DNA of 64,000 nt from Lytechinus pictus. Lineage: Eukaryota. The stretch covers positions 14,510,001 to 14,574,000 of the forward strand of contig NC_087251.1 in NCBI RefSeq assembly GCF_037042905.1, written 5' to 3'. The notes under the pieces are model-generated. The model saw only the letters and a list, made by a program, of their open reading frames with translations. It did no database searches and had not been told where the DNA came from. Each line of letters starts with the position of its first letter. Positions within the stretch are counted from its first letter, which is position 1. A program made the translations under genes and the position numbers. Below, piece by piece: positions 1 to 64,000 of this stretch.

Positions 1-1836
1 ATAAAGGAAGATACCAAAAGCTTTTATGCATAATGTGAGAACGAAACAGAATGTAAAGGATTCTGTCGGGCCTCTTAAGAATGAATCTGGCGAAACAATT
101 AACCCAGGAGTTGATACAGTTAACGCCCTCAACAACTACTTTGCGACATCTTTACAGATGAGAAAGATGAAGCACCCATTCCTGAAACTATATCTCAAGG
201 ACCTAATGACATGTTTCTCAAAGAGTTCTTGATAACTGATGAATGTGTCAAAAAGAAGTGCTTGATCCAACTGAGGCTGTAAGACCAGATGAGATACATC
301 CAGTCATTCTCACGACTATGGCAACCCAATTATGTGTACCCCTAGCCTACATCAACAGGTCCTTAGAAGAAGGAATAGTGCCTACAGATTGGAAACTTGC
401 CCATGTTATCCCAATCTTCAAAAAAGGATCAAGGTCTAAGCCTAGCAACTATATACCAATCAGCCGTATTTCAACGTCTGGTAACGTGATGGAAAGCATA
501 ATTAGAGACAAGATAACTGAGCACGTTGACAAATATAACCTTATCTATGACACTCAACATGGCTTCCCCAACTGAATGCAAACAACAACGAACCTGCTGG
601 TGTATCTCGATCGAACTCGTCACAAAGAGAGTGGATGAGGGTACACCACGTCGTATATCCAACGAATTGTTAACCGTGTATTGTATTTCTGTGCGTATAT
701 CTAGATCTAGCAAAAGCATACTGACACTGTGGCACACAAAAGATTAATCAGGAAAAATTGAAGAACATGGAATCGGTGGTAAGTTACTACAGTGGATCAA
801 ATGTTGGCTCAGTGATCGTAAACAAAGAGTTAGTACACAGGGAGCAGAATCCAATCGGAGGCAAGTTACCAGCTCCGTTGTTCAAGGCTCTTTGCTGGGC
901 CCAATCTGTGTTTTTTTTGCACGTAAATGATACGAATATTGGAATCAACAATGACTACAAAAAACAGCAAATTTGCAGATGATACCAAGCTTATAAATAC
1001 ATGCTGTACTAATTGACGATGACACACAATTTATGCAACAATCGATCAATCACCTCGATAGATCGGCAGCAAAATGGCTAATGAGACAAGTGTGGAATTA
1101 TGCACTTTGAATCCAACAACCCTCACCAAATGTATTCACTGAATGGCTCTGCACTAAAAGTAACAGTCGAAGATAATGATCTAGGCATTCCTGTCAATAA
1201 ATCACTAAAAGTTGCTTCCCCGATGTGCAGCAGCGGCCAAGAGAGGTAATAAGGTACTAGGGATGATCGCAATTTTACCTATAAAAACAGACAAGTGATC
1301 CTGAAATTATATAAATCGCTGGACGTCCACATTTGGATAATACAATGCAGACTTGGAATTCATACCTAGCAAATGACAAAAAAATACTGGAGAAGGTCCA
1401 ACCAAGATCTACGAAAATGATCCCTGATATCCATTACCTATCCTATGACAGGCTCGCCAGATTAAACCTTAATACGTTGGAAAGGAGACCTCATTCAAAC
1501 ATACCGAATCATGACACAAATGGACAAATCAAACCCGGACAATTATATCCAGAGAGCATAGTGTACCAGAACAAGAGGACACTCTCTTAAATTTGTCAAG
1601 CAACGATCTAGACTGGATATTAAGGAAACACTTCATCAGCCAATGGGTTGTTGATCAATGGATTAAACCCCCACAGTCCACAGTTGATGCAGCAACAATT
1701 CTGCATTTTAAGATACAATGATCAAAACTGGGTTATTAAATGGGCTCTAAGATCCTTCTTAATCCTGTCACACTCATCTGTACATCCTCGTCGTGAAGAC
1801 AGTGAGATGTAGCCATCAAGGTAACTTTAAGGTAAC
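1..1836 (+). mobile_element. Decayed CR1-type LINE, reverse-transcriptase region and 3' end (5' part outside window)
   Basis: Frame-broken ORFs carry RT-LINE motifs: 'PDEIHP', 'SLEEGIVPTDWKLAHVIPIFKKG..SNYIPIS', 'QHGF', FADDTK (tttgcagatgataccaag, ~972-989), 'LEKVQ.R.TKMIP'. Ends in a short repeated tail (aaggtaactttaaggtaac). Confidence 0.85.
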
Positions 1837-2385
1837 AGAATGGTGTTAATGTCTTATACAGGATCCTGCACTGAAATAAGTATTATAACTTAATGTTGGC
1901 TCTGTTGAAATTGATAATGCTTCCTGATTTCTACAGTTCATATTATCATAATTATCATTGGTTGTTATGAAACACTGCCAAAATGTAAAAGTATTGACAA
2001 TACGTAAATACTGCATTGTACTAATTCAGCATGTTACGATATCGGGGAAACATCTTGTCATGAACAATAACTGTTTTTAAAGAAAATACGAGCATTAAAA
2101 TTAGGTCGTCTCTGTGGTTAAATTTACAAGATAAACGAGTATATTAATTATTATGACTTTTTACTCCCCTCTGTTTCCTTCCTCTTTTCCATCGTAAACT
2201 CTCTCTCTCACTCCCATATACACGCACGCACACACCCACACATACTCTTTCTTTCTGTCTCTTGCCTTCTCACTTGTCTTTTCTCCCCCTTTTGCTACTC
2301 AATTCCATCCTGTCCTAACATCTCTCTCTCTCTCTCTCCCTCCCTCTCTCCCCTCGATTATTCCTTCTCTCTCTCTGCATTCCAG

Positions 2386-2537
2386 GAGCTTTGTACGATG
2401 CCAGTGGGAGTTACCACTCTGCATATTATGTCGCTGGAGCTTCCACTCTCTTTGCAGTCTTCCTCTTTGTCATCCAGGCTCTTCTCAGAAAGCGTTCCAT
2501 CAGCAGTCAAGACATTAGTAAAGAAAGAAAATCTTAG
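2386..2537 (+). CDS. Terminal coding exon of an MFS transporter, SLC16/monocarboxylate-transporter-like
   Basis: Long polypyrimidine tract and ttccag acceptor at 2385. Read as a phase-1 exon it gives (G)ALYDASGSYHSAYYVAGASTLFAVFLFVIQALLRKRSISSQDISKERKS*, with the G-x-L-x-D-x-x-G-x-Y motif before the last TM helix typical of SLC16. Upstream exons lie outside the window. Confidence 0.75.
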
Positions 2538-5426
2538 GTCGTATGTGGAATTGAATTAATTCTAGGTGCACAAATCTTTCGCCTCAAATTGGCAACAATT
2601 GATATTTTATGTATTCATTGGCTTTGTCAAATGAATAGATATTGGTATAACATGAGTAAAAGTAAAGAACAAAAGTATGAGAAGCCAAACAGAAGCCAGC
2701 GTTTGTTTTTATGGCCTTTTACAATGGCACATTTCATGCCCCGTCGCCTCATTCCATTATGTACATGTGCCTAATTATTCATTCTTAAAAGAAGTATGTG
2801 GTTTTCAAATATGTACAAAAGAATAATCTAATGAAAATAATTTATGTTTCAAAATTATTCCAGCCTTTGTGCTTATTAAATAAATTAATTTTACAACTTT
2901 TAAAAAGCCATATTTGCCAAAGTTGTATCAGTACACTTTAAAAATAAATCTGAATAATATAGTCTGCCTCTTATCAAGTAAAGAAATAATAATGTAATTT
3001 GGGATGTATTTATGTCTATTCTATTTTTTTTTCTTTTGTGGGGAAGGGTGTTTAGATTGTGCAAATAATATATCAATGGTTGATAATCACAATAAGTGTA
3101 CATAACTGTCTACATGAGCCATAATATTTAGTTGCGTATGGTTGCAACTTGTGTTAATCCACTCATGGACAAATCACAAATATTCATTAGTACATTGCTC
3201 TTTCATGATTTCATCTGACACGTACTTCATGCAGTCTTTCCTTCTTTTTTGTTAATGGATTGGTGAAAGTCTGTATTATTACATGTTACAAGTGACCAAT
3301 TGTGCAAAACAGTATTTAGAACATCATATTTATTTGCTTATATGAAGTGTATTTTTCTTACTGATTTGTTACTAGCAATAATAGTTATGATTTTCAAGTA
3401 CTGATTTTATGATATCTTTCATCGACAAAATACAATGATAAATATATTTTGTTCTGATCATATCCATTTTTTTCTATATTTGGCATATTTTTTCACAGTA
3501 TGTGCTTTATATAATGCAAGAGAGTGATTTTCCTATAAAGTGATCAATGAATCAGTTAAAGTGAAATTGTTTCAATGTGTCAGCTATGAAGTCGATTTCC
3601 TCTGAAATGGGTTTGCACCGTCGTATGTGGGATATGACGGTTCGGATGACCGCCGACAAATTTTATTTATCATTATTTTTGTTCAGCATTCTGTCATTAC
3701 CCCGGTTCGTCTGTAAACTGATTATTAATTTTTGTAATAAAAAAAAATGATATTAAAGCGGCATTGTGTTAATTGCATGCATATTTTGTGTGAAAATAGT
3801 ATTTTGGCAGTTCTCGCCAGTCAGAAGTAGTTTTGGGGAAGGGGATTAGTATAGGGTGAGGCGCCGGGGGTGATTGCTCATTGTCCTGGTGATTATTTTG
3901 ATGGTGTTCTTTTTTTGTCGAGAGATACGTTAGTTGCCCTGGAGCTTTACCGCCCTTTAGTTAATTAGGGACTTTTCGTACCGAGACACAGAACGAATTC
4001 AAGAATACAGTAAATGTATTGAAATTGCCCGCCAAATGACAATGAATTGCTAGGAGGTCATTGTCGAAAATTGATGAACCGGAACAGCAATTTCGTCTAA
4101 TTATCGGAGCTGACGAAAAACTGCAAATACATGTTAATGTTGTTTGTCCAGCGTCTCCGGGACGAAACTGCTGTAAATGATTTACCAGTTTCAACCGAAA
4201 AGACTTGTTGGCTGTTCTTTGCCATGAAGGGCGTTGGATAATACATTTTCTTTGTTCTTAAAAGCGTTCTGCGTCGCGGTGATAAAAGTGACTGAGATCA
4301 CGGAATGTCTTAGCGGTTAGTGATTCAGTGGCGATTATGCCAAGGAGGGTCGCAAGAGCCCATCTATTTTGACTAGCAGAAGAATTAAAGCAATTTTACC
4401 GTCTCATGTGATGAATTAGATCCTGTCAGGAGATGTCTTAATAAATGCCGATTTTTTTTCTTAAAATGAGCCGGTCAAGGAACCCTTTTCTAATCATTCA
4501 TTCATTCATTTACATTTATTTCGTTCATATTAAATATAACATGTACAAAACATATTGAAATAGGAATATACAAGAAATAGAAATAATTTATGAAACGAGG
4601 AGACAGCTTCGAAGGCAGAGAAGCCTTATTAGTGTTGACACCAATAGTCAGATATATATCCATCCTTTTGTAGTAAACATTAGATCCTCTAATTTCATCC
4701 TTTTTATTTTTTAAGTGCTACCTTAACACACGAGTCTCTAACGGCAAGCACACTTTCTTGAACCTGCCGCTTGATGGCATGCTTTTGTTCAGTATAGTAT
4801 ACCGGATCGGAGCTATCTATGAATAGCTGTAGTGTACCATAGGGGGGTTTTGTGATTGTAACTGAATGACATTTTGTGATTTGTATCTGAAACTTTAAAA
4901 TCCTTTTAAGAGAAAGAATGTCATTTAAAAAATCAGTTTAATTTCTTCATCTAATTGACGTTAAAAACATCTATCATTTTTTAAATGTACGATTGTGTGC
5001 AAAAATAAGATTGTTTTTATATTTCCAATATTTTATATATTTTTATTCCTTATCAAGATTTATTATTATTATTGTTATTATCATCAGTTATTATTACTAT
5101 TGTTATTATTGTTATTATTATCATTATTACCTTTTATCATAACAACCTATTTTCAAATACGATATGGTGCATTTGATTCCAACGTAAAAAATCGATTTTG
5201 GTCCCCCCAGAAAAATTGGATTCAGCCCATTTTTGCAATCAAGCTCTTCATAATATCATATAGATGTAAGTGAAGATATATTGGGTCAGATGCATAAAAA
5301 GAAGCAATTGCTTTTGCTAGGCTTTTGCTTGATTCCGTATGCATAAAAATGAGCGAGCAAATGCTTTTGCTAGTAAGTTCAAGCAATCGCTGACTGACTG
5401 CTAGCATTTCCTTGACGATTAATTAA

Positions 5427-6024
5427 AGGGGAATCCAGCCTTGGCTATAAAATATTGTGTTGGGAAGGAGAAAAATAAATTAAACAGAATGGTGAAAGTT
5501 TGAAAGAAATCGGACAAGCAATAAGAAAGTTATAGCTGCTTTAAAATAAAGGGTCACTAATACTATGTAGATTTCAAATTGGCAACTGAGTGAGTAAATT
5601 ATGACAAGGGGCAAGGACAACTTTCCCATAGGCCATGTACTTTATTATCAGGGATTTGTGGTTTTCTCCTAAGTACCCATTCCCCTAGGGCAGTAATCTA
5701 AATATAACCCAGGTAGTATATATTGTTTTATGTCCTCATGAAAGAAAAATATAATTTGAAATAAAACTTTTGGGGAAAATGACATTTTAGCCATAATATG
5801 TATTGGAGTACATGGAAGAGTAGTCCTTGCCTTACATCACTATGACTTCCCATATGCGGCCAATTTGAAGTCTCCATGGGTATAGTGATTACCAATATTT
5901 ATAACTTTTAAAAATTCATAACTTTCTTATTGTTTGTCCAATATTTTTCAAACTTTCACCTATCAACTTGTCTGATTTTTCTTTTCCTTATAAAAACAAG
6001 TTTTTATTTGGGTTGGATTCCCCT
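5427..6024. mobile_element. TTAA-flanked MITE (Kolobok-type)
   Basis: ttaa|aggggaatccagcc ... ggttggattcccct|ttaa with long imperfect TIRs. Confidence 0.8.
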
Positions 6025-6079
6025 TTAAGCTATTGCTAAAGGCGTACGCATAAAGCCAGTATTTTGCGTGTGCGTTTAA

Positions 6080-7014
6080 GGACGTTCCACAATTAAAGTG
6101 AAATCCATGTCATTTTCACCAAACTTTGCACATAGATACTTTAGAACCTTAATATTCGAAATATGCAAAAATTAACATAGGTCCATGTGCTTGATTTTTT
6201 GCTATAGAGCTTCAAAGTTCACCCAAATTGATGTTCTTAAGAATTGCGCATTCAAAAGAATTTGGCATTTTTAGACCGCCCAAGATTACTACAATGAGTT
6301 TAAACCTTCATTACTCATTCAAAATACATGAAAAAGTCATCAAATTTCACAAGAGAGTTAATAATTGTATCGTTAGAATGGAGAATCTGTTAATAGTGCT
6401 ATTTGTTTGCAATTTTAAGTTTAACAGCACTGTCAGTTCTTAAAAATGGCGTAAAAGATAACAAAATCCCAATCTGAAAAATGTAAAATTTCAGTAACAA
6501 AATACAAACGTACAATAAATGCTGCACTTTATTCAAAATCCATGTCATTTTCACCAAAATTTGCAGAGTTGTAGAGGAAGGTATACCTAAGAGGTAGAAA
6601 CATTAAGAAATAGGGGTTCATGTGCTTGTTTTTAAACTATCAGCATTTTTATTAGAGCAAATGTGCTTTTTAAAACACCAAAAATGGGCCGAATGCTTAG
6701 TATCTATGTGAAGAAAAAATCAAAACCACTCTACCATTTATTCAAACTCGGGCTAATATTCGTGATTCTTGGCAGCACTGCAGAGTAAAGTATTTTGAAA
6801 TCGTAGAGAATATTTTTTTGAATGGTCCATGGAATAATTCAATTTTTTAGCTTCATGAAATAACGCATCGGATCTGCAGTTAAAGTGCAGAAGACGAGAA
6901 AAATCAGCTCATACCCGCAGCTAATTAATATCTGTTCATCCATTGTGACGTCAGCGCGCAGAGTGTAAACTATGCGCAGATCATAATGCGCACAAATATA
7001 ACTGTGGAACGTCC
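6080..7014. mobile_element. TTAA-flanked MITE (Kolobok-type), 935 bp, copy 1
   Basis: ttaa|ggacgttccaca ... tgtggaacgtcc|ttaa. A near-identical copy of the same length lies at 58607-59541. Confidence 0.85.
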
Positions 7015-8951
7015 TTAAGCACTTGTTGGGGTTTTAAGCTCCGTCAGAGCAGCTTGAGCGTTTACTTCATCAGGGTTTTCGCGTTTTTAAATCATGTTTA
7101 TACACTTGAGAGAGAAGCGTACCGTAACCTACATGTCCTTGTTTCCTTCCTAATAAGTGCTAACCAAATTCCACATATATGAATTTATCAACAAGCAAGA
7201 AACGAGTTATTTTGACATCACGTCTGAGGAAAAGATGTTTAAGGAAAAAAACGGTAATTTGCTCTGCCACACCTTTGTGTTCGAGTCCTGCCTTTTCTGC
7301 GAGTCGTGTTCTCACTAGCATAGCGTGACGTCGCTGTTGTTCAAACCGCTAGCAATAGCTTTCTGAAGGCAAGAAAAGGGACAGTCAAGCACTAGCAAGG
7401 GGTTATGCATATGAAATAAAGCAATTGTTGAAGCATAATCTTTTGCTTGGCTAGCTATTGCTTGTGCTTGAAGCGATTGCTTGCCAGCAATTGCTAATTT
7501 TTATGCATCTGACCCAATGATGCAGGACGCAGCTTTTAGAGATTATATTATGAAAGCTTTCGGCCGTTTATCGGACCATCATGAGGCTTACATGAATATC
7601 ATAGAAAAAACCAGAATAAAACACATGTGAATAAGAACATGAAAAAAAAATAAAAGAAAGGTAACGAAAAGATGGAGTAGGCAACAGAACGGATTGTTGT
7701 GTAAAATGGGAAAATATTCGGTGAGAATCGAAGAAACTTTGAAGACTCGAAACAGAGAAAGAGAGACTGTTCGGTGAGAATTGAAGAAACAGATAAAGTG
7801 AGACTGATCTACAGTCACCGAATATTTTCACATTTTACAGAATTCCGTTTTGTATTTACCAGTGACTGGATAGTGTATGAACGAGCGAACAATGGCGGGA
7901 AATTTTGAATAGCTGATGGGCAGCCAAGAGTGAATGCGTATTTTGCCGACAGGTATAAACAAAGCCGTACTCCCAGCAATGGCGTATGCGGAGGCGCCAC
8001 AGCGACCACGATGACAGCAGAATCTAAACAGCGGATATATGTGATAACTTCATATCGACAGAGTTTCTTTTTCTGATATGTATGAGTGGGACAAGAAGGA
8101 GCTTCAGTACGTGATGTTAAACATTAGTTTGGTGATAACCGGGTAAGTCAGTGAAATAGGCCTAATTTAATTATCTACAATAATATTCCCCTTGGAGCCA
8201 GTTTCATACAAGTTGGGCACCATGCTTGTCCACAAAATGCACGATCGGCGATCATGAACGCGCGTACTGAAAATGGCGAAAATCATGGGGATATTGTCTA
8301 TTTTTAGCAGCCTATCCCAAGTGGTGCATAAAAATAGGGTATATGATATGTCACCCTATCGTAAAAATATAATATTTGTGGTATTATTTAGGGTGGGAAA
8401 GCGTGACATAATTTTTATTTGTTGAGTGTAATCTGAGATCAAATCTCGATATTACTATATAGCTTGTTTATGGTCCTTTTGAAAGTCCGTGGACGAGCAT
8501 CCATCTTGTTTGACAATGGCCCACGGCCGGGAAGCGAAAAATTGTGGTCGCTCGCGTTGCATGCTATGAATGAATCAGCACCCTAAAATTGCCGGTACCC
8601 TTCTAACGTTAGGCCTTGGCCACTCAAGGGTTCGTTAACTCATTACATGCCCCCGCACACATAAAATCAAGCCATAGAAATCGTGTGTTATTGTGGACGC
8701 CAGAAGTGGCGTCGCTAGTTAGAAATCCATCTGCTAGTTAGAAATCTTTGTGCGAGGTTAGTATACCAATAGGCCTACTAACCTCGTATTAGTGTGAGTG
8801 GGCCTTAGGCTTAGATCTAGATCCAATTACACTTATCAGATTGCCATTAATGACAAGACCATGGCTAGCGCCGTAGGCCCCGGGGCGTAGGCTAGGGCAT
8901 TAGGCACTATCTCATTGGTTTAACGTAAGTAAACTTAAAGTTCGGAATTAA

Positions 8952-9335
8952 AGATAAATACCAGTTGTGGTAACGATCTAAAAATGAGTTCGATCAGAAT
9001 CCAATGAAATTACCACCTAAGTGTTTGTATGTATAAATTAAAAAAAATTGCCAAATAGCTCTGACATAAAATGCGTAAAAATGCCAAATAAGCACGGAAT
9101 CCCATCAAATGTCGGGTATTTTTCGAAGCGATATATATTAATGCACTGTGCCAGATATGCTTTTTCAGTGTTAGTGATCATCAGAATTATCGATTTTTAC
9201 CTGAAATTTCATGATTTTACAAAGATAAGTTTACATTAATGTACCAGATCTAGATTTATGTTAATATTTTGACAATAAGTCTTGATTTAAAAGACTTTTT
9301 TAATGAAATAGAATGTCTAATTATTTGCTGCAACT
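8952..9335. mobile_element. TTAA-type MITE, decayed (related copies at ~20560-20760 and 61210-61600)
   Basis: Starts ttaa|agataaataccagttgtggtaacgatc. The reverse complement of this terminus recurs near 20740 and 61570-61600. Confidence 0.55.
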
Positions 9336-12007
9336 AGATATAAAACCCTTTACTGTTACCAGGTTACTATAACCACTTCTAACTTCCCGTGGCATTATTC
9401 GGTTGCGGGCATCACAGACAGGTCCAGATTTCAGATAAGTTAGTGCCCTAGCCTAGACAAGCCATAGCATAGCCTAACCTAGAATTTTGTCTTGTAATTA
9501 ATGACAATTTGGCCCGTATTCTGATAGCAGGTTTAATTTAACCCTAGTCTAAAGTTAACCCTGGTTTAACTAAACCTCCTCTAAACCTCACCTCTGGTCT
9601 AAGTGTAGTTTAATTATTTTGGTATTCTGATAGCCGGGTTTAACTAAACCTGGGTTAAACCCGGGTTTAAAATTATTTTTGGAAATAATAACCCTCTTTT
9701 AACCGGCAAGACTAGCACCTTTTTGGTAAATTACTGCTGCAGGGATGATTGCAACAAAGTTGAAAAAATGTTACTAAAGTTGTTTTTTCTTAAAAATTTG
9801 GATTTTATGGAAACTAATTACAACTATTGTAGTGAAAGAAAATCATTCATCACCCATATATGGTAAGAAATTTTCTTTAAGTTTTTCTTTATTTTTGTTA
9901 ATTACTAAAACATTTCAACCCCAAACCGAGTGACTTGCACAGTTTTTTGTGTATCAGTCCCATTCATTGCTTTTCATGTTTGTCAAAATCTAAATTGAAT
10001 AGATTCCCCTCAACCATACTCTAGACTAGAGTCTAGACTCTAGTCCTAGATCTAAAACAATAAGTTAAGAGGTCGACGTTTTTATTCTAACTTTAAGTAA
10101 GGGAATTTTTTTTTAACTTTTGAGAGTAGTCTTGGGTCTGACATTAGGCCTATAGTTAGATCTAGCCTAGGCCCAATTGTTTGGAGGAGAATTGAACATT
10201 GTTTTGACTGTTTTACTTTTACTTTCCTGAAGCAAAACGTGTCTACGATACGTAGTCTAGTGAGTTAGTGGAGCGACCGAGACTTAAGATACATATTGGT
10301 CTAGGCCTAGAACAACATATTCAGGACTTAGGCTGGCTTAGCTTAGGGACAGGGATAGATATAGATTATTATTCTAACCTTAGAGTTAGATCTAACAAAC
10401 TTAGTGGAATACGAATAGATCTGATTTGTCTTAGACAAAAAGCTTTGAACAGTATCTGGGACCGGGTCTGGGACAGGGATCATACTATTACTAACTTAGA
10501 TAGGCCTAGGCCTATACAGATTATTCTAACCTTAGATCTAGTGGATAGATCTGATACTCTTACTTAGACAAAAAGCTTTGAACAGTCTCTGTATTACTAT
10601 TGGTTGCTCGCTGAACTATGACAGTCTATGTTGGCCTCTCTCACCAAGGCAATGTGATACGACAGTAAAATGTCAGAATTTTTAAAATAAATCCCCAGAA
10701 ACAACGGTTATTCCTGTCTACATTAGGCCTACAGTGTTACTGTTAGATCCAACTATCGCTGCATTGCTTGCCAAGTAACTAGGCCTGGCTAAATTTAGAA
10801 TTAGTCCTAGACATCTCTCTACTCCGGTTTTAGGTCCATATCTGTTTCTTTGAAGAGTTTTTTATTTAATTTTAAACATTTTTGGGGACTCGTTTAGGTT
10901 TCCAGATCCAGGACTAGAAAACAGGCTTGAACCTAGACCAACAGCTCATTCTTGACTAGACTAGGCCTGTCCTGGATTTATGTAAGAATTTAGATCTTGG
11001 CCTAACGTTTGTCTGTGCTATCTATTCTTTCTAGATTCTATTTCTAGCCTAGCCGGTAGCCCTAACATTAGGACTGGCTGATCTAGTCTACTGTATGATC
11101 TAGAATGTCTAACGCTGGCCTAGATCTAGTAGACTAAATAACTTAGACTAAAAGTTAGACCCTATCTAGACCTAGAACTAGATCTATATCAATCTAGGTC
11201 TACATGTAATAGGTCTAGATCTAGAGGTTTGTAGACTCTCAACATGCTCAATGTAGATTCTAAAAAAAAAAGTAAATGTAGGCTAGTCTACAGTAGATCT
11301 ACTCATCTAACTTTACTAGGCCTTTAAATGAAGTAGGCTACAGATCTGTTGGATTATTTCTATTACTAGATCTAAAGGATCTAGATCTACAGCTATGGAC
11401 TGTAGTTCGAGATCTAGAGGTCTAGCACCCCCTTAAAACTAGTACTAAGCCTACAGCTACATGTACTAAACTACTATGTAGTTCTCTTTGTAGCCAAACA
11501 ACAGTTAGCATTGTCTTAATCTTATTTTGGTGTGTGTAGTTACCATACAAACACATATTTTGATGAATGAGAAAATGGGCCTTGCAGATTATTTTACCTC
11601 AAGTCAAAACCTAGTGTTCTAAATTTCATGAGCATAGGCCTATGTCATAAAATGAAGACGTAGTTCAATCCATTAGATGTGCTTACACATTTATTGATTT
11701 AATATGCTGTCACCATGGCAACACAGTTTCCAACACATGTATACAAATACACTACTCAAAAAAAGTTAAGGACCACTTTTTAAAACGTACATAAAGATTT
11801 TATACAAGGTGTTTTATTTCTGGAAATACCTCAGTACAACTGTCCTAAATGTCCTTAAACACGCTGTAATCAATTTCACGCATGGGTGGTTTCAGTTGTT
11901 GCACAATGTCTCTCGCATCACTGCACATCCTGAAAAGTGGGCCCCGAGGGGTATCAGCTACCGACATGAAGTGGTAAAAACGAATGTCTGAGTGTCTTTC
12001 AGGCAGT

Positions 12008-13035
12008 TCAGTAACGAGTGTGACCACCTCCTGCAGCAATAACGGCTTCACAGCGCTGTCTCATGGAGCTGATGAGGCGATTGATGTCTCTGACGTCCAG
12101 TGCATCCCATGCAGCCTCCAGAGCCACACCCAGCTGCTGCAGTCCAAGTGGATGGGCTTCGAGCTGCTCGAGACTCCTCCCCATCATGTCCCAGACGTGC
12201 TCTATCGGGTTTAAGTCCGGGGACCTCGCTGGCCACTCCATACGCTCAATCCCCTGGCCCTCAAGGAACTCGGTCACCACCCTAGCTCGGTGGGCACGGG
12301 CATTGTCATCCATGAAAATGATGTTTTGTCCCACATTTTCTGCAAATGGCACCACTATAGGTTCAAGGACCTCATCCCTGTACCTCACTCCTGTCATTGC
12401 TCCCCCTGGGACCACGTAGAGACGAGTACGGTTGGCGTAGGTGATGCCTCCCCACACCATGACGCTGCCTCCCCCATAACGGTCATGTTCTGCAATACAG
12501 GGGTCTGCAAATCTCTCTCCTGGTCGCCTCCAGACTCTCGAACGTCCATCATTGTGGTCAAGGGAAAATCTGCTCTCATCTGTGAACAGAACTCTACGCC
12601 ATTGCTGTCTGGTCCATCTGACATGCTCCCGGGCCCAGTTGAGACGAATTCTTCTGTGAGCAGGGGTGAGTGGGACACACTGAGCTGGCCGTCTGGCATG
12701 CATATTGGCTCTGTGAAGTCGGTTACGTTTGTTTGAGTGGAAACAATCACTCCAGTTGCTGCAGCGAAGTCATTGTTGAGGCGGCGTGCACTGTGAAAGC
12801 GGTTGCGGAGGCTGAGATTTGTCAAGTAGCGATCATCTCTAGGGGTTGTCGAAACTGGTCGGCCACTGCGGGGTCTCTCGGAGTATAGCCCTGTCTCTCG
12901 GTGTCTTTGATTTGCTCTGCTAATGACACTGTGTGACACGCCCATCATTCTGGCTACTCTTCGCTGACTGAGGCCAGCTTCCAGCATCCCTAGGGCTCTG
13001 GCTACATCTGTTTCACTTAGGTGGTGTCTTGGCAT
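12008..13035 (-). pseudogene. Tc1 transposase (DD34E), full length but frameshifted near 12728
   Basis: ATG at 13035 gives MPRHHLSETDVARALGMLEAGLSQRRVAR..RPRSGRP (HTH and GRP motif). The frame shifts at 'VSTQT' and the catalytic part continues FTDESRF, MDDNARAH, WPARSPDLNPIEHVW, with 34 residues between D and E. Confidence 0.9.
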
Positions 13036-13050
13036 TGCTGTTGTAGGCAA

Positions 13051-13788
13051 GTTTCCACTCAAACAATCCGTAACCGACTTCACAGAGCCAATATGCATGC
13101 CAGACGGCCAGCTCAGTGTGTCCCACTCACCCCTGCTCACAGAAGAATTCGTCTCAACTGGGCCCGGGAGCATGTCAGATGGACCAGACAGCAATGGCGT
13201 AGAGTTCTGTTCACAGATGAGAGCAGATTTTCCCTTGACCACAATGATGGACGTTCGAGAGTCTGGAGGCGACCAGGAGAGAGATTTGCAGACCCCTGTA
13301 TTGCAGAACATGACCGTTATGGGGGAGGCAGCGTCATGGTGTGGGGAGGCATCACCTACGCCAACCGTACTCGTCTCTACGTGGTCCCAGGGGGAGCAAT
13401 GACAGGAGTGAGGTACAGGGATGAGGTCCTTGAACCTATAGTGGTGCCATTTGCAGAAAATGTGGGACAAAACATCATTTTCATGGATGACAATGCCCGT
13501 GCCCACCGAGCTAGGGTGGTGACCGAGTTCCTTGAGGGCCAGGGGATTGAGCGTATGGAGTGGCCAGCGAGGTCCCCGGACTTAAACCCGATAGAGCACG
13601 TCTGGGACATGATGGGGAGGAGTCTCGAGCAGCTCGAAGCCCATCCACTTGGACTGCAGCAGCTGGGTGTGGCTCTGGAGGCTGCATGGGATGCACTGGA
13701 CGTCAGAGACATCAATCGCCTCATCAGCTCCATGAGACAGCGCTGTGAAGCCGTTATTGCTGCAGGAGGTGGTCACACTCGTTACTGA
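13051..13788 (+). pseudogene. Tc1 transposase, N-terminally truncated inverted copy (open catalytic domain; first ATG at 13093)
   Basis: Open frame VSTQTIRNRLHRANMHARRP...GGHTRY*, same 231-aa C-terminal protein as the minus-strand arm, lacking most of the DNA-binding region. Confidence 0.85.
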
Positions 13789-14048
13789 ACTGCCTGAAAG
13801 ACACTCAGACATTCGTTTTTACCACTTCATGTCGGTAGCTGATACCCCTCGGGGCCCACTTTTCAGGATGTGCAGTGATGCGAGAGACATTGTGCAACAA
13901 CTGAAACCACCCATGCGTGAAATTGATTACAGCGTGTTTAAGGACATTTAGGACAGTTGTACTGAGGTATTTCCAGAAATAAAACACCCTGTATAAAATC
14001 TTTATGTACGTTTTAAAAAGTGGTCCTTAACTTTTTTTGAGTAGTGTA

Positions 14049-15110
14049 TATGTCTTGCAGAACTATACCTCAAAACCAATGTGTGAGCCAACTTTTATAA
14101 GAACTGGTTGTAAACTAATGAAGGAGTTCAGATTTTCACCTAATTCATTATGTAATATGTTGTTACCATGGTAACACGATTTCTGATACAGACAAAAATA
14201 TATATTAGACATCTTCACCTCAACATAAATGTATGTGCCAATTTTTTTTATAGAATTGACCACTTGGAAACTGATAAAATAGGTCAAATCACTAAATTTT
14301 CATCTTTGATATTTGATTTGTTACCATGGCAACATGATTTTTTTATAAAGTCATAAATATATATTTTGCACATCTTCACATCAAGACTAATGTTTGTGCC
14401 ACATTTCATGAGAATTGGTTAAAACTGGGGAAGTAGTTGGAATTGCAAGATTTTTATATAAGTTTTGCCATAATATACCGTTACCATGGCAACACAATTT
14501 CTGACATATGCAAAAATGTGTCTTCCAAATTTTCACCTAAAGACTAAAGTCTGTGCCAAATATCATGAGAAATGGTTTAAAAATTCTAAAGTAATAAAAA
14601 CCACAAGTTTTTCACCTAATTTTCGATATTTAATATGTTGTTACCATGGCAACGCAATTATATACTTTAGGCATAGAATACGTTTTGCACATCTTCACAA
14701 TAAGACTAATGTATGTGCCAAATTTCATGAGAATTGGTTAAAAACTGAGGAAGTAGTTGGAACAGCAAGATTTATACATAGCTTTTGCCATAATATACCG
14801 TTACCATGGCAACACAATTTCCGACACATTAAAAAATGTGTCTTGCACATCTTTACCTCAAAATCAATGTGTGAGCCAACTTTCTTGAGAATTGGTAGAA
14901 AACTGATGAAAGTATTTTATACGGCAAAATTTTGGCCACAATATACTGTTACCATGGCAACACAATCTCCAAAAAAGGAGAAAAAAACTTCTTACACTTC
15001 CTTACCTTGAGAACAATGTGTGTTCCAAATTTCATGAAAATCGGTTAAAAACTGAGAAAGTAGCTTGTAATGCAATATAGGCATAAATTCTAAAAAATTG
15101 TTGGCCATGA
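14049..15110. repeat. ~160-bp tandem repeat array with GTTACCATGGCAAC core (begins ~11600, interrupted by the Tc1)
   Basis: Core recurs at ~11709, 14162, 14320, 14480, 14640, 14800 and 14949 with the shared motif ccaaatttcatgagaattgg. Confidence 0.85.
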
Positions 15111-15683
15111 TTTGTTGGATTTAAACCAGGCTTAAACTACCCCCTGCGCGAGTTTAACTTTTTGAGGATTTATTACCACACTTAGACCAGGGTTAACTTA
15201 AACCTTGCTATCGGAATACGAAACTTAAACCTAGGTTTAAATATGGCAGTTTATTACCACACTTAGACCAGGGTTAAGTTAAACCACGCTATCAGAATAC
15301 GGGCCTTTGTGTTTAAGAATTAGATCTAATTAGAGGGGCGTAACAGGGGTCGGTTGCCAGGGGGCAAGAGCAAAAATACTTCCCGGTCATGAAAAGGCAG
15401 TGGCTTAACGAGGCAAAATTTTTGATGTGGCCAGATGGTGTATAGGCAGTTTATTATATCTCAAGATGCGCCAAGGGAGCAAAAATGTCATAATTTTATT
15501 TTACGAACCGGCTCAAACCTAATTTTCGGTCAAATTTTCGAAATCTATTTTTTTTGCATATTCTGAAAGTCCTTGATTCACTCTATTGATTTTCCAAATT
15601 TCAGATCAAAATTCGTTTAATATACAGAATAAGAGCATATTTAATTCTTTTACGAACCGGCTCAACCCCTCCTTCGATTTTAT

Positions 15684-16170
15684 ACAAATAGCGAATAGGC
15701 ATGAGTGCGATGGTGCGAGATTTCGCATGAGGTGAAAGAAAGATGCTCTATTCAACGAGGCGTGAGCCGAGTTGAATAGTGCGTTTCTTTCTTTCACCGA
15801 ATGCGAAATCTCGCACCATTGCACTCATGCCTATTCGCTATTTGTGTTGTACAATGCCTCGGAATTTAGCGAAAATATGAAAAAAACAAAGAGTTTATCC
15901 CTATAGTAATCTATGAAAAGGGAGCAAAAATACGGAAAGCAGAAAGCAAAATCCCACAAGCGCACATGACCTTGGGCAGCCTTGTATGCGCATTTAGCCA
16001 GCTGGCTTATACGCGTATTGTTCATTTTTACCGAGCGCAATGAATTAAATCGTATTGGTACATTTTGGACGGTACATTTTGGATGGTACGTCTTTTGTGC
16101 AACGGTACGAATGTTTGACATTCAGCCTCCCATTTGCTCGCGTGCAACAAGCTAAGTAGGCGTTGTACAA
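15684..16170. mobile_element. MITE-like element with internal ~160-bp palindrome
   Basis: acaaatagcgaataggcatgagtgcgatggtgcgagatttcgcat ... atgcgaaatctcgcaccattgcactcatgcctattcgctatttgt (15684-15846). Confidence 0.55.
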
Positions 16171-16260
16171 TACGAACTGGCTCACACTATTATCTATAAA
16201 GTCTCTGAAATGGCGCGCTCAGGTCAACGACCCGACCTAGATGCTGCGCGTATGTGCTTA

Positions 16261-18642
16261 CCGTGTTTACACTTGATCGGCTTTTGCATCGGCTTTTTCA
16301 TAGCGTGTAAACGCGATTAACTTGCATCGGCCTTCAGTTCAGAACCGGCAATTTGCACCACCATAGTAGGTTCTGAACCGCGAGCCGATGCAGAATCGGC
16401 TTTTTTTACTGTGTGTAAACAGAAAGCCGATTCTGCATCGGCAATTGGTACGCATTTCATTTACTTTACCATTGTGACGTAATTGTAAGAGCATGGATCC
16501 AGTGTTGTCTTTATTATGACGTATATTTTTGGTGTGCGTATCATTTCAGGTTTTTGCATCGGCTCGCGGTTCTGAACCGCGAGCTGTAACAGCGTGTAAA
16601 CGCAGTGCAAGATAAATCAAAAGCCGTTTCTGCATCGGCTTTTGGTTCTGAACCAAAAGCCAATCAAGTGTAAACACGGTATGAAAATCATGCGCATCGC
16701 ATGAATGATTTTTATCGTGTTTACATGACTGTGATCGGATTTTGGTTCAGAACCAAAAGCCGATGCAGAATCGGCTTTTGGTTTATCTTGCACCGCGTTT
16801 ACACGCTGTTACAGCTCACGGTGCAGAATCGGCTCGCGTGGCAAAAACCTGAAATGATACGCGCACCAACAATATACGTCATAATAAAGACAACGCTGGA
16901 TCCGTGCCCTTTGAAGTACGTACGTCATAAATTACCGTGTTTACACTTAATCGGCTTTTGATCCGGCTCGCGGTTCTGAACCGCGAGCCGATGCAGCATC
17001 GGCTTTTTCATAGCGTGTAAACGCGATTAACTTGCATCGGCTCGCGGTTCAAAACCGGCAATTTGCACCACCAAAGTAGTAGGTTCTGAACCGCGAGCCG
17101 ATGCAGAATCGGCTCTTTTACTACGTGTAAACAGAAAGCCGATTCTGCATCGGCAATTTGTGCGCATTTCATTTACTTTACCATTGTGACGTAATTGTAA
17201 GCGCATGGATCCAGTGTTGTCTTTATTATGACGTATATTTTTGGTGTGCGTATCATTTCAGGTTTTTGCATCGGCTCGCGGTTCTGAACCGCGAGCTGTA
17301 ACAGCGTGTAAACGCAGTGCAAGATAAACCAAAAGCCGTTTCTGCATCGGCTTTTGGTTCTGAACCAAAAGCCAATCAAGTGTAAACACGGTATGAAAAT
17401 CATGCGCATCGCATGAATGATTTTTATCGTGTTTACATGACTGTGATCGGATTTTGGTTCAGAACCAAAAGCCGATGCAGAATCGGCTTTTGGTTTATCT
17501 TGCACCGCGTTTACACGCTGTTACAGCTCACGGTGCAGAATCGGCTCGCGTGGCAAAAACCTGAAATGATACGCGCACCAACAATATACGTCATAATAAA
17601 GACAACGCTGGATCCGTGCCCTTTGAAGTACGTACGTCATAAATTACCGTGTTTACACTTAATCGGCTTTTGATCCGGCTCGCGGTTCTGAACCGCGAGC
17701 CGATGCAGCATCGGCTTTTTCATAGCGTGTAAACGCGATTAACTTGCATCGGCTCGCGGTTCAAAACCGGCAATTTGCACCACCAAAGTAGTAGGTTCTG
17801 AACCGCGAGCCGATGCAGAATCGGCTCTTTTACTACGTGTAAACAGAAAGCCGATTCTGCATCGGCAATTTGTGCGCATTTCATTTACTTTACCATTGTG
17901 ACGTAATTTTAAGCGCACGGATCCAGCGTTGTCTTTATTATGACGTATATTGTTGGTGTGCGTAACATTTCAGGATTTTGCATCGGCTCGCGGTTCTGAA
18001 CCGCGAGCTGTAACAACGTGTAAACGCAAACCAAAAGCCGATCAAGTGTAAACACGGTAATAGGTGAAGTAAATGAAATGCGCGCCAATTGCCGATGCAG
18101 AATCGGTTTTCTGTTTACACGTAGTCAAAAAGCCGATTCTGCATCGGCTTGCGGTTCTGAACCTACAACATTGGCGGTACAAAATTGCAGATTCTGAACC
18201 GAGAGCTGATGCAAGTTAATTGCGTTTACACGCAACAAAAAAGCCGATTCTGCATCGGCTCGCGGTTCAGAACCGCGAGCCGATGCAGAGTCGGCTTTTT
18301 TTATGCAGCGTGTAAACACGGTATTTACGAACTGGCGCTGGGTTTGTGCCGCTAATACCGTGTTTACACTTGATCGGCTTTTGGTTCAGAACCAAAAGCC
18401 GATGCTGAATATACGTCATAATAAAGACAACTCTCGATCCGTGCGCTTACAATTACGTCACAATGGTAAAGTAAATGAAATGCGCACCAATTGCCGATGC
18501 AGAATCGGCTTTCTGTTTACACGTAGTAAAAAAGCCGATTCTGCATCGGCTTTTGGTTTATCTTGCACTGCGTTTACACGCTGTAACAGCTCGCGGTTCA
18601 GAACCGCGAGCCGATTCTAAAGCCGATTAAGTGTAAACACGG
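16261..18642. repeat. Cluster of palindromic MITEs (ccgtgtttacac termini) including a 712-bp tandem duplication
   Basis: Repeated ccgtgtttacact..atcggctttt / aaaagcc..tcaagtgtaaacacgg termini. Identical ORFs at 16701 and 17413 give an offset of 712. Confidence 0.85.
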
Positions 18643-20920
18643 TATAAAAATCAGTGCGCATGGTGCGCATGATTTTACGAACTGGCTCAAACCCCCTGTT
18701 TTGGGGAAAATTAGCTGCTTCTAAAATGCATGCTTGCACTTCATTTCAATTATCAAGAGAATGAATACGAATCACTGACGAATTTTTATTTTTTTAATCA
18801 ACTTTTCTGAAACATTTTTACATATTATTCAGAAAATGATATCATATTTCACCCTTCTCTATTCCCCTTTCTGTTTTTATGTACGCCACTGTTAGCATGA
18901 TTGCTTGCTTATTCGCGAGCATTAGGGCGAAGCTCTATGCGGCAGTAGCATATAAAAGTGAGTAAAAAAAAAGAGGGGCACAGTATGGCGCATGCGGCAA
19001 AAAATTGTATTATATTAGAGTCATTTGGCCTTTTGAAATTAAATTCTAATTATGTGATAGATTTGTCATAATATTCAAGCAAATAACATAATTCATTGTC
19101 TCCCATTCATTTGATTTCGTTGTCTCCTTTATGTTCTTGTGTTTCCCCTTGGCTGTGGAACCATGCATGCAACCGCCCCCCCCCCCTCTGTACGCCAGTG
19201 CTTCAATAATTGGCATAAAACTTAAAGCAGGAAAGGTGCATACAGGAGGTTCGTTATAGAGCCATTTGAAGGTTACAGATAAAAAGCTCCTATTGCATGA
19301 TGGGGTCTGGGGCAACTACTGTAGAGTCATATAACGTATTATAGGAGGATATGTCTAGCCCTTGGCTAACTTTTTTGGTAATAATTGCTCCCGTTATTGT
19401 AAAAAAAAATAGCAAGCTTATAGTAGACGTTATACACAATGTTATATGCCATTCATCTTTCTTCCCGTTCTTTATTTTCAATCCTCGATAGCCCGTTCAT
19501 GTGTTTAACTTCTCTTTTTTTTTCTTAGTCCCTTTTTTTTCATTTTCCAATTTAGCTTTTGGCTCATTCCAATCTACCTTCATTTCCCGCTTTTGTTTGC
19601 TAAATCTATTTTACTTCCCTTTTCTTACTAATCACGCTAGCAAATTAGTATTTCTGAATGGTGCTTTCTCACGAGTTCTTCTTTCCTTCCTTTTCCCGTT
19701 TTTCTTCCGTTTTCTCTTTATGTTTTTTTCTTAGTTTTTCACTTTTTCCATTTTCCCCTTTCTTCCTTTTTCTTAATATTTAGGTTAGGAAATCATGAAG
19801 ACCATACATATCTCACCATAGTCATCTAATGAGAACGCCAAGCGCTTGCTGATTTTGTTAGAATATTGCGAGCACGAAGCGCAAGCTGAAAATTTTTGAA
19901 AATCGGACCTGAAGAGGGGCATTCTAATGCTTGTTCGCATAAATTCAGACCATACGTATTTCACTAACCAAATAATGCGAGCGCGAAACGCGACCTGATT
20001 TTTTTTTATATTCAGACCAGAAAAGGGGAAATTTTAAGGACTGTTTTTAAGAATTTATGAAGAGTAGACATATCTCACCAATCCACTAATGCGAACGTAA
20101 GCACGGACTGGAAATGTTTTATACTCAGGCCTTAAAATGGGGCAATCACATCATGTCATGAAAAAGAAGCATATGTCACTACATGAAACAATAAAAACTC
20201 GAAGTGAGAGGGAATAAAGTACTGAAAACGGGATGTTTTAGTACAACATGATTAGATATCTCATTAAACAGACAATGCGACACCAGGATATATGTTTCAT
20301 AAAGTTATTGAAAATATTTCTTATGTAATATAATACATATAAAATGATATACCATAATATAATATAATGTAATATACAATAATTTCTTCTTCCTCCACTA
20401 CTTTTATCTTTCTTTCACCCTCTTTCTCCTCTTCCCCTGTTTTTTTTTTTCGCTAACTGATGGGGGGGGGGCATGTGCCCCCCCCCCCTGTAGTTGACGC
20501 CACTGCTAACACAATTACCTATTGATTTGTTTATGTCTTGATGACTTTGTTCAATTCTGAAAAGCATATGTGGGACAGTGTATGAATATTGCTTCGAAAA
20601 ATATCCGACATTTGATGGAATTCCGTGCTTATCAGTTTCCTCATTTCTCAGCACAAATTTCGCATTTTGTTTCAGAGCTATTTGGCAAATATTACATACA
20701 AACACTTTAGTAGTACTTTTATTGGATTCTGTTTGAACTCATTTTGAGATCGTAATTCTTTAATCCCAACCTTTACGTTTACTTAATTAAACCAATGAGA
20801 TCAACCCCCTAGCCTACGCTAGCCGTAGCCTAGCCTAGAATTTTGTCCTGTCATTCATGGCAATTTGATAAGTGTATAAGAATTGGAATGAGATGTAGAT
20901 CTAAGCCTGAGGCCTAGAAG

Positions 20921-21018
20921 CATGGGCGGTGGAAGCGGGGGGGGGGGGGGGACGTGTCCCCCCTAAATTTGAGGTGGGGGTGGTCCCCCCTAATTTTTTT
21001 TGGCTTCCGCCGCCAATG
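20921..21018. mobile_element. 98-bp minimal hAT-type MITE
   Basis: 8-bp TSD cctagaag on both sides; termini catgggcggtggaagc / gcttccgccgccaatg. Confidence 0.8.
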
Positions 21019-22279
21019 CCTAGAAGGGCAATTTATTGAGGGTGCTGATTCATGATGGCATGCATGCAACGCGAACGACCCAAAACGACCACACGACGTA
21101 TGTAGGGGTGTATGTACGTATGCATGCATGTGTGTATGTATGTATGTATATAAATATGTAAAAAAACTTTTTTTATCCATATTTTACTGCTCGAAATAGA
21201 CATGAAATGAAATACTCCGAAAATTTGCTTTGCCCAATTGATCGTGGGCCCGGCAGCAAAATTATTTTTCCTACCGCAGTTGTGGACATCAATATGAATA
21301 TTCATGATTTCGTCTTTGGAATAAGACTACGCATGCGCGTTGCATGACGACATAATGAATCAGCACCCGAAAATTGCCGTTACCCTGTAGGCCCAGCTGA
21401 GGCCTTATATACGCTTAGATCTATATCTATATCTAGATCCAATTCCTAAACACTTATCAAATTGCCATTAATGACAAGACAAAATGTTATGCTATACATA
21501 GGCTGTTGCTATATAGCCTAGGCTAGGGCATTAACTGTATCTCAATGAATCTGGACCTGTTTAATGCCTGCGGCCAACTAATGGTTAACTTAATTATAAC
21601 TGGTTAATTCTGAACTTACACGTTTAGATCTACTTACGTTAGACCAATGGGTTTTGCAGCCTTGGTTTAATAGGTCTAGTCCGTATAGTCCTAGATCTAA
21701 ATAAATTTAGTTTAGATCTAGTCTAGTCTCTAGATCTAGATCTTGATAGACCACTCTGATCTACATAACGTCAGTGCGCAGAAAATGCATGTGAATGTTT
21801 AACGCGCGGCTCTGAATTGCTATTTCAATCGCCGATCGCAGGAGTAAACTCTCTTAAATCAACAAAATGTAATTGATTGATAAGCATTTTCTTTAAAAAT
21901 TACTAAGTTTGTAATTTCCCGTGCTCGAAATAGGCAATTGTTTAACTAGTTCTATATATACGGACTAGACTTAACCAAGCTCATTATAGTCGGCTGCAGG
22001 CATTAGACAGGTCCATATTTGAAATTAAGTAAATGCCCTAGGCTAGGCCTAAAATTTTGTCTTGTCATTAATAACAATTTGATAAGTGTTTAAGAATTGG
22101 ATCGAGATATAGATCTAAGGCCTAAGCTATAGGGTAGGCCTACCAGCAATTTGAGGGAGCTGATTCATTCATGGCATGCAACGCGAACGGCTACAATTTT
22201 GTAAAGAGAAGGCCACGCGCATGCGTAGTCTTATTCCGAAGACGCAAGTCATGAATATTCAAATTGATGTCCACAACTA

Positions 22280-22455
22280 CGGTGGTAAAAATAATTTCGC
22301 GGCCCGGCAGCCGCTGTGCAGCGCCAGATCGACAAATCGTTGAACGCCAGACAGGGTAGCACTCTTTTCACGTCTTTTGGTCTGACGCGGCCGCGGTTTG
22401 AACTCCCGACCTCCCGGTTGTGAGACGGACGCTCTCCCAACTGAGCCAACACACC
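22280..22455 (-). mobile_element. tRNA-derived SINE
   Basis: Minus strand ggtgtgtTGGCTCAGTTGGgagagcg...gggAGTTCAAACCgcggcc gives Pol III A and B boxes, followed by non-tRNA body (gtcagaccaaaagacgtgaaaa). Confidence 0.75.
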
Positions 22456-25400
22456 TGTGATAAGTATGTATATAGATATACCGAAAAGACGGGGAAAACA
22501 TAACTTCTGAAATATGCTCCAGATATGTTGGAGATTATTAAAACGATATGGACTTGCCTTACAGAGTTAAATATATTAATATTTCAAACAGTAAAAAAAA
22601 TGATGTGTAATCCTCTGCGAACGCCTCTGGTTTTTGTCGGAATGGGGCGACATGTGCCATATCCCTTCAAAAGATAGTTAAATATACATGTAATGTATAG
22701 ATCTGTTTAATATATTCAAATATTCATCATACATGTATATCAAAATTTGTTCTTGAACGCCTGAAAGCTCGCCAAAAGCTTGCCAGAAAAAGCTGGAATT
22801 TAGGTGTAAATGTTTAATATATACATTTGATATATTAACACGTTAAAGAAATACCTCGTATTAAATCAAGTTCACAGGAAAAAAATGTCCATAAATTTGA
22901 TTCACCAAGTAAACAGGCTTATTCATTATATCATTGTTTAGATATTATTTTTTTAGAGTGAATATGATGCATATAAAACGGGATTCATACTTACTAAGAG
23001 GATTAAGTTTTATAATGAGCTCGAAATAAAAGACTTCAGTGTTCTTTCAAAATTGATAAATACTTTTGTTTATTAGCTTCGTCATGTTGAGAAAAAATAA
23101 CACCCTGAAGTTGTATTTTATACAATTGATGTGATCATAACTGTTGCCTACAATCTCTATTACAATGATTTGCGATATGAAGCATTAATTATGTCGACCT
23201 TTTTCAGTGACAACTTTCACCACACTTATCACTTTTTTTCTGCAAGATCACTTAACTAAAAACAAAATTACACCCAGGCACATTGTTACATCATTACTAA
23301 TCACAACAAGTAGTAAACATTTGAATACCCTCTGTGAAGGGGATTGCGAAAAATATTACTTTCAAGGCGATTTGAATGTTATTATTTTTCAGATGTCAAC
23401 CCTCTCTGATGAGGTGATAAAACGTCTCATGAAGAAACATAGATTGTTTGCAAGCTTGCTTCAAACAAGATCGAATCAAAACTTGTCCAAGACAAGAGAC
23501 AGTCACAGTCGCTTGTGAAGAGAACATGGAAGAGAGAAAGGGAGGGAGAGGGGGATGGGAGACTCACATTTGCTTGACAACAGAGCATGGTAGAAGCGAA
23601 AAAGAGACAGAGAGAGGGCCGGCCGACCGGGATTAGGGGACTTTTGGGCTGTGGTATAACAAAATGCTGATGTGTAAGTAATATGATTTTTACATTTAAC
23701 ATGAAAGATTTTCGAGAACTCAAATGTGACTGGACATAGCTCTGTATTTATAGTAGCGGTCCGTGGATGTGGGAAATAGGAAAATTAATAGTTTTGCTAC
23801 ATGTACTTTTTTCCATGTTTACTTACAGAAAATAGCGGTGATATTCAAAATAGAATACTGATACTAGGGGAGTATAATAAGATCATCATGATCGAAATGT
23901 CACCTCTCCAAAACTAACTGGTTGCTTACATACATACAATCAAGTGATAAAACTTTCCGACTTACTTTTTTGAATGATGATGCACTCTCAAAAGAAATCA
24001 GTCAAAACGACTTGTTAATCGGGTCATGACAGCTGGGTGCAACTGTATTTGACTATTTTTCTAGGCGTAATTTACTATAACAGAGTTATTTCTAACTATA
24101 GAATATGCGTCAGAAATGTGACTAAACGTATCAGTTGCACTCAGTTGACTACTGATCAAGTCAATTTGACTGATTAGTTTTAAGAGTGTGTGTATATAGG
24201 CCTACATAGGACAACTCACTTTATAAAATAACGTTGTTTCCTTTAATAAGCAAATTAATGGTCTTCTTGTAACAGCTGTAGCTGTAATAGCTGTAGCTAT
24301 TACAACAGCGCACAATGCACGTGAACAGTAAATAGTTTTCGCAAAATTACATTTACTATATTACTTTATACAAGTGACACTTATCATACAATACATACAT
24401 AATAAAAATCCCAATTTTCACATAAAGTATTACATTTGATGAATAACATGTGGCTTTGAAAACATTTATACAAGCTATGTGCACATAACGGACTTCCATG
24501 AAGGTCCTGTACAATGAATGTACTTGTAGACCGATATCTCTTACATTTCCCGATCCATTTTATGCAGACGACAGTAACCATGGAAACTGATTTATAAATC
24601 GTCCGGATACTCGGTTCTTATGAAGTTTCCTAGTTTTTACCGGTAAGAAAAAGACATGGGAAGAAGATCTGTAAGTTATGATCTATGTCATCGGATAAAT
24701 GATAAGTCTTTGTATCATTATGATCAGATCCTGCTTATCTCAATATGTTCATTCGATTAGATTTTCTCTCGGAATATGATCTGAAGTGATTAAAGTGGTG
24801 ATTTCAACATTTTCTTTTATTCCTAGATATAGGACTTATCTCATTTCTTTAACCATTGACACACTCGTTACCATTGACACGCGTGTTACCGTGTAATACT
24901 ATTGGCGCGAATGTTATTCCATTCAAACAGCTTTTGTTGTGGATTTGAAGAGGGTTGATACTGATCGCAACATGACCCCATGTAAAATATGTTAAGATTT
25001 TCATAAAATTTTCATAAAATTAAAAATCGAGCATAGCACCCATCTGCCCGTGTCGTGCATGAGGGGGGGGGGGGGGTTATGGATGTAATCTTCGTATAGA
25101 TAAATGCTTTCATTTAAAAAAGAACACCTGTAGGCTGGAATAATACTTATTTGAAAATTAAATCGCATGATTTCATTAAATATATCAGTCAGAAATTCCG
25201 TTTGTGGATAATTTTCTAAAAATTGTTCGAATATCAATATCATAAGATTCGACTTTGTTCCAAATAAAACATTTTTTTTTTACTTTTTTAGGACTTTTTT
25301 AAACTTTACTTTTATTCATTCGTAAGTATACATTTATGTTAAATCATACATTCATCTGTTATCTTCTTCGTTCACATAATCACTTATTTTCCATGAGTTT

Positions 25401-25853
25401 CACAAACTTATATTGTCAAGCTTGAGATTAGAATAAAGTCATGGCCCTGGGAATTAGCAGGATGCTTTTCCGGGGGGGGGGGTGCTGCGTGTGTAATTCT
25501 CCATAGGCAGCATCCCCTGGAATTCTGGTAGCTGTGGAAAAAAAAAGTTTTTTTTAGTTTGTTTCTATGTAAAATTTCTCTGGACCAAAATGTGAGTGAA
25601 ACCTTTTTTTTTTGCTTGTCAAAATTTCTCGGGGCCAAAATGCCCTTCATTCTAAAAAAACTCCTTTTTTTTCTTTTTGCTTGTCAAAATGACATCAGCA
25701 CCCTTTGTAAAAAAAAAATCATTCCCAGTGCCCTGAATAAAAATCGGTCAAAATGATATCATATTTTCACTTTTTGTGCTGGATGTGAAAACAATGGGTC
25801 GTAAATTTTAAGACATACAGACTATCAGTTCCTATATGCTCCCTATCAATTAA

Positions 25854-26456
25854 AGGTCAAGTCCACCTCAGAACAATGTTGATTTGAATTAATAGAGAAA
25901 AATCAGACAAGCACAATGCTGAAAATTTCATCAAAATCGAATGTAAAATAAGAAAGTTATGACATTTCAAAGTTTCGCTTATTTTCAACAAAATAGTTAT
26001 ATGAACGAGCCAGTTACATCCAAATGAGAGAGTCGATGATGTCACGCACTCACTATTTCTTTTGTTTTTTATTGTTTGAATTATACAATATTTCAATTTT
26101 TACGAATTTGACGATTAGGACCTCCTTGCCTGAAGCACAAAATGTTAAAATAATGGAATTCCACGAGTTCAGGGAGGAATGAAACTTCATTTCACATGAC
26201 AATGACGAGAAAATAAAAATATTTCATATTTCATATAATAGAATACAAAAGAAATAGTGAGTGAGTGATGTCATCAACTCTCTCATTTGGATGTAACTGG
26301 CTCGTTCATATAACTATTTTGTTGAAAATAAGCGAAACTTTAAAATGCCATAACTTTTTTATTTTACATCCGATTTTGATGAAATTTTCAGTGTTATGCT
26401 TGTTGAATTTTTCTCTTTTTATTCAAATCAAGTTTTTGTTGGGGTGGACTTGTCCT
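25854..26456. mobile_element. TTAA-flanked MITE with ~200-bp TIRs, ~95 bp downstream of the GPB5 stop codon
   Basis: ttaa|aggtcaagtccacc ... ggtggacttgtcct|ttaa; mirrored ORFs at 25857 and 26265; related copy at 50170-50768. Confidence 0.85.
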
Positions 26457-26551
26457 TTAAAGGGCATATTGCACCTTTGCGATTCAAATCGTGGTTGCAC
26501 AGACACTAACATGATGGCGTAAACAAGGTACAGTATATGCTAGAGATCAAA

Positions 26552-26746
26552 TTAAAGCGATAATCCAAAGCAGAATGTGTTATATGGTGAACAGTTTCGA
26601 CATTTACAGCTCCTAGCGTTCCGGTAGGTATAGGTCCTGTTCACACCTGGATCACAATCATCAAGTTCTATCGTCGCAAGCTGGACTTGGTGGTATGAAC
26701 ACATCTCGTGGTGCGAAGACTTGAACGGAAATTCTAATTCTGGGAC
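26552..26746 (-). CDS. GPHB5: Glycoprotein hormone beta-5 (thyrostimulin beta), last coding exon
   Basis: cag acceptor at 26749-26747, phase 0: VPELEFPFKSSHHEMCSYHQVQLATIELDDCDPGVNRTYTYRNARSCKCRNCSPYNTFCFGLSL*. Contains the CxCxxC cystine-knot motif. Confidence 0.92.
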   Translation of the reverse strand, partial: VPELEFPFKSSHHEMCSYHQVQLATIELDDCDPGVNRTYTYRNARSCKCRNCSPYNTFCFGLSL

Positions 26747-28514
26747 CTGTAGTTTTGAGGTGAAAAAACATGAAAATATGAGAGGGGACGATGTTTTTAA
26801 GACATTTAAAGAAAACAAGTGAACACAAAATTATTAAGATGACACATGGCAGAATTGTTATCATTTTCAGGTCTATGTGGGTGTTTGTGAGGGTGAAGAT
26901 GGGTGAGGGTGTGTGTGTGTGAGCATGTGTATGTTATTGCGTGTTTATGATATTTAACGTGATTTTACAAATGAATAATGTTCTACAAATGTAACCCTAC
27001 ATCGTAATAACATCCTGGTGTTTTACACATTAAATTCGAAACTATAAATCAGAGTGCATGGAAGTTGGTAGGAAAGAGAAAGTCAATGATAACATCCACA
27101 TGCATGTCCTGGTTGAGCTGTTTCTGGATTTGAATTCTGAGTTTCGATTTCGGCTCAGTATTGTCATGATTGTGGCGCTATTCAATGCACCATTGCTATC
27201 ATGATCGAAAGGAGAGAAAAATTAGAATGTGCGAAAGCACAATATTGTGGCATCAGTTCCAGTAAAGTTAGTCAACATGTCATTGATTTCCCCGTAGCTA
27301 TTGGCTTCCGACCTTTGGAGAGTTTCCTCTCAAAATTATGTCAAACTAACATGAGAGCTTGGGGCTGATTATCTTGAAATAGGAGTTTCAGGGCGTTCTG
27401 ATTTCAGTGATGATCAGAACCATTCATCAATGATCAAAATGTCAACCCTAAGGTTTTGCCACCTGGTGAGCCAACTAGAATGATCTGCCTATGAATAAAT
27501 CAATGATTGTCATTTCTACAGGGGTTGCAATGCTCTCCTTCTCTTTGCTCTTATTCCCTAAGAAATAAAAGACGAGGTTCCAGGAAGACCATCATCAACA
27601 ACAGAACATTTTTTTTCCCATACAGACCAGTATTCAAAATTATAAATAGTTCCTTGAACTATTGGGAGGAAGCAGGATAATGATATCCTCACTTTGCAGT
27701 TGATTGAGAGCGTAGGAAATCATCATGAAGGTCATCATCCGTTAAACGCATGTGTTTTGTAAGATCAGGGCGCTCCCTTATTATGGCGGGTTTTATTCTA
27801 TTCCAATTTCATCTACTGCAGAAATGTGAAATGTTTAATTGTCATATTCACAATTTATGCACCCATCACTTTACCTCATCCATTACAGGGTAAAAATTTC
27901 TTAGTTAAACGTTGTATTCTTATGTTATAAATACATGACCCTTGCTTCATATTACTAAAGGATGACAATTAAGATAACTTGCTGATATTGGGCATAAAAC
28001 CCTTCTGAATTGACTTTTTATCACTTATGTGTGTTGTTTAAGTACTTATAATTTCATACAGTTTGCTTTTAGGTTATACCGCCTATTTCATTGATTGATC
28101 CTGATTTCCACCGAGGGTAATTATACTTGGGCTTAATATGGCAAACGTTATCTGCAAAGTTTGGCCATCATGAAGTTTTACACAAGTCTAAATGAAAGCG
28201 GGCCATAGCTGTGAACTTCCAATGCCATTGATTAATCCGGTGAGCTGTAAACCTATCGATGGTGTTGTCTTGGAAATAACGTAATATCTTTGGTACGTAT
28301 GGAATCAGTTTCGTCAGTGTGACTGTAGTGTGCGGGATCTTATTGTAAAAGAATAACTTTTCTAACTCGACAGTCCTTATGATTTGGTGTTTGTCTCTTG
28401 CTCACTCATCATTTCGTTATGGATAATTAACCTCAATAAAATCATTAAGCAAGCATCGTCACTATATGCTATTAGAATAACAGTTTTCCTTTTCCTTTCT
28501 GCTTTTAATATTAC

Positions 28515-28766
28515 CTCGTATGTATCGCACCTCCCAAAACAGGCATCTAAAACAAGATTTTGTGGCCGGCATCCGGGTTTTTCTGCCTTGTATTGTAAGT
28601 ATTGCCTGACGTGACAGCCCAAACGACCATTTGCTTCTACTTTTGTAGGCCATATTGTGATATAGAGAACCAGCACTGTGAGGACGAGCGATGTTACCAT
28701 ACGATGGATGCGGTATGACGTCATTGTCGTAGTCAGTGTTTTTGTTGATTTCATCCTCGATTTCAT
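28515..28766 (-). CDS. GPHB5: Glycoprotein hormone beta-5 (thyrostimulin beta), first coding exon
   Basis: Hydrophobic signal peptide (MVTSLVLTVLVLYITIWPTKVEA), then GCHVRQY..KAEKPGC....VLDACFGRCDTYE and a GAG|GTAATA donor. Both exons together give 10 Cys, as in GPB5. Start is ambiguous (ATG at 28766, 28754, 28724 or 28700). An acceptor ccttag at 28775 suggests an upstream non-coding exon. Confidence 0.9.
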
Positions 28767-29401
28767 CACGTGATCTAAGGTTAAGCACAAATGAGAAATG
28801 TCGAAACTGTCATTAATTCCAATTCTAATAGAACTAAGTTTACGAATGAACATTTTGTATATCCTTAGCTATTAGTTTCATATTTCATAATAAAAGTTCT
28901 TAATTTGTTATTCTAATTAATGATGTTTTTCCCCAAAAAGATTGGTGGCTCGTGAGCAGCATTGGCATGGCGTGAAAATCCGCTGTCAATCCTTATTTGT
29001 GTGAACCTACGAGTAGGAAAACAAATAGGAATTTTCCAGCCATTTAGTCAACAGGCTTTAAAAGTCCACCAGGATTCACAGATAAAATGGCTACGGAACA
29101 AAGTTTATGATTATTACCATGATTATAAAGGAAGAGTAAGGAGGAAATGTGTTTGAGAGGGCTCAAAGGCAAGCTATATAGGTACAACCTGTGATCATAG
29201 ATGTTGTACACAGATCATGGACGTATATCTTTCATTAGATTCATACACAAAATAGAGAAATAAATAGGGGAAAATAAGATTTCAAATTGTGCAAAAAATA
29301 ATATTCAAACATTTATTGCATTGCCATTGAACTAAAATGAAGATACACTACGCGTAAAAAAAATATGAAAAAAACTTTGGTGGCGCACTGGACTATATAT
29401 A

Positions 29402-30389
29402 CAGTGCGTATCAAAAAAAATTTACACTTTGAAAAAGCACTGGGAATTAAAAAATATACAACATGTGGGTAATTTTTCCACATATAATCTTGGGTTTGGG
29501 TCTCATCTATCCAATGAAAGTAAAAGTTTTGTCAGAATGTTACACTTGAGTGAGCACTGTCCATTTTTGTAAAGCTCGCAGAAATCTGTTTGCGCAGAAA
29601 TGCTCGTTTTCACGCTGTGTCAAGGGGAAAGGGCGAAATCAAACTTACCCTGCAAAACATTTCTCATACATTTCCCTTGCACTTTTAGTCAATTGAAATA
29701 AAACGGATACATTCAATCATTTTGTAACAATTTTGCCACCCAAATTGAAATTTCAACACTTAGTAAGCACAATTTTTACCCTTTTCGTGCCAGCTGGATC
29801 TGAGGACATAACTAAATCTGAACAAAAGTTTATATCAGACATCTCCAACATTTTTTCACTAAGTTTTTATCATTGAAAGTGGGTTTACATTTCATTTTTC
29901 ATTTAATACTTGTTTCTTCAGTCACTTTTTCCAAGCTTGGCAATGATAAACAAAATGAAAATCAGGCTTAAGCCATTCCATGTAAATCACAGCTCAGTGT
30001 AAAGCAAATATCGTCATAATGGTCTCGGTGTGTGGGGGAGTGGGGTGGGGCAAAATGCACTCTTCGAAGTGTTTTGGGCAAGGAAACAAATCAAAAAAGG
30101 TAAAATATATCTTCAAATCAATTTTACTAGCTAAATTTCACGTGTGCTTCATGATAAAGGTCTACTTTTATTCGCATAACTATTTCAAAGTTCTGCGCAA
30201 ATCATTTTTCACTAACTTTTCAAAAGTAAGTGGTGCTCACTCAAGCGGAAATATTTTTCGACAGTTATATCGTCATTTGCTTAAATGGATCTGTACCAAT
30301 GTTAAAATGTGGAAAAATCTTCAAGATATTACAAATGTATAATTTTACAGGATTTTTTCAAAGTGTAAACTTTTTTTTGATACGCACTG
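29402..30389. mobile_element. Tc1/mariner-type non-autonomous element
   Basis: TA|cagtgcgtatcaaaaaaaa..tttacactttgaaaaa ... tttttcaaagtgtaaac..ttttttgatacgcactg|TA. Confidence 0.85.
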
Positions 30390-33300
30390 TATATTGAACA
30401 TGGGCTAACACTCAACACTGAAGATAATATTGTTATCATATATTTAGGGTGCCAAACACAAAAATAACTTCGTGAAAATGATACAGTAAGATAATAAATT
30501 AAATTTAGGATAAATTCATTATCACAAAGAGAGCAATGAAACAATAACTGATCAATAAATAACATGTCTAATTGAGTTTATTTCAAACGTGTATCCATCA
30601 TAATAATGCTACCACTGATCCTCAACATTTAAACAAAACAAAAAATGATACCCTATACGGAAAAATAATAATTCTGAAAGGGCAAATACACATATAATAA
30701 GATACTTTAACGATCTTTCAAGATGTTTTTATAGTTTAATAAAATATATTACCTAAGATGTTACATTTTGGCATTGCGCAGATGTGACAAACGAAGTGAT
30801 TTCGTATGTAAATTCTATCAATAACATCGCTTTGGAAATGGGCATGTGGTTCTTCTTCGCAGTAATACATACGAATCTCATTTATGGTGGAATTTTATTT
30901 TACCCAACTAAGTGCCTCGCGGTTGGAACTGGGGTTGCAAAGTGCCAGACTGATTATCAAAGCTTGTTTTTCTCATGTACCTCGCTATGTTCTTGACGTT
31001 TTCATGACACATCATTCTCTTCACTTGTTCTCTACCCACTGCTAATTGATATGGTAAAAGTAGTATCGAATTCCTCATTGTGTTTTTTCTTACAAAATGG
31101 TATTTTCAAACAACTTGTCATTAAAAAAAGACTCAAGTCTATCTGGCTGTGCCTTGTCATTAAAGGTAGAATAAAACGACGAGCGTCTGGGGAGTTGTTT
31201 GGAATGTTTTATGTTGAAAGTAAGTAAAAATGAGAATTAACCCTCTGATGATATTGCTGTTGCCGTTGTTTTTATTTCCGTAAGATTAAAAAGAAATCAT
31301 GTAATATTACAAATAGAATGAACTGTGTATACAAAATTACAAGGTAGAAATTACGACTGATAGCCCATATTCAGCTGCAGTTATAATCATGATAATTGTT
31401 GCTGTTGATCTTCAATGGGACCAGGTTTTTTTTTGATGGATGATATTTTTTGTACAATTCTGGTGATGTTTGTGTATAATTCTTTTATTGATATCTGTTA
31501 AAATGAGACCTCTGACCGGAAACTAAAATCGAATGGGGTCTTGGAACATAAAGTATTTACTTAATGAGCAGTATTTTTTTTCTTGATGCTATGAAATTTC
31601 AATATTTCTATAAAACATTTGTATTGCATGTCAACTTGAACAGGGAGTATTTTTTGTACATGTATTGATTATCTGTTCATTTTTAAGAGGGTGTTCGGTT
31701 TCAAGAAACACTCTCTAGGACATTACAGAACATGTGATATACAAATTATCATCCAATGAAAACAAATCGTACAATTTCTTTTTTTAAAGTAAATTATATT
31801 ACCTGGTATATAACACAGCATTAGAGAGACATATATAGCATTAAAACCGACGAAGACATCACATATCCTCCTCCATTTTGATATACTTAAATCATTTCTA
31901 TTATTCAATGTGTTCATCAAGATTTGTTTATATATTTACTGCGACAAGATACTGATTTCATACACCCTAAATTAGGAGTAAAAATGCAGAACGCTTAGTT
32001 CACAAATTAATGCAAAACCTTAATTTTTTATTTGATTTACTTTATTTGTGTCGAATTCACATTTTTAGACTGGAGTACCACTATGGATGTCAATGTGACA
32101 ATCAATAATTTGAAGATAAATACCTATCATTTTTTTGGAGCATGCAGGTCTGACAAGCATTTTTTAAGGGGTTATATTTTTTTTGGATCAGTCACTTCAA
32201 ACATAGGCCTACAGTATTTCCCGTCCCACGCTCCCTCTCCCCCTCCCACATCACCCCCTTTCTCTCTCTCTATTTTCATGCTCATTTTCTTATTCCTCAT
32301 ACATGTCATATGTCTCTCCAAACCACTTAAACTGTGCTCTTTGTTGAATAATGTTGTGATCATCATTGTATGTAAATGGGCATTTGAATAGCGATTTGTT
32401 TGATCGATGCCTCACAATCATATCTCAATCATCTTGATGTTTGCACACATTCGATATTCTCTTGAAAACATCTTGAAAACAACAAAAATCGACATGTGGT
32501 TACAACCAAATAAATATATGGACAACAAACTTGAAAGCGAATAGGCTATTCACGATGCACGTCCCATGACGTAGTCCCTCCCTTCCCTCAGAATAGAAAG
32601 GGAAAGGATATACAGGGCGTAAGGATAAAGTTTCATCTATTTAATCCAATCCTTCAGCACTTAAAACTCGCAAAGGATTTGCCTAAACAGAATACTACTA
32701 AACTGTCTGTTCCCAAGGAATTACACGGATATAGCTCTTTTTGTAACGCTGAAGCAGCGGTAGAAAAAGTAGTAGATATAGAGGTACCCGTATTAGCTCA
32801 GTTTATTTATATATATCATATTAGAGATTATAAATTCAAGCAAGCAGCACAAGAGCAGCCGTAGTTCTAATATGCAGTTTTAGTTATAAAAGTAGAAGTA
32901 AAGTTATTATTTTCATAATTTCTTCTCCATCTTCTCTTTCCTCTTCTCCCTACTCACCATTATCATTGTTACTAATAATAGCAGTAGTAGTAGGAGGAGG
33001 AGTAATAACATTTTAAAATGCATATTTACCGTCAGGATAGCTACTTTGAATTTAAAAGAACCAAATTGTTGACTTAGTATCTGGTCAATAAAATATTTGC
33101 CGTCATTGATAAGAGCGTGTAGATTCTTTTACTTAAATGCGTTTCATTATCTCCTTCAATCTTGAAACTCAGAACCAAATTAACAGTAATTAGGGAGAGA
33201 GGGGGCTTGTGTGAAATAAAGAGAGAAAAGGAGAAGGAAACGGAAGCAAGAAGGAAATGTGTAAATAAATAGCTTTATATAAATTGCTAATTAAAATGAT

Positions 33301-34605
33301 GTACAGGGGAAAAATCATTACCTGCAAATCCGCAATATAGCAATAGAGATATTTCAAATATCAAACAGATAAATATGTTGATCTTATCTGCGAGCGTTTA
33401 TTCACACTAATAAAATTACGACAATTGACTAATATATGACGTTTAAAATCGGTTAACTTGCTTGATTTGTGTCAAAAGAAAACTAGTAAAAAGCAATAAT
33501 TTGCGGTTGATTTGCTTCTAGCCTTTAATTATCAATGTCCCGTATATTCAATTCCTCTTAAAAGCGATGTGAATAATCTACTACAATTGTTTCTGACAGT
33601 TTTCAGTTCATTTTATTTTTTCTTATTTGTGAATTATAAAATTGAATATTCTTGCTTAACCACGTGGGCCATACGTTCACGCATGGCCCACGTAGAATAC
33701 ACCCCACCCACATGAAATATACTTATGAAACATCTATTTATGTACCTTCAATATTACTTCCTCAATCAGGAGTTTGGGAATACGTTTATGTCGTGCGGGT
33801 TCATCGTTGTTAAACAAATATGAAATTTATTCATTCGATTCAATGGGGACCCGCCTACCAGTATCATCACAAAACTTACAACAACGTCATTGATTTTGTT
33901 CCAGTATCAAAAAAAGTGTAAGATCGAATAATTCACTTTATCTTTTCTTATGAATATGAAGGTTTTGTATGGCAATTTCTTTCATAATACTAACCAATGA
34001 TCACTGAATCGTAAAAGAGGACGCTTTTATCTAAACATCCAATGATTGTGGTATCCGAAAAGTTACTTTTGAAAGATGGATAAAATAGACACGGTGAAGT
34101 GCAATTTTATGCATGTCCAGCTGGAATGACTTTTGACATTGATTATGTGACCTAAGACTCGTGCAAAACAATAAGTGATACTTGATTACTATTTCGTCCT
34201 TGTTTCATGGACAAGATCCATAAACTTTCAGTTATGATGACAATTCAAAAATCCCCCAGCATGGCCAAAGTTCTCTGACCCTAAATGACCTTTAGTGACC
34301 TGAAACTCACGCAGGATGTTCATTGATACTTGATTACTCTTATGTCTAAGTTTTATGAACTGCATCCATAAACACTCACAGTTATGATGGTAATTCAACA
34401 ATAAACCTAACATGACCAAAGTTTGTTGACCCTAAGTAGTTAAGGGATAGACCTGGGCTCACTTGACCTTTGACCTTTGAATCCGTAAGAATGCGTAAAA
34501 ATCCGTAAGAATCAAAGTACCTTCGCGCGCGTTTCATGATTACGTATAATTACAAGTTTGAACGTTAATTTTCTTCATTTCCCAACAAATAATCATCGAG
34601 TCAGC

Positions 34606-35256
34606 ATGAATATATTGGATATGTCCAACCGTTACGCTTGTTCACGATGCGATAAAACTTTTAGTAGGAAATATAACATGCAGAGGCATGAACAAATTGA
34701 GCATGATACTGGAGAAGAAACGAGTGAAGATGAAGAATCCGACCCATCCTCTCAAATGCAAAGAGTTGAAGAATCCAACGGTGATTCCGAAACGAGCGTA
34801 TCAGAAAGCGATGGACACGAATCGTCAATGACAGCAAACATGGAAGAAACTGAAGACAACCTCGCTTATCGAGGATGGTTAGAGCAAGCCATGACGGCCA
34901 CCAAGGACTTGAGAGACGAAAAATATCAGAAATACATCTCAGAAGGAATGGAAGAAGAAGACGCTAAAGCAAAGGCTCACGTGAAACTAATGTGGGCAGT
35001 CAAACGCATCTTTTTCGATCTGTACTCTCAGTTCTTGCAGCAGAACGTGTACCTCGAAGACGCTGACATCAATCATGAAATCGTGTCCGATCTCACGGAA
35101 AGATTAGAGAATGGCATGGAATTCCGGAAAGCCGTACAGAGAGTGTTAGCCAGACATGGTTCACAATTCGATGGTTTATTCCAGTATCAAGGTGACGATG
35201 ACGATAATGATGATGGTGGAGAAGAAACGGAGGGTGAAGATGGAACCTACAACTAA
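34606..35256 (+). CDS. Intronless C2H2 zinc-finger / acidic protein (216 aa) carried by the Polinton-like element
   Basis: Open ORF from ATG 34606 (or 34621): YACSRCDKTFSRKYNMQRHEQIEH (one C2H2 finger), D/E/S-rich linker, predicted helical C-terminal domain, acidic tail. AATAAA at 35559. Confidence 0.75.
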   Translation: MNILDMSNRYACSRCDKTFSRKYNMQRHEQIEHDTGEETSEDEESDPSSQMQRVEESNGDSETSVSESDGHESSMTANMEETEDNLAYRGWLEQAMTATKDLRDEKYQKYISEGMEEEDAKAKAHVKLMWAVKRIFFDLYSQFLQQNVYLEDADINHEIVSDLTERLENGMEFRKAVQRVLARHGSQFDGLFQYQGDDDDNDDGGEETEGEDGTYN

Positions 35257-35949
35257 AGGCACAAACATCAGCTTGTCGAATAATAATAATCCAAGAAAAC
35301 GCCCTCAACATAAATGACAGTTAGAACTTCATTGTGTTCATATTTTCTGAATGCCATCCATAGACATGTGTTACAATCCATTAAGTTAAGCGAAGAAAAA
35401 GAAAAACGAGAACTTCACTTTAATATTAATAATGGACAGTTAACAATTAGTTTTTAATTACAACATAATTTGAGAACATAACTTACATTATTTTACCTTT
35501 GTATCAAAATCTGTTGTTTATACAATATCTGAACCTATCTACATTATAAATGGAATAGAATAAATGATAATAATGATAAAATAATCATCCTTGACTGTAT
35601 AGTGTTTCATGTTATCACCATCTGTACTGCGGATGAATGAAGTTGATTGAAAGGAGTCATCTACTGGTTTAAATATGCATGTAGTATACTTTTGCGAGTC
35701 AGAGAGCCGTGCAGGTCATTTGAGATATGGAAGTATGTACAAAACAGTATGGAAAAGTCAGAGATTTTTGATGTGTAAAAGTCTGGAATGAGTAGAGTCT
35801 GAGATGTCACTATTATAATCACATTTTGGATTACCAATAATTGTTGTAATAAGAGACAGAGAGAGCCGGCTTTTACCTTGAATAGGATATCCCAAGTTCA
35901 ATGACGCGCGCTGGCCGTGCATGGGGTGATCAATTCGTGAACCGCGTGT

Positions 35950-36795
35950 GTAGAAATCATACGTCTGTTTCGTGCATCGTATCCTACACGTGACGATTGC
36001 GCCACGGTGGTGCAATACCGGGTAAAGGGTAATTCCCTGGGATGACATCACGGTGCTTACGTAGCCGGTGACGTCATGCGAGGCGGTTGACATATATCCG
36101 CCGAAAGGCGGAGAAAGATCCCTTTTTCAATAGGAAACTGTGCAGAAATCATACGTCTGTTTTGTGCATCGTATCCTATACGTGACGATTGCGCCGCGGT
36201 GGTGCAATACCGGGTAAAGGGTAATTCTATGACATCACGGTGGTTGCGCGGAGAAAGATCCCTTTTTCAATAGGAAACTGTGCAGAAATCATACGTCTGT
36301 TTTGTGCATCGTATCCTATACGTGACGATTGCGCCGCGGTGGTGCAATACCGGGTAAAGGGTAATTCTATGACATCACGGTGGTTGCGCGGAGTCATTAT
36401 CCAATTAAAATCGTGTCCCCGCGCTTCATTATCCAATTAAGATGGCGTCCCCACGCGGAGTCATTATCCAATTAAAATCGCGTCCCGCGCTTCATTATCC
36501 AATTAAGATGGCGTCCCCACGCGGAGTCATTATCCAATTAAAATCGCGTCCCGCGCTTCATTATCCAATTAAGATGGCGTCCCCACGCGGAGTCATTATC
36601 CAATTAAAATCGCGTCCCGCGCTCCATTATCCAATTAAAATCGCTTCCCGCGCTTCATTATCCAATTAAGATGGCGTCCCCACGCGGAGTCATTATCCAA
36701 TTAAAATCGCGTCCCGCGCTTCATTATCCAATTAAAATCGCGTCCCGCGCTCCATTATCCAATTAAAATCGCTTCCCGCGCTCCATTATCCAATT
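35950..36795. repeat. Subterminal tandem repeats of the Polinton-like element (140-bp unit and 66-bp higher-order minisatellite)
   Basis: gagaaagatccc at 36111 and 36251, plus a partial copy near 35950. From ~36390 cattatccaattaa subunits form a 66-bp unit (ORF repeat MASPRGVIIQLKSRPALHYPIK). Confidence 0.9.
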
Positions 36796-39186
36796 TCCTG
36801 TTTACCGCGTACCCAAAGGTCAAAGGTCATGATTGACCGGAAGGTGGGGTCACGGGGTCAACAGTGACCGGAAGTTGGGGTCAAAGGTCATGCGGTCAAA
36901 GGTCAAAGGTCAAGTGAGCCCAGGTCTATCCCTTAACTACTACCCTAAATGACCTTTGACCTTGGTCATGTGACCTGAAACTCGCACAGGATGTTTAGTG
37001 ATACTTGATTGCTCTTATGTCCAAGTTTTATGAACTAGATCCATAAACACTTAAAGTTATGATGGCAATTCAACAATTACCCTAACATGACCAAACTTTG
37101 TTGTCCCTAAATGACCTTTGATCTTGGTCATGTGACCCGAAACCTCGAGTGGGATGGTTTTTTTATACGACATTACCCTAATGTCCAAGCTTCATGAACT
37201 AGAGCCATAAACTTTTAAACTTATGATGAAATATCAAAAACTTCACATTGGTTGAGATTTCGAAGTTGATTTCCCCCAACGTGGTCTAAGTCTAGTGACA
37301 CTAAATGACATTTGACCTTGATCATGTGACCCGAAACTCACATTAAGTTATACTTGAGTATCCTTATGGCCGTGTTTCATGAACTAGGTCCATATACTTT
37401 CCAATTTATGATGATATTTCAAAAACTTATTTAACCTTGGTCAAGATTTCATGTTGATGAAGCCGTTGTCGCCGCCGCCGTCGGAAAAGCGGCGCCAAAA
37501 GTCTCACTCTGCTAAACAGACGAGGCAAACATGAGTGTAAGGATTTAAAAGCGTATCATGTTCATCTAGTCTTCATGTTTCCCATGTAGCCAAAACGGAC
37601 TATGAGATAGAGAAAGGAGGACGACTGAGAAGGCGTAGATGAAATCAGAGGAAAATGAGCACATCGAAAGCACAAAAGTAATACCTGATCAACTACTAGT
37701 ATTTTTAACAACTTTTCGGTTTAGAGATCTGTAGAATGTGGCTCAAAGTGCAACAACGGTTTTAAAGACAAGTACTTGATTGACAGATAACATTATGTTT
37801 GCGATCGTTATATATATTTTTTTTTAAATCAAGCGTTAATCTCACGCAAACTTGCACCGCGTGTAATCGTCGACCTCATGCGACAGCGTATAGCATTAAC
37901 CTTTTGTAAAGATAGTTTATACCAATTCTCTCTGTTGATTTTATTGTAATTTCTTTGGCCCACTTCACTGATCTTTTCACTACTTTCTCGAACTTAATAC
38001 ACCATTCACTCTCCCTCGACCAATTAAGAGTCTCGTATATTTTTTTTTTAATCTCTGATATCAATTTTAATTTATTATTTGGTTATAGAAGGGTTGATCA
38101 AAATTCCGGACATACTTTTAAGATTCGTTTCATTAATATATATATATATAATATGCTTTATTGAAAGTTTAACAAAAAACAGTTTGAAGTGCAGCGAGCC
38201 TGTCACTACCAAGTTGATGTGAAAATGAGATTAGACAGCAGATTGGCATTTATGATACCTATATAAGTATTTGGGCAACTTTCAATGACAGCTATTATAT
38301 GATTTCCTTTATCTTAACAACATTCCCATATGGGGGGTCTTATTTGATAGTGACATTTGCCTTTACAAAAGAATAAAAACATCACAATGCATACACTATT
38401 AATATCCAACAATTGTGAAAGCAAAACAAAATAATTTCCTGTATCATTTTGTTGGGGTTACATAATTGCGAATGGCAATGGCTAGTTTGGGATATGCGTA
38501 GATATGGATATTCAGAAATTAAGTGTTAAGCTGGATTGAACTAATTTATTCCCAGGCGATAAGAGATCTTTAAAGATTATCTACGCACTCTCTTGATTCG
38601 ACGGAAGATAAGACATTTAGAGCATTAGTCATTACGTGATCGTACAGTCATTGACTGGCACGATTTGACAAGTGAAAATGTATTTTGACGTTGTGAGCAA
38701 ATCCTCAGGTATTAAGTGACATTTTGTAATTATGACAATTGTCATGACAACGACAGCATTTTATAGAAAAATGGTGATGGTGCATTGCGATTGAGTATTT
38801 GTTAATGTCATTATTTAGTTTGGCAAGCTTTAAAAAAAATGAAATGGCAAACTGTGTTTTGGAACTGATAAGTTTTTATTGTCAAATCCCATTGTTTCTT
38901 TATTCATACAAGTCTTAAAACAATTGTATGTTGCTAATGGAATTATCAATACCAATAATGTCATTATGAAATTATGGTTGTCGTCGTTTACAACGATACA
39001 TGTTTGAAATTATTTACTTTATTCAATTTAAAAATACTTTCCATACTATTTAAATAATATATTTACAGCAATGGGTAGCTATTTGAAATGAAACAATAAT
39101 GATACTAGAAACAATCATGATATAAATATCATCGTCCATGAATGATGACAAAGAAATGTAAATGGTAATGATAGCTATTGAAAGCT

Positions 39187-39213
39187 ATAATAGTAGTAGT
39201 AGTAGTAGAAGTA

Positions 39214-39246
<33 letters not shown>

Positions 39247-39294
39247 ATAGTAGTGGCGGTGGTGGTGGTAGCAGCAGCAGTAGTAGTAGTAGTA

Positions 39295-39333
<39 letters not shown>

Positions 39334-39379
39334 ATAGTAGTAGTAGTAGTAATAGTATTGGTGGTGGTGGTGGTGATGA

Positions 39380-39418
<39 letters not shown>

Positions 39419-39445
39419 AAGTAGTAATAGTAGTAATAATAGAAG
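39187..39445. repeat. (AGT)n/(GGT)n microsatellite
   Basis: Direct reading. Confidence 0.95.
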
Positions 39446-40504
39446 TTGTAGAAGAGCAGTATTAGCTAGTATCATCACTATAACTTTTATTGCTTAGTTG
39501 TTTTTGTTGTTGTTGTCATAGAATGCTGTACTTAATTTATTGATAATGATAACAATAATAACGATGGAAAATTTGGTTCAATCTTATATCCGAAGCAGAT
39601 TAATTTTTGTTATAATTTGATCAATATTAACGCCTGGAAATGAGATATCAAATATCATAATTTATCATCATAGCAATATGTGTAAAGTCAATGAAAGGAG
39701 CTGTAGAGTACCCGTACCCTCATGGACCGGGATTCTGACCGGATACACGTGGCTTGACTGAAATGTTTTTTTGGAAGTATCTGCAGGCGTACTACCCAAG
39801 CTGGGAATTTGTGAAAGGACAATGACAATGACGCCATTCAAATTGAGCCACCCGATTTCTATTCTTTGTGAGATAAATTAATATCTAATTATTGTTTCCT
39901 GATTATCAGTATCTTGAATTTACCCTTACATTATCCCCAAACAAATACTAGTATTGAATTTTTATTTGATTAGTAATAATTCAGGTCGAGATATTAGATA
40001 GTGATTACCGTGCATGATGATAGAGACAGAGAAAGGGAGACAGAGGGGGAGGGAGAGACAAGAGGGGGATAAGAGAAAGAGGTAATAAGGGAGGGAAAAC
40101 AAGGGGAAAGAGAGAGCGGGATGAGTGAATGTTATATGAACATAATAGGAGACTGCTAATAAAACCAGTTCACTCTCAAATTTCTGAATTGTTCATTTGC
40201 ACCCCAAGAGCCGCTTATGATCTTCAACATAAATTTTATCTCAAGGTCCTGAATAACTCAGAAGGTACCTATAAATTCAAAAACGCCTGGCCTTAAAGCG
40301 TCTGGAGCAAAGTTATCTATAAAAGGCTTCAATTACAACTGCTCAAGTAAAGCAGCTACTCTCAGATCCCTTATAGTAATAACATACACATCCGAGGATA
40401 TAAAAATAATAATCCTGTTCCATTTTATCACGTTAAAATACTATTTACTTAAGAAAACTAAATATAAAGGGGCGGTGATTTGGAGTGTTGCTTTTATTTT
40501 CTTT

Positions 40505-41295
40505 AAACAAGTGGAATGCCTCTGGCGGTCGCACCTGCATCACGCGATTCAATATAGCAGCAGTGCTGACTTTGAAAACTACTATCAAATAATTATTCAC
40601 AAAAAACACCATTCATAATTATAATGAAACAATACTACGTTCATTGACATGTGACCTAAAACTTGTCAGTGAAACTTGATTACCCCCTATATCCACATTT
40701 TATACACTATATCTATAAAATTTGAAAGTAATGACAGCAATCTAATAATTACCTCTAAAATGGCCAAAGTTCAATGACCTTACATGACCTTTGACCTTGA
40801 TTATGTGACGCGAAACTTGCACAGGATGTTCAGTGATACTTGATTACTCTTATGTCCAAGTTTCATGAATCAGATCCACTTTCAAAGTTATGATGGTAAT
40901 TCAACAGATACCTCCATTATGGCCAAAGTTCATTGACCTTTGACCTTGGTCATGTGACCTGAAATGCGCACAGGATGTTCAGTGATACTTGATTACTCTT
41001 ATGTCCAAGTTTTATGAACTAGACCAATAAGCTTTCAAAGTTATGATGATAATTCAACAAATACCCCCAACTTGGCCAAAGTTCATTGAACCTAAATGAC
41101 CTTTGACCTTGGTCATGTGACGTGAAACTCAAGCAGGATGTTCAGTAATACTTGATTAACCTTATGTCTAAGTTTCATGAACTAGTTCCGTATATTTTCA
41201 GTTATGATGACATTTCAAAAACTTAACCTTGGGTTAATATTTGGTGTTGACGCCGTCACCGCCGTCGGAAAAGCGGCGCCTAAAGTTTCACTCTC
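40505..41295 (+). mobile_element. Helentron/HINE-like satellite-bearing repeat
   Basis: Starts aaacaagtggaatgcctctggc, has about 3.5 tgacctttgacctt units and the same 3' end as the 34120-37530 copy. Confidence 0.65.
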
Positions 41296-41640
41296 ACTCT
41301 TTTATACAGAAATGTCGCCTTTTTAGGGAATATACATTTCAATAGTTTCTTGATATATATCGATGTTTTTTTTTAAAAAAAAACTTAGTGGGAACCGAGT
41401 TTTTATATCATGGATATGACATTCATCTCATTTTGAATATGCACCAGCTTAATCATAGAAAGATAAACAGTTGGGATGCAAGATTACAAACTGAATTGCT
41501 TTGCTCATCGTTCGTTTTTATGGTTCATCCTTTTTCTTATTTGAATAGATAATTCAATTTCTCCTAGACTTCAGTTTTCTAGTTCACATTTCAACTGCTG
41601 TGTAATTGACTGCGTTTCCCCTAGTCATACTCCGTCATAC

Positions 41641-44130
41641 TAATTTATTTATTTATTTATTTATTTATTTCTGATATTTTGACAGGGTAGCCCATTCACC
41701 AATAAGTAGTGGTCTTCCATGGGGCCCTGAATAACAATAAACATATTTACAAAATGCATAACGTATGTACAGAATGTTACGGCATTAAGATTCACATTAG
41801 GATTTTAATGTAAAACGAAACATTAACAAACTTAGCAGCAAACAAAACGCAGACGGGCACTCGTTTGACGTATAATCAAATATCAATAAATCAAATTAAC
41901 TAAGAACGACATCTTGAAAATACTGATAATATACACCAAATCATCAAGGTCATGCTAACACAAAATACGCACAACAGTGGATGTTCCGCAAGTTATTTAT
42001 AAATTACAAGTTCTTCTAAACATTCTCTTAAATGAAATGACAGAAGGAGCTGTTCTAATTGAATTATCAAGCTTATTCCATTCAAATATTGAAGAAACAA
42101 TTGGACTACACTTATAACTATCAGTGCGAAACTTGGGCACGCGTAAATATCCACTGTCTCTCTGTCTGGTATGATGTTCATGTACATCATTTGGATTGGT
42201 TAAGTTTACCTGAAGGTAAGAAGGTGCTAAATTATGAACACATTTATATATCATCAAAACGCGACTGAGCTCAAATCGTTTGTCTAGTGTCATCCATTTT
42301 AGACTTGCGAACAAATCAGCCGACGGTGTGTCGTATGTCTTGTTTAATATTATTCTTGCAGCCCTCTTCTGAATTTTTTGCAGCTTAATTGTATGGGATT
42401 GAAATCTATTCGACCATACAGCAAAACAGTAATCAAATCTTGGCAACACTAAACTGTTATAAAGCAACTTTAAGGACTACACAGGCAAAGAACTTTTCGC
42501 TCTCTTTATTATGCCAATACTTTTCTGAGTAAGTTTACATACATTTTCAATTTGTTTTGACCATTTCAGTGGTTTATGGTTCATCCTTTTTCTTATTTGA
42601 ATAGATAATTCAATTTCTCCTAGACTTCAGTTTTCTAGTTCACATTTCAACTGCTGTGTAATTGACTGCGTTTCCCCTAGTCATACTCCGTCATACTAAT
42701 TTATTTATTTATTTATTTATTTATTTCTGATATTTTGACAGGGTAGCCCATTCACCAATAAGTAGTGGTCTTCCATGGGGCCCTGAATAACAATAAACAT
42801 ATTTACAAAATGCATAACGTATGTACAGAATGTTACGGCATTAAGATTCACATTAGGATTTTAATGTAAAACGAAACATTAACAAACTTAGCAGCAAACA
42901 AAACGCAGACGGGCACTCGTTTGACGTATAATCAAATATCAATAAATCAAATTAACTAAGAACGACATCTTGAAAATACTGATAATATACACCAAATCAT
43001 CAAGGTCATGCTAACACAAAATACGCACAACAGTGGATGTTCCGCAAGTTATTTATAAATTACAAGTTCTTCTAAACATTCTCTTAAATGAAATGACAGA
43101 AGGAGCTGTTCTAATTGAATTATCAAGCTTATTCCATTCAAATATTGAAGAAACAATTGGACTACACTTATAACTATCAGTGCGAAACTTGGGCACGCGT
43201 AAATATCCACTGTCTCTCTGTCTGGTATGATGTTCATGTACATCATTTGGATTGGTTAAGTTTACCTGAAGGTAAGAAGGTGCTAAATTATGAACACATT
43301 TATATATCATCAAAACGCGACTGAGCTCAAATCGTTTGTCTAGTGTCATCCATTTTAGACTTGCGAACAAATCAGCCGACGGTGTGTCGTATGTCTTGTT
43401 TAATATTATTCTTGCAGCCCTCTTCTGAATTTTTTGCAGCTTAATTGTATGGGATTGAAATCTATTCGACCATACAGCAAAACAGTAATCAAATCTTGGC
43501 AACACTAAACTGCTTTATAAAGCAACTTTAAGGACTACAAAGGCAAAGAACTTTTCGCTCTCTTTATTATGCCAATACTTTTCTGAGTAAGTTTACATAC
43601 ATTTTCAATTTGTTTTGACCATTTCAGTTCTTCATCTATCAAAACTCCTAAGCATTTGGTGAATTGAACTCTATTTATCAAATCACCGTTTAACGAAATC
43701 GTGAAAGAATCTATATTCCTGAGATTAGCACGAGAACCTATTATCATGACACAAGTTTATTTCAGTGTTGAGGACGAGCTGATTATCTTTAATCCATGCC
43801 ATGACCTTGTGTAATGCAACAGTTAATTTTTCTTCCAAAACTGTCGCATCATTCGCACTGACGGTAAGTGTCGTGTCGTCAGCGTACATATCTATGATAC
43901 CTTCATGAATACATTCAGGTAAGCTATTAACATATATTGAAAATAAAAGGGGACCTAGAATTTACCCTTGTGGCACGCCTAATTTGACGATTGAAGGGTG
44001 CGATTTGGCTCCTTTGAATTGTGTCACTTGTTGTCGATCAAATAAATATGATTTGAACCAAGTGATAGTCCTATTACTACAACCAATGCAAGCTAATTTC
44101 TTTAAAAGCAGCTCATGGTCCACGGTATCA
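41641..44130 (-). mobile_element. 5'-truncated L2/CR1-group LINE with its 3' part tandemly duplicated
   Basis: Minus-strand motifs 'DTVDHELLLKKL', 'GVPQG', YADDT (~43875-43890), 'KCLGVLIDEELKW', 'LYNSLVLPRFDYC..VW', 'LQKIQKRAARII'. (AAAT)n tails at ~41645 and ~42700. Repeat offset 1056 bp. Confidence 0.9.
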
Positions 44131-44912
44131 ATTCCTTGTAAAGCGCTTTGCACAGTGCATATTTGCAGCATTGCTTATGATCGACAAGAGCCAGGGATAT
44201 TTTTATGCAGATTAATTGCCATAGAGCATATACTTAAATGACATTTTACACTAGCGCTTAATATTGATATAAATAAAATGTTTGTTTTCTGATTTCTTCT
44301 TCAAGTGCATGGCATTCGTGGCGTGTTAGTCATAATACCACTTATTTGTTGTTACTTTGTCGCTTTTGTCTTGTAAACAGAATTTCTGATACTCTTCTGA
44401 CAATTAGTCGATATTCAAAGGTCTGGTGATTTTTGATAATCCTGCTTACATTCATTTACCCCTACAGAGTCACTGTCCTAAAGTCAAACACTTCTCTTCA
44501 TTAATCTTCATATTATACCAAGATCAGCTCGGCTGTGGAATTCACTTCCCGCCACGACATTTCCTTTAGCTCCCAACATGGTCAGATTTACGAAAAGTGT
44601 TAATTCTTATTTAATTAGCTTGATGTAAAACCTTGTACTTTCAAATTTAATATAGTTTATCATGTGGCACTCTTCATAGACCACTTTTAGTCATTTAATG
44701 ATGGCAACATCAGGCCCAAAGAACAATCTAAAAAAAAAATCATTCATCCGACTGAATGACGTACATTCGCTCGGTGTTTAAATGGGTACTGTGGTGCGAG
44801 AGTGTGTGCGTACGGGCATGTACGTGTGTGCCCATTTGCGCACCTATACTGTCTGAACCAAAGTCTGAACGCTATTCCGGTTTTTTTCCATGAAGTTCCA
44901 ATTATCAATTAA

Positions 44913-44926
44913 AACTACTACTACTT

Positions 44927-44961
<35 letters not shown>

Positions 44962-45058
44962 ACTTCTACTACTACTACTACTACTGCTGCTGCTACTACT
45001 ACTACTACTGCTGCTACTACTACTACTACTATTGCTACTACTACTACTGCTACTACTG
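44913..45058. repeat. (CTA)n/(CTG)n microsatellite
   Basis: Direct reading. Confidence 0.95.
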
Positions 45059-45566
45059 CGTATCGATAGAGCTATTGATGTATCTTTAAAGTGCGTAGAG
45101 ACGTCGTTCCGATGTATTTACGTGCTTTATAAAAGTAGATTATTATTATCATATTATTTTATAATGAATAATATTAGGTATTACTTTATCGGTAATCATA
45201 CCCACGCTCGATTCGGGTTGCCGAAAACTACATTCACATACTTGTTAAAACATCATATAACTGCATTTAGGCCTGTTTTAAATATCCACTTTTCTGTTTA
45301 AGATGACAGTGAACGGGGAAAATTTATGATGAAAATGCAACAGATGTTTCCTTTTTTTTCAACAAATGCTTAAGTAGAAATAAACACGAAATATAAGCTA
45401 ATACTTATTCATAATATGATTAAAAAACAACTAACACAGTACATCTACATTGCAATCTTCATAAATATAAATTCAATATAACGAGCAATGTTTTTTTTAT
45501 TAAGTTCGCATTGCTCTTTTTCTATCTACTCAAAATCAAATACTGTGTAAAAAGACACACGTTATA

Positions 45567-46896
45567 CAGTGCGTTTCAGAAAAAAGAAGGCTATCCAAAT
45601 CTAGGGAGTCGTTATTTAACGCCCATTTAATTCTATACAATTATTTTTGTTGGATATGAAAGAGGAACTCCTCAGATTTCCATTCTTTTCATTGATACCC
45701 TTTAGTACCAGTTGTGTCACGCATGACCAAATTAATTGATGTTGAAGACAACAGATGCAGATACCACTTTTTCCAAGTTTTTGGAAAACTTGATGAAAGG
45801 GCAGAGGCTGACGTAACTACTTTCATCAATGCCTGAGTTGGCAACAATCTTTGATTGGACCCTTTTCCTTCCAAGGGAGTGTAAATGGGCGAATGTAATT
45901 GCATGTCATAACGAGGAGATCGTACCACAGTTGTATATGTTCTTTTTTCTCGTTGCAGGGCCTCTTTGTATAAATGGGGGCCGTTTCATAAAGCTGTTCG
46001 TAAGATAAGAGCGAATTTAAGAACGACTGGTGAACCTTTCTTACGCGCTAAATCATCGCCAATGAATATACCATTTACCACAAGAAATGATCACCAGTCG
46101 TTCTTAAAGTCGCTCTTAACTTACGAACAGCTTTATGAAACACCCACCAGGTCTATAACTGAAAGGGCTACCCTGCGTAAATAAAACTGAAATAAATAAA
46201 TAAATAAGTTGGACGAACATTTTCAAAGACAAGTTCAAGGAGTGTAGCATCTTGGTGGATTCAGGATGGCACTCCTGCCCATCGTTCCACTATCATCCGT
46301 GATATACTCAGAAAACTCTTTGGACATCGAGTTGTTGCCCTCAACCATGACGTAGAATGGCCATCAAGATCATATGACCTCATGCCCTGGGATTATTTCC
46401 TTTGGGGACACTTAAAACAAGGTGTTCGCAAGTCCGCCCCAAGATCTTAATGATTTGCAGGGCCGAATTCGACATGAGGTGGATGCTTTGCGCAAAGAGA
46501 CGAGCTGTTCAAGATATCCTTCCACGCTGCCGGCCTTGTGTGCAAAGGAGAGGATGACATGTTGAAGGTGTGGGTGAATAAGACATTAACCTTTCAGTCA
46601 TCATTTCAGAGGAATACCTTGACTTATCATTCCAAAAACAAATTTGAAAGCCTCAAAACATCCTGTTATGATTCTTATCAAGCGCACATGTTACGCATTT
46701 TACCAAAACATGGAAAAAGTGGTATCTGCACCTGTTGTCTTCAACATCAATTGATTCAGTCATGCGTGACAAAAAGGTATCAATTGAAAGCTGAGGAGTT
46801 TCTCTTTCATGTCCATGCATAATAATTTCACGAAATGAAATATGATTCGAATATTAGCCCTCTAGATTTGGATTACCTTCTTTCTGAAACACACTG
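45567..46896 (+). mobile_element. Decayed Tc1/mariner element of DD41D (rosa-like) type
   Basis: TA|cagtgcgtttcagaaa..tccaaatctag ... ctagatttgga..tttctgaaacacactg|TA. Remnant frame from 46262 reads QDGTPAHR...EWPSRSYDLMPWDYFLWGHLK, with 41 residues between the two Asp. Confidence 0.8.
45976..46145. mobile_element. Short palindromic MITE (Harbinger-like); second copy at ~47082-47262
   Basis: gtttcataaagctgttcgtaag..aagaacgactggtga ... tcaccagtcgttctt..cttacgaacagctttatgaaac. Confidence 0.8.
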
Positions 46897-49130
46897 TATA
46901 TGATTAGAAAACTGTACAGGCAAATCAGATTTTCATAAATATGTTTATACAACTACTGATAATATTATGCAACATTTATTTAGCGCGTAATACAATGTTG
47001 CTGAGCGCTGCAGACTATTATCCCGGCTTTAGTACAGCTACCTTGATCAGGTGCTACCGGATTCCCATTTACTACACAAGGAGGGGATTCCATAAAGCTG
47101 TTCGTAAGTTGAGAGCGACTTTAAGAACGACTGGTGAAACTTTCTTGCGCACAAAATAATCACCAATGAACATTTAATGGTGAATATCATTTACCACAAC
47201 TAAATATCACCAATCGTTCTTAAAGTCGTTCTTAACTTACGAACAGCTATATGAAACGCCCCCCCCCCCCCCCTGATGGAGAGTGGCAAATGTAGATACG
47301 CGAGTGCCATGTAGTCAAGCAAGCTAACAAACGTTGCAATAAGATGAAATCTATTTCAGTATATTGAATAAGAGATTTCTGTTTATCAAAGAGTTCTGCA
47401 GACTTTGTCTGATGATATTTGTTTACATATTCCGATTCGAATCATCACTCTTATCACATGTTTGGCCGATCACGACAATTGTGCATTCAAATCAGGTAAA
47501 CATGCCACACATCTTTTCAGATTACAGAACCTTAAATGATAATTACCAAACAATATCATGGTATAGATACTTACATATATATACAAGTGAAATTGTGTAT
47601 CCAAGCGAGAGATTGCTCCCCGCCTTTCAATCTGCTCTCCCGTCCTTCTTCGTGGTAAGAAATTCCTCGTCTTGAACAGTAGATTCAAGAAACTAGAAGA
47701 GAGCGCCGTAGGTTTTGAGCCGTTTTTTCCTGCTTGGTTTAATGTCAAGCGCAGTCTTTCTTTCCCCACAATCTCTAGTTTAGCCTCCTAGCCTTTTACC
47801 CATAGGCATTGGAGATATCAAAAGAGGAGGGGGAAATGATAAATGGCAGGTTTTCCTCGTTCTCTATCCTATGGTGATCACTTCTCCGTATATTTTATTC
47901 ATGACAGTGAGACGTTTAAAATGATCGTTCATTATTTTTTCTTTCCTATCTAACGTTATTTCGCGACACGGACAGTCGGGGTTTTTAGCGATCATTTATT
48001 CGCCGAGAATTATTCTATGCATGCACACACACAGAACTACCTCTACCCACGCATAGAGAAGTCATCAACGTATGGCTAACAAAGATCTCAAGACAAAATG
48101 TGACGTCACACATTTTCGCCATGATCAAGCAGGGCCCGTGGCTTTTCCTCCGATGGACCTATATATCCGATAATTGGTTTTAAAACAATTAAGCCCGAAG
48201 TTTACAGGATAAATTAAAAATTGCACCTCAATCTGAAAAGCTAGTGCAAAACAAATTGTTTAATACTAGAAATAATGTGAACTGCCCATCAATTTAAGTG
48301 AAGCATGTTTTCCTCACCTTACCTTTTTTGTTCATTGATCTATTTTGTTCAAATCATATCTTTTTAAACTAATATAGTACGGTGCGTACTTTCCAATTGA
48401 ATACCCATGTAATATCTGAAACATACTTTTGTATGATCCTTATTCACTATAACTGTTTTCCTGGGGAGACAAGACAAGTATAGGTTATTTAAAGGATAAA
48501 AGGGAATGAGTTGTGACACTTTATAGGCATTTCTTGTGTGCAAATGTGCAACTAAAAAGGGAGTGTTTTATGCTAAAACAGCTCCCCCCCCCCTCCCTGC
48601 GTACTGCCGTACCCCGACTCAGCTGCAAAAAAGTTTGAAATAATAATCGTTACAAATGCCTTGTTCTTGGGTCTCTATTTCAAGGGAAAATACAAAGGTC
48701 GCATACTTCTAATTACATACAAGAGACAATATTACATACTGTCAAATTATTCTAAATACTACTTTTAGTGCCATACATCGAAACGATTGAAAGTTAGCAT
48801 GTACAAAAAATACACATAGTTTGTAAGCATTGTATCCATATTCTTTATTTATGAGGGGATACTAGCTGATACATATGACTTTATATGAAAGAGAGTGGTG
48901 ATTTGAAGAAAATAGATGTTTACCTACCGTTGAATTGACTTTTCTAGGGCAGGTTATACGCACACAAGAAACTAGACTTATCTTTGTTTCCAAAATTGAT
49001 ATTAAATTTAGACGGGAATATTTCAGAATTACAATTGGATGCACGTGTCATTCCATTTGTGTGTGGAATTTACAGCGGAACAATTGTCGCCCAAGCAAAA
49101 GTAATGGAACCAAATTTTAGAGATTGGAAA

Positions 49131-49323
49131 CTAGTTTGAAAGAAATCCATTTGTTTGTGTATTATGCACTGTAGTAGTAGTATTGACGACCTCCGTCTAT
49201 ATCCTAAGATTACAGGTCCTTGGGATGCGCAATATACTGACCTGTGATCTAAGGATGTAGACGGAGGTCGTCAATACTACTACAGTGCAGAATACACCAA
49301 CAAGTGAATTTCTTTCAAAATAG
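49131..49323. repeat. ~190-bp imperfect hairpin
   Basis: gcactgtagtagtagtattgacgacctccgtct..caggtc / gacctg..agacggaggtcgtcaatactactacagtgc, with outer tttgaaagaaat / atttctttcaaa. Confidence 0.9.
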
Positions 49324-50169
49324 ATTTGAATTTGTAAAATGTGTAGTTACATATAGTATTGCAAAGCGATGCAACATCTTTGGTATGATAAACAACTAAC
49401 ATTAATGGTATTAGCCTTACTAGCTAGATGAAATAATGAGTTGGAGAAGTTTTTCCAAGGATTATCAAAGGTTACATCGAAGGCTGAAAGAAGATGGCAA
49501 TGATAAGGTCGAGAAGCGGTCCGTGTTGGTGCTAATAAACTAATGCAATAAATACACTAACTATCGTAATATCCAGACACTAAAAATCTAACAAGAAGCG
49601 GATATACTGTACACAATCACGTACAATCTGCCGCGTTGGGTTTTAGCTCTAATTGCGTAGTTAGATTCAGCCGAATGGCGTGTTTATCGTGAAGTATCCC
49701 GAACCAATATATCAATTAATAGAAAGGTTGTGTTGTCACGGCAAGGATCAAGCATGTCTCTTCAGCATTAGCGAGACAGTCCTACTACGGGCAGCTGTTC
49801 TTATCTTGATTAATCAAGGTCTGCTGACATCCCCTTTTCCTCCCTGATTGTCTCCCTCGTCTTGTTAGAGTACCAAATACAAAATTCTGGTCAAGGCCAT
49901 GAATAACAGTTTCCTTTTAAATCATAATTTTAGAATATGAAACGATATCACATGGAAGCGCTTTGCTCATTCGCAAAACCTGATATCCCAATATTATTGA
50001 GCAATACACAAGAGTTGATTCAGCACTTTTTCCAAATTTAATAAATAAATTTAGTTGTCCTTCTTTGTATTGTCATTTTTTCATTTCATAAGTCTAACAC
50101 GATCTATCTCGAAGTCATATAAAAATGTATACTAGTATTTGAACTTTAAGTTATAAAGAATGTATTTAA

Positions 50170-50768
50170 AGGTCAAGTCCACCACAGAAAAAAGTTGTTT
50201 TGAATCAACAGAGAAAAATCAGACAAGCATAATGCTGAAAATTTCATCAAAATTGGGTGTAAAATAAGAAAGTTATGACATTTTGAAATTTCGCTTATTT
50301 TTCACAAAATAGTTATGTGCACAATTTACCCCCACATGCATATGAAAGAATCGATGATGTCCCTCACTCACTATTTATTTTGTCTTTTATTGTTTGAATT
50401 ATACAATATTTCAATTTTTACAGATTTGACAATAAGGACCAACTTGACTTAACCATATAATGTTAAGCAATAGTAACTCCACATGTTTAATGAGAAGTAA
50501 AACTTTATTTCACAGGACAATGAGGAGAAAATTAGAATATTTCATATTTCAAATAATAAAATACAAAAGAAAAAGTGAGTGAGTGATGTCATCAGTTCCC
50601 TCATTTGCATACCGACCAGGATGTGCATATAACTATTATGTGAAATTAAGCGAAACTTAAAATAGTCATAACTTTCATATTTTACATCCGATTTTGATGA
50701 AATTTTCAGTGTTATGCTCGTTGGATTTTTCTCTTTTTAATCAAATCAACTTTTCGTTGGGGTGTCCT
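50170..50768. mobile_element. TTAA-flanked MITE (same family as 25854-26456)
   Basis: ttaa|aggtcaagtccacc ... gggtgtcct|ttaa with long TIRs. Confidence 0.85.
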
Positions 50769-52069
50769 TTAAGTAATATTTTTTTTTTTTTTTTTTTTGG
50801 GGGGGGGAGTTGTTCTTAAGAAAGACAGTATCCCTAGAGATAATTGCTCTTTGTTGAGGATGCATTAAAATGTATGCCTTATTAAGAGATAATAACAATT
50901 AATGGTGGATTATGAGGATGGATGATGGTGTGTGTGTTAGTTTGCATATGTGTGTGTGCGAGAGCGTGGGTGTATGTGTGGGTGAGGGTGTGTGAAGAGA
51001 GAGAGATGGGGTAGTGTCTGTTTGTTTTACAATTAGTCTGTAAGGTTTATGCACGTTGTATTTTCTACTTAATAATCAGGTATTCAATCTAACGAGGTAC
51101 AGTGGGGTGGCCTATACGACGTCCCACGTTATGAAGAAAAGGAAACTTAACGGCAATGCGGAAGCTAGACGTCGACAGTCTGCATTTAAATATGGGCGTA
51201 ATGAATACTCTGTGTAACGTTACAATCCATGATTATATTATATCATGTCTTATGGCGCTTACTTTTGGCAACTGGTGAAGAGCATCGTGAATTATTCAGA
51301 AGTGTGTATTTCACCTCGGTATCATGCAGACGCAGAAAAATAGGAGCTTCGGGGATCAAAACGTATCAATGTTTGCTTGACATGACATGTATCTGATGAC
51401 ACTGGTGGCGGTAATTTATTGATGTGACCTGGGGACGGAGTGGTAATGGTTCTTTGAAAACACGACATTGGACCAAGCTCAGATATAATAATCGGTGAAA
51501 TAACGCCTGAGGAATAGTTTACTCTTATAATTCAAACGTCTCTGTTTGTATCTTTTATCCCCCAAAGTAACAAAACAAAAATTCAAAGATGTCCTCCCTC
51601 AAAATGTCATTGATTAATCAATTAATTAATAAACAAACACCCAAAACACACATTTTAAGAGATGCTTATGAAGTAGAGGTAGGATGATCTTTAAAGACCA
51701 AAAATGCTTCTGCAAAAAGCTCATTTGAACAATACAAATGGTGTTTGAATAAGTAACAGTAGAAATAAGCACTTTAGAATGAAATTATTATATTCAACAG
51801 ATTTTGAAATTTACTTGGAATATCCAAACATATATCGATATTTAATAATTGGAGGCAAACTATATCCAAAAATCAACCAAGTTTTTAAATCCGAAATTAA
51901 AAATAATAGGTCCCTCTCCCGCACATTTATCTGTACACAACCCAATCAACATACTACATCTGTCTTTGTAAATCATATAATCCTATTTATTTTCAATTCA
52001 AGAATCTACATGGTGGAAAGAGAAGTATTTTGCAGTGCACCTAGTTAAGTGGTAACAAGTTTTAAAAAG

Positions 52070-53010
52070 TTCAATGTATAGTTTATATCCAGAGTGAATC
52101 ATACAAAAATTTCCATCAGTTTGAAGTTGTCTTGTCTGAAGTATGAACTTTTAATCATTCATTTATTAATATGTCCTTATAGAGTAATTCTCCCCCTCAT
52201 ATTTTGGTGCCATTTCAATGTGGATCTTTGCATGCATGAATGACTACGCGACAATCTTCAGAAGGTTGTAAAATATCAGTTGCGCCAAGTTACTAAGTTG
52301 ATAATGAAACAAATTGAGGAAAAAGGTTAATTGCGTGCACGCAAAAAGACACTAACCCATCCTTCCAAGCACAGACGGACACACCCCATTCGTTAATACA
52401 CACACACACCCATAGACACCCCCAAACACAACGCACCATCCTACCGACACACCCAACACCTACCGAACACCCACCCATACTCCATTAGTGACATCATACA
52501 AATCAGGCAAGCCGTTTTAAAGGTAGATACTTGTATAACAATACGACAGTTGATCAACGAAAGACATAACCAATGAATTAGGGGGAAACAGGGAAAGGTA
52601 ATTTGCTTTATAAAATGTTTATGAAGTTTTTAGGAAGCGAGTGTGTGGGTGAATGTGTGAATGTACGTCGGCGAGAGAGCGGGCGAGAGAGGTGATAAGC
52701 GAGGGTTATGTGAGTGAGGGTATGTGTGTGTAAAGATTGGTAGGTATCTTTCTGCGTGCACTCAATTGTTTTTTACACTTTGTTCCATTCTTCTCCCATC
52801 AATTATGATTTTACGACCCTTTGGAGATTGTCTGGTAGTCAGTCAGTCGTGGAAAGATCTATTTGAAAATGGTACCAAAATATTAAGGGAGGCTAATTCT
52901 ATTATAAAATACTAATTAATAAATGATTAAATGTTCATACTTCAGACAAGACAACTTCAAACTGATGGGACATTTGTCTCTGACTCATTCTTTACATGCA
53001 TACTGTTGAA
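52070..53010. repeat. Old, diverged long inverted repeat (fold-back element)
   Basis: ccatcagtttgaagttgtcttgtctgaagtatgaac (52113) pairs with gttcatacttcagacaagacaacttcaaactgatgg (52933); further matching blocks run inward. Confidence 0.75.
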
Positions 53011-56000
53011 GAAAGATGAAGAATATTCCTTTTCCAGCAGCTTCAAAATGATGATATTTGTTTAAGTGCTTTTTGAATTCATCAAACTTCTAGTGATGAA
53101 TTTATTCCCAATACATAATAAAACAACTGGAAATAATTTTCTTGGAGAGCATTTCTACAATTAAAACAACAGAGATATTTACGAACAAGTGTATTGCTGA
53201 AAATTTCCTCAAAATTGAATGTCACAATAGACAGTCATGACATTTTAATTGTCGATATACATTATTTCAGAAAACAATATTATACATGCAAAAGTAAAGG
53301 AGCTAATGACGACAATGCACTTACTATTTTATAAAAGAAACCTTTCGATTTCAGCTCCTGTTAGGTTAACCACTGCTTGACCTAAACTCGGACTCTGACT
53401 TTATCATGTGGAATCCCCACCATACTTATGTCAAGTAGTCATAAGCTTCTCGGTTATCAAAATGTACAAAAAAATAGAAGCATGGTACTTTGTTAAATAG
53501 GTAGAAAGGTGAGGATGTGACTCAATAGGCTCCTGCATTTGTATACATAGCAGGATATCTATATAGCTGTCTTGTGAAATCAAACAAAATGTCAAAATGT
53601 GTATTTTAGTTTATTTTACATAATATAATCTAAATGACTTATTCAATGTTATACTTGCTAAATTTTCGTGATGTATTAGAATCAGTTATAATCATATAGA
53701 ACCTAAGGTTTTATATTGTGATCTGAAAATAAAGACATCAATTTCTTATGACAAAGAAGAGGGGCAAACTTTATGCAGCTAAATATTGTATTTCAATTAC
53801 AAAATTCCAAATATCATCATTGATTCCAGATACAAAGATCTATTGCAATACCATTGCTTATTGATTATTATCCTACTGTACACTAAACGTGTTCGTATTC
53901 TTAGGAGGAATCTTAGAATGCTATATTTAGAAATATTTATAAGATATTATACCCGAAAATGTTGCTCAGCGCTCTGCTCAGTAATCACAATTCACGTTTT
54001 TCTCTGTTATTGATGAAATACTATGCAGTTAATCATATTCGACATAATGCCTCTCGCATTTCCTGTGGGATCAAAGCTTCCACGATAATATCATGACCCA
54101 CATATTTAATATATCAGCGAATAAGGAAATGATTTCCTCACGAAAATTGGGGGGAAATTCCATAAGAATTTGTTTGCTATCCGCAAGCTGCAAATAATAT
54201 TGAATTAAACATTATTATCTGCTCCACCATTCGATAATCAGTAAATGTAATTCTATTTGCGTCAATCGCAATATCTACAGTTGAATCGATGAAGAATTGT
54301 TAAATATTTTTTTGGTAAACATCATCAATGAAATCGATTGAAATTACCAGACATTGTCATCCGATCTTCAATTGGATCCCATTAATGTTGTTTTATTTTT
54401 TTGCCTCTCTCTCTCGATTCCGCCACCCCCCCCCCTTAGGAACTAAAATGCAGACATAAATCTTAATGATTTATTCAGCAGGAATACTAACGTGTCATAA
54501 TTTGAAGGAAAAAAACTTTGAGATACGTTCCATTTTTTTTTTTTTAATATTCATTTTTTTGCAAGACGTTAATCTATGTTTGCCACTGTCGATCCTCATA
54601 ATGTATTGAGATAACATTAAAAATGAGCAACGTGAAATGGTAGCAAAATTAGAATGCTCCACAGGGAACGGGTAATGGGCAGTGGCAGATGCTGTCTACC
54701 AATTCGTCCTAATCCGATTAGAAATGTTGGGTGATGACTGCTCACCCTGTACCATGGGCGGAAATCCCAGAGCAGACGCGTCCCCCCTACCATTTTGGAA
54801 AGGGGGACATAATATTAAATGTCCCCCTACAATTTGTGGTCTTTTATCATGGAAAAAATACATAATTCAAATCGAAATTATACACATGTATCCTCGAATT
54901 TCGAAATATATATAAACAGTTTTTGTTAAGAACTTAGTTAGGAAAAGAAAAGGCATACCGGTCAAAATATTCTCGAACTCGCATCTAGCCCTATATGCCA
55001 GCCAAATAGTGATGACATTGATGACATCGATGGCCATTGTCAATTTCATAACTAATAAAAATGACGAAAAAAGAAAATCGCCTCTGGATACTTTTAAGTA
55101 AATTTAGTGTATAGACGGTTAGACGAGAATGTTCCATACCCATTAAAATCATATCTTTGTTAAACCAATTCATTTTCCCTTTATTACAAATTTACTTGGA
55201 ATATAAGAATATTTTCATTGTTCGCGTACTCAGTATAAATAATAGTTTTCATGAGTTATGATTAATCCTTCACAGTGAATTTTAACTATGTTTAATCCCC
55301 CAAAATGTGTTTTTAAATACTCTATTAACGAGACTTTTATATTCCATTTTTACACAAAATTCCTGCGGTGAGGAGAAAAATAGGAAAAAAGATAGGACAA
55401 GGAAGAAAATTAAATGATAGAAGGGAGGAGAATAATTGAAAAAAATAAATAAATAAATAAAATTGAATAAATAAAAAAGAAAACTTTCAGGTCAAAGTAT
55501 AAAAAAAAAAAATTCGCTCGCGCTTTGCATTAATACACAGCCATCTCTTTATTTCAAAACGTGCTTAAATTTTTTTCACTTTTTAGATCGAAGATATCCG
55601 TCTTTTTCATAATTTGTAGGTTTAAATCTTAAAAAAAAAATTAGCTCGCGCTTTGCGCTCGCATTGCTTATTGAGATAAACTGGTTGTTCTTTATTACAA
55701 AAGTGCTTGCAAGATCCAGTTTTCAGATCTGAATATAAAAAAAAAAAAAATTCGCGCTTCGTCAGCATCAGTAATATGGTTGAGTCAGATACTATCCTGT
55801 TTATTGCTATAAGGTGAAAAGAAGATGACTTTTTGGTCGGAAATAAAAAAAATCAGGATACGCTTCGCGCTCACATTAATTAAAATTTAGTTAATAGCTA
55901 ACCTGTCCTTGATTTTAAAATATGCTAATAATACAAATTTTTAGGCCGGAAATGACGTATCTTCAGCAAACACTTCGCGCTCGAGTCTAATATTGTTTAG

Positions 56001-56060
56001 TAAAATTCCTATCCTGTTCATGATTTGAAAAAGTGTTACGATTGTCATATTTTCTTTTAA

Positions 56061-56560
56061 AGGGGTGGTCCAGGCTGAAAATATTTATATCTTAATACAT
56101 AGAGTAGAACTAACTGAGCAAAATACCGAAAATTTCATCAAAATCGGATAACAAATAATAAAGTTATTGAAGTTTAAAGTTTAGCAATATTTTGTGAAAA
56201 CGGTCGTCATGAATATTCATTAGGTGGGCTGATCTCCACTTTCCGTTTTCTTATGTTATTACATAAAATCATATTTTTTTCATTATTTCATACTTGTGTG
56301 AATAATATGTCTCCCTTATAATGAAATAAGTTGCAGCAATAAATATCCAACGCACTAAATCAGTTGTCAATCCAATTTTTCTAGTTCTTGGAGGAAAAAA
56401 ATTAATAAACATGACAACTGTTTTCACAAAATATTGCTAAACTTTAAAATTCAATAACTTTGTTATTTGTTATCCGATTTTGATGAAATTTTCTGCATTT
56501 TGCTCAGTGAATTCTACTCTATTTATTAAGCTATAAATACTTTCAGCCCGGACCATCCCT
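56061..56560. mobile_element. TTAA-flanked MITE nested in the hAT element
   Basis: ttaa|aggggtggtccaggctgaaa ... tttcagcccggaccatccct|ttaa. Confidence 0.85.
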
Positions 56561-57163
56561 TTAAGTACTAAGAATGTATTTAGGTTGGAAAATCAAAAAC
56601 TTTAAGCTCGCGCTTCGCGCGCTCATGAATTGATTAGATTCCTATCCTGTTCATATTCTTTTTAAGGTGCTAAGAATGTCCAGTTTTTAGGTTGGAAAAT
56701 CAAAAACTTTCAACTCGCGCTTCACGCTCGAATAAATTGTTTAGATTTATATCCTGTTCATATTTTTTTAAGTGCTACGAATGTCCAGTATTTAGGTTGG
56801 AAAATCAAAAATTTTCAGCTCGCGCTCGCATCTATTATTTAGTTAATTCCTATTCTGTTCATGATTTGAAAAAGTGTTACGAATGTCCAGTTTTTAGGTA
56901 TAATTCCTATCCTGTTCATGATTTGAAAAATTGTTACGAATGTCTAGTTTTTAGGTTGAAAAATCAAAAACTTTCAGCTCGCGCTTCGCGCTCGCATTAA
57001 TGGTTTAGGTAGGATCGAATCTAGTTATTATCACAAAAAATGTTCAGAATGTTCAATTTCCAGGTCACAATTTATGAAATATCAACATATTTGGGCTCGC
57101 GTTTCGCGCTCGCATTATTTATTGAGGCCTTTCATGTTTTATATATATATATATATATGTGTG

Positions 57164-57226
<63 letters not shown>

Positions 57227-57233
57227 GTATACA

Positions 57234-57312
57234 TAGAAACAAAAGAAGACTTAATAGAAACGCCGTGAGGAGTCTCCTCACGGCGTTTCTATTAAGTCTT
57301 CTTTTGTTTCTA
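57234..57312. repeat. Perfect 79-bp palindrome inside an (AT)n microsatellite
   Basis: 39-bp arms tagaaacaaaagaagacttaatagaaacgccgtgaggag / ctcctcacggcgtttctattaagtcttcttttgtttcta around a single T at 57273. Confidence 0.95.
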
Positions 57313-58606
57313 CATTATGACGCCGACGCAGAACTCTTTGATTTATATATGTATATATATATATATATACATATATATAATATATATAATAATATATATA
57401 TATATACATGTATATATATATATATATGTATGTATGTGTGTGTGTGTTTGAGTTAGTAATTCTGTAGAATATAAAAACGGAAAACTCAATTGTGTCCCCC
57501 CCTACCTCCAAGGAAAGATTTCCGCCCATGCCCTGTACGTTTGAAGGACAAGGACGTGAGCACCTACTCTAGCATTAGGAACCGTAGAATGATATGAATT
57601 TTGCGTTCATTTAATATATTATGTTAACATACTGTACTAACAAAACTTAAAGAATGTGCCTAAATTCTGAATAAACGATACATTTTGTTGTGCAATCTCT
57701 TTCACCAGCAAGCGGTTCCATTTCTATTTTGTTATGACTGAAATGTTATACCAATATATTCCCGTTCTCTAGAACAGTTTCGACGCCACTTCTAATAGTG
57801 AAGAATCATTGTCCCAATAAATGTATGTAGCTACATGTTCAGCTCAGCGAATTTGTACTCATCAAAATGTGAATATATTGCTTTATTACGTTTGTGGTTA
57901 AGACAATTGAATGCAAACATGTGACCAACTTCATGCGAAGCGATAGATGAATAGGTTACTGAATTGATAAATCTGTTTGCCTCGAGCAATAAAAGCAATG
58001 GCAAAGTAAGAGTTTTAAATCAATGACATAAATTTGTTCGGAACGTTACGTATGAATATGAGAAACTGCAAATATTTATTTCAATCATAGTCTTTAAATT
58101 TGTGCTACATTCATTCTCACAAGCATATTCAGTTGAATGATTGAAAGCATGCAATTATTTTAGATTATATGGCCAAATATATATTTTTATTCTCTGCGTA
58201 TTTGAAGAAGCGAATTTATGTCAAATATTTCAACAGTTGCCGTTTTTATTTTAAAACATGATAATAAAAATTCCCACTTGAAACGCTTTTCCACCGGTCT
58301 AGAATCATACTCTTCTAATTTGACTCTTGAATGTTTTCCTTTTTGATCAACTCTTTTATTTGTTCAGCGCGATTTGCGTTTAATAGCAAGCGTTTACTAC
58401 TGACACAGCAAACAAATATATTTGCTTTGGTACTTAATCGCAAATCTATGCTACATAAAGATTTAATATATTTGTTCGTGGCTATAAATGGACACTAAAA
58501 TAGATGCGATAAGTCTATATAAGCAGCGAATTATCTAAAACCCATTATGTGTCAAACATATATATATATATATATATATATGTAATTATACATTTACAAG
58601 CTTTAA

Positions 58607-59541
58607 GGACGTTCCACAGTTAAAGTGAAATCCTTGTCATTTTCACCAAACTTTGCATATAGATACTTTAGAACCTTAATATTTGAAATATGCAAAAATT
58701 AACATAGGTCCATGTGCTTGATTTTTTGCTATAGAGCTTCAAAGTTCACCCAAATTGATTTTCTTAAGAATTGCGCATTCAAAAGAATTTGGCATTTTTA
58801 GACCGCCCAAGATTACTACAATGAGAATAAACCTCTATTACTCAGTCAAAATACATGAAAAAGTCATCAAATTTTGCAAGAGAGTTAATAATTGTATCGT
58901 TAGAATGGAGAATCTATTTATAGTGCTATTTGTTTGCAATTTTAAGTTTAACAGCACTGTCAGTTCTTCAAAATGGCGTAAAAGATAACAAAATCCCAAT
59001 CTAAAAAATGTAAAATTTCAGTAACAAACTACAAACGTACAATAAATGCTGTACTTTATTCAAAATCCATGTCATTTTCACCAAAATTTGCAGAGTTGTA
59101 GAGGAAGGTATACTTTAGAGGTACAAACATTAAAAAATAGGGGTTCATGTGCTTGTTTTTAAACTATCAGCATTTTTATTAGAGCAAATGTGCTTTTTAA
59201 AACACCAAAAATGCGCCGAATACTTTGTATCTATGTGAAGAAAAAATCAAAACCACTCTACCATTTATTCAAACTCGGGGTAATATTCGCGATTCTTGGC
59301 AGCACTGCAGAGTAAAGTATTTTGAAATTGTAGAGATTTTTTTTTTAATGGTCCATGGAATAATTCAATTTTTTAGCTTCATGAAATAACGCATCGGATC
59401 TGCAGTTAAAGTGCAGAAGATGAGAAAAATCAGCTCATACTCGCAGCTAATTAATCACCTGTTCATCCATTGTGACGTCAGCGCGCAGAGTGTAAACTAT
59501 GCGCAGATCATAATGCGCACAAACATAACTGTGGAACGTCC
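58607..59541. mobile_element. TTAA-flanked MITE, 935 bp, copy 2
   Basis: Same termini and length as 6080-7014; near-identical ORF translation (6228 vs 58755). Confidence 0.85.
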
Positions 59542-59660
59542 TTAACATATTACAACAAATTTGGCAACTCTTTTATTTAAGTATGTTGTGAAAAAAAAAT
59601 AATAAAGAGATAAAGAGAAAGGGCAGATAGCTCTGGGGAACCTTGATTTAAGCTACGCCT

Positions 59661-59747
<87 letters not shown>

Positions 59748-60787
59748 CTGTATATATACTTTATATGAGTTTTAGGTGATATGTATGACCACAGTGGATT
59801 TTACCATCGTTCCAACGGCCTTTAACATCATGAATGGCAATTGATACATCGTTTACATTTAACTTTTGAAAAAAAGCAATTGCAATATTCTATTCTGTCC
59901 ACCCCCCCCCCCCCCCCCCTCATCTGGATCCAAGGGTGCCTGTGTCACGAAAACTCATTGGCAATTTGTTCTCGTTCACAAATAGTGATTTCAAGGGTTT
60001 TTGAATAACAGAGAAACCTTTCCAACTCAATCCCTTGCAAATAACCACACCCTGCCTTACACCTCCGTCCTGCTTCCTTCAGTGATTACGTAATGTATTA
60101 TTCCTGGTATCGGCTGAAATCTTCCATTGAATATCATACATTTTTCACGTGCCCGAAATTGAAATACTTTTTGTATGAATAGAAAATCGGAATCTGAATC
60201 TGAATTCGAAATCAAGACCATAAATCTTCAGAACATCACTTGTCAATTGTAATTACCGCTATTATTATACATTACCATTTTCATTATCATTGTCATTATC
60301 TATAGCAACAGCAGCAGTAGTATTGGTAGTAATACTAGTAGAGCAGTATTAGCTAGTATCATCATCATCATCATCATCATCACTTTTATTACTTAGTTTT
60401 TGTTGTTGTTGTTGTTTTTATCAGAGAATGTTGTACTTGTTGTTATCACTTCCTCACTCCGGACCTCACTGTCTCATCTCTCACTGTTTTCTTCACCTTA
60501 ATTACACACTCCTCTTATACTTCGTCTCATCGTTGTAATCATAACATTTTTCTGACCCATTATGAGGATACCTTGCATTTCGGTTTCAAAATTTATACTT
60601 CGAATTTTTTGCAACGTAGATATCTCAGTAAACGCAATTTCAATGATATCATATAAAAACATGTACCACAAAAGACGAATGTCCGAGACGTTAAATGAAT
60701 CTCAACGGTGTCAATTTGGTTATTCCTAATGCTCCACTTGTCCTTTTCTAGTCAAGTCAGGTCTGCCATCTTTTCTAACCGTTCTGT

Positions 60788-61190
60788 AAGACAGTGATAC
60801 CCAAGCTAAAGACCAAGACTGAGACAATAATACCTGACGCAGAAACTAAGACTGAGACAATGATACCCAATACAAAGGCCAACACTGACACAATGATACC
60901 TGAGATTAAGACCGACACTGAGACACGGATACCCAAACCAAAGACCAAGACTGAGAGAACGATATCCAAGACAGAGACCAAAATGAGACTGAAAATATGA
61001 TATCCAAGACAGAGACCAACACTGAGACAATAATATCCGGGACAAAGACTGAGACAATGATACCCGAAACAAAGACCAGGACTGATACAATGATAAACGA
61101 AACAAAAATCAAAACTGAGACAATGATACCTGAGACAAAGACCAAGACTGAAATAATGATACCCATGACAGAGACCAAGACTGAGACACT
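60788..61190. repeat. ~30-bp degenerate minisatellite (agaccaagactgagacaatgatacc)
   Basis: About 13 units; produces repetitive TKTETMIP ORFs. Related sequence resumes after ~61600. Confidence 0.85.
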
Positions 61191-62049
61191 TCAAAATCGG
61201 CGAGATTAAAGAGAAATTCCAGTAGTTGCAGTAAACACTGATTTCATGAGAAAGTCTGTAAAACCAGGCTTAATTGTCAGTATATCATCGAGGATCTAGA
61301 TCTGGTACAGTTACATAAACTGAACTTTGTGAAATCTTGAAATCTACGCTGAAAAATGTTCAGACTGAACTTCCCCAACACAGATAAGCGCACGTGGGAC
61401 TGTGTATAATTATTGCTTTGAGCGTCGGGCCCGACGCTCTACCCGAATCCTGTGCTTATTTGCTGATTTCTCAGCAATTACACAATTTATTCCAGAATCC
61501 TCTGGCACATGCGTTTTATTTATACAAACAGACACTTTGGTGGTCATTTTATTGGATTCTGTACGAACTCATTTTGATATCGTTACCAAAACTAGCATTT
61601 GCGAGGCGAGATAATCAATGAAAATTGAGGTGAAACAGTGCAAATGTACAAGAGCCCTTTTTGTCTCACCGATGTCTCACCCTCTGAAACACAAGAAATA
61701 TAAATTCAAGATAAAGACTGAGACCAAGACAATCGTGTTCGAGAGCGATCTCATGTACGTAAAAATAATCACTGTTTCGAGACAGAGACAATTGCATTTA
61801 AGCACTTCATACCATTTCCGTAACAAAGTCTCTTTCATTTCTTAACACCAAAACAAAGACCAAGCACCGTACTTTTAAAATACCATTGTGTCTGATGTCA
61901 AACAGGTGGCGCCATTCTCGACATTAAAAAAAATATTAATGGAATGGGCTATGTAAATGCTTTTATTTTTTATTTCCAAATTTCAGATTTACTCAGGAAC
62001 AGAGAACACCTTGCCATGAGTAAAATGATTCATCTTTATATTCAGGAGT

Positions 62050-63950
62050 CGCCAATGGAATTCCAGCAATAACATGCATCAAGCTATTTTCCTCATGCTA
62101 AATGATAATAGCACCGTTAATAGCTACATTGGAAATAAACTGCCAGTCATACATAAACTTTGTCAGGTTATTCAACGGCGACCCTATGTTTATGAACATT
62201 GGATAACTGCCCTTTAAGAGGATTCGGGCACACCATGCAGAACAACCAATCATCTGAACAAATGATGGTAGACTGCCCTCCATGATTGATTCCACCTGTA
62301 TGAACACTGAGTAGAATATCATACATATTGTACTCTTAGAAAACTTCAGCGGCCTTTGACAGACAGTTCACCGAGTCACAAACTCATGGTGTGATTTTAT
62401 CTGACTATCTAATCTAGATCTGAACCTATCAGCTCCATTTCATACGATAAAACTGGACAAAAAGACTACTTGATGTTATCAACTTTCCAGGGGAAGACAT
62501 TTCAGTACATATATATTTAATTTTCTTCATGGACCTAGTAAGCGCCGTCCCACAACTGTGGGGTTGGTGCTTCTTCGCCATCTTTTTTTTAAACAAGACT
62601 ATCTTCTCATAATTTCAGCACCCATCAAAACACCATGAATACTAAAGTATATACATATTAACACTTTGATATTCAAGGCATTGATGGTTTGATTATTTCT
62701 TTATAAGCTATTCATTCTTCCCTCACGTTATATCAACTTGCAGTCTTATTGCATCCCTTTTATTCTCATAAGGTAATTTTATTCGGATTGTTTTCTCAAG
62801 GATATATACTTTGCTACGTTCATGAAGGTTACCTTCGAAAGTGGCGACATTTTGTCACCTGACATATTCCGGTGACATAATGGCAGTTCCTGTCTTGTTT
62901 TTGTCTCCTTCGATAGTTCAAAAACTCACATAATATTTTTGAACACATTTCCCCATGTATTTTCCTGCTTCCATACATGGTAAACCAATCAATGACATAT
63001 CATTATTTCTTGCAATCAATATATTCTAACAGTGATCCTGCCAATTAACAAAACTCAATTTACTGTATAAATGTAATAACTTCCATCGACAAAGACCTTA
63101 AGAGACCTTGAGAGTCTGTAGTTATGGTCGAATAAAATCATATAAATTATGGCTGGAAAAAGGGTTTCCTGTCGAACACTCTTGGGTGAATAAGAATCAC
63201 AGAGGTAATATCACTACCTAATATTTCGTAGATGAAGCATAGAACGCATAGACATAGAAAATAAATTGTAAAAACTCGAAGATAACTTCATCAGTGGTTC
63301 ATGTTACGAAGTATATATACATCCTGAGGTTTCTATTCATAGTTAAGGTCACAATCACCACAATAAATCTTAATCTAATGGTGCAATATAAGGGTATAGA
63401 GAGTAGTGGCGTTATTAGGACAGAGGGATGAGAAAACAAATTTAGAAGCAGTTTGAACATCCTTATGATACCTGTTAGGCTTAAATTCGCTTTCATGTCA
63501 GACATATGTGTGATCATCACCAATCAGTTATATCCTAATCAATGCAAAGACACCCAGGGTGATTCGATTTCTCAGCTATCCAATACCAACGCTCCAAGAA
63601 TTTATGCCCCATCGCGCTGCATTTTTGTATGACATTTCACCCACCGCGTCATTTGCAAGCGAAAAAGGAAAACACAAGGTAAAATCTCTATTAATGCTCC
63701 TTCAGTAAATGCTTCCGCCCTACGCTTGATGGAGCGTGTAGTCGCACGAGGGCAATATATTCTGACGTCCCCTTTCTCCTTATTCTCTATTGCCCCTTTA
63801 TAAACTCGATGTTTTTTTTTTCTTTTAAACCCAATGCTTTGAACTGTGAAAGTGAAGTGGCATCTATCAACGTTGCTAACAGTGCCCATTACTTCTGAAC
63901 AAATGGGTTCATAATTTTTCAATTTCTCGCTCAACTTGCTAGGAATAATA
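62050..63950 (-). mobile_element. Heavily decayed LINE RT region (tentative)
   Basis: Minus-strand traces only: 'GDKMSPL' (~62860, like RQGDxxSPLLF) and 'LITPLL' (~63410). No long ORF. Confidence 0.35.
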
Positions 63951-64000
63951 AAATATTCCGACGGGTCTTCAGAAGATAATCTTTTATTAGTTCCGACTAC

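What the first reader, a model, noticed from the sequence alone, without database searches (positions are those of the whole stretch)
11750..14046. Fold-back Tc1: two 3' halves head-to-head forming a ~1-kb near-perfect hairpin
Seen: both ends are the transposase 3' end. The ~995-bp arms differ, as far as I could see, only near 11808/13988 and near 12728. The ~306-bp spacer holds the N-terminal DNA-binding codons and only ~15 bp upstream of the ATG, so the promoter and 5' region are gone. TA flanks sit in an otherwise continuous host repeat. Inference: formed by template switching during gap repair. It keeps two TIRs and could still be mobilised, and read-through transcription from either side would give long dsRNA against the whole Tc1 family (a MuKiller-like silencer locus).
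Basis: partly seen in the sequence, partly recalled or inferred. Interest (0 to 1): 0.75.

Follow-up and report, generated by a model that had tools for sequence, protein, structure and literature searches.

The report
Mirror-ended Tc1 transposon in sea urchin
A young sea-urchin jumping gene has had its front end replaced by a mirror copy of its last 1 kb, a repair accident already known from insects; it could make silencing hairpin RNA if the host transcribes the site, but that is not shown.

Summary
Observation confirmed. 11750-14046 is a 2,297-bp derivative of a young DD34E Tc1 family in a Lytechinus sea urchin. The left part is a near-complete copy: the whole ORF with a 1-bp frameshift, plus 15 bp of leader. 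The 5' TIR and promoter side is replaced by an inverted 996-bp copy of the 3' end. Public runs gave the empty site (one TA) and the intact 5' leader, which shows a 3-nt microhomology at the junction. No laid run covered the junction (0 of 3 informative contig sets, which drop rare variants), so an assembly artefact is unlikely but not excluded. The 3'-3' architecture and the template-switch mechanism are already published (Rpmar17/Rpmar49, Goblin). The scan noted such hairpins three more times in this genome (unchecked notes claim about 150) and once in another genome. The silencer role is unshown. Indirect hints suggest the site is active: flanks are strongly over-represented in two host-like runs and CpG-poor. 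[quoted passage not shown] Verdict: new member of a known kind, interest 0.3.

The parts
11748..11749 (.). Left TA of the target-site duplication
   Evidence: Contigs of runs X1 and X6 run from the left flank through 11749 straight into the right flank from 14049, i.e. an empty site with one TA
11750..11783 (-). 3' TIR of the left copy, about 34 bp
   Evidence: Records from intact 5' ends match to 11783 and then diverge (3 contigs in X1, 7 reads in X24)
11750..12744 (-). Left arm, 995 nt: 3' TIR, 3' UTR and transposase codons 98-342
11813..11818 (-). AATAAA hexamer of the left arm, pointing outward (possible poly(A) signal, inferred)
12008..13035 (-). Complete transposase ORF of the left copy, frameshifted near codon 102-103
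   Evidence: Codons 1-97 and the right arm's codons 98-342 are each 100% identical to the 342-aa P0123; frames
12728..12729 (.). Private substitution plus 1-nt loss in the left arm, about 16 nt from the stem base; causes the frameshift
   Evidence: Family contigs of X1, X6 and X9 all differ from the window here and the right arm has the family version
12742..12744 (+). AAC, the partner of the 3-nt junction microhomology
12745..13050 (-). Spacer (loop), 306 nt: 15 nt of leader and codons 1-97 (paired-like HTH); private base at 12820
   Evidence: Pfam HTH_38, HTH_29, HTH_23; 12820 differs from all 4 laid runs
13051..13053 (+). Junction microhomology GTT, shared by the intact leader (antisense) and codon 98 (sense)
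   Evidence: Intact-element contigs of X1, X6 and X9 match through 13053 and then continue into 108-197 nt of 5' sequence absent from the window
13051..14046 (+). Right arm, 996 nt: codons 98-342 (DD34E domain, stop 13786-13788), 3' UTR, TIR; private base at 13989
   Evidence: Pfam DDE_3 E=1.4e-19; 34 residues between the second D and the E
13978..13983 (+). AATAAA hexamer of the right arm, pointing outward (possible poly(A) signal, inferred)
14013..14046 (+). Right TIR, identical to the left over 34 bp
14047..14048 (.). Right TA of the target-site duplication

Best explanation
A real, transposase-dead, probably still mobilisable 3'-3' derivative of a recently active DD34E Tc1 family (parent at least 1.5 kb long, 342-aa transposase, 34-bp TIRs). 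It arose by abortive gap repair with a TIR-guided template switch. After an intact element excised, one broken end copied the donor from its 3' TIR to 15-18 nt past the ATG. The other end copied the 5' TIR, switched to the identical 3' TIR and copied 996 nt inward. The two new ends joined at the 3-nt GTT/AAC microhomology. This happened either at this TA or at a donor site from which the product then jumped here. SHOWN: the anatomy, the parent's 5' continuation, the microhomology, the empty site with one TA, and an intact transposase in the family. INFERRED: the repair route, its place and present mobility. Most likely it has no function of its own and is a by-product that can hitch-hike on the family's transposase.
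For: The mirror image stops exactly at the TIR and TA, and the two flanks are different and continue one host repeat. The empty allele was seen in 2 of the 4 laid runs, from two studies of organism A. Intact-element contigs in 3 of 4 runs match to 13053 and go on into 5' sequence the window lacks, fixing a 3-nt inverted microhomology; at least 3 nt arises at 5.3% of random antisense-sense joins of this element. A 7-nt inverted match straddles the ORF-side breakpoint and starts 3 nt past the leader-side one; 2.0% of random 24-nt window pairs share at least 7 nt (a post-hoc test). The 5' and 3' TIRs match over 34 bp in organism A, enough for a switch. The same product and route are described for Goblin, and the same product for Rpmar17 and Rpmar49. 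Each arm carries its own private change against family contigs, which a mirrored assembly of one read set would not give.
Against: No record covered 13054-13120 in any of the 4 laid runs. The last-bin depths equal 5/72 of the element depth in X1, X6 and X9, and X24 had at most 3 reads near the site. So the junction is known from this assembly only. The microhomology is only 3 nt, in the range that PMC3814204 assigns to classical end joining. The arms share no derived change, so one-template and two-template origins cannot be told apart. The model does not explain the complex change at 12728-29 close to the stem base. No allele with an intact element at this TA was seen.
Confidence: 0.6

Rival explanations
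1. Two-copy origin: two family copies lay close together in inverted orientation, a deletion removed their facing 5' ends at the microhomology, and transposase moved the 3'-3' unit to this TA (the route proposed for Rpmar17 and Rpmar49).
For: Published for the same architecture. The arms share no derived base and each has its own change. The single TA duplication fits a fresh insertion.
Against: It needs two close insertions, a deletion and a jump. No other copy of the family lies in the 64-kb window. No sibling with this junction was found (all weak).
Confidence: 0.15
2. Intrastrand fold-back: a nascent strand ending at 13053 snapped back on 12742-12744, primed copying of itself to the TIR, and was then joined to the right flank or re-inserted.
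For: Short inverted matches (3 nt, and 7 nt next to it) bound the loop. The complex change at 12728-29 lies about 16 nt from the stem base and creates a local GTTT repeat, as slippage at a hairpin might. The target is nearly palindromic for 7 nt on each side, which could help end joining.
Against: The right arm has the family base at 12728-29, so it was not copied from the present left arm. Copying must stop exactly at the TIR and not run into the left flank.
Confidence: 0.12
3. Assembly or library artefact: an ordinary intact insertion was mis-assembled as a hairpin.
For: The junction is not seen in independent runs. The window has other near-perfect tandem duplications (1,056 bp at 99.7%; 140 bp x2 at 100%). 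No genome or source reads were available.
Against: A fold-back read would mirror host flank as well, and here it does not. An intact insertion gives no reads joining the right flank to the 3' arm beyond the 34-bp TIR. The arms differ from each other. An unchecked scan note reports one 3'-3' junction at five sites in this genome.
Confidence: 0.07
4. Functional overlay, independent of origin: the locus is a Mu-killer-like trigger. Host read-through crosses both arms, ends at the second arm's outward AATAAA, and gives a ~1-kb dsRNA stem whose small RNAs repress the whole family.
For: The stem is near-perfect and covers 245 codons plus the 3' UTR of an almost invariant family. Left-flank depth is 1.9x and 2.8x the element depth in X1 and X6 (16 of 16 bins covered) but 0.02x in DNA-like run X9 (8 of 16 bins; about 0.1x over covered bins), as expected if the site is transcribed or open chromatin in organism A. 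Empty-site contigs cross the insertion point. The 3 most CpG-poor of 60 host 1-kb tiles are the three next to the insertion. Read-through fold-back RNA silences Tc1 in C. elegans (review passage). Sea urchin has one Dicer (review passage).
Against: No junction-spanning RNA and no small-RNA data. X1 is RNA only by the tool's guess, X6 is of unknown kind, and the tool warns that summed contig depth is a poor measure. Left-flank CpG loss has no TpG/CpA excess (0.89-0.93) and may be compositional. The element's promoter side is gone. No host exon flanking the site was identified (0 convincing Pfam hits near it among 12 ORFs). The nearest named gene, GPB5, ends 12.5 kb away. Muk and the Ac killers duplicate 5' ends. 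No siRNA population was detected in amphioxus. If about 150 such copies exist, this one is not special.
Confidence: 0.12

Closest known systems
Goblin, derived from the Tc1/mariner element Ozma in Aedes aegypti (PMC3814204; passages and section 14 read)
   Same: Both sides of the junction come from the 3' end of the parent with unequal lengths; inverted microhomology at the junction; proposed TIR-to-TIR template switch during SDSA.
   Different: Goblin is 213 bp with 54-bp TIRs, 15 copies and a 6-bp microhomology. This element is 2,297 bp, larger than its parent, with ~1-kb arms that include coding sequence, a 3-nt microhomology and no second copy shown.
Rpmar17 and Rpmar49 mariner lineages of Rhodnius prolixus (PMC4678618; section 13 read in full)
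   Same: 5' part replaced by an inverted 3' part with transposase homology, giving very long TIRs; TA duplication; Rpmar17 copies have many different breakpoints.
   Different: These are DD34D mariners, mostly 900-970 bp (longest above 1,700 bp), amplified to 13 and 140-227 copies. Here: DD34E Tc1, 2.3 kb, the whole ORF kept in one half.
Rearranged Dromar MITEs of Drosophila (PMC4161770; passages read)
   Same: One end of a mariner replaced by an inverted copy of the other, giving long inverted repeats.
   Different: All seven cases are 5'-5', and the MITE sublineages are under 1 kb.
[quoted passage not shown]
   Same: Kilobase inverted duplication of transposase sequence bounded by two copies of one end.
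   Different: They duplicate the 5' TIR/promoter end, are shown to be transcribed, to give small RNAs (Ac killers) and to silence in trans in a plant. None of that is shown here.
Engineered two-right-end Mos1 (PMC4505599; section 25 read)
   Same: Two 3' ends; such donors transpose in vitro, 26-fold better than the natural pair for Mos1.
   Different: Mos1's gain comes from imperfect TIRs. Here the two TIRs appear identical over 34 bp in organism A, so no such gain is predicted from the TIR itself.

Membership tests
Tc1 family (DD34E) | DD34E catalytic triad | tested here: met
   D153, D244, E279 with 34 residues between; DDE_3 hit
Tc1 family (DD34E) | N-terminal paired-like HTH domain | tested here: met
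   HTH_38, HTH_29, HTH_23 and HTH_Tnp_Tc3_2 above cut-off
Tc1 family (DD34E) | TA target duplicated on insertion | tested here: met
   Empty site with one TA in X1 and X6
Tc1 family (DD34E) | Short TIRs in the parent | tested here: met
   5' ends match the 3' end over 34 bp
Autonomous Tc1 element | Intact ORF with its 5' end | tested here: not met
   1-nt loss at 12728-29; 5' TIR and at least 197 nt of 5' sequence missing
3'-3' rearranged Tc1/mariner derivatives (Goblin, Rpmar17/49) | 5' part replaced by an inverted 3' part of an identifiable parent | tested here: met
3'-3' rearranged Tc1/mariner derivatives (Goblin, Rpmar17/49) | Inverted microhomology at the junction (Goblin) | tested here: met
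   3 nt; chance 5.3%
3'-3' rearranged Tc1/mariner derivatives (Goblin, Rpmar17/49) | Transposed after rearrangement (two or more sites with one junction) | tested here: inconclusive
   No genome held; junction absent from 3 contig sets that drop rare variants, from viral contigs and from protein look-ups
MITE | Short, shorter than the parent | tested here: not met
   2,297 bp against a parent of at least about 1.5 kb
Mu killer / Ac killer type silencer | Long inverted duplication of transposase sequence | tested here: met
Mu killer / Ac killer type silencer | Duplicated part includes the 5' promoter end | tested here: not met
   Arms are 3'; only the 34-bp TIR is shared with the 5' end
Mu killer / Ac killer type silencer | Transcribed across both arms | tested here: inconclusive
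   No junction record; flank over-represented in X1 and X6, whose RNA status is not established
Mu killer / Ac killer type silencer | Arm-derived small RNAs | not testable with these tools
   No small-RNA run among the 24 listed
Mu killer / Ac killer type silencer | Heritable trans-silencing of the active family | not testable with these tools
   Needs crosses of carriers and non-carriers

The most novel reading that the evidence does not exclude
The hairpin landed in an actively transcribed host locus and, being 3'-3', supplies its own outward poly(A) signal at the end of the second arm in either direction. It would then be a self-terminating ~1-kb hairpin RNA gene against a very young Tc1 family that is near-identical in several differently labelled organisms. 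That would be an animal counterpart of Mu killer, segregating against an empty allele in a tractable sea urchin. If the unchecked count of about 150 such elements holds, 3'-3' conversion could be a built-in brake that an invading Tc1 family generates against itself.
Probability: 0.12. Interest if true: 0.72.

Novelty: new member of a known kind. Interest (0 to 1): 0.3.

Why it matters
As it stands it is a clean, base-level example of a known repair accident, caught early: three private changes in 2.3 kb, with the parent and the empty site both recoverable from public runs. It is larger than the published insect cases. It would matter more if read-through were shown, because how animals first start silencing a newly arrived DNA transposon is an open question. 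A present/absent hairpin allele in Lytechinus, where stable Minos transgenesis is reported (search listing only, PMC11361634), would make that directly testable.

Tried and rejected
Whole-genome copy count: no genome held. Search for intact copies in metagenome contigs with a 20-mer from the leader: 6 of 6 loci were chance bacterial matches of 20-21 nt only. Junction 18-mer in viral contigs: 0. Transposase relatives in viral contigs: 0 of 6 candidates confirmed. In prokaryote genomes: 9 of 201 candidates, all 30-45% over short stretches. These collections hardly hold urchin DNA, so the negatives are weak. Junction-bearing proteins: 5 candidates, none significant (it also missed the family's own N-termini, so sensitivity is low). 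Exact look-up of 4 window-encoded frameshift or junction products: 0 of 4. Scan look-ups by sequence with the arm, the protein and the place gave 0 windows, but a control repeat from the window also gave 0, so they say nothing on whether the other notes concern this family. GPB5 intron as host: rejected, the gene spans about 26.6-28.8 kb only. Nested insertion of one copy into another: rejected, host DNA follows each TIR directly. MITE label: rejected on size. The A>G differences at 11905/11906 were not taken as editing; they vary among runs like family polymorphism. Runs X20-X23, with shares under 0.1, were not used. Paper searches returned no description of this urchin family and no animal Tc1 hairpin 'killer' locus; the library lacks most subscription papers. 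No supplementary files were read; supplements of the mariner surveys may list larger 3'-3' copies.
Full report
1. Observation. The longest inverted repeat in the window is this one. A gapped comparison gives arms 11750-12744 and 13051-14046 at 99.7%, with a 306-nt spacer. The arms differ at 11807/13989 and at 12728-29 only. Both outer ends are the same TIR bordered by TA. The spacer carries codons 1-97 on the minus strand (ATG at 13035) and 15 nt of leader; the right arm starts at codon 98. Pfam finds HTH domains in the spacer and DDE_3 in the arm, and the triad is DD34E. A 481-nt stretch around the centre folds as one long stem (z = -20), as expected.

2. Host and family. A two-exon GPB5 gene at about 26.6-28.8 kb matches a protein record named Lytechinus pictus. 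Exon 2 is 100% identical over 64 aa and exon 1 is 100% over the 68 aa aligned. So the host is a Lytechinus sea urchin, probably that species. The family is young: P0123 (342 aa, seen on 18 contigs) is identical to both pieces of this copy. Of 24 runs listed, 20 hold part of 11400-14400. An intact element without flanks should hold 0.60 of the distinct words. Organisms B, C, D and one marine metagenome show 0.57-0.59, and organism A shows 0.65-0.73, i.e. element plus some flank.

3. What independent runs show (4 of the 24 runs laid, on 10120-13120, one arm plus 70 nt of the other). (a) Empty site: X1 and X6 each have a contig that passes 11749 and continues with the window's right flank from 14049, so the target had one TA. 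(b) Parent: X1, X6 and X9 have contigs that match to 13053 and then go on for 108, 108 and 197 nt of sequence the window lacks. The parent is therefore at least about 1.5 kb, and the junction has a 3-nt microhomology. A 7-nt inverted match lies at both breakpoints. Chance levels are 5.3% and 2.0% (the second test is post hoc). (c) TIR: intact 5' ends match the 3' end over 34 bp. (d) Private changes: against X9's contig the left copy differs only at 12728-29 and 12820, so the right arm's base at 13989 is also private. That makes three changes in 2,297 bp, none shared by the arms. (e) Against my reading: nothing covers 13054-13120. The last-bin depths are exactly 5/72 of the element depth in X1, X6 and X9, and X24 has almost no reads there. 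Contigs drop rare variants, so this says the junction is not common in those samples, not that it is absent. In X6 the arm contig and the spacer-plus-leader contig have equal depth (160.1 and 157.5), so 3'-3' forms do not dominate that sample. X24 (organism E, poly(A) RNA) has 137 family reads, none on the flanks, so it tells nothing about this locus.

4. Mechanism. The simplest route is the one drawn for Goblin (PMC3814204, section 14 read). In gap repair after excision, the end that copied the 5' TIR switches to the 3' TIR, extends inward, and joins the other end at an inverted microhomology. All sequence requirements are met here. Rivals are a deletion between two close inverted copies followed by a jump (proposed for Rpmar17/49, PMC4678618, section 13 read) and an intrastrand snap-back. 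The family is too uniform to tell one template from two. An artefact is unlikely: the mirror stops exactly at TIR and TA, the flanks differ and continue one host repeat across the site, and the arms differ from each other. It is not excluded without spanning reads, and the window holds other near-perfect duplications. The target is an AT-rich near-palindrome, as Tc1 targets tend to be (recalled, from no call).

5. Function. The copy cannot make transposase: it is frameshifted and lacks its 5' end. It keeps two TIRs, and intact transposase exists in the family, so mobilisation in trans is plausible. Two-right-end Mos1 donors work in vitro (PMC4505599, section 25 read), though their advantage comes from imperfect TIRs that this family seems to lack. 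For silencing, a host transcript must cross it. In favour: relative to the element, the left flank is 1.9x and 2.8x as deep in X1 and X6 but 0.02x in the DNA-like X9 (about 0.1x over covered bins), which suggests a transcribed or open site in organism A. The three tiles beside the insertion are the most CpG-poor of 60; gene-body methylation marks constantly transcribed genes in invertebrates (abstract start of PMC11292947). A CpG-rich patch with a candidate splice donor lies at about 8.7 kb. Each arm ends in an outward AATAAA. Against: X1 and X6 are not established as RNA, summed contig depth is a poor measure, the left CpG loss shows no TpG/CpA excess, no flanking exon was identified, and no junction RNA was seen. 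[quoted passage not shown] Sea urchin has a single Dicer (passage of PMC3268030), and amphioxus showed no siRNA population (passages of PMC6396948). I put the silencer role at about 0.12.

6. Earlier scan notes. Three notes on this genome describe Tc1 hairpins of 2,064, 2,312 and 2,537 letters. Two of them claim about 145-150 3'-3' copies, and one claims a single junction at five sites. One note on another genome describes a multi-copy 5'-5' case. I could not check these. The sizes would fit this family with ~1-kb arms, but sequence look-ups were uninformative (control 61). In X9 the family is only about ten times deeper than host-like flank pieces, which does not fit 150 such copies in that sample. 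They lowered my estimate of this locus being special.

7. Verdict. The structure is real as described and is a Tc1 derivative of a known kind with a published mechanism. It is larger than the insect precedents and well documented here at base level. My ten paper searches found no animal Tc1 'killer' locus, so the silencer reading would be new if shown, but it is not shown. Novelty: new member of a known kind. Interest 0.3; 0.72 if the silencer case (probability 0.12) is true.

Noticed in passing
P0121 versus P0123; runs X9-X14: A transposase in a Nymphon striatum (sea spider) record is 90.5% identical over 337 aa to the urchin family. The element's words are held almost completely by four differently labelled organisms, and it was laid in a fifth. 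Candidate recent horizontal spread, or contamination or related labels; 0 papers held the three search terms.
   Followed up: partly
window 11746-12490, run X24: Organism E transcribes family copies with two other flanks and what looks like an internally deleted copy (12490 joined to the 5' end); first mates fall about equally on both strands.
   Followed up: no
window 26555-28766, minus strand: Two-exon glycoprotein hormone beta-5 (GPB5) gene; a few motif scans found no GPA2 partner in the window.
   Followed up: partly
window 8600-11749: CpG-rich patch with a candidate splice donor at 8757, followed by a CpG-poor stretch dense in CTAG, AGATCT and AGGCCT words; a similar patch lies at 21-22.3 kb. 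Possibly the start of an unannotated transcription unit that contains the insertion site.
   Followed up: partly
window 2386-2537, plus strand: Looks like the last coding exon of a monocarboxylate-transporter-type gene (resemblance recalled; Pfam gave no hit).
   Followed up: no
window 41517-43628: Tandem duplication of a 1,056-bp LINE-like fragment at 99.7% (one substitution, one 2-nt indel): very recent or an assembly overlap.
   Followed up: partly
window 16286-18620: CpG-rich element built of several internal palindromes, with a 712-bp tandem duplication at 97.8%.
   Followed up: no
window 25850-26460 and 50165-50764: Two copies (85% alike) of a ~600-bp palindromic MITE-like element.
   Followed up: no
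window 12397-13581, minus strand: A 395-codon open frame runs from the antisense right arm through the junction, in frame with the transposase ATG, and on past the frameshift. Probably incidental; not in the protein collection.
   Followed up: partly
window 11201, 11458, 22685, 22730, 23798, 31657, 57405: Seven TACATGTA words, two within 550 bp of the insertion; earlier scan notes read such words as excision scars.
   Followed up: no
window 34540-35253 and 36108-36795: A 238-codon frame with one C2H2 zinc finger, followed by a perfect 140-bp duplication and a 31-33-bp tandem array.
   Followed up: no
window 6075-7018 and 58602-59545: A 945-bp dispersed repeat at 96% identity.
   Followed up: no

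Follow-up and report, generated by a model that had tools for sequence, protein, structure and literature searches.

A 2.5-kb insertion with Polinton ends and a single zinc-finger gene in Lytechinus pictus, a probable deletion product of a longer element

A 2,507-bp insertion in Lytechinus pictus DNA (34435..36941) has the ends of a Polinton (Maverick) and only one gene, which raises the question of how so short an element arose and what put it in place. It was analysed within a window of 64,000 nucleotides, the whole stretch of DNA examined. The original prediction described exact 46-bp terminal inverted repeats (TIRs) starting AGTAGT and an exact 6-bp target site duplication (TSD), and both were verified. 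The left TIR (34435..34480, plus strand) and the right TIR (36896..36941, minus strand) are 100% complementary over 46 nt. Their AGTAGT start is the (AGT)2 Polinton end motif, which together with (AG)3 marks the TIRs of these elements. The first 23 nt of the TIR occurred at only 2 sites in the window with up to 3 mismatches, and 0 of 100 shuffled sequences gave a match. The two TSD copies, ACCCTA, are located at 34429..34434 and 36942..36947 (both plus strand) and have the 6-bp length of Polinton duplications. According to PMC8097293, 5'-(AGT)2//(ACT)2-3' with a 6-bp TSD is the commonest Maverick signature, and Maverick TIRs range from 46 to 1,447 bp with a mean of 402. The TIR described here is at the lower limit of that published range.

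The insertion splits a dispersed or tandem host repeat with units of about 150-190 bp. The left part of the repeat occupies 34125..34434 and the right part, in register with the left flank, 36942..37450. Removal in silico of the element and one ACCCTA restored a host-repeat unit whose register agrees with that of three neighbouring ones, confirming the proposed continuity of the repeat across the insertion. Loose ends of reads and contigs resembling the left flank were present before 36942 in 4 of 4 runs. The proposed recent date of the insertion is backed by the identical TIRs and TSD.

The host-repeat flank (34125..34434) had very high read depth in all four runs and swamped the read mapping. 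A 14-bp motif is common to the TIR and the host repeat. By summed contig depth the TIR tip was about 8 times commoner than the ORF (about 88 versus 10 in run X1), an excess that was given no weight because depth is not copy number and host-repeat contigs share the TIR motif.

PMC5499653 defines Polintons as encoding a DNA polymerase B that is protein-primed and an rve integrase. The element has neither gene, no virion module (packaging ATPase, protease, capsid proteins), and a length far below the about 13-25 kb of autonomous Polintons. It contains one ORF of at least 130 aa. Three Polinton contigs (L004-L006) were used as references, of which L005 encodes DNA_pol_B_2, an A32/IVa2-like ATPase, an integrase with rve plus chromo domains and a C5 protease. 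None of the ten ORFs of L005 gave a tblastn match at E<0.1 in the 64-kb window, and an ATPase-containing profile matched only the finger and helical part of the element's own ORF. These searches bear out the reported absence of integrase, pPolB, ATPase, protease and capsid genes, and the absence of core genes from the window supports non-autonomy. Viral contigs scanned for the TIR pattern gave no match.

Inside the left TIR, a 10-bp unit is repeated 3.5 times (34479..34513, plus strand), sharing 2 bases with the TIR at its inner edge. This array is likely a promoter element and is also a candidate deletion breakpoint; similar TGCGT-rich arrays are located upstream of the gene in the related sequences L001-L003. 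The intronless ORF of 216 aa (34606..35256, plus strand) encodes a finger, an acidic linker, a helical domain and an acidic tail. It is followed by an AT-rich non-coding stretch (35257..35900, plus strand; GC 0.32) with a single AATAAA at 35559, a candidate 3' untranslated region. Three GC- and CpG-rich units, each about 140-190 bp long and the second identical to the third, occupy 35916..36393 and contain five TGAC(G/A)TCA matches. Next come about 12-13 units of 31 or 35 bp (36387..36795), each with CCAAT, in which CpG observed/expected is 2.0. The right subterminal stretch (36801..36895) is rich in RGGTCA hexamers and has no mirror copy at the left end. The long tandem arrays (about 35916-36795) are thus confined to the right end, and the 10-bp array adjoins the left TIR. 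CpG observed/expected was 1.1-2.0 in the ORF and arrays against 0.84 for the whole window, showing no depletion. An Rfam search of 33500-41500 gave no match.

The ORF had been described as uninterrupted, and it is open throughout; ATG frames as long were found in 0 of 300 base-shuffled versions of the element, the longest being 190. Residues 10-33 (34633..34704, plus strand) form a C2H2 zinc finger matching Pfam PF00096 at E 2e-5, right at the curated cut-off. It has the zinc ligands and the residues R(-1), N(+3) and R(+6) at the DNA contact positions. Among the stand-alone finger-plus-helix proteins, which make up a large family, R was found at -1 in 70/74, R at +6 in 73/74 and D/N at +3 in 65/74, compared with 135/585, 257/585 and 245/585 in fingers of fetched proteins lacking the helical domain, a conservation inflated by kinship and by a search seeded with this very finger. 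The near-invariant contact residues support the earlier view that the protein is likely a DNA-binding regulator.

Residues 82-196 (34849..35193, plus strand) form a conserved, predicted five-helix domain that has no Pfam family and is also found behind Polinton-type packaging ATPases. The structure prediction was confident (pLDDT 93, pTM 0.73). The proposed Foldseek search with this model was run and yielded nothing at E<=0.001 in PDB and BFVD. VIA-align gave a best Z of 7.4 over 62 residues, a common helical arrangement. The domain sequence produced weak rows only against PDB and PHROGs and no usable match in the ESM Atlas, where P0003 led to generic C2H2 clusters only. Neither a new nor a known fold follows from these results.

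On sequence grounds, the gene belongs to a conserved zinc-finger family that has not been described before and that no Pfam model covers. In 12 of the 13 candidate fusions tested, the helical domain sits C-terminal to a Polinton-type packaging ATPase. The ATPase of L004-L006 was matched in tblastn by 7/7 longer proteins found with the domain-only profile and by 5/6 further ones; full-length matches had 35-52% identity (E 1e-24 to 1e-51), and two proteins matched by a short tail only. In P0160 and P0275-P0277 the order is finger, ATPase, CCHC finger, helical domain. P0280 from the clam Mya arenaria joins an ATPase tail, the finger-helix module and the C-terminal half of an integrase (33-35%, E 1e-20); being a predicted gene model, it shows neighbourhood and not a real fusion. 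With the fusions and P0280, internal sequence of Polinton origin was found at the level of the family.

The fused forms fell outside the stand-alone clade in a tree obtained by a quick search from 83 of 155 full-domain sequences kept after thinning, with P0281 left out; its 'CCHC-type' group, in which P0008 and P0009 were wrongly placed, was disregarded. The gene is therefore tied to Polintons by family and not by close kinship. The domain profile had no match at E<0.01 in L004-L006, including the ORFs behind the ATPase, and the genomes of L004 and L005 gave domain matches in 0/2. Protein scans of viral contigs yielded no confirmed relative of the domain, and no contig was found to carry Polinton core genes alongside the stand-alone gene. 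The original assignment to Polintons is supported by the ends, the TSD and the tie to ATPase and integrase, a tie that reaches the family only.

Near-identical copies of the gene are annotated at several L. pictus loci. Annotated copies include XP_063970141.1, XP_063968459.1, XP_063968451.1, XP_063955525.1, XP_063967962.1, XP_063966467.1 and XP_063951735.1. At 5 of its first 65 residues the present copy departs from three annotated copies, which agree among themselves there. A sister subfamily is represented by 6 annotated copies spread over four chromosome-sized contigs, with 98-100% identity among the 5 distinct sequences compared. The suggested dN/dS comparison was made for one pair, L001 and L002, and the value of 0.11 (Fisher p 3e-11) indicates purifying selection. 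Two L. pictus gene models join the first 65-90 codons of the gene to host enzyme genes. In L001-L003 the 400-700 bp flanking the gene on each side contained no Polinton genes, one 23-residue match in these flanks (E 0.016) being treated as chance; in L005, 8/9 intergenic gaps are at most 121 bp. Reverse-complemented, the left 193 bp of L002 correspond to the right end of L001. In L001 and L002, neither an inverted block on both sides nor AGTAGT ends were seen. The left flank of L001 might be a LINE fragment, a reading that had no Pfam support.

Over 34479-34926, contig 1 of run X1 had 1 difference in 448 bases; the 15 letters at its end, left of 34479, did not align to the TIR, which may be end clipping. 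In runs X1 and X2 alike, copies diverged by 5-10% tiled 34479-36150 in the same order. In organism C the ORF, the AT-rich part, the first repeats and the right end were found at high depth. Some contigs of run X2 matched much of the ORF of this copy without a difference, and these may be the same locus in other animals. The RNA-seq check that had been proposed did reveal reads over the ORF, sparse and on both strands (depths of 3-10 and 0.4-5.5, the larger share probably antisense), in which neither a start nor an end site was seen.

We propose that the 2.5-kb insertion is probably a deletion product of a longer Polinton-type element, inserted by a Polinton integrase that is encoded at another site or has been lost. 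A deletion product is most likely because one relative, nearly identical in sequence, seems to part from this copy exactly where the left TIR ends on its inner side. The left tip of a longer Polinton would have been joined to its right-hand end, with the junction at about 34480, where the TIR meets the 10-bp repeats upstream of the gene; a junction at this boundary would have left the gene its promoter. An integrase supplied from elsewhere, or lost afterwards, would have carried out the insertion. One-sided arrays at the right end, a minimal TIR and a window free of core genes are consistent with this origin. The element likely depends on a larger relative to move, and it may be a one-off. Its protein would be an accessory transcription regulator of the element, with the acidic stretches acting on transcription. 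Rules relate finger contact residues to base triplets, and by these the single finger would read a GCG/GAG-type triplet. The helical domain would be common to this protein and the zinc-finger-bearing packaging ATPases, and the family was most likely under purifying selection in the period when the gene served complete elements.

The chances are roughly even that the deletion preceded integration, giving a helper-moved unit, or followed it in place. Under the latter history a full-length Polinton lost its middle at this locus, the gene is intact only because the event is young, and the locus is inert. We consider this quite possible, if short of an even chance. Its arrays and TIR fit such a remnant, as do the breakpoint hint in contig 1 of X1 and the weak two-strand RNA without a start site; PMC8097293 gives 96% of vertebrate Maverick loci as degraded, and PMC11414722 describes Polinton remnants of several sizes in C. 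elegans. However, the junction leaves the gene entire and its upstream repeats untouched, CpG is undepleted in the ORF and arrays, and ORF-identical contigs occur in X2, though possibly from the same locus. The first proposal, a special case of the deletion-product explanation, was that the 2.5-kb layout is a replicating unit of a one-gene satellite family, with many copies made by a helper's polymerase and integrase. Selection would then keep the gene for the satellite's benefit, for example in tuning or damping the helper's genes. This we hold to be possible but not the probable case. It agrees with the collinear diverged pieces in X1 and X2, the pieces at high depth in organism C, the sister copies on four contigs, the lack of Polinton genes near the gene in L001-L003 compared with the tight spacing in L005, and the inverted ends of L001 and L002, as a terminal repeat around a one-gene unit would give. 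On the other hand, a second copy with both ends and another TSD was not seen, the same tiling would be expected if the gene lay at the end of a long parent, contig 1 of X1 does not run on into the TIR, and L001 and L002 lack the two-sided block and the AGTAGT ends. The breakpoint hint fits a one-off deletion about as well as a satellite. A wider form of the satellite idea, tentative and on balance doubtful, is that one-gene Polinton satellites of 1.7-2.5 kb, relying on a helper's polymerase and integrase, are widespread in marine invertebrates and keep one conserved regulator that would bind GCG-type promoter repeats and steer or damp the helper, this regulator being the ATPase-less counterpart of the helper's zinc-finger packaging ATPase.

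Two further explanations change the partner. In one, the partner is a short cut-and-paste element with only an integrase and a zinc-finger ATPase, without polymerase or capsid, and the stand-alone protein is its ATPase-less version, with the front finger plus the rear helical domain. The domain order in P0160 and P0275-P0277 and the integrase piece directly behind the module in P0280 suggest such an element, but no example came to light in this organism, the tree sets fused apart from stand-alone forms, and the fused forms are known here as proteins without their DNA; we regard it as unlikely. Far less credible is the capture of a host zinc-finger gene by a cut-and-paste transposon, not a Polinton, that makes a 6-bp TSD. 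An autonomous partner was not seen, and the TIR is short and shares the 14-bp motif with the host repeat; yet (AGT)2 is the end motif found most often in Mavericks, the gene lacks introns, exists in multiple copies and has ties to the Polinton ATPase and integrase, and its named relatives bear automatic, low-complexity-based names only.

Polinton regulation and end-sequence needs are largely untested. If the deletion product was moved as a unit, the 2.5-kb copy bounds the cis requirement, which at one of the ends would be 46 bp. A conserved family of Polinton-linked regulators, for which Pfam has no model, is defined by this gene; several of its members are hidden under host-like names in the genome annotation. 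Should same-sized copies exist, the element would count as the satellite of a DNA virus endogenous to animals; without them it would be an ordinary remnant exposing a new gene family.

Non-autonomous Polinton families are listed in Repbase. Our literature search, which covered sources other than most subscription papers, the 2006 founding paper and Repbase, did not find a one-gene miniature Polinton or the domain. A C2H2 gene was looked for in a nematode Polinton paper, with 0 occurrences in the text. Like the family, the Polinton proteins PM, PZ, PW, 'Adintoc' and 'Oncoid' are small, conserved and of unknown function. PM lies directly behind the ATPase gene, the position of the fused module, and the ORFs there in the three contigs L004-L006, taken as PM/PZ from gene order, did not match the domain profile. 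The domain may equal an 'Adintoc' or 'Oncoid' protein.

The element resembles animal Polintons (polintoviruses, 'adintoviruses'), as described in PMC8097293 and PMC8502044, in its (AGT)2//(ACT)2 ends, TIRs and 6-bp TSD. It is also like them in its intronless gene, in accessory regions near the ends and in a family fused to or adjoining the ATPase and integrase. Animal Polintons are 12.7-24.6 kb in length, whereas the element is 2.5 kb, lacks core genes, has a TIR of the lowest published length and has its tandem arrays confined to one end. Other incomplete elements with Polinton ends are described in the accessible parts of the reports on the remnants in C. elegans (PMC11414722), on Pieris elements without polB (bioRxiv 10.1101/2025.02.07.637071) and on Tlr1, sometimes termed a non-autonomous polinton (PMC5499653), and some of these appear still mobile. 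As far as those texts describe them, they are larger, retain core genes or are decayed, and a single intact regulator-like gene between perfect ends is particular to the present element.

Viral genomes made defective by deletion or copy-back, and non-autonomous transposons of the Ds type, keep their ends, lose their enzymes and need a helper. The element is like them in its kept ends and lost enzymes, and differs in having kept a gene under family-wide purifying selection; its use of a helper would follow the same pattern.

The element occupies 34435-36941 of the window (2,507 bp), and its two ends are perfect inverted copies of each other over 46 bp. The first 23 bases of this terminal inverted repeat (TIR) had no other occurrence in the window and were matched in none of 100 shuffles. 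ACCCTA was present at both flanks as a 6-bp target site duplication (TSD), and removal of the element with one hexamer left a host repeat unit whose register agrees with that of three neighbouring units. Ten ORFs of one reference Polinton (L005) gave no match in the window. Every observation of the original prediction holds: the exact TIRs and TSD, the host repeat continuous across the insertion, the absence of Polinton core genes, and a single uninterrupted 216-aa ORF with C2H2 finger, acidic linker and helical domain. Loose read or contig ends before 36942 looked like the left flank in all four public runs. The host repeat hit by the insertion lies at 34125-34434, 36942-37450 and 40777-41229. 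All four runs contain it in extreme abundance, and in RNA run X23 it is heavily skewed to one strand. A 14-bp TGACCT-repeat motif, located 7 bp away from the insertion point, is common to this repeat and the TIR, which would reflect either chance or target preference.

The layout of the element is lopsided, with the gene side on the left and arrays on the right. Directly inside the left TIR, and with two bases common to both, a 10-bp unit is repeated 3.5 times (34479-34513). To their right lies the gene (34606-35256), the sole long ORF, which is longer than every ATG frame in 300 shuffles. The right side consists, in order, of an AT-rich stretch with one AATAAA, the arrays, a stretch rich in RGGTCA and finally the TIR. 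Rich in CpG, the arrays comprise three units of 140-190 bp, two of them identical, followed by 12-13 copies of 31/35-bp units. Motifs in them, which we take to be CRE-like, CCAAT, YY1-like and nuclear-receptor-like, are raw counts without shuffle control. The motif-carrying, CpG-rich arrays might resemble an enhancer or origin region.

In the window protein, the finger comprises residues 10-33, the linker is disordered and acidic, and a structure model confidently predicted a five-helix domain at residues 82-196. Profile searches recovered 77 proteins close in length to the window protein and, at E<=1e-10, a set of 230 representatives whose weaker members include many ordinary multi-finger proteins. 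The helical domain was present in 221 of 281 fetched proteins, cluster members included; it matched no Pfam family, and fold searches gave no clear match. Among the 74 distinct fingers of stand-alone proteins (finger and helical domain without ATPase), position -1 is R in 70, position +6 is R in 73 and position +3 is D or N in 65, counts that are inflated by relatedness and search bias; the corresponding numbers for 585 comparison fingers, from domain-less fetched proteins, were 135, 257 and 245. The stand-alone pattern is that of a DNA-reading finger. By the finger code, such a finger would read GCG, and GAG with the N of the window protein. The 250 bases preceding the homologous genes on contigs L001, L002 and L003 contain 7, 5 and 11 occurrences of TGCGT, respectively, against a background of 1.2 per kb in the window; the 125-bp leader of the window gene contains only one. 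Directly upstream of the L003 gene lies a TGCGT-repeat-rich palindrome (1-324; 102-bp arms, 98% complementary), which could represent either a short inverted-repeat element or an artefact of assembly. The dN/dS of L001 versus L002 was 0.11 over 186 codons (p 3e-11). On these codon comparisons, purifying selection is demonstrated at the family level and, because comparisons involving the window gene were saturated, not for the window copy.

The closest proteins bear the name Lytechinus pictus (P0002, P0013 and P0016). P0002 was 93% identical to the window protein and contains an internal duplication. Within its first 65 residues, the window protein departs at 5 positions from three annotated copies, which agree with one another. 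P0013 and P0016 are annotated as sialyltransferase-like and hydroxylysine-kinase-like models that start with the finger of the element; their first 90 and 65 codons (equivalent to 34606-34875) are joined to host enzyme genes, as either mis-joined models or real chimeric transcripts driven by the element's promoter. Six accessions with 78-79% identity to the window protein form a sister subfamily located on four chromosome-sized contigs. Because its five distinct sequences are 98-100% identical to each other across these contigs, gene-bearing elements have spread recently in the genus; the records give genes, not element lengths.

About 6 in 100 of the raw RNA run X23 was read. This library is stranded (first mates over the flanking host repeat, 11,330 vs 93). 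Depth over the ORF was 3-10 with first mates on the plus strand and 0.4-5.5 on the minus strand. Read by the usual convention, the greater part of this signal is probably antisense. Several of these reads bear variants of other copies, and no transcript start or end site was seen at the ORF in the reads examined.

The commonest Maverick end motif is 5'-(AGT)2//(ACT)2-3', the TSDs being 6 bp long and the TIRs spanning 46-1,447 bp (PMC8097293), and the ends of the element fit this motif. A domain-only profile found 7 longer proteins, to which 6 further candidates were added; all 7 and 5 of the 6 matched the packaging ATPase of the reference Polinton contigs L004-L006, ten of these fused proteins with 35-52% identity along 117-245 residues and the other two through a short tail. 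The remaining candidate, P0206, did not match this ATPase. In several fused proteins the finger comes first, followed by ATPase, CCHC finger and helical domain, and in the Mya arenaria gene model P0280 the finger-helix module is preceded by an ATPase tail and followed by the C-half of an integrase. Pfam identifies L005 as a Polinton, with polymerase B, an A32/IVa2-like ATPase, an rve-chromo integrase and a C5 protease. Since the domain profile found no helical domain in L004-L006, this domain is accessory. A quick tree, built from 83 domain sequences, placed the stand-alone forms together in a single group (67 rows; SH-aLRT 92, not starred) without a fused member. Among the contigs examined, no stand-alone gene adjoining core genes was found, nor any core-gene element with the TIR of the element. 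L004, L005 and L006 lie in bacterial genome bins with animal-type Polinton gene sets, and are probably host DNA. By eye, the L005 polymerase frame opens with C2H2-like fingers akin to that of the window protein.

The TSD shows that an integrase put either the short unit or a long parent at the site. Five contigs of run X1 (1-5) and contig 22 of run X2 contain copies 5-10% diverged that tile 34479-36150 in order; therefore, the gene, the AT-rich part and the first arrays are carried along as one stretch. The match of X1 contig 1 runs from 34926 to 34479 with one difference in 448 bases and stops exactly at the inner edge of the TIR, to which its last 15 letters were left unaligned, although clipping of the contig end is possible. 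Together with arrays on one side only and a minimal TIR, this stop points to a junction at which the left tip of a longer element would have been joined to its right-hand 2.46 kb. That the short unit is itself mobile has roughly balanced chances: the flanks of the gene are gene-free in L001-L003 as against the tight gene packing of L005, and L001 and L002 have an inverted 193-bp block in common, but a second end-to-end copy was not found. Both of these contigs break off at an identical base of the common block, which is inverted and downstream of the gene in L001 (1522-1705) and direct and upstream of it in L002 (1-193); in another host, it may form the terminal repeat of a one-gene element. 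The full version, a multi-copy one-gene satellite, is rather doubtful.

Elsewhere in the window, two near-identical Tc1/mariner-type transposase frames lie back to back on opposite strands (12008-13788) in a palindromic or nested arrangement, one of them matching DDE_3 and HTH_Tnp_Tc3_2. A minus-strand frame at 28377-28868 combines a stretch resembling a signal peptide with a cystine-knot-like exon (weak match to DAN, E 0.034) and is possibly a host gene of the glycoprotein-hormone or bursicon kind. Two near-identical minus-strand frames about 1 kb apart (41997-42476 and 43053-43514) matched no Pfam family and resemble the C terminus of a LINE reverse transcriptase.

Our literature search, whose scope was without Repbase and the 2006 founding paper, found no report of a one-gene miniature Polinton. 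Excerpts of PMC3671162, PMC10748475, PMC11131425, PMC5753468 and bioRxiv 10.1101/2022.07.12.499685 do not describe the family's gene. In published accounts, 96% of vertebrate Maverick loci are degraded (PMC8097293), C. elegans has Polinton remnants of several sizes (PMC11414722), polB-less elements of Pieris are seemingly still active (bioRxiv 10.1101/2025.02.07.637071), and an anole study did not find non-autonomous copies (PMC3014272). The family may equal one of the Adintoc or Oncoid proteins reported in PMC8502044; the element exposes an apparently undescribed, conserved, regulator-like gene family. Polintons are defined by polymerase and integrase (PMC5499653); compared with an autonomous Polinton, the element is without both, and is a real, young, Polinton-derived, non-autonomous insertion.
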